A stretch of 51,231 nucleotides of DNA, counting the filler, from Perkinsus olseni (Eukaryota): assembly GCA_013115125.1 (NCBI GenBank). It is 2 parts of 2 records of this genome, joined end to end, with 100 filler letters (N's around TTAATTAATTAA, not from the genome) between each part and the next. Parts side by side here need not be neighbours in the genome. Positions count along the whole stretch, not along the records: positions 1 to 25,569 come from JABANN010000495.1; 1 more part is not named here. One strand, given 5' to 3'. Below are positions 1 to 51,231 of this stretch, in pieces (within the stretch, counting starts at the first letter, position 1; the number at the start of each line of letters is the position of its first letter). The position numbers and the translations under genes are program-made. The notes beneath the pieces are model-generated. The model was not told where the DNA came from and made no database searches. It worked only from the letters and a program-made list of their open reading frames with translations.

Positions 1-104
1 AAACCAAAAACTTTGGGGGGTTAGCCCCCCCACCCGCGGGCCCCCCCCATCGGGGGGGGTTTGTTTTTGGGTCGGGCGCCCCCCCCTTTTCCCGGGGGGG
101 CCAC

Positions 105-1310
105 ACTAGACCAAACCTTGCAGTTACCCTCCTTACAAGATGTGCTCACTCTGTTGAGCCACTGCATGGGGTGCAAACGCCCCACAGATCTGGTCCTCAC
201 TGTCGTCGACATCAAGAGCGCATTTCGCCTACTCGGCGTTCGTCAGCAGGAAACCGTTGAACTCAACGTCCGAGCGGGCGGCGTCACCTACAGACACCGG
301 TGTCTCCCGTTCGGGCACCGCAGCAGTCCTTTCAACTTTTCACGTACCGCGGGTGCAGCCCACCGGATGCTGCTGCTGCTTACGGCACTGTTGCTCTGGT
401 TCCTCTTTGGACTACTCTACGTCGACGACATGTTCTTCGCTATAGAGCGAGAACATGGAGTCGAGGGGCTAGGGCTTATTCTTGCCTTCTGGGGTTGCCT
501 GGGATTCGGTTTCTCCTACCGAAAGCTCCATTTAGGTCGCAAAGCGAAATTCGTGGGTTATGAAGTTGAGATCGCCAATGAAGGTATATACGTTACGGTG
601 CCGCGGGAAAAGCTCCAAGCTATGTATCACTGAGAACCTCAGGCAGACCCTGGTGGCGGTGCCCGTTCGTAAATGAAAAGAGCCTCGCGGCGAGGCCCTC
701 GCCAGTCTTGCTGGAAAACTCTCGTGGGCTTTGTATTGTTTTAAGCTTCTCCGACCCTACTTGTCTACGACTTTCGGAGCATTATCTCTGATGAAGAGAA
801 AACACTTGAGGAGCATGCGGACCCCAAAAGGGCTCCGGCAAGATCTATCTTTCCTGCTCAAGGTTTTCGGTGACCTCGACTCGAATGCGTTGTCCTACCC
901 GGTCCTCTCCTGCCAATGCGACATTGAGTCCGCAACACTGGTAGGCTCAGACGCGTCGACCACCGGACTGGCCGGCTTCGTACGACACGACGGGACCTGG
1001 ACGTACTGGTCCCTGCCGCTGAGCAATCTCCGCGAAGACGTCAGGAGAAGCGTCTGTGGAGACGCGTCGGCCTTCAGCCACAGGGATATGTGCTATCTTG
1101 AATTACTTGCCTCACTGATGACGCTGTCCCTATTGGCCCAATGGAGACCCACAACGCGGGTCATCGTCCAATGCGATAATCAAGGTGCTGTAGCAATCTT
1201 ACAGAAGGGATACAGCCCCAAGACGAGGGCGCAGTGGCTCCTGCGAAACGCCGCAGGATTCCTGTTCAAACTATCACCATTAATCTCCTTTCACTATATA
1301 AGCTCTCACA
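105..1310 (+). mobile_element. DIRS-like (tyrosine-recombinase retrotransposon) reverse transcriptase + RNase H fragment, disrupted
   Basis: RT motifs VVDIKSAF, CLPFGHRSSPFNF and LYVDD in ORF 61-633. LASLAGKLSWA lies at ~697-730. RNase H motifs GSDASTTGLAG, LELLASL and QCDNQGAV in ORF 731-1393. A stop at 631-633, and the RNase H ends after HYISSH without the usual N..AD.LSR. Confidence 0.8.
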
Positions 1311-1385
1311 CTATTAGTGTGACTATACGCGGCGTATCCTGCGCAGCCACAGCTTGTGTGGAGAGTATCTATGGAGAGCGATACA

Positions 1386-1880
1386 TCACATAGACCGCAC
1401 ATTAGTAGCTTCGTCAGCCGAAGACTGCTTATCAAAATGGTAGTCAGCAATGCTAGCAGCGTCGCCGCGGCTCGACTCTGAAGGGGCAACAACATCGGGG
1501 ATACGAGCATGATACCTATATCCGGTAGAAGATTGTCCTTGTTGTGGAACGGCCTTACCAGTAGTCGACTTAGTCGGAAAACATGCATGCCAGAGATGCC
1601 TCAACCTCAAGCATTCATTCATATCATCACCAGCAGTCTTCTGAATTAAAGCATCAACCTCTTCTTGACGAAGATACACAGCATAGCGAGCATCCAAACC
1701 AGTCGCTCGAGCAAAATCTTGTCGGGCAGTCTCTTCCGTCTCATCATCAATCCTGCATCGGGTACCAATGTTGTTATTTCCCTCTTGACTTAACAAAACC
1801 ATGCTTCAGCCAGTAACAGGGATATAGGAAGAGATACTGATCTGATGCTCAAAATATGCACCACAATATCGTAATAACAT
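1386..1880 (-). pseudogene. Degenerate gene fragment of unknown function
   Basis: 138-aa protein-like ORF 1386-1802 abutting the DIRS fragment; its upstream part is interrupted by stops and a large palindrome. No recognisable domain. Confidence 0.3.
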
Positions 1881-2139
1881 TAAAATGACGTAGTTTAGCG
1901 AGGAGGGACAAATGCACGGCCTAGCTCAGAGAATCACACAAGAGAATCACAAACAGTTTGTGATACTCTTGTGTGATTCTCTGAGCTAGGAGGTGCCGTG
2001 CATAGTTACTATGGTACCCATGACGGAGGGAGTTCACTACAACCTGCAATAACCTTAGTCGACACTCCCCTGGGGAGTCTCCCCATGATCTCCCCCGACG
2101 CGCGGTCTTGTGTTGGATCAGCCTTGAGGGCCGCTCCGT

Positions 2140-3700
2140 GTGAAAATAGGAGTCTATTACGTACACTGCAACTGAATGCAATATGATCGCTCAGGGCCTA
2201 GCCTGAGCTGTTCAGAACACAAGCTTGCAGTGCCGTCCTATGGTGCATTCCTGCAGCCGATGCGAAAGCGCGGAGGACTCTCTCAGCTTCAGTCTACGCT
2301 CAACTCGCATCAATATCGATCGCGTCACGGTCTGAGGAGTTACTCACACGCATCAACTCGCCTCAACTTGTCGCAGAGGTTGGATCAAGTCACACGCCTT
2401 CTCGCAACCTCCCTGGAGACAGAGCAAGGCGGGTGATTGCCATGTAGCACACGGAGCCTGACCGTTCGAAGCACATTACCCGCTATTCAGTCGAGTCGAT
2501 GCGGAAAGAATAATTGAGACATCTCAGTGACGTAGTCTTCTTACTCACACGTGGCACACAACACTATGTGACGGATGGTCACGCGCCACCGTTCGACTAA
2601 TCTGAGGTTCAGATTCTGAGCATGAGCAGATCGGCAGCAGGCGTTAACAATGCAGTTTGGCCGGAAATCCGAGTGATGGTCGGGCTCAGCATGAGGGTAT
2701 AGATATTTCTAGAGATGACCGGCTGACCTCATTTGCATTGTTGCACTCGCGTGCATGAGTATGCGTTCTAGCCTCGATTTTACGCTAGGCTGGATTGCGC
2801 AGCGTAATCTACGCTAGAGATTCTCTATTAGAGAATATCATCATCGATCGGCTCCCCTCGAGTCCGGTTTTCTACCGCTCTTTGAGACTCGTCTCGAATA
2901 GCCACACTGACTGAGTTACTGCACATGCCCGTTGTTACTAGCACTCTACTAGGCTTAAGTGATATACCCTTCACCGAAGACTCTTAGAGTCTTGAGCGGT
3001 AATATGAACTGTGTGATTCACAGGCCTCTGTCTTCGGTGCTGCTTTCGGGAGGAGCTAGGGACGGTAACTCACGTAGCCTTAAGTCTTATGGGGTTCACA
3101 TCATGTGGGCGATTTGGGGCTTCCCCTAGCGCAGCTATGCACTCGATAGAATCAGCTGCGTTAACTACAAGTCGAAGTCTGGTCTTTATGCGGTAATTTA
3201 TGGGGATTGAACGAATCACCGGTCGCTCGGTCTACACAGGGCTGGGCTACTTCTCCGCCAAGGGCGTCCGTTTCAGTAACAGTGTAGCTTCGACATTGTT
3301 GCAACGCAAGATGATGAGTAAATAGCTAAGCGAGCTAAGCCAACGAGTCTTTTTCCAAGCTGACTCTCTTGCGGGGAATGCGCGTATGCAGTGCAACGTC
3401 GTATAATATTGACAGGCATGCTATCTTGGGAAATGGAATCATATCATCTCGGGTCAAGTGGTAGCTCGGTGTAGGTCGCGGGGGAGAGTCTGCAGGATTC
3501 ATGGTGCGATGAGTCCTCACTGGGGCCCTCTGCGAGGACTTCTTTCCTGAGTCCGAATGTTCCAGCTCAAACTGAGTTGGATCAATGTCTTCCTTCAGTG
3601 TGAGGTCACCTGTGATTGGTTGACAATAATCAGCTATCGGCAGAAATGCAACATAACCATATGAAAATTTCATCGTGAACAACGTGTGCGAATCATAGGG
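2140..3700. repeat. Segmental duplication unit, copy 1 (paralogous to ~4945-6370; partial diverged copy ~7880-8170)
   Basis: Colinear shared blocks, e.g. atatcgatcgcgtcacggtctg (~2312/~5066), gatagaatcag.tgcgt (~3145/~5664), gattgaacgaatcac (~3205/~5716), ggtagctcggtgt (~3460/~6027). cgtcacggtctg also occurs at ~7889. Confidence 0.85.
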
Positions 3701-4133
3701 CCTCGAGGGTGGGGGCCCCTCACCTTCTTCCACTCCTCACTGAGGGGGGATGTTCCTGAGTGCTCATCGTACCACAACAATCGTTACCGAATGTATTGTG
3801 GGCTACAACCTGCAGTGCCTTGAGAATCGGAGTGCTCAACTGTCTTCCGTGAGATGGTATGTTGATACGTACCGCAATTGACCAACACGAGACCGTGCGG
3901 ATGCGCAAAGGAGCCTTCCTTGTGTCCAACTGCTTACGCAACGTCACAGTTACTGGCAAGATGTCGCAACTAAAGGGATAATACTCCGGATGCCATTCTC
4001 GGCCCACAGCATTATCCTATATTAGATGGAATCGGCGAGGCCGGAGTACTCAACAGCTGAGTCTTGGCTGCTACTTCACAGCAAACCGATAAGAAAGTCC
4101 CTCGCTGTCATGCTGTCAAAAAGTTGGCCATTA

Positions 4134-4345
4134 TTACGGCCTCGAACGGAAGCATTCACTGTTCCAATGCAGAGAGCACTTCTCGCCAGAGGGGCACGGC
4201 GGGTTGCGAGAACCCGTAGAACACTCATAGTCAGACTATGATAGTCTGGCTGAAGCAGGGAACGAAGTTGGGCATCGCACTGTAGAGGGCCATACAGCAA
4301 CGCCAACCAGATGATGGTAATCAGGTGAAGGTAGATCTGGACCAT
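4134..4345 (-). pseudogene. Secreted Cys-rich peptide family copy A, frameshifted pseudogene
   Basis: MVQIYLHLITIIWLALLYGPLQCDAQLRSLLQPDY, then a 14-nt insertion (4227-4240). The shifted frame reads ECSTGSRNPPCPSGEKCSLHWNSECFRSRP*, paralogous to copy B with two Cys->Arg changes. Confidence 0.85.
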
Positions 4346-4667
4346 ATTAATGATAATCTGTAATGACCAGCTATCCCAGACCCGTCGCTTCTCGAGTCTC
4401 ACGGTTCGACTTCACGTTTATGAATTCCACTATTTTGTTGGCGCCCTCATACTTAACGCAAGCCAGCGACACTACCGAGACGAGCTTAATGAGCCCCATT
4501 GTAGTGGGAGTCTACTGCGAAATATCCATTTGGCCGTTATAATAGTAGCATTCGAAGGACCGAACCAGGTGGATTTATAAAAAGGCATGTTGAAACGCCA
4601 TCTCCTGGAATTGATGGTACCTTGGAATATTAGTGTCCAAAAAGGGCCCGTCGTTAGAAGCCCTTCC

Positions 4668-4865
4668 TCAGGGTCTGGAACAAAAGCATTGACTATTCCA
4701 ATGTATCAAGCACTTCTCGTCGGAGAGGCATGGCTTTCCGCAGGCACCTGCAGGGCATTCATACGATGGAGAGTACAACGCACGGAGTCGGGCATCGCAC
4801 TGCAGAGGAGCAGATAGCAGAACGAACCAGAGAAAAGTGATAAGCGAGAGGTAGGTCTTAACCAT
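4668..4865 (-). CDS. Secreted six-cysteine peptide precursor (65 aa), copy B, intact
   Basis: MVKTYLSLITFLWFVLLSAPLQCDARLRALYSPSYECPAGACGKPCLSDEKCLIHWNSQCFCSRP*: hydrophobic signal, C-x4-C-x3-C-x5-C-x7-C-x-C, four paralogs in the window. Confidence 0.85.
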   Translation of the reverse strand: MVKTYLSLITFLWFVLLSAPLQCDARLRALYSPSYECPAGACGKPCLSDEKCLIHWNSQCFCSRP

Positions 4866-4944
4866 ATTAATGTTAACCTGTAATGGATAGTCGATAATCC
4901 CCTCAATCTCAGCGATTGAGCGACCCAACGCTAGGCCGCTTAGT

Positions 4945-6370
4945 ATGGAAATGAGAGTCTACTGCATACGCTACAGCTTAATGCAATATAATTGGTTGGA
5001 GCACAGTCTGAGCTGCAAAACCGCGGAGGATTCTCCTGGCTTCAGTCTTAGGTCGACCAGCATTAATATCGATCGCGTCACGGTCTGCGTAGTCAGTTGC
5101 ACGCGTCATCTCGGCTCCACTGGTCGCAGAGACTAGACTTAGTCACAAACCATTTCGCAACTTTCCTGGGGACAGAGCAAAGCGGGGTATTACTCCGCAG
5201 CACACAGAGCGCTGGGCGCCTCGAGGCACATTACCTGTCATTCGGTCGAGTCGATGTAGAGAGATTAAATGGGAGATCACGGGGAGACAGCATAGAGACA
5301 TCCTATGCGCCGAGGGGTCACGCGTTACCGTCGCATGCACCTGCAGTTGAGAGGATCGGGGGTAGATCGGGAGCAGATGTAGTTTGGCCGGGAGTCCAGT
5401 CATGTTTCGGCTCTGTATTGGAGTATGCAAGTTTGGTCTCGTTGCCTCGAGCACTCTGCTAGATGAAGAGATGAAAGTGGTATTGTTGTGCACTGAACAA
5501 TGTTCAGGTCATTTGATCGGCATCTGCCTTCGGTGCTGCTCTTCAGAGTAGCTGAGGATGGTAGCTCACCTAAGTTAGGTGAGCCTCAAGGTTAAACCTC
5601 GAGTCCAATGTGGACGCCTCCGGACCTCCTCAACTTGAGGACCTCAAGTGCAGCTATGTACTTGATAGAATCAGTTGCGTGGACTGAGTATGAACTTTAC
5701 GCGCTCATTGGTGAGGATTGAACGAATCACTGGTCGCTGGCTACTCAGCACTTCGCTGCGGGACCGTCAAGGGCATCCGTCGCAGCAAAAAAAGTGTTGC
5801 GGCTCGGTTGCACATGTTCACGGAAGATGAGGAATAATTAACTGAGCTAATGGGTCAGACTCGCTTAGCCTTTTTCCACGATAATCCTTTGGTGGGAAAT
5901 GCAGAAATACAGTGAAACGTCGGAAAAGAATTGAGAACGTCAATTTTTTCAGAAGAATCCTTCTATTGTTCTCCATTGAAAAGCGTGCTTTCGCGAGCGA
6001 TGGAATCATAACAGCCAGGAACGAGCGGTAGCTCGGTGTGGGACGCGGGGGAAGTCTCCGTCGGCGACTCTCCGAGATTCATGATGTGATAAGCCCTCAG
6101 TGCCACTGAGGGCTTATCCCCACTGAGTCAGTGGGGTGTTGGAGGACTGCTCTCCTGAGTCTGAAGGTTCCAGCTCGAACTGAGTCGCATCAACGTTGAG
6201 TGTGATGCGGTCGGGCTATGATCTCTTCCCACAGTCACGAAGCTCAGAGCCATCTTGTCTTACGACTGACCGCGTCGTTCCGTGTCATATTACGTCTTTT
6301 TGGTCGACAATAACTGGCTATTGGCAGAGATGCAGCATAACCGAGTAAAAACTTCATCATGAAATGCAAA
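4945..6370. repeat. Segmental duplication unit, copy 2 (upstream region of Cys-rich peptide copy B)
   Basis: Colinear similarity to 2140-3700, differing by substitutions and palindromic insertions. Confidence 0.85.
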
Positions 6371-6689
6371 CAGCTCGTGCCGCACGAGTCGCGCGAACCG
6401 TATACTCTCAGAGTCTGACGCTAGCATAGAGCCTCATCACTAACGGCAGTAACCATTTTGTATCATCTCATGCTTCGAACTTCACTTTCGGTTCATTATG
6501 AGCTTCCTGATCTATCGCTACAGTCCCAGAGTGAGTCTGCGAGACTCTCTTTAGCGTGTTTGAGGCCTAAACTTTAACCTCGCATGCGGTCCTCATCCGA
6601 TAAGGATAAGTCCGACTAGGACTGGTGATCTCAGTAACAACTCAATAACAGTCTGAGTATAAGACGCATTCGTAAGAAGATGAAAGATT

Positions 6690-7335
6690 ATAATGTCTCA
6701 CGATGATATCATACTAAACTATTAAGTGCGACCGAAATAAATAGTAAGTTCATTCGCGAGTTCCCTGTAACTCATTGGGAGACTCGAGTAAATAGCAGAC
6801 TCATAGCAGGCAGCAAGTATCTCCTAGTAAACCGTCCGCGCCATCACGACCAACGCGGAGGAGGGTCGCTTCAGCAGTGCTGAGTCAGCACGGAGACTTA
6901 ATCAAAAGCCAGGAGCGTGGCGATGCATAACCAGTGAAATCTTGAAAAAGGAATCATTTTTCAAGATTTCAACAAACTATCCTTTTAAAGGATAGTGGAA
7001 ACTGCAATCCGAACCATTTTCATGATAACCTGCAATTGATAACCGTCATTTATAAGAAAAAGAAAAATTATAGTCTCTCATGATGATTTCATACTGAACT
7101 ATAAGTCCGAACGAAATGAATAGCAAGTGATTCGCGAGTTCTTCGTAACTTAGCATACTCGAGTAGATATCAGATCTATAACGGGCGAACAATTTCCTTC
7201 TAGCAAGCAGTGCGCGTCATCCCGGTTGACTGCGTTAACTTGACGCGGAGGAGGCTCGCCTCAGCACGGAGGCTCTTTCAAACGCCAGGAGAGTGGTGGT
7301 GTATGACCAGTAGAATATTGAAAGATGGAAAATGC
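6690..7335. repeat. ~380-bp tandem duplication (~6690-7010 / ~7070-7335)
   Basis: Shared blocks gatgat.tcatact.aacta, attcgcgagtt, actcgagta, acgcggaggagg and gccaggag recur at a ~380-bp offset. Confidence 0.8.
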
Positions 7336-7408
7336 AAAATCTGTATGGTAAAAGTGATATGATAGAAAACCGCTTGGCCTCCTTCATTAGAAAAAAGTTC
7401 GTCCGTGA

Positions 7409-7555
7409 TTAGCAGTTAACGCAGTGACATTCACCGTACCATTGAAGCTGGCAATATTGACCCGGGACAACTATATGGACCAGCTAGAGCACGCAGGTGG
7501 CCATCGCACTGGCGAAGCAGGCAAGAGTCATTAGGGGGAGGTAGGTCAGAACCAT
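7409..7555 (-). pseudogene. Secreted Cys-rich peptide family copy C, deletion-damaged pseudogene
   Basis: Near-identical to copy D (19105-19299) over aacgcagtgacattcaccgtaccattgaagctggcaatattgacccg and ggacaactatatggaccagctagagcacgcaggtggccatcgcactg, but with two internal deletions (~19 and ~29 nt). Confidence 0.85.
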
Positions 7556-10500
7556 ATTAATGATAGCCTGCAAAGGATGTCCGTCGACCCTACTCAGTCG
7601 GACTGAGTCCCTCACAACACTTGCGCACTCAGTGGAAGCTACTGGGTGTAAAAGGAGGATCATGCACGACAACTTACTGTAGTCTCGATGGATGAAACTC
7701 TAGACATGAAAAGTGAGTGAACCCGACGGTGACATTCGCACTGCGAGCCTTGCATCAGAATCCGGGAAGACCGGATACGGGGCCCCGGTCCGCGGAAGTT
7801 TTTCTAAGCTCCAGTCTCGGGCCGAATCTTTTGGCTCCCCCCTAGTAGGGGGGGCCAAACAGTACCATTGACGATGGATGACTGATTGCGTCACGGTCTG
7901 TACGGTCACTCGCACGCACGAACTCGTCGGGTGACAAGTTGTCACGCAGACAGAACGATTACACGAGCCTTTCCAAGCGTTTCTGAGGTAAACAGCCGGA
8001 AAGGTGATCATCATGCGGCACACAGAGAACAAGACACTTAGTGGCTCAGCATTCGTGGTTCGGTCTAGTCTATGTTGAGGCGTTGAGCGAGATCCCAGGA
8101 GGGCGGTATTGGGACAGCCTACGCGACAAGGAGCCGCACGTGAAACTGGTTTGAGGATCAGAGAATCGGTGATCGACTCTGTTGTCCAATCCAACCAATC
8201 GCTGCTAAGCTATCGTGGAATATTGAAGGATAAGCACGCGGTGCGAGCTCGCGCTATCGGCTGCGACGAAATCGTGGGGTCCCAAATTAGACCCCCTAAT
8301 TTTGTTATGTATATCACTGGTATACATCATCATATCATCATATAATATCAGCTCTGCTGCACTGAGCCGTGTGCACTCACCATCAGCCGCGACTAGCAGC
8401 TCGCTGCAAGAATAAATAGGCTTCTACACCATTTCCCGTGGACGGTCATTTTTGCCTGGTCACTTGTCGAACGTGCACTGCAACTTGCAGTCTGCAAGTT
8501 TGACCAGGCAAACGTCTCGCTGGAGTCCAGCGGCTGGAAATTCATCGTGCGGTGTCGCAAAGTTACTTCAAGAGCCTCTGGTACACTTGAGAATTCTCAT
8601 CTCGTTCTGACATCTGCCAGAGCCTATGGCCCATAGGTGAATTTTTTTCGCTGGAAAAGGAGGATAATCAACCCAAGCCCGTGGAGCGGGAGAACATGTA
8701 GTGCGGAGCGAGTTCCGAACTTGAAGGATTATTGACATCGAATATAGCGCTCGCAGGTACACATAGACAATAGCTGAGCAAGTAAGGTGAGCTTCCGTTG
8801 TTAAACAGTGTTACTCACATCATGATAACTCATCATTGATGAGCTCTCCATCAACTAGAATTTCGTCAGCCGCAACTTTTACCAGTAGCTAAGCCACTCA
8901 GTGACTGCAGTGGCACTCGTTTAGACCATCGTGATTCTCATCGCAGAAACTAATAAGTGAAAAACCAAGGGCTTTGGCGGGAAACATTTCTTGCTTTAAC
9001 AATAAGAATTAGATTGCATTCACAGCGTATATCGTACATGTTCTACCAACAATGTCAGAGAGGCGGCCAATGGAAAAATGAAGCGGCCAGCCCTTCGAGA
9101 ATAAATGAGTGTGACGGATTTTCCGAAAATCATTTTCGGCATGTGGTCGTAACAGAGCTCGTTCCAAGTTCCGGCTGCGAACCACGGCCCGTGATGCAAA
9201 CTCGAATTTGCGATTTCAGTTCAGCTTCGTCTGGTCAGAAACAGAAAGACGGAAAGCTCAGAGCTAGCTGACGCAAAACAGCTCCCGTCGAAGGAGGAGA
9301 ATCTCATCTGATGAGCAATGGCTGAAGGTGCAGCAGCAGCCGAGTGGTGCGAGAAAATACCTGAGACAACGCCAAGTGTTTTCACGCCCAGTTCGAGTTG
9401 AACTGTTCGACCATCCAAGTACTGTCATATGGCCCATATGAGGTACCAATCGCAACTTGATGGCCTACGGCTCTTCCTAGCTTTGTGCGTACTCAGAGCA
9501 ATGCTCTGAGGACTTATGCCATAAGTAACTTTCGAACTGTGCAAAAGCCATCCGACACGGGTCACTTCGCCAGGCGGACTGAGTTCGCCGGACTCTGCCT
9601 CTAAGCTCACATGAGAATTCTGCCGTAGGATCCGATCATAAAACACGTGAGTTCGCCAAGCGTAACGCTTGGACGGTTCCCCGGCAAGTCGCCGCGCATT
9701 CCCCCAGAGCACGCATGTGTCTACTGTGTCGCACGCGTATCTTTGACTCCCTCGCGCGCGTGTGGGTATCACGCTGTTCATGGGGAACCCTACGCTCCGA
9801 CCGTTCCCTCTCCAAGAAAACCCCGCATCGTTTTCTCTGCGCCCGATTTTCTTAACATGCGAAAACATCGCAAAGTCGCTTCGTGATGGCAGATTAATAA
9901 GACCACTCGTGAGCTGCTGACGTCGGCCGCCTGCGGCAGGGATCATACCTGAGTCTCGCGCGTGAGAGTCCGAGATACTAACCGCTAGACCAGAAACTCT
10001 GCACAAATACCGAACCTATTTTCGTTGGCTCCTCGACACGTTTGCGACGACTTGCTCATAATTACAATTCTTCCGCTTCGAAATGTCACAGTGAGCCCAC
10101 CAACAGCCGTTACACCTCTGTCAACTATTCTATCGCTATGCCGTCAGGCGAGCAACACACGCTGAATTTTGCAGAAAAGTATGGCGCCCGCGATCTTCGT
10201 TAACTGGCCGCCAGTTACTGGCGCAGCAAAGATTAGATCGAAGGGATACATGGACCATGTAACATGGTGAATACAGGAGACCAACTAACTTGGGGGTAGC
10301 ATCAACAACCATCAGTGGGCTTATTCAATAACAATCTTCACACGCTTCGCCCTCGGAAACTGCATCTCGAGTGCCTGTGAGATGTGTTGGTAGAACCTGT
10401 GTGGCCGCCGGCCACTGGCCGGGTGTGAAAGTGTCTTGAAAAGACAAAGATACCAGCACGCTGTTCTTTGATGTGCCACCCGGAGTCGACAATCACCAGG

Positions 10501-10992
10501 GTCGTAGAAGTTCTATGATAGAACGGATTGATACTTAGAGCAGAAGTCTTACACCTTCGAGACACGCTGGGCTGTGAGTTGTGAAAGGGATGGTATTTAC
10601 TGAGGTAAAAATGGCTCTACCGTTACCTCAACGAATCGAGTATCGTGGACAGTGGCTCGAAAAGGTTACGTTTCTTCGCGAAATTACCTATGAGTCTTGC
10701 GTGAGGATCTATTCCTCCATGGTTCATTTCTCCTACGGGCAAACACGACAGGATATTGCCCAATTTGCCAAGTATGAGAGAAGCCCTTGGATACAGTGAC
10801 ACCCCCCGCCGTTCAAGACTTCTAGAAAAGATTTTTATGCGTGAAATGGTGCGGTTCCAGAATCGATTCTGAGTTTCAGAATTGGTGTATTGAGCGACCC
10901 CTGATTTTCTCCACTTGCTTCTACGAGGGAGTATGCGCCGAAATTTTCAGATATAAAACCTCTCTCTTTCTTTCTTAGACTGAATTCCTCTC

Positions 10993-13900
10993 ATGTTCAA
11001 AGAGCGAGAGAATCGGTCGCAGATGATAACACTGCAGTTCGGCCGGGCTTCGAATCATGTGGGTGCCCAGTATTGGAATATCCTAGAGAAATCTGATGAT
11101 AAAAAGGCTGTGGAACCGCAGTACAGGTCGATCGATCGGCCTCGAGTCTTTATATGCGACTTTAACAGGGCACTTGGTAGTAGCTGGGAAGGGGATGGCT
11201 GGTCATGACGATGCGTTCCATAAAAATTGGAAGTACATTGTCAACTTCCGTTGTCCGTCTTCTATACCGCAGGGGACGATAGAGTTAGTCCTACCATAAA
11301 ACCACCAAATAGGGAAGTAGTCCTCTGTAGAACGCCTTGAGTGTGGAGTTCGGAGATGAATCTTGGTCTCAAACTCAATATGTTCTTCGAATCATGCCTG
11401 ATAATTTTGGCGAGAGTTTTAGAAGGGAAAGGGCGCCTTGCTTAGCACCCATTTCACTGGCAGTTTGTGATCTCCTTCTGGGGTATGGTTGAACACCGCT
11501 CAAATTCTGCCGCACCGATCGGCGGTCTTGCCGCTCAGTTTTACCTGAGTATATGATCCACCTCGGAGTTGCAATCGGCGACTGTCTATTACTCGGGCGA
11601 GCATTAGATATAATTCTTCACGAGGCTGCGGAAATTCTCGCCGCTTTTTTCCGTAGAAATTCGGTAATTTTTTCGATCTGAGAGCGGATGGTGAACCGGC
11701 TTCGTCTGGTCCGTCTGAGTTATTTTAAAAATTATTATACCATTCTCGGAGCACGGCACTAAGTTTTTATATCGATCATCATGTAGGACCCGCTATGTCG
11801 CGTCAAGGGAACTCCGAGTTGGGATCCGATGAGATGAGTCGAGTTTATAATGAGCAAGCATCGAGGGTGCAGGTGTATCGGAGGGATGATGTTGATGGCG
11901 GAGGGGACATGTATTGGACCAACTACATGAGTACACCTCTAGAGAATTGCTGTAATAGGAAGGGGATCTTGGTGGACTGTGCGTTGGGAATTTCGCTCGC
12001 AAAGCTTATGAGTGGTAGCCTGTAGATCACAACTATCGATCGTGCGTTTCCCCATGTTTCTGGTTCCGTACGCTCCACCTTCGGTTCGGCGAGGTTATTA
12101 TGGACTGTGAAAGGAGATAGTGCGACACTATGGGACCTCGTCGTTGTGAAAATGAGAGTTATTTTTTCGAAGTGACTCGCATTCGCTGTCCGCAATTAGT
12201 GGCGTATTATTGAATAGTAATTAATAGTGATCAGTAGGCAGGTAGTGATGCTACCTAAACGTCCACCAGAAGAATGAATTATATTTTCATTAGTAATGAG
12301 TTTCACATGATATTACTCTCCTCGCCATGATTATATTGTTGTAAACTCCGTGAAGATCGCTGCGTGCTTTATCATTGTGGATAGGGTCACTTCGCCATGA
12401 AAGGCAGCTTCTTTCGGGGTCGCTTTTATATTCCGCAATTTACTTGTGAAGGTTTGAAACGAAAGGTGGCGTCTGAGTGACACTAGTCTTGTGAACAACG
12501 CGGGGCGGCGGCGACGTATGGTCGAAATCCGCAAAGATATGCTTTTAGCGTACTGTGGTTCATCTTGAGGTTGAAAGATACTCATTTTACTCCCGGCGAT
12601 TATGGTACTAAAGAGGATGCTTATTATTATTCGCCACATACTGATTGGTCGGAGACGTCCTTGCGGAGGCTACTGGAAGGATGCGATCGTTTGGGTACTG
12701 TGCAGGTAGGTTCACTGCCAACCCAGATCTGGGAATTTCGTGGCGCGCGGGAATGAAGAGCGTCCCTCCGCGAAGCAACCTTGAAGCATCGTCTCGGTTG
12801 ATATGAAATGGACAAGTAAAGTTGATATTATATGAACTCTGTAGTGTTAGCGAACCTTTTCGTTCGGTCGTAGTAAACGAGGGCGTTAATGTTTTGGGAG
12901 TCGGTTGACGATATCGCGTGTCTTGGTAGCAGGAGCTGCAGATGCCTTCTGATCGTCATGGCAAATTTGAAATAACGGGAGGATGAACTCTGTTATTAGT
13001 AATGGGTTGCTTCAGATGCTCTATGATGTTTCTGCTTCCTTTACGGGTCTCTGCACGACGGCATTTGAATGGTTGGCTGAGGAGGCACCGAAGAAAGATG
13101 TCATTTTACTACCAATAGAGACTTTCGGGAAGGGCACAGAGGCTTCACATTGGTGTAATAACATTTCATACCACACTTCCCCCGGATCATGTCTGAGTAG
13201 GCCTCAATTTCGCCTACTCTATTAGCCGATGCCTGCCCACTGAGAGCAGCCCTCTCCATGTCCTTGGATGCCTCCCTTCGTCACAGCCCTTCGGGTCCAT
13301 CCTCGACGATGAGAGGCTCTACCGGTAGGCTTCGCGCTTCCACTGGCTAAGGAGCTTCTCTCTGTTGAATTTCTCGCTAGCGGAGCATTCTCTCTCTATC
13401 TTGCCTGAGGGGTGATGGTTGGGCTCGCTCGTCGTTACGCGGGGCCGAACGTGCCGGCTACAGTAGCCCGACGGTTTGATTTCCGAAGCGCTCCGCGATC
13501 TACTCGTCGATTTTTTTGAGAGGACTTGTCCGCTGACGATAGTGTGTGAACGCCGAGAAACGGCTCAGTCGGACTAGCTCCGATGCATCTTCTTTGAAGA
13601 GGGTTGAGTTTGGGTACGTCTATTGAGCACAGAGAGTAGAGCTCAGATGGACAGGTAGTCTGTAAAATGACTTCGCTGAGAGTGTCGTTGTTATCGATGA
13701 TGTTTTCCTTATCACGGCTGAGGGAAGCTGCTCATTGTCAGGCGATCCGCACCTGTTGCCCTCTCCCTCGCTGCACTAGCGTATTCCCAGTACACGAAGA
13801 ATGAAGAGTCGAGCTACAAGACGGCACTGCGGGGCCGAGGTGGTCTGGCGGATTGGGGTTTACTGGGTGGTGGTGATGGGCAGTGGAGATACACGGCTGA

Positions 13901-14634
13901 TGCGGTAGGAAGGGCTCACTGGGCGGGGTCGGGAATGAGTGATAATGGACGACTTCGGAGAGGATAGTCAATAGTATTGAGTGTCTTTATCGAGTAGTTG
14001 AGCGTAGGAATGCACAGAGAAGGGGGATTAGTCGTGGAAAATTCGCACTAGTATGGGGCTTCGCATGAATGAAGGCACATGCTTTAATTAAGAGAATGCT
14101 TGATCCTGAGTGAACTCCATAATTAATATAAAACACTTGGTGAACCTATTATGTTTACCAACTCAGACTGGTTTGTGTAAACGACGGTAGATAGATTAGT
14201 TTTTCTGCCGGTGTCGCACGAGATGAACTGCGTCTGTATCAGGTGACGCTGCCCGACCATTTCCCTCGACAGTATCTTGGCCTCGATGATGATGCCCATG
14301 TGATGTCCGTGGAGACCTCCCTTCAGTTGATGGGTCCTGCCTGTCTCCGTCAAGGTGGTTGGGGAGAAGCTGTTCAAGGGTGGTGCAATGTTATTCGCTC
14401 GATCGCCTTTCCCCAGTTACTCGTTGCTTGTCGGAGTTACGGAAATTGAAGACCACGGGCGGCCTCGACCAATGCATAGGTGAGGTTAATGATGTCGTGC
14501 TTTTATGGCAGTTTGGTGGCTCAGTGAACTCGAACGGTGCTCTGGAGGCCGACAATGTGGATGAGTTCGCGTCGACGTTGCGGGGGATGATGGATGTGGA
14601 CGCTCCGGTGACGGAGGAGGACTCCGACGATTAA
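10993..14634 (+). CDS. MSTO1: Misato/DML1 tubulin-related protein (multi-exon)
   Basis: Exons encode MITLQFGRASNHVGAQYWN (Misato segment II), RPRVFICDFNRALGS, YWTNYM (~11890), SLRRLLEGCDRLGTVQ (~12658-12705), MLYDVSASFTGL (~13016) and VTLPDHFPRQYL (14243). Last exon ends at TAA 14634. Confidence 0.8.
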
Positions 14635-14773
14635 CGTGTTAAGAAGATGTGTTTCTAAGCGTTGCGGAATTGTGTTCAGTCGAGGCTGGAAAGACTGTCG
14701 TCGTCGTCGTCGAATGTAGCAGACGACGGCAATAGACGACGGTGTCACGGCATAGGCGGTCTGTTGTTGTGCA

Positions 14774-16497
14774 ATGGCTAGCACGCCCCCACCAGAAGGG
14801 GAGGCAGCTCATGAGCATCATCATCATGTCCATCACCATCATCACGAGGTGTTGCACTTCCCGATGCCTGTGGATGAGTTGAGGGCGAAGAGAGCGGCGG
14901 CGAATCAACGCGCAACTGCAGTGATTGTGAAGTCGCAGTCTAGTGTGAGTGGGGGAATGCTGCAGAGCTGGAGGATCAGCTGTTGGCGAGGAGGCTGATG
15001 TGAGTGTGGTCGGTCTTTGGTAGTTGTTCGTACCTCAGTCTAAGAAGAAGTCGGCCGATGCGCAAGGTGGAGCCCTCCTGGAGCCCATTCATGAAACTTA
15101 CGTGAGTAATGTAGCGGCTGCGGCTGAGCATGTCTGTTGTAGGTTTTGGATCACGTGGCGGATCTACTGCGGAAACAGCATCTTAATATGACAGCTCCGT
15201 CATTCCGGACTCGGATTGAACCGGAAGTCGTCTTCTCAGCGAATTTGTTCTTTCGAAGATTTTTCACTCGGTAATACGACATCGGCAGGATTCGAACCTG
15301 CGCGGGCTGAGCCCATTGGATTTCAAGTCCAACTCCTTAACCACTCGGACACGATGTCTCTGTCTAGAACGATTCACTAGGGTAGGTAAACCTGTAGTTC
15401 CAGTTGTTCTCAGCCATTCAGTGTTGGAGTTTGACCCTTTGGTCGTGATATTCTGCTGCGTATCTCTCGCCTGCAAGACTGAGGAGTTTCACGACACCGA
15501 CGTACGCGGGCTGATGCTCATGCCCGAAGGGGCCGATTCCAGTGGAAGTAAATACGTGGTCGACCCGAAGATTCTCGCTGAGGTGATGACGTCGTGAGAC
15601 CTCATGAGCTCCTGAATCTAATCATCAGGTTGAGCTGGACCTTCTCAGCGGCTTGAATTACGATTTAGTTGTCGACCAGCCTTGGCCTCCTCTCTTGCTC
15701 CTCTGCCGTCGACTCGTGTCTGGCAACCATCTGGATCGGCCAACGGCGGAGCGCATTTTTCGGCATGCCTCGGACCTGCTCACTTCAAAATGGCCGTAAG
15801 GACATGGCTCTTCTCGGATGGATGTTTCGGGGGTCACGGTGTCGTCTCACATCTGAAGCTTCTCCCAGTTCTCCCTATTCGCGGTTCGTTTTCCTGCAGG
15901 TATTGCGATGCCGTTGCGGCGTTCCCGCCTGGAACCCTGGCCGCCTGCGCCGTTGGGAGCGTTTGGCCAACGATTGTGTCTGAGTCGACCACACGGGATG
16001 GTCTCGAGGTTGTGTCCAAGATTATTGCGGACATGGGAGCAGAGGAAGGCTCTAGCGCGGATGAGTTGGAAAAGACCTTGAACGAAGTTGGTTGCCAGGC
16101 CTACATCGAACGTTCCATTTTAACTCTCAGATCACCATCCTGTTCACCGACTTCGAGCGGAATCGATCGGATCCGATGATGTTCGACCCGACTTTGATGA
16201 TGCAATTGGTTAAATATCGACAGAAGTTTGAGCGCACTCGCCTCCGCACGCTGGCCGGCGACGAGTCCCGAGTAAGAATCGCCACGACTGGGTTCGCCCC
16301 CACGTTGCGGTGGTCAGGCAAGTTCAAGGAAAGGGTCGAAGAGGAAGAGTAGCAAGAGCAAAGAGGGAGGGAGCAAGAAGCCGAAGAAATCGAAGAAAGA
16401 AGCAGCGCCCCCTCCAGCGCCCTCTGTTCTGTCCTCGCCCGATGCTTCCTCTGTTTGCCCCAGTATTAGCGGTGAAGAGGACGAACCTGCGAGTTGA
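14774..16497 (+). CDS. CCNH: Cyclin H-like protein (multi-exon)
   Basis: Spliced cyclin box EVVFSANLFFRRFFTR|HSVLEFDPLVVIFCCVSLACKTEEF and VELDLLSGLNYDLVVDQPW, matching the cyclin H/C/T-type pattern (FKRFY..SVMEY.P....C.FLACKV.E; EL.L...L.F.L.V..P). Lys/Ser-rich last exon ends at TGA 16497. Confidence 0.75.
15277..15358 (-). tRNA. tRNA-Ser (anticodon TGA)
   Basis: Minus strand GACATCG-TGTCCGAGTGGTTAAGGAG-TTGGA CT TGA AA TCCAA-TGGGCTCAGCCCGC-GCAGGTTCGAATCCTGC-CGATGTC-G: complete 82-nt cloverleaf with long variable arm and A/B boxes. Confidence 0.97.
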
Positions 16498-16580
16498 GAA
16501 TCGTTTTACTCGTGGAGAATGTTGTGTTATGTGCAGGGGTCGAACCTGCGACCTTTCGATAGCTCCCAGCCTTCTCCCCG

Positions 16581-17144
16581 ATGTTCTCACTGGGCCGTAT
16601 ACTTCTCAATACTCGTGACTTGGCCGCCCCTAAGAAAAAGACAACCTGGTGGGTCGTCTCCGCAGCGGAGCGATGCTGTTATGTTTTTCTTCCCCAGGCG
16701 AACAGTCCATCGGCGTCGAGTGTTGACCTTCCGCTACGACCACAGGTGGCGCTATAGAATTAGACATCAACACTACGAGAGACGGTAAGGGGAAGATGCC
16801 TTTCTCAGTGGCCGAGCATGTCACTAATTCTCGGTCTCGCTTACTTTTTCCAACTACGTACCAGTGCCTTGATGAACGTACCAGCTCCGTTACACCGTGG
16901 CCGCATGCCCCGGCCCTCACCGCTACCGAAGGCTGGAGGCCCACCTCGTGTTTCTCGTTGTTGTCTCTCAGACAGCTGGTGGCATCCGATTTCTTCCCCG
17001 CCGAGGCTAAGCCTAGATTCCGATACGCAGGCTTCTGGTGAGCGTCCTTGCCTCGCATCAACCTCGGATACTCCTATCCTCAGGCCGGGCATCTTCAATC
17101 ATGCCGGCACGCCGGAGGTGGAGAGAATGCAAAAAGTCGAGTGA
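16581..17144 (+). CDS. Small basic protein, putative mitochondrial ribosomal protein bL32m-like (~93 aa, 4 exons)
   Basis: Exons 16581-16648, 16698-16784, 16972-17037 and 17084-17144, joined at GT-AG introns, give MFSLGRILLNTRDLAAPKKKTTWRTVHRRRVLTFRYDHRWRYRIRHQHYERRQLVASDFFPAEAKPRFRYAGFWPGIFNHAGTPEVERMQKVE*. It has a presequence-like N-terminus and a motif resembling AVPKKK..RRR. Confidence 0.6.
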
Positions 17145-17341
17145 TGGTGTTTCTGTATGATCAATGGCCGCGTATTTCATGTTTTCCCATTTTTCGCGTT
17201 CGCGAGTGTGCGTGCGAGTCCAAGGCCGACAGTACGGCTCAGTTAGACTAGCACCACCGACGTACCTTTCTGTAGGGGATCAGTTCAGCCTGTTGAATGT
17301 GCGTTAGCGAGTATCGGGATTAGTCTTAAAGGTCCGTATTT

Positions 17342-18607
17342 ATGTCAAACTCCTATTATACCGAACTCATCACTACCATCGGAAGCGAGGACCTTCACGT
17401 TAAGGCTGAGCACAGCGATGATCGCGGCATGGGCTTGTATGCCACTGAGCCCCTAGAGGCCGGTGAAACACTCTGGGCTGAGCGTCCTCTCCTCGGTGCA
17501 TTGGTACGGGCCTTCGATCGCCCTCTGTGCGTCTGTGAGACTTGCGGTCGGTTTCTAGGGTCGCTGCAGCTGCAGTTGAAGTACGGGCTTGGCATGGTGA
17601 GTGGCAGTGAGATGGCGAAGATCTTCAACGACGGCGACGACGATACGGTCCACGAGCTTCTCTTTACTCCGAAGCTACCGAAAGTCCCCGGGGAAGCAGC
17701 TAGGCTGACTGATGAGACGCCGTGTCTTTGGCAGGGGGATGGAGAGTTTCTGTTTTTCTGTTCCCAACATTGTCGTGGTGGGTTTGAGAACGTACATCGT
17801 CCGTTGTGGCAGAGCGAGGCCGGGCGCAGGGTCCGGCAGGTGGCCAGGGAGGGCGATATGGAGTATCTTTTGTTGGCGGCAAAGGTCGTCCTAGGATTCT
17901 CCGGTGCTGATGATGGGTTGAGGGAAGGTGTGAGGAGATTGTGTGGTGGTGACCAGAGCTACTGGGAGTGTGTCGATATACCTGAAGACGAGAAAGAAGC
18001 TGCGACCTTCATCGAGGACTGCAAAGATACGCTCGAGAAGGGCTCGAAGGCGATGGCAGGGTTAGTGGACAAGGCGGACGACGAGACGAAGAAGTTGGGC
18101 ACTTTCAAAGGACTGAACGGCCTGGTGGGCAAGCTCTGTCGCAACGCCATCATGGTCACCTACCCGAACCCTCTGACGGAGTATCTTTTGGCCATCTCCC
18201 AGACGGACGCCGACCTCACCACTTTACGAGCTCTCGTGCAGAAGGCCAAGCCCGTGGTTGCGGACGATGAAGACGACGGCGACGATTTTGTCCAAGTGGA
18301 TTTGGGCGAGGGTGTTGTCGCTGACAGTCGGACGTTGTGCCCGCACTACCGAGGCTGGGCAGTCTTCCCCCTTCTAGCCTGTGTGAACCACTCTTGCCGG
18401 CCCAACCTAGAGACAGAGTTCTCCGGTGATGGCGCGACGTTGGTGGCGAACGTCTCGGAGTCCGCTGCGATCGCTGCTGGTGCGGAGCTGACGATCAGCT
18501 ATTGTGACGTCGAGGAGGGGTCCACCGAGGAGAGGCAGAAGCAACTCGCTGCTTATGGCTTTGAGTGTCAGTGTGAGCGATGCTGCAAGAAGGCCAGAAA
18601 GGCTTGA
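17342..18607 (+). CDS. SET and MYND domain lysine methyltransferase (SMYD5/ATXR2-like), single exon
   Basis: RGMGLYATEPLEAGETLWAERP (SET-N), split zinc finger CVCETCGRFLGS...FFCSQHC, VNHSCRPN, ELTISYCD, post-SET YGFECQCERC. Confidence 0.92.
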   Translation: MSNSYYTELITTIGSEDLHVKAEHSDDRGMGLYATEPLEAGETLWAERPLLGALVRAFDRPLCVCETCGRFLGSLQLQLKYGLGMVSGSEMAKIFNDGDDDTVHELLFTPKLPKVPGEAARLTDETPCLWQGDGEFLFFCSQHCRGGFENVHRPLWQSEAGRRVRQVAREGDMEYLLLAAKVVLGFSGADDGLREGVRRLCGGDQSYWECVDIPEDEKEAATFIEDCKDTLEKGSKAMAGLVDKADDETKKLGTFKGLNGLVGKLCRNAIMVTYPNPLTEYLLAISQTDADLTTLRALVQKAKPVVADDEDDGDDFVQVDLGEGVVADSRTLCPHYRGWAVFPLLACVNHSCRPNLETEFSGDGATLVANVSESAAIAAGAELTISYCDVEEGSTEERQKQLAAYGFECQCERCCKKARKA

Positions 18608-19104
18608 ACACTCTCGAACGTACTGACTGGAACTTGAAGGTGTTTAGTTGTCAGTGGGGGGCCGTCGCGGCTGAGCGGGGACTCTCCCTTGGCTTGAAAT
18701 GGAAGCGTTGATGAGATATTCAGTCAATGTTGACGCGGACCACTGCTGCTGTTGAGACCTCGACTGATTCTGGACGCCACACAGCTCGAACTGTGCTGGC
18801 AAGTGAACGCTATCAACAATCCAAGTGCTTGACAGTGGCAAGAGTCCACAGGGACACACAGTGTCCCTTAGGAGGCTTGGGAGCTCGCCCTACTGCGGAA
18901 CTCAATGCCACGGTGATTTAAAAAGTGAGAGTCCGTCGGGTATCAGCCTTATTCAATAAATCAGCTACAACACGATCGGCTGTTAATATTGGTGATGGTA
19001 TGTTTGCGGTGTTCTACTTGATCCCTAAGCCTAGAATGAGGGATTTAGGAGAATCCACGCTGATGCGCGCGCGTTCAGTCTTCCGACCTTGTGACAAGTT
19101 ACGG

Positions 19105-19299
19105 CTAGAGGTCAACGCAGTGACATTCACCGTACCATTGAAGCTGGCAATATTGACCCGAGGGGCATGGGCCGCTGCAGTAGCTCGTAGGACAACTATA
19201 TGGACCAGCTAGAGCACGCAGGTGGCCATCGCACTGCACGGTGCGAGATAGCATGGCGAAGCAGATGATAGCCATTAGGGAGAGGTGGGTCTGAACCAT
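19105..19299 (-). CDS. Secreted six-cysteine peptide precursor (64 aa), copy D, intact
   Basis: MVQTHLSLMAIICFAMLSRTVQCDGHLRALAGPYSCPTSYCSGPCPSGQYCQLQWYGECHCVDL*; same Cys spacing as copy B. Confidence 0.88.
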   Translation of the reverse strand: MVQTHLSLMAIICFAMLSRTVQCDGHLRALAGPYSCPTSYCSGPCPSGQYCQLQWYGECHCVDL

Positions 19300-20461
19300 A
19301 TTAATGATAATCTGTAAGGGACAGCCATCGGCTGTACACAGTCCCTCTGAGGGACTCCCTCACAAGACTACCGAATGCAACATGAGGAGCAAGGCATGGG
19401 TGGAGTGGCCGTCGGTCGTACGTGAGTGCATAGCTGTCATCTCGATCACGCAGCGCAGGGGCTTGTCGAATGAGGCGATATGGTGCGCACGGAGCATCAT
19501 AGCCCTAGAGGTCTATGTAGCAGTAGAGCATGCCTTCTTCGCTGCATGATGCACCCACAAAGCGTCGTGACGCGGGGACACGAAGACTCGAGAGGTGTGC
19601 CGCTGTTACTCATATGCGCTGATCCTCTTGTGCAGACGTGCACAGCTAATACTTAATACCCCCGAGAAGAACTTATAATGAACCTTTCGACGTATCTTGA
19701 CTTCCCGTTCTCCATGAGAAACAACACCAACAAGCCCTTTTCGGGCGACGTCCATACTGTGTGCGCCGGTGTGAGTTCGCTCGATCACCATCTGGTGTGT
19801 GTAAGTTTGACCCAAACGCCGTTTTAACTAGGAAACTAGGGAAACACAATATCTTGTGTAAGGAACCGAGAAGCTCTTTCTTCACACCATTGTTGCAGTT
19901 GCTTTGGCTCGCCATTGGAAATACTTGCACAAGCAGACGTTGAGGATAGTCTGCGACGAGATCACCATTTGACTCGGGAGCGAATACTCGCACAGAGCAA
20001 GCGCAATTCCACCACGAAAAGAAGGCCACAGAAGGGATCATGCTACTCTCGAGCGTGCTCGCTGCTAACTTGAACCATGTACGGGTCTGAGAGGCTCAGT
20101 AGCCGGTCGCGTAGTGGCCGGTCGCGTTGCTCTTGTATAAGCTAATGCTAGCAGTTGCCTTAGGCTACGTATTGTCGAATCGTCGTCCCGATTTCGTACA
20201 GTAGGTCTTTCCCCTCCGAGCTCGCCTGTGCCGCCCTACGCTCTCAGGGCCAGCGGTGGCGGCGGGCCCGTGACCGGTGACCGGTCTGCATCGCTCGAAA
20301 TACGGAATTCCAGTGCGATTCGAGACGTCTCGTCTTGATGGGAATTGCATGATGCGGTATCGCCTGGCTTGCAGCTCTTCGTTCTACTAGTCTATACGCG
20401 ATTCATCCTAAGGCTCCACAGAGCACATCCCCATTTTTCTGAAGAATTCTGTCCTCTGTGA

Positions 20462-21037
20462 ATGGCTGCCACCATCAGCATCGTTGCCCTGCCACTGCTC
20501 CTGGCTGTGCTGCCGTCAAGCGGCCAGCCATTGTTGCAACCAAGGAACGACGCCGACTCTCCCTCTCTCTCCGGTCGAGTTTTCGCTGTAAGGTCGCAGA
20601 ATCAAAGCGTGGCTGTAAGATTCACAAACTCGAGTGGCGTGGATGAGGTCCATATACTTTTCCAAGATCTTGACTTTGGGGTCATACAAGTCGTGTTGCC
20701 CTATTACGTCCGAGAGTACCCCTTCGTGAGCAACCTCAATGTTCACACTGTTCGTTTGCGTTGGAGATCTAAGAGTTGCGAAAAATTTGGTAAGAAGCTC
20801 GAAGCAGCGGGACTGCTCGACAACCCTGATGAGTGCATCAACAGCCTCGAGTACGGCACGGATCCAGACGATGCTGAGACATGCGTGATAGTTATATCAC
20901 AGTTGATTGACGAGCTTGATACTCTAGAAGAAGTAACGGGGCAAGACATCCCTCCCTTGACGAAAGATTTTGGCATGCTCGTCTTTCTGCGGTCTGCGCC
21001 TGCCGTCCTTCGGCAGCATCGTCCACAGAACCCGTAG
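20462..21037 (+). CDS. Hypothetical secreted protein (191 aa), single exon
   Basis: N-terminal signal peptide MAATISIVALPLLLAVLPSSG; open 191-codon frame with globular composition; no recognised domain. Confidence 0.7.
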   Translation: MAATISIVALPLLLAVLPSSGQPLLQPRNDADSPSLSGRVFAVRSQNQSVAVRFTNSSGVDEVHILFQDLDFGVIQVVLPYYVREYPFVSNLNVHTVRLRWRSKSCEKFGKKLEAAGLLDNPDECINSLEYGTDPDDAETCVIVISQLIDELDTLEEVTGQDIPPLTKDFGMLVFLRSAPAVLRQHRPQNP

Positions 21038-21942
21038 CTAATCGTCAACGTGGAGAGCTTTATCGCTCTCTTTTAACCCTGCTTCATGTCGTGCTCACTA
21101 TTTTGTATACTTAAACTAAGCTGTTGCTTTTTACGAGTGGATAATGGCTCGAAGCTACTACGAAGCTGAAACCGAAGTGAATATGCACACACAGATGAGC
21201 TCTGAAAGTTTCGCAGTAGAGGGATGAAGGCAGGCTTCTCCCTCCAGAGGCAAAAAATGAAAACAGCTGAGGTCAGCTGTGAAAGTCGAGAAAGTACGCA
21301 AACTTCGCGTGACAAGGAGAATCACGCCCACTCAGCGACACTCCTATAAGGTACTCCATGATTAACAGTGTCTGGCTTGCGAAGTGCATCACCATCATGA
21401 GTTCATGACAATGATCTACTCGAGAGACACACCACCGGCTGACGAACCGGTGGACGTGAGATAACATCTCTTGGAACGGCCCCACGCGAGTTCGGCGGCA
21501 ATAGGCCATCAATTATGTTTTTTGGGGGGGGGCGCTCCAGCTGTTGAAGCCACTGTTGTGGAAGTTAGCAGGGTCCATCGCATAGGGTACTGGACTTCTG
21601 ATGATATCTTTTCACTACGTGGACCTCAGCTAGCGAGACTGTTCAAAAGCAGACTAGGATTGCACTGTGATCGCGGTCGGCTTACGAACGCCAGATAACG
21701 CTCCCGGGTGGATTGAAAGATGTAGCTCATCAGGACTTTGAAGCACTCACTTCCGCGCGATCAACACAATTGCTCCGGACAACAGTGAAGCTCTATCGCA
21801 CGGAGCAGTTCACGAGAGAGAGCCAGTGAGAACATCGAGACGCGGACGACAACCATCCTAGGACTGAACGCCCGAACTTTTCCTTTTTTTCGCTTCTCGG
21901 GGCAATAGCTGTCGCATGGTAGTTGAGTGAAGGGAGCCCCAC

Positions 21943-22545
21943 ATGGTCGAAGTCGCCCTAAAGTTCCACTTCCGGAACCAGAAGACCCGACGCCTGCTGC
22001 CGGACTCTGTCGATACTCACGCTAAGCTTGTCGAGATTGTGGCCGATCAGTGGCCCGAGTTGGGCGGCGAAGCGAAGCTGGACTTCACCTATGTCGATGA
22101 TGCTGGTGACAGATGCCTCTTCCACAGAGATTCCTGGAAGGATGCTGTGGAGCTGGCTCGTCGGGCGGTGGTGGGGACCTTGAAGCTCCCCACCATCAAC
22201 ATCTACGTCAGCACGAGCCCACCCAGTCCTTCACAAGACACTCAGGGGGCGGCTGCGATTGACTTGTCCGCTGCTCCCAAGAGAACTCTAGAGTCCACAG
22301 GAAGCCAGACCACCGCCGCCAAGGTCGCCAAGACTGACAAGTCCAAGCGAGTGGCGGCTAAATCAGCAGCAGCCACCGGCAGGACCAAGAGCAATGCGAC
22401 CAGTAGAAGGTCCTCGCCAGCCGAAGCGGAAGTGGTCGTAGTGAAAACCGAGGCCTCCGGGTCGAAGACTCGTCGAAGCTCTCGGATTGCCGCCCAGCGT
22501 GGGGACTCGGCGGTGAAGAAGGAGACGATAGATATGCTCGACTAG
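21943..22545 (+). CDS. PB1-domain protein with low-complexity Ala/Lys/Ser tail
   Basis: VALKFHFRNQKTRR (basic Lys) and LDFTYVDDAGDRCLF...W.DAVE (OPCA motif) typical of PB1; 200-aa ORF. Confidence 0.8.
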   Translation: MVEVALKFHFRNQKTRRLLPDSVDTHAKLVEIVADQWPELGGEAKLDFTYVDDAGDRCLFHRDSWKDAVELARRAVVGTLKLPTINIYVSTSPPSPSQDTQGAAAIDLSAAPKRTLESTGSQTTAAKVAKTDKSKRVAAKSAAATGRTKSNATSRRSSPAEAEVVVVKTEASGSKTRRSSRIAAQRGDSAVKKETIDMLD

Positions 22546-35300: not shown

Positions 35301-38300
35301 TGGTCCTTCAGTTCTTCGGGCGACCGGCTGGAAGGAGCATGTCCGTCGTTGGGCCGTCCCGCATGTCCCTTTCTCAAGGCGCGGGGGGTATCCCTGGTCT
35401 GAACCACAGCGGGGCCGCCTCCAAGAAATGCATAGCGTCGGAGTTCGCCAAGCAGGTGAGGTCATGATGAGATCCCGCTTTACCCCTCGGAGGCATCTTC
35501 AGGTGGACGTCCTCTTGGAGGACCTTAAAGCCACTCGGTCCCATTACATTCGGTGTATCAAACCCAATGATGACCAGCTGCCTGGAGTGTTCAGCCCTGA
35601 CAGGGTCTTCAAGCAGCTGGAGGTAGGGGTAGTGCGATGCTACGAGTCGTGGCTGTTGAGTGGGCGTCTCAGGTTACTGGAATGTTCACAGTGCTGGTCC
35701 TGATGGCTCATGCTTACCCGACCAGGATACCCTATGCGGATCTTTTTGACCGGTAGCTTCCCGAGTCGAGCTCGAGGGAATCTTTGTGATTTCCCTCTCC
35801 AGGTACAAGTCAATGCTTCCTGGGCATATCTTGGGGTTGCTTATGAGACCGGGCAGAGGCGGTGGAGCGAGACTTTTTGTCGAGCAAATGCTCGAAGTAG
35901 GCCGGATGCTTGGTCCGAATTCTGATGCGATGGCGAGCATCGCTCCGCTCATGCCAGAAAGAACTTTTGAGCCGGCCGGGAGGGGCTACGTCGGCACTCT
36001 TCAGGTGGTGGCCGAAGAGGAGCGCTCTTCTGGAAGGGAGTACTCGAAGGGGAAGGAATTTGCCCTTGGGACATCCAAGGTCTTCTTCCGACCCCAGAGT
36101 GTGGAGCCTGTGGACTCTTTGCTTGTGAGACGCCGTACTGATGCGCTGATTCCGCATCTACGGTGCTATCAGGCCGCTATTGATGGCGACGTGGCCAAGA
36201 GGAATCGAGTGGCACAGGCGATAGCAACTTCCATCATTCGGAGGAGAAGATATCGTCAGCAGTGCTACATCAGGGTGGGTACTCCAATCACCAGCAGCAG
36301 AGACGGATTTTATTCTTCTAGACTGGAGGCCGCCTTCTCGTCATCCTTCGACGACGCCAGAACTACTGGAAGTGGTTCCATCAGTACTTCCTCCGCCTCA
36401 CTGCCATCGTCAAGTTCATCCGCCGTCGTCTCCTGCCGTCCGTGTGAGTATCGCCTCCTCGTCTTGGCAGTGGTTGTTCGACGGGACCTATGGTAGGTAT
36501 GAGAAGCGCCGCATCCGCAAGGCAGCGGCTTGCAAGATTCAGGAGTACTGGCGCGCTCGACGCGACAGGAGGCGCCGGGAGGCTGCACTGATCATAGTGT
36601 CTCGAATGCGGTGTTATCTAGCGCGGAAGGTGCTGAAGGAGAGGGCCCTACGGTAGGTTGCGTCACCCAGGCAGAGGGAAGAAGCCTCTTTGTTGCTCAG
36701 CCGCCGTGTCTGTACGGCCAGCGCGATCTCCATCCAGTGCGCATGGCGGCAGAGGTTAGCCCGAAGGGAGCTACGACGAAGATTCAACGCCAACGAAGAG
36801 GCTAAACGACGGTCTGAGTCGACGTGAATTCGAGAAGGGAAACTCTGCTTTGTCAGGCATGCGGAGATGGAACGGATGAAGGAACTCCAGAGGGAGAAGG
36901 AGGCCGCAGAGCGGGAACTGCGGGAAGCGCGAGAGCTCATTGAGAAGAAGGAAGGTGGACCCACGGGCCGCGTGGCTGCCGCGTGGCTGTACGGGTTCTG
37001 CTGTCAGAGGAATCCGCAGCAGTATGCGAGGCCCTGGTAAAACAAGAAGAGCAGACAGCGTAAGTGGAAGGGTTCTCTCTGCTGGTATGGTTCGGTCAGA
37101 TCGGACCGAGAGAACCGTAGCATGGCTCTTGCGGACTGGGAGGCCCGGCAGGTTCGAGACGCTGATGCTGCTCGAGCCCGAGGTAGGGCAGGCTGCGAGG
37201 GGACAGCTTTAGTTCACTGCATTTTAGAGGAAGCTGAGAAGACGCGGCTGATGGAGGAGCAGATATCCCTGGAGGCATCTCTGGCGGAGGAGCGAGCCCG
37301 GTTCCAAGCACAGCTGGCAGCGGAGAGAGCACGGGTTGAGGCTCAAATGGCGGAAGAGAAGGCTAGGATGGAGTTGAGGTTGGCTGAGGAGCGTGCTGCG
37401 ATAGAGGCAGAGCGGGCTCGGAATGAAGAGGAGAAGAGGCGTATCGAGGCGGAGCGAGCCCAAGAGTAGGCAGGGGACATCGGCAACCGCGGACGTGTAC
37501 TCATCAGAGCTGCGATGGCGGAGACTCTCCGACAGCAGCAGTTGGAGTTGGACCGGGAGAAGACGGAGCTGGAGCAGGCCAAGCTGGCTGTCAGCATGAC
37601 TGGGCCGCTCAGCTCTCCCGGTACTTCTGAGGGTTCGGTGAAGCGAGAGCAGGAGCTCCTTGCCGAGCAGGAGGTGTCATGAAGTAGGTTTGCTTATGGC
37701 GTGGATGCGGCTGTTTTTAGGAGGAGATAGCTCGACTGCGGGCGGAGGTGGAGGCCTTCAAGATGAAGAAGGACACTGAGATGAAGGTGGAGGTAAGCTT
37801 CAAACATTTTGCAGTTCCCTGCTCGCGAGTACCAGCTGTAATGAACTGAACCAGCTGTAACGTACTGAACCGGCCGCCCTTTGCGTGGTCTAGCTGGGCT
37901 AGCTAATTGGCCCCTCAGGACCGATCAGGTGGCCTGCTCGTCCCCGGCCTGTTACAGGCCGTAGTCAGTGTTGTGAGAATACTCGATCTGCGGCGTTTTC
38001 GTTGAAGGTTGGGCCGTCGCAGTCCACCGGGCGGGAGGAGATAGCAGTGTGGTGGTCAGTGGTGGTCGAACTCGTTAGGTGGAAGGGTCAGCCTCGTCCA
38101 AGAGGGCCCACTCCCCAACGCTCGGAAGTGTGCCACCGGCGAAGCGGAGCCGGTCTAATTCCTCTAATGGTCCCGAGAACGGCTGCACTCCACGGAAGTG
38201 AGCCCTACTGTAACTGTGTCTGCTGACAGAATATGATCAGGCCAAGAGTCACCGGCGATGTTCCGATGATGTCGGCCTCCCCTTTGGCATTCACACCTGG

Positions 38301-39563
38301 CCGCGGTGACCGCAGTGAGTCCCGGCTCGAATCAGCACAGAAGGCCCGCCGCGCGGCGAGAGCCGACTACTCCGGAGGTGGGGAGCCTTTGCTGTTTGCG
38401 GCTCGCATTGGCGATAGCAGGAGTGGCATCAGCTGTCAGTAGAAGGGAGCAGATGCAAAGGCTTGAAAGGATGAATAACAGCGCGGAGAAGGAGAAGCGT
38501 CTGAAGGCCATGCGGGTGAAGGGAGATCCCAGCATACCGATGCGGCAACCTCGGCATGTCAGAAGTCTGCCAGATGGATTGACGATGATGATGTTACTTC
38601 GCTGTCGCCGATCAAGCCAGTCGGGGAGGACCACTGCGGGTGAGCGTTGGATGAGTAACCGCGCCCCAGAAGGTCGTGTAGGGGCAGGGACAGCCTACTG
38701 GAGATATCGGACCAGGAGATGTGCGAAGCTAAGCCGCAGACTAAGTGGGAGGCTGAAGCATCCAGAGTCAGCGAGCCGATGGTGGAGCGGAAGATTTGGA
38801 CCAGGCAGACGAGGAACTCTGGTCGACTGTGAGAGCCTCTCCTTGCGAGATGGAGTCATATAGCTTCGCCACTCAGGACCTCAGAGATGTCCGTTTCATC
38901 GGTGGCTATCAGCGAGAGCCATCTAAAGCAGCCTCGAGCCCGAGTTGCCGCTAAGGGGGGCGCCAGGGCGAGAGCAGCGTCTGCTAACACCTCCGCCGCC
39001 TATGGTTCAAGGGTGAGTGCTCGAAGCGAAGATTGATCCATCCTTTACGTGTGCAGAGCGCTGGCGCGACCAGCGCTCCGGCAAGGGCCGTACGGAGTGG
39101 CCGAGCGGCTGCGGCTGTTTACGAGCACGAGAACATATCCGGTAGCACGGGGCTTGACCAGCGGAAGCGATGCAGGTTTCTCCTCACAGGGATCAGCAGC
39201 ACGTCGAAGCTCAGCTTCAATCAGAGTAGAAGTTGCCTAGCGGGGAAGGGACGTGGGGCAGGCACGAGGATGCAGCCGCCTGGGTTCACCAGCAAGGGTG
39301 TGCCTCGAGGTTCGGCCTCCACCAGAGCTATCTCGGCTCCTGTGACTGGACGGAGAGTGAGGGACACTACAAGATTTGATGCAAGCAATTGTAGTTTCCT
39401 TAGGGAGGCGGTCCTGCGACCGGCACGGTTGACTCGAGCTCCAGAATTGGGCAGGGCAAAGGTACACTACGAACGGCGGGGACAGCGTCGGGGTCGACCA
39501 CCGCACGAAGGGGGAAGGGTGCGTCGTCAACTCGGCGATGACTGTATCATCATGGTGCAATAA
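32334..39563 (+). CDS. Myosin heavy chain (motor + IQ motifs + coiled-coil/low-complexity tail), multi-exon
   Basis: [17 protein letters not shown]-loop [99 protein letters not shown]-like IQEYWRARR and [11 protein letters not shown], coiled coil at 37227-37600. The 3' end is approximate. Confidence 0.95.
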
Positions 39564-40557
39564 TTCGCTCAATGTAGCTGCAATCACGTGGCGACCGCTG
39601 ATCCCATTTTCTCATTCTTGTGTGCGCGTTGGGTGATGTAAGTCTCAAGCGATGTAACACTGAGCATATTACTCATGAATTGCTGAACAGCATGTTCAAA
39701 CCACGGGCCCCAAATACACCTCAGGGTGCAACTCTATGATGACGCCACGTGGACCTTGAGCCACTCCTTCAAGGTTGATGACGAGACTCACCTAACCATA
39801 TGATGTTCGAAGTGCTTGTCAACGATAATCAGCGAGTGCCGATAGCTACCAGTGGTAGCCTACCACGTAGTCACATTTGCAAAGGGCTTCTGCGGGCTTT
39901 CAACCACGAAGGAAGTACTTTGTTGAAAGTGCACTAATCGATGTTAAATTAACATTGTTAATTTAACAGTAGTAGGGATAACAGCCACATAGCGAGGCAG
40001 ATGAATTTCAGCACAATAATTGCTGGCCTCAGGCAAACGATGATGACTTCGTCCAACTTGCAGTAACAAGGCTTCTCCATTACGCATGCATGGGAGTTGT
40101 TAGTAGCGACGCGATCATTGATAGATAACTCGACATCGCACGGTTGGGTAAGAAACGAATGCCTCCATGTCCATGGGTCACTCAAATCTCTTGGGAGGTA
40201 ATATGGATGCCGTTATCTGAGCTCGTGCCAATGGGTGGGGAGTCGAGCTGTCGACTGACTTGCCTTGCCCAACGCGAGAGCGCAATTCACGCATCATCGG
40301 AGGTGAGCCAGCCCGAAAGCGTCCTGGAGGCGTAGCGTCCAACACTGGCCAGATGTGCATTGTAAGGCCGGTAGAATAGAATGCTGAAGGGACCTAAAAC
40401 TGCACGCATTAACTGTGGAAAGTTCCCACTGGAAACTCTATTCAATGCCACGAAGTCATCTCTCCTCACCTCTAACTTCGGAAAACGACATAGGGTGTCG
40501 AGAAGACAAGGCCTGCCCGTCGGGCAGTGCCCGAGAAGCAGAGGGGATGCGCGCCGA

Positions 40558-40830
40558 CTATACCATTCAGAAGCCTATTTGGCGGATAAGGCCGCCTATA
40601 TGGGGCTCGAGGATTTCACGTTAGCGAGTTGAGACAGCAAATTAGCGGTAGGGTCGAGATGAGGGGATACAATTGGCGGATAAAGAAGTCATTTTAGCGG
40701 CAGGCCTCAAATAAGGATTTCTTATTAAGGGAATCAATTCCGCGAATAAGGCGCGCAATTTTATGATTAAGGAAATCAATTTCGCCGATAAGGACATCAT
40801 TTCGGGACGGCCCGTCCCGGACGGGGGATG
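40558..40830 (+). repeat. Putative transposon terminal region with subterminal GATAAG(G)-like repeats
   Basis: First ~125 bp match 25670-25795 inverted. ttggcggataa occurs twice, with further aataagg/gataagg and taagg.aatcaatt repeats through ~40795. Confidence 0.6.
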
Positions 40831-43800
40831 GGCAGTCCATCATGGATTTCAACCACGTACTGCGGTAACCGCGCATTGTATGCCAAGTAACTGCCGCTAA
40901 GCAGAATATCAGTTCTTTCCGAGTTGTCGCAGTACGTGGTTACTTTTTGCTGTTGCAGGTTGCGGCCTGCACTGGGGGTTCAACTGACTGAACTCGTAGG
41001 AAAGAGCGGTACATTTGCAGGACTGTTTGTAAAATAAATATGTAGATAGTAACGATTGTAAGTGTACAACTTTAGTATGGAACTCGTACAATACGAGATC
41101 TACGCATGCGATCCATGTACTAGAGACCTTGCCCAGTGCGGCCCGGCCAACATCCGCCGGAAGCTACATTCCTTACTTTCTCGAGGGACTGTTGATATGA
41201 TGGTATCACGGATATCGGACGTATTATGAACCAGCCTCAATTGCTCGATTGCTCCATCATGCAGGTTTGCGCGGACCCACTGCTGGAGTGCCAGAAGGGG
41301 ACCCGCAGTCCCGTCCTCCAAGGCGTCTTCTGGTATCTCCAAGAAAAGTTTAACCTGAAATTCAGGTTAAGCGCAGTTTCATTCACGCCCTGAACGAATA
41401 ACCGTGAAAACCACGCATCATCGACATTGCCCTAATTTGAGGAGACCATTCCGTCCAGTATTGCAGTCTGCAATTTGCAGAGTAGAATTGGGTGTTGAGT
41501 GTCTAATGAGGAAGTAGTGAGCATTTTTCGTGTGTCATTACGTAGTCGCACGAGGGCAGTCTGCCCGATTCTCGAATGCTGAATGAACATCCTTCAGTGG
41601 GATTCATACGTGAGTCCTCCAGATATGATCTCTCTAATTTGAGCCGAATCACTTGACGGGTTTTCGGAAACCTCTAAAGAGGGCGCATCGATGCGAATGC
41701 AATCTGTCACAAATCGCACAAATTATTTCTGCATACCATCACCTGTACACCGTTCATCCTATCCAGATGTCGCAAGGCCCTTATAGCGCCGGGGACTTCC
41801 CGAATATACGTGCAGAACCTGCGAACACCATGCGGAAAAATTAAGTGACAGTACTCCAGACTCAGCTAAGACCAAACTGATAATCCTCTGCTTACTCTCT
41901 GCTGTGCACTAGGCGTGAGACAGATTCTGGTAGATAGCCGTTGCCTTCTAACACCCGATCGGAGACTCGCTCTGAGTTGTCCGGCAGGATCACACCTGAA
42001 AGCCTCCGAGGGCCGCCGGGCTCGTCGCGTAGCGTGACGACCTTTCACTACACTCGGGACGCCCTTGCCACAACTCCCGCACGGCCCCTTCAACGTCACA
42101 GATCGTATCAACCAGGTCCACGAATATAACGTGAAAATTTTCCTCATACGGCGGGACATATTCGGTGGGGTGGCGAATCTGACGAAGCCCCGAGTCTGCG
42201 CCGTTGAATAATTCCGTCAAATCCTCGAGATCGCTCGAGGCTGTCGTGGGAGACGATATGGAAAACATTGCCTGATGCGTTCCTCTGTATACAAGACTGC
42301 ACAGATGGCTCAGCGGCAGTGACATGATAGAACGCAACAACAGTGCATAGTCAAGGTTCTTCATCTTATAAGCCATGCGAACAACGTAAAAGGATTCAAG
42401 CGGACCTGAAGATCTAACACATGATACTGACACTGGCGATTTATCTAGCGGCAGAAGTGCCCCGCGGGACAGTGACTTGCGAATGATAATACTATTATCT
42501 CAGTCGATGGCGGAGGTCCGTAGCCTAAAACGAGCAAGGGAGGGTTCTTCGAAACCGGTAGGTCTACTTCTCACAAAAGTCATTCGCGAAGCCTGCACTT
42601 CAATCTTCTATTGGACATCAACTTCTTCCTCGAATCCTCGTATCCTTCTTCTTGTGCCTCGAGCAATGCACGATAGAGCAAGGCAGCTTGCCTAAACCGA
42701 GCACTACTGAGATCTAGAATTCTCCCCCTAAAGCTAGGCCAACGGCTTATAGCGGCTCGAGTGGACGTCCGGCGCTGGAAGATATTCCAATCCGCGGGTA
42801 GGATCACAATTGCCGGAGGAGCGGATCTCAGATGGGAGCCACTTGCCTCGTCGCGGACTGGGGGAAGAGAACATACTCAGGTAAGACTCCGAGAGATTGA
42901 AGGTGAGCTTACTAGAAGCGGCAGTTCCCACTGCATAAAGCATAACGTCAGCGTTGAGCTCAAACGCCGAAGGGCCCACAACAAGACGAACACGGCCCGG
43001 ATAAGCGTCTGATTATCAGCCGAGGAGTATCAATCGCTACAATTCGTTGACTTACTAAAATGCCTTCTGATGCAGCCGATGAGTTCAAACCACAAATCCG
43101 TCAGCGCAGTATCGTGTCCTCGGGCAGCCGCTTTGGAATTAGCGAAGACGGTAACCTACAGCCAACGTGCTACAGAAGGTTATAATACACGTCTTCCTGC
43201 AGAGTTACTTGCACTCCAGGTACGGCCATCAAAGATAGCACTGTTCCTGTGTAATGCTCTAGAGCCGCTTTGTCATGTACGACAAGTACAATTTTTGTAG
43301 TAGCCTGGGGATGATCACCCATTGCGCAGGATAATGGAGCCAAATCAACTAAAGTACACAGGCAGTGGTCCCCGAGATATACCCGTGGAAGAGGGGACAA
43401 CTTCCCCAATGCACTCGGTTGATATCGGTTATGGCTTCAGACCGATCTCCCTCTCTGTCGGAACGAGTCTTTCCTCACAACAACGGTACCCAGTCGGTAC
43501 TGCCCACGGCTTTTTGTGGCGAGGTCTCACATAGTTAGACACTGATTCATCAATATTCGCTCTGAAAATTCGAAAATAGAATCCGCGTAGCAGCTCCCGA
43601 ACAGGTATACTGACACAGGATCTGATCCACTGATCACGTGAGTATTACTGTTCACTGAACAGTAATACTCGCTGAGTCAGTGTTCCGTGTTACAGTAACA
43701 CTGAACACTGATTCAGCGAGCATTACTGTGGTTGAGTAACACTGTTACTCGACCACGTTGTATTCGCGAATAGGAAAGACCAAGTTACGACCGTCCAAGC

Positions 43801-45819
43801 CAGAACTTCGGGTTTTCGCAATGCCCGAACTGGCTGCTGCCATCCCATTCATAGTTGACCAGAGCGATGACCAATCCGCCAGGTAGTTCTACGTAGCCAC
43901 CCACACTAGAATGCTCTACCCACCAACGAAGTCTCCGATCATGCAACGCCAAACAACACGGAGCATGTCAATCCAGAAACTAATGAACAGCATGCTCACA
44001 CCACGGGCGGCTTAATCGGCCCTAAATACTCCTCGGGGTGCAACTTCGGCCTGACAGAATCAGTCGGGATCGGGTCAGCACTAGAAGATGTTCTCACCGA
44101 AAATTCTCGGGCAGAGGCATCATTGCGGGAGTCAAGGCGGGAAGGCCTTCAGCGATCTCGACTCTGAAATTATCACAAATAACTGCTGACTGCCGCACTC
44201 CCCGAGAGGACCTGCAACGGCGCATCTGGTCCGCAAGCTGAGCGCACGTCCGCACTGCTTGGTCGAACAACCTAACGAAAGGAGCAAGTTGCTACTAGGG
44301 CGATCGGAAAACCGGCCTAGTACTCGTCTCGACACTGGTCGTAGTATTGCTTATTTACGTGGTAGCACTTGAACTCTCCTTGGTAACTAAAAAACGTTTA
44401 AATAAACCCTTGGCAGTTCAATTTACTTACGAGACTTCCCGTTCCCATTTAGATCTCTTCTCGTCGTGTATCCAGTCCTTACGCTCATGAAGGAATGTAG
44501 CGAAGCTGATGAGCAACACATGAAGGTGTGGATCCTACCAATACTGGTCCCTCAGGGGGAACACGACTGCACGGCTACGAGCATTCAGCAAGCCCAAGAA
44601 TTTCGACAGCGAACTCTGCGGTAACAGAGATCGTCTAGCTCGGAGTACAGTGCGCGCCTCGTTATCCTCACCGAGACAAGGGCATTCCTTCGAGGGTAGA
44701 GGACCCACGTATGCCCAGACGAAAATTTCGAATGCGTTGAGAGTGAACAGAGGAGAACGTGCCCTGCGAGGCGCCGGTGATATTACCCCATCCATACAAA
44801 CTCGCTTATCGTGGCAAAGAGGAGGAACTTCTGCCAGAAGGTTTGACGGTAGATCTTCTTTCCGATCCAGCTGGCAGCCGCAGCGGGGCCTCGGTACACT
44901 GGAAGGCTCGCTAGCCGTGTTGAGGAGAACATGAGCTTAGAAGGAAGGGACTATGGCGCGATCGGCGAAGAAGATCAATAACGAAGCGCGTCGCAGCGAT
45001 CATGCGAATTCTCGGAGAGTTGGGCCGTTGAGCGAAGGGCTCTTTTCGCTTCGAATCGGCGCGAAATCGCATCTTAGACACGGTGGCAGGCTATCCCCTG
45101 TTTAACGAACTAATCATGAGACCCAAGACGATTCAGCAATTCATTTTTACGCGTGGAAAGCGGTTCCACAATCGATTCAGTGCTTCGAAGATATATATTG
45201 AGCGTCCTCAATGCCTAACGGCCTTCGAGTCCAACGGACATCTTTCGACCTGCCCCCCCCCCCTTCAATGAAGTTATTCTGAGTGTAAAATTAGTTTTTA
45301 CACGTTAAACTCAACGGAATCGGTTTATTGTAATGATGCGTCTGCCCAGAGAACCGCTGAGAATTCTCAAGGTGAAACCAGAAAGCAAGGTCTCGGCACG
45401 TCACAGCATTGGCGCAATGAATTGGTTCGGGCCTCCCAGAGTCCGTCACTAAAATCTGGAAGGCCGGTCACTATTTTTGCAAAATGCATGAACAGCGCGT
45501 TTAGGATAGGGCGCGCCACTTGTGCAGTCCGCATTGGCTTGGCGCTCATTCTTGTGTTACTAGCGTTGCGTTGCTAGCGGGTCTCTGCGAGTTCTCTCTT
45601 ATTTGAAATATCTATCTACTGAGTAATGCTTCGACATGTTCTTGGTCGTTTCTAGTGCTATTCCTGTGATGTTCTTGGCTACAATGCTTCTAAGATTCCT
45701 GAGAGCCCTCTATGCTACTTCCGTATGTCCCGACGGCATTGCCCGCTATCGTCGCACCGTTGGCCAGTGCATCCATTTTATGACTGTGACTCTGACTACT
45801 ATCCCTACATGTCCTCTAC

Positions 45820-47420
45820 TGTCGTGACTACGATGAGCAGTAAGCCGGTTATTGCTATTGCTATGGTCGTGATTACGGCGAGCTCTGAGGCGGTGATTGC
45901 TACTTCTATGGTCGTGCCTACAATGAACAACGAGCCGGGTATTGCTATCGTTATGATCGTGACTATGAAGAACACTGAGGCGGTTGTTGCTATTATGGTC
46001 GTGACTACAATGAACAACGAGTCGGTTATTGCTATCGCTATGGTCGTGACTGAGGCGATTATTGCTATTGCTATGGTCATGCCTATGATGAGCACTGATT
46101 CGGTTATTGCTATTTCTCTATGGTCGTGGCTACAATGGGCGTGGAGCCGGTTATTGCTACTTCTATGGTCGTGACTACAATGAGCCCCGAGGCGATTATT
46201 GTTGCTGCTATGGTCGTGACTACGATGAATGATGAGTCGATTATCGTTGTTGCCATGGTCGTGACTACAATGAGCAACGGGCCGGTTATTGCTATCGCCA
46301 TGGTCGTGAGTACAGAGAACACTAAGGCGATTATTGCTATTACTATGGTGGTGACTACGATGAGCACTGAGCCGGTTATTGCTACTTCTATGATCGTGTC
46401 TACAATGGTCGCTGAGCCGGTTATTGCTATCGTTATGGTCGTGGCTACAATGAGACCTAAGCCGGTAATTGGTGTTGCTATGGTCGTGACTACTGTGAGT
46501 GATGAGTCGATTATTGTTGTTGCTATGGCCGTGACTACTGTGAGTGATGAGTCGATTATTGTTGTTGCTATGGTCGTGACTACAATGAACAACGAGTCGG
46601 TTATTGCTATCGCTATGGTCGTGAGTACGAAGAACACTGAGGCGATATTGCTATTGCTATGGTCGTGACTACAATGAGCGCTGAGTCGGTTATTGCTATC
46701 GCTATGGTCGTGAGTACGAAGAACACTGAGGCGATATTGCTATTGCTATGGTCGTGACTACAATGAGCGCTGAGTCGGTTATTGCTATCGCTATGGTCGT
46801 GAGTACGAAGAACACTGAGGCGATATTGCTACTCTATGGTCGTGCCTACAATGAACAACGAGCCGGGTATTGCTATCGTTATGATCGTGACTATGAAGAA
46901 CACTGATGCGGTTGTTGCTACTATGGTCGTGACTACAATGAGCGCTGAGTCGGTTATTGCTATCGCTATGGTCGTGACTGAGGCGCTTATTGCTATTGCT
47001 ATGGTCATGCCTATGATGAGCACTGATTCGGTTATTGCTATTTCTCTATGGTCGTGGCTACAATGGGCGTTGAGCCGGTTATTGTTATCGTTATGGTCGT
47101 GACTACAATAAACACCGAGCCGGTTATTGCTACTTCTATGGTCGTGACTACAATGAGCCCCGAGGCGAGTATTGTTGCTGCTATGATCGTGACTACAATG
47201 AACGAGTCGGTTATTGCTATTGCTATGGTCGTGACTACCACGAGCACTGAGGCGGTAATTGGTGTTGCTATGGTCGTGACTACGATGAACACTGAGGCGG
47301 TTATCGCTATTGTTACGGTTCGCGACTACAATAAGCACTGAGGGGGTTATTGCTACTTCTACGGTCGTGACTACGATGATGCTGGGTCGAGTATTGTTAT
47401 TGCTATGGTCGTGACTACTT
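45820..47420. repeat. Minisatellite, ~45-bp unit (~35 copies) with higher-order duplications
   Basis: Consensus ~gtcgtgactacaatgagcactgagccggttattgctattgctatg. Near-exact ~86-bp sub-block repeated about three times at ~46575-46830; block ~45897-46200 is repeated at ~46826-47170. Confidence 0.95.
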
Positions 47421-47638
47421 GCTGTGATCGCGAGTCACGACTCATGACTACGACGAGTACTGCCACTTCCACTCGTAACTCAATTGCTTTTCAGTTGTTG
47501 AGAAGCATGCTTGTTATTTGCTAGTGACGGATGCATGACGACAAGACAGAAATGAGTAAGCCAGACTTGTTGATTTGCGAATGACAATGACTGCAGTATA
47601 CAAGTGCTCTCAGGTGCTCGGACATAAGGCCAGAGCTC

Positions 47639-51231: not shown

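Follow-up and report, generated by a model that had tools for sequence, protein, structure and literature searches.

Numerous fold-back insertions in Perkinsus olseni DNA are probably excision footprints of a hAT-type transposon

Hairpins on flanking DNA are described as products of hAT, Transib, MULE and RAG systems alike (PMC5499845). In the footprints of hAT elements the added palindromes have as their centre the complement of the base that adjoins the element (PMC5873905). For Ac/Ds in yeast the same source gives palindrome arms of up to 20 nt and the use of microhomology at joins, while in Candida the longest palindromic additions it gives are 3 nt. Hermes duplicates 8 bp of the target site and has a preference for nTnnnnAn targets (PMC10368747; PMC2803484).

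Here we analysed one stretch of the Perkinsus olseni assembly GCA_013115125.1, 51,231 nucleotides long with filler included and called the window below. The window is Perkinsus nuclear DNA; one of its ORFs had 97% identity to a P. olseni protein. A sequence-only reading had pointed to five places, here items (i) to (v), where duplicated copies differ by a fold-back copy of adjacent DNA. All five were found where it had placed them, and the inserts are inverted copies of adjoining DNA, as it had stated. Such insertions are real and very numerous. We counted 49 events in 51 kb, or about 1 per kb, a high density that agrees with the recurrence noted earlier.

The signal is carried by palindromes with a single-base centre (odd palindromes). 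The whole window contains 76 perfect palindromes in which arms of 7 nt or more flank a 1-nt centre, whereas 30 dinucleotide shuffles averaged 2.33 and never exceeded 7; for arms of at least 8 nt, the count was 28 versus 0.57. Loops of 0, 2 and 4 nt occurred at expectation (3 zero-loop hairpins versus 3.7 expected). Hairpins with a 5-nt loop and arms of at least 7 nt showed a modest excess (12 versus 2.63). The 1-nt loop had by far the strongest enrichment, with no comparable excess at any other loop size. The distribution of arm lengths peaked at exactly 7 nt, found in 48 of the 96 perfect palindromes with a single-base centre. Also, 24 neighbouring palindrome pairs had a centre-to-centre distance of exactly 7 nt, while any other spacing up to 40 nt was seen at most once.

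These pairs combine into one 22-nt motif, T1-7 + rc(T1-8) + T2-8, where T1-T8 is an 8-bp unit and rc stands for reverse complement. The net gain per motif is 14 nt. The window scan returned 19 perfect copies (14/14) and 11 copies with one mismatch (13/14); five shuffles gave no perfect motif at the same unit of 8 bp and offset of 1 nt. Among the units of at least 6 bp tested, the enrichment is restricted to this combination. Perfect motifs at offset 1 numbered 0 for units of 7 and 9-12 bp; at offset 0 there were none for units of 5-12 bp, and at offset 2 none for units of at least 6 bp. At both centres of each of the 19 perfect motifs (38 of 38), the base is complementary to a terminal base of the duplicated 8-mer, a regularity imposed by the match criterion. 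Besides these motifs, two double palindromes at other spacings (24 and 48 nt) had an 8/8 identical inferred duplication, which makes 2 of 93 pairs compared to 0 of 558 shifted controls.

Copies with one or more substitutions occur as well. With loci grouped by best motif score, we found 9 at 13/14, 5 at 12/14 and 19 at 11/14, while local shuffles produced 0.05 loci at 12/14 and 1.9 at 11/14. A second class of footprints was considered and rejected. Offsets of 3-5 nt gave nothing above chance (2 matches at 10 matched positions), the offset-3, unit-10 match of 14 positions being the same locus as item (i). A 5-bp unit at offset 1 gave 6 matches versus 0-1 in shuffles, several of which, by eye, fall within longer palindromes or decayed 8-bp motifs.

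The canonical footprints are as follows (window coordinates; target sites here and below are inferred; no strand is assigned to a feature unless given).

682..703: canonical footprint, GCCTCGCC, 14/14
2064..2085: canonical footprint, ACTCCCCA, 14/14
2814..2835: canonical footprint, one mismatch, 13/14
4226..4247: canonical footprint, target site CATAGTCT (+ strand), 14/14; item (i), in the minus-strand secreted-peptide ORF 4079-4345
5486..5507: canonical footprint, one mismatch, 13/14
5627..5648: canonical footprint, target site TCCTCAAG, 14/14; part of item (v), opposite a 14-nt gap in copy A
6374..6395: canonical footprint, one mismatch, 13/14; 21-nt gap in copy A
6870..6891: canonical footprint, target site CTCAGCAC, 13/14; item (ii), missing in the paralogue at ~7261 (family D9)
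8477..8498: canonical footprint, ACTGCAAG, 14/14
8518..8539: canonical footprint, one mismatch, 13/14
8616..8637: canonical footprint, one mismatch, 13/14
8822..8843: canonical footprint, one mismatch, 13/14
9117..9138: canonical footprint, GATTTTCG, 14/14
10202..10223: canonical footprint, AACTGGCG, 14/14
10247..10268: canonical footprint, TACATGGT, 14/14
10401..10422: canonical footprint, GTGGCCGG, 14/14
10503..10524: canonical footprint, one mismatch, 13/14
19341..19362: canonical footprint, GTCCCTCA, 14/14
22602..22623: canonical footprint, ACTCCCAC, 14/14
23232..23253: canonical footprint, GCAGCGGT, 14/14
23692..23713: canonical footprint, GTTGATGA, 14/14
26214..26235: canonical footprint, AACCACCT, 14/14
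39845..39866: canonical footprint, GCTACCAC, 14/14
39941..39969: canonical footprint ATGTTAAT and an overlapping second 13/14 motif, together a 13-nt-arm palindrome
40513..40534: canonical footprint, CTGCCCGA, 14/14
40804..40825: canonical footprint, GGGACGGG, 14/14
41460..41481: canonical footprint, ATTGCAGA, 14/14
49584..49628: two adjoining motifs, one mismatch each, 13/14 each

In our reading of the compound site at 39941..39969, the insertion hit an odd palindrome that was already there. A cluster of 13 events, counted as odd palindromes whose arms measure 7 nt or more, lies between 8.4 and 10.6 kb, and ORFs of at least 110 aa hold 14 of the 49 events although they cover 46.7% of the window, an under-representation with p=0.0075. 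The hairpins are not known RNA genes, since the Rfam and tRNA scans of the window gave a single match, one tRNA-Ser.

Other sites depart from the canonical form, as non-canonical footprints or single long palindromes.

1914..1996: odd palindrome, the longest of all, with 41-nt arms (93% complementary) around a 1-nt centre
5564..5584: single odd palindrome, 10-nt arms, part of item (v)
6088..6136: non-canonical footprint, item (iii), target site CTCAGTGG; 8/8 in the target-site duplication test; gaps in copy A
6933..6996: non-canonical footprint, item (iv), target site AAAAGGAT (by eye); 37-nt gap in the other copy
7592..7608: single fold-back, 8-nt arms; right target-site copy trimmed according to the parse
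41350..41370: single odd palindrome, 10-nt arms
43640..43670: single odd palindrome, 15-nt arms
43687..43750: non-canonical footprint, inferred target site GTGTTACT; 8/8 in the target-site duplication test

Item (iii) consists of two palindromes with 1-nt centres, with 15-nt arms at 6088-6118 and 9-nt arms at 6118-6136; it can be parsed as both flank fold-backs, of about 16 and 10 nt, retained around the inferred target site. Item (iv) parses as a left fold-back of about 19 nt with one mismatch, a 4-nt filler and a right fold-back of about 11 nt. Its first part, 6935-6971, has 15-nt arms and a 7-nt loop or, in an alternative reading by eye, 18-nt arms with one mismatch and a single centre; the second, 6976-6996, has 10-nt arms and a 1-nt centre. 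At 43687..43750 the two fold-backs are separated by a 32-nt filler resembling the neighbouring palindrome.

Comparison of paralogues showed the sites in two states, empty or with a footprint only, and motif presence differed between old paralogues at 74-79% identity. The item (ii) insert is the motif at 6870-6891 that the ~7261 paralogue lacks; item (iii) faces two gaps in copy A, one of 6 nt and one of 22 nt, a 37-nt gap corresponds to item (iv), and in item (v) the palindrome 5564-5584 accompanies the motif facing the 14-nt gap. A paralogue of the 7592..7608 site has another footprint, shifted by 4 nt (19341-19362). The broader statement that inserts distinguishing paralogues are fold-back copies applies to a part of the gaps: of the 20 alignment gaps of 5 nt or more, 8 lie next to an odd palindrome whose arms measure at least 6 nt, and 1 or 2 further gaps are, by eye, decayed motifs. 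Gene inactivation was borne out in one case, where the item (i) insert truncates the peptide gene. The minus-strand peptide is similar to its intact paralogue only as far as residue 36, and the insert lies at exactly this point. The frameshifted peptide (P0007) had no homologue in the protein database.

We consider it likely that the inserts are excision footprints of a hAT-type cut-and-paste transposon, which would duplicate 8 bp of its target and leave the flanking DNA with hairpin ends. The hAT reading is favoured because of the fixed geometry, namely the 8-bp duplication, seen in 19 motifs at the 8-bp unit and in the two further 8/8 double palindromes, and the odd palindromes, whose central base is complementary to the one that would have adjoined the element, in line with the rule given in PMC5873905. 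The nTnnnnAn preference was also observed: 26 of the 60 observations on the inferred target sites fit T at position 2 and A at 7, a weak bias (43% versus 24% background, p=7.7e-4). What we infer from these observations is the transposon itself, the hairpins on the flanks, hairpin opening at a distance from the tip and repair by annealing.

The proposed sequence of events would be the following. Insertion of the element would duplicate 8 bp (T1-T8). At excision, the transposase would nick each flank one base in and join both strands into a hairpin, the tip of which would be the complement of T8 on the left flank or of T1 on the right. Host nucleases would then cut the hairpins open at least 8 nt from the tip, leaving a 3' tail of sequence rc(T1-8) on the left flank and one of sequence T1-8 on the right flank. 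Being perfectly complementary, the tails could anneal and, after flap trimming and gap filling, yield T1-7 + rc(T1-8) + T2-8 with the net gain of 14 nt. Tails that fail to anneal in register may leave longer fold-backs, trimmed ends or filler, which would account for items (iii) and (iv) and for the isolated long palindromes.

Neither a transposase nor an element with terminal inverted repeats and 8-bp duplications was found in the 51-kb window. A strict search for resident elements (8-bp direct repeats around inverted termini, at least 10/12 terminal matches) returned 0 candidates. A relaxed search that included YARNG termini, the hAT terminal consensus, gave 2 unconvincing matches among 12,756 repeat pairs. 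We found no transposase domain in any of the 73 ORFs with 110 aa or more, nor in 126 of the 261 ORFs of 65-109 aa, a scan that covered all but the 135 in gene-dense stretches. A literature search on Perkinsus and hAT returned no title or abstract about hAT elements in Perkinsus, and PMC4501334 had nothing on hAT.

These negative searches count against the hAT reading, as do the weakness of the nTnnnnAn bias and the density of about 1 event per kb, which is very high for excision footprints. The scars might come from a hit-and-run hairpin-forming system that breaks DNA, with a domesticated or unusually mobile transposase instead of a conventional resident hAT family; we regard this as unlikely. 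If it were so, the 14-nt palindromic scar, found here about once per kb, would rank among the chief ways in which indels form in this genome. Such scars would be concentrated in intergenic and promoter DNA, eroding fast-evolving secreted-peptide genes, and the genome would be seeded with perfect hairpins.

The rival explanation that survives best, rather unlikely in our view, is that the same lesion was made by another enzyme, either of a different superfamily that duplicates 8 bp (Merlin-like, P-like or unknown) or a domesticated hairpin-forming transposase with no conventional resident element. The searches described above, which found no resident hAT element or transposase in the window, speak for it, as do the unusually high event density and the Merlin-related ORFs with a conserved DDE motif described in P. 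marinus (PMC8101967). On the other hand, the 1-nt offset and the T2/A7 bias fit hAT specifically, and an 8-bp duplication requires an earlier staggered integration. The MULE hairpin product of 43+43 nt given in PMC5499845 means no offset.

A Transib/RAG-type or MULE-type footprint was rejected on the counts. We found 0 motifs at offset 0 and 0 at offset 1 for units of 9 or 10 bp, and zero-loop hairpins were not in excess. Transib elements duplicate 5 bp of their target and MULE elements 9-10 bp.

Quite improbable is fold-back mutagenesis independent of any transposase, in which replication template switching or Pol theta-type snap-back at spontaneous breaks would copy adjoining DNA in inverted orientation. 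This was the mechanism proposed in the sequence-only reading. The inverted orientation of the inserts agrees with it, as does the modest 5-nt-loop enrichment; the 32-nt filler resembles nearby sequence in the manner of templated insertions, and the family-A polymerase group (POLA/POLQ) is scored present in P. marinus in the supplementary table of PMC6635534. However, template switching and snap-back would leave inverted copies with length and position varying by microhomology and a loop of several nt, while the observed product is quantised, always an 8-bp unit with a one-base centre complementary to the neighbouring native base, with none of the other units of 7 or 9-12 bp or offsets 0 and 2 represented (units of at least 6 bp). 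A 1-nt loop is impossible for physical snap-back, and spontaneous breaks would not give a target-site bias. Generic fold-back is not supported as the primary cause because such processes have no reason to yield a quantised product. What may stand from the earlier proposal is a repair step, since tail annealing with occasional, apparently templated filler (between 43694 and 43742) is plausible. Loss of end joining as the reason for the long fold-backs found no support: the same supplementary table, which has no Artemis/SNM1 column, scores Ku70, Ku80 and Lig4 as present in P. marinus.

An artefact of amplification, sequencing or assembly is scarcely credible, for although the window is a draft with two contigs joined by an N/TTAATTAATTAA linker, the motifs have substituted copies, are depleted in long ORFs, show a target-site bias and differ between old paralogues, and we know of no artefact giving an 8-bp duplication with complement-centred palindromes.

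If the hAT reading is right, the Perkinsus genome is a legible fossil record of cut-and-paste transposition; to our knowledge, excision scars in most genomes are too short to be recognised. Each event would be a self-identifying 22-nt motif that discloses its 8-bp target site. Transposition events could then be counted and roughly dated, insertion preferences mapped (for example, in the cluster at 8.4-10.6 kb), and the opening and joining of hairpins in this alveolate read from the scars. Polymorphic scars could serve as strain markers. The scars would also explain concretely how frameshifts arise in a family of small, cysteine-rich secreted peptides and where hairpin-forming sequence in non-coding DNA comes from. 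The titles and abstracts found by our literature search contained no description of such motifs or scars in Perkinsus.

With respect to known systems, the window resembles Ac/Ds (plants, yeast, Candida) and Hermes in the 8-bp target-site duplication, the complement-centred palindromes and the nTnnnnAn bias; it shares with Ac/Ds the microhomology-guided joining and the long arms of the palindromes, which in yeast measure up to 20 nt. Unlike in Ac/Ds and Hermes, the full-length T1-7 + rc(T1-8) + T2-8 product dominates in the Perkinsus window, arms reach 15-41 nt, and footprints occur about once per kb with no element found nearby, the system being known here from inferred footprints alone. Off-centre opening of flank hairpins also gives palindromic additions in V(D)J joining (P nucleotides) and in Transib and MULE excision (PMC5499845). 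Since those hairpins lack the 1-nt offset, they would give even palindromes, unlike in Perkinsus, where offset-0 motifs (units 5-12 bp) numbered 0.

Template-switch mutations and Pol theta insertions likewise make perfect hairpins from inverted copies of adjoining sequence, with possible templated filler at one junction here. Those events vary in length and position with microhomology at the switch point, whereas the Perkinsus unit is fixed at 8 bp with a 1-nt centre. Finally, the introner elements of Amoebophrya, a related alveolate, also spread short inverted and direct repeats across a myzozoan genome (PMC7789003). The introners are, however, repeated introns with terminal inverted repeats of 8-20 nt and direct repeats of 3-5 nt, while each Perkinsus insert is unique and copied from its own target site.

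The inverted inserts reported in the sequence-only reading, in which a stretch is followed by its reverse complement and then by itself again, are confirmed and strengthened, and the phenomenon is of a known kind. They are probably best explained as excision footprints of the hAT type (a superfamily of cut-and-paste transposons), repaired via long palindromic tails. All five examples were found where reported: item (i) at 4226-4247, item (ii) at 6870-6891, item (iii) at 6088-6136, item (iv) at 6933-6996 and item (v) at 5564-5584 with 5627-5648. They sit in old tandem paralogues with 74-79% identity, and a gap stands opposite every insert in the other paralogue (14 nt for item (v), 6 + 22 nt for item (iii), 37 nt for item (iv)).

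Paralogue units and contig joint in the window
At 2129 and 4934: tandem paralogue units of ~2.7 kb
At 6640 and 7040: tandem paralogue units of ~0.4 kb
25570-25669: contig joint, an artificial join; two 44-N runs around TTAATTAATTAA, a linker with stops in all frames

The claim that insertions between paralogues are fold-back copies held for part of them: 8 of the 20 gaps of at least 5 nt adjoin an odd palindrome (an inverted repeat around a 1-nt centre) whose arms measure 6 nt or more. The other 12 lack such a neighbour; by eye, one or two of them are decayed copies of the motif described below. Item (i) lies inside a minus-strand ORF, 4079-4345, for a small secreted-type peptide. The match of this ORF to an intact 65-aa cysteine-rich paralogue (4668-4865) ends at residue 36, which is the exact position of the insert. 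A database search with the frameshifted peptide returned no homologue, nor were other alleles of the broken gene found.

We also observed that these peptides form a five-copy minus-strand family (4079-4345, 4668-4865, ~7400-7580, ~19100-19330 and ~24100-24230) whose members begin with a signal-peptide-like stretch and have a cysteine-rich tail. The copy at 4668-4865 is intact, the one at 4079-4345 is frameshifted, and the ~7400 copy has deletions relative to the ~19100 copy. Two paralogues with 95-100% identity immediately upstream carry different footprints, at 7592-7608 and 19341-19362; their inferred target sites lie 4 nt from each other, which suggests an insertion hot spot.

Perfect hairpins were counted across the window by loop size, with 30 dinucleotide-preserving shuffles as control. 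For arms of at least 7 nt, 76 hairpins had a 1-nt loop, compared to a mean of 2.33 (maximum 7) in the shuffles. Loops of 0, 2 and 4 nt were at expectation (3 vs 3.7, 3 vs 2.33 and 3 vs 2.6), while loops of 3 and 5 nt showed a mild excess (7 vs 2.43 and 12 vs 2.63). Restricting the count to loops of 0-4 nt and arms of 8 nt or more left 33 hairpins, 28 of them with a 1-nt loop. Odd palindromes whose arms reached 6 nt or more numbered 96, and in 48 the arm length was exactly 7 nt; neighbouring centres were exactly 7 nt apart in 24 pairs, and any other spacing up to 40 nt occurred at most once. The 5-nt-loop hairpins (e.g., 4902-4920, 32984-33004, 39056-39078) have no paired motif, and at least one, 26834-26854, looks like a variant footprint junction. 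The longest odd palindrome (1914-1996) has 41-nt arms that are 93% complementary.

Two 7-nt-arm palindromes with centres 7 nt apart make up a 22-nt motif, T1-7 + rc(T1-8) + T2-8, where T1-T8 are the bases of an inferred 8-bp target site. An 8-bp stretch stands twice in direct orientation with its exact reverse complement in between; each flanking copy is without its junction-side base, and the complement of that base stands in. This complement rule was held by 38/38 centres of the 19 copies that are perfect at all 14 constrained positions; 11 further copies scored 13/14. We varied the unit length k (5-12) and the offset, i.e., the number of bases absent from each flanking copy, against five shuffles. 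At k=8 and offset 1 there were 19 matches compared to 0 in every shuffle. No matches were found in the window for k=7 and k=9-12 at offset 1, for any k from 5 to 12 at offset 0, or for k of at least 6 at offset 2, where the k=5 count was no higher than in the shuffles.

Grouped by best score, 19 loci reached 14/14, 9 reached 13/14, 5 reached 12/14 and 19 reached 11/14, compared to 0, 0, 0.05 and 1.9 after shuffling within 1-kb blocks. One substitution in the middle eight bases lowers the score by two, and by our reasoning much of the 12/14 class is therefore a single mutation from perfect, so that perfect and once-mutated motifs are similar in number. This looks like steady accumulation, not a single burst.

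With centres clustered and arms of at least 7 nt, the 51 kb held 49 events, spread very unevenly (16 in 5-10 kb, 1 in 15-20 kb). ORFs of at least 110 aa contained 14 of the 49 while covering 46.7% of the window (p=0.0075). Thirteen events fall within 2.2 kb (8400-10620) of apparently intergenic DNA upstream of a Misato-like gene fragment (10984-11205).

The window is eukaryotic nuclear DNA with intron-split genes and a reverse-transcriptase fragment. A tRNA scan gave a single tRNA-Ser (TGA) at 15277-15358 (-), and a 421-aa SET-domain ORF at 17342-18604 (+) matches a P. olseni hypothetical protein over its full length with 97% identity. On this ground the window was taken to be DNA of Perkinsus, an alveolate that parasitises molluscs. 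Intron-split myosin gene fragments (motor domain, IQ motif) lie at ~35200-36650 (+); footprints are few in the tRNA-Ser, SET-domain and myosin stretches. The reverse-transcriptase fragment (25-630) matches Pfam RVT_1 with a score below the curated threshold; after it comes a 238-aa ORF (677-1390) that belongs to no known family. This ORF carries a canonical footprint, i.e., the 22-nt motif, at 682-703, so scars occur in retroelement remnants too.

Both contig ends at the joint are repeat-rich. A 126-nt inverted dispersed repeat (25670-25795 vs 40558-40683, 91% identity) begins exactly at the contig edge. Its copy at 40.5-40.8 kb is flanked by two canonical footprints, and after it come clustered ATAAGG/TTAAGG-like short repeats resembling subterminal transposase-binding repeats; the 126-nt repeat may be a transposon fragment. 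A 45-nt tandem array of more than 30 copies (45770-47350), inside long ORFs of both strands, may be repetitive coding sequence, and a 152-nt tandem repeat (at least 2.3 copies, 90-96% identity, 50880-51231) continues past the window end.

The canonical product could arise if each flank hairpin were cut 8 nt or more away from its tip, on the strand that yields a 3' tail. The left tail would be rc(T1-8) and the right tail T1-8, perfect complements; their annealing, with flap trimming and fill-in, would add 14 nt net and yield precisely T1-7 + rc(T1-8) + T2-8. Such annealing would explain the pattern without a template switch. Tails joined out of register would keep both fold-backs, and two 8-mers are then predicted to be identical: the 7 nt leading up to the left centre followed by that centre's complement, and the right centre's complement followed by the 7 nt after that centre. 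Among all 93 odd-palindrome pairs (arms of 5 nt or more, separated by no more than 120 nt, 7-nt spacing excluded), two matched at 8/8, namely 6103/6127 (item (iii)) and 43694/43742. None of the 93 scored 6 or 7, and 8/8 was seen in 0/558 shifted controls. By eye, item (iv) also fits: its target site is AAAAGGAT, its fold-backs measure ~19 and ~11 nt, and 4 nt of filler lie between them.

A fold-back repair process acting without a transposase, as originally proposed, is unlikely to be the cause, because the quantised geometry points to a transposase. It may contribute at junctions: the 32-nt filler of the 43.7-kb pair resembles the adjacent palindrome, the only hint of the templated synthesis proposed. 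A mere absence of the classical end-joining pathway does not account for the long fold-backs, since Ku70, Ku80 and Lig4, along with MRE11, RAD50 and the POLA/POLQ group, are scored present in P. marinus in a supplementary table without Artemis-type genes (PMC6635534). An assembly or amplification artefact is made unlikely by the mutated motif copies, the depletion of events in coding-like sequence, the target-site bias and the differences in inserts between old paralogues.

No resident element with 8-bp repeats was found in the window and no transposase in its ORFs, the scan of shorter ORFs covering 126 of 261. The titles and abstracts searched gave no description of the pattern in Perkinsus. 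Dada and Merlin-related elements are reported in P. marinus (PMC3706591; PMC8101967). Transfected DNA has been reported to integrate where transposable elements lie (PMC7200600).

Flank hairpins are formed by hAT, Transib, MULE and RAG alike, and the MULE hairpin product of 43+43 nt has no offset (PMC5499845). Hermes, a hAT member, makes 8-bp duplications with the target pattern nTnnnnAn (PMC10368747, PMC2803484). Among 30 reconstructed target sites (symmetrised), T at position 2, which is equivalent to A at 7, made up 26/60 observations compared to a 24% background (p=7.7e-4), and A at position 2 was depleted (7/60). In three respects, its 8-bp unit, its 1-nt offset and its target bias, the motif agrees with hAT, and in none of them with Transib/RAG or MULE. 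Excision footprints of the hAT member Ac/Ds in plants, yeast and Candida are described in the same terms as our motif and attributed to flanking-DNA hairpins; arms in yeast are up to 20 nt long, and microhomology is usual at the joins (PMC5873905). Compared to such footprints, those in the window are unusual in that no element is left nearby, their density is about 1 per kb, and one full-length product dominates.
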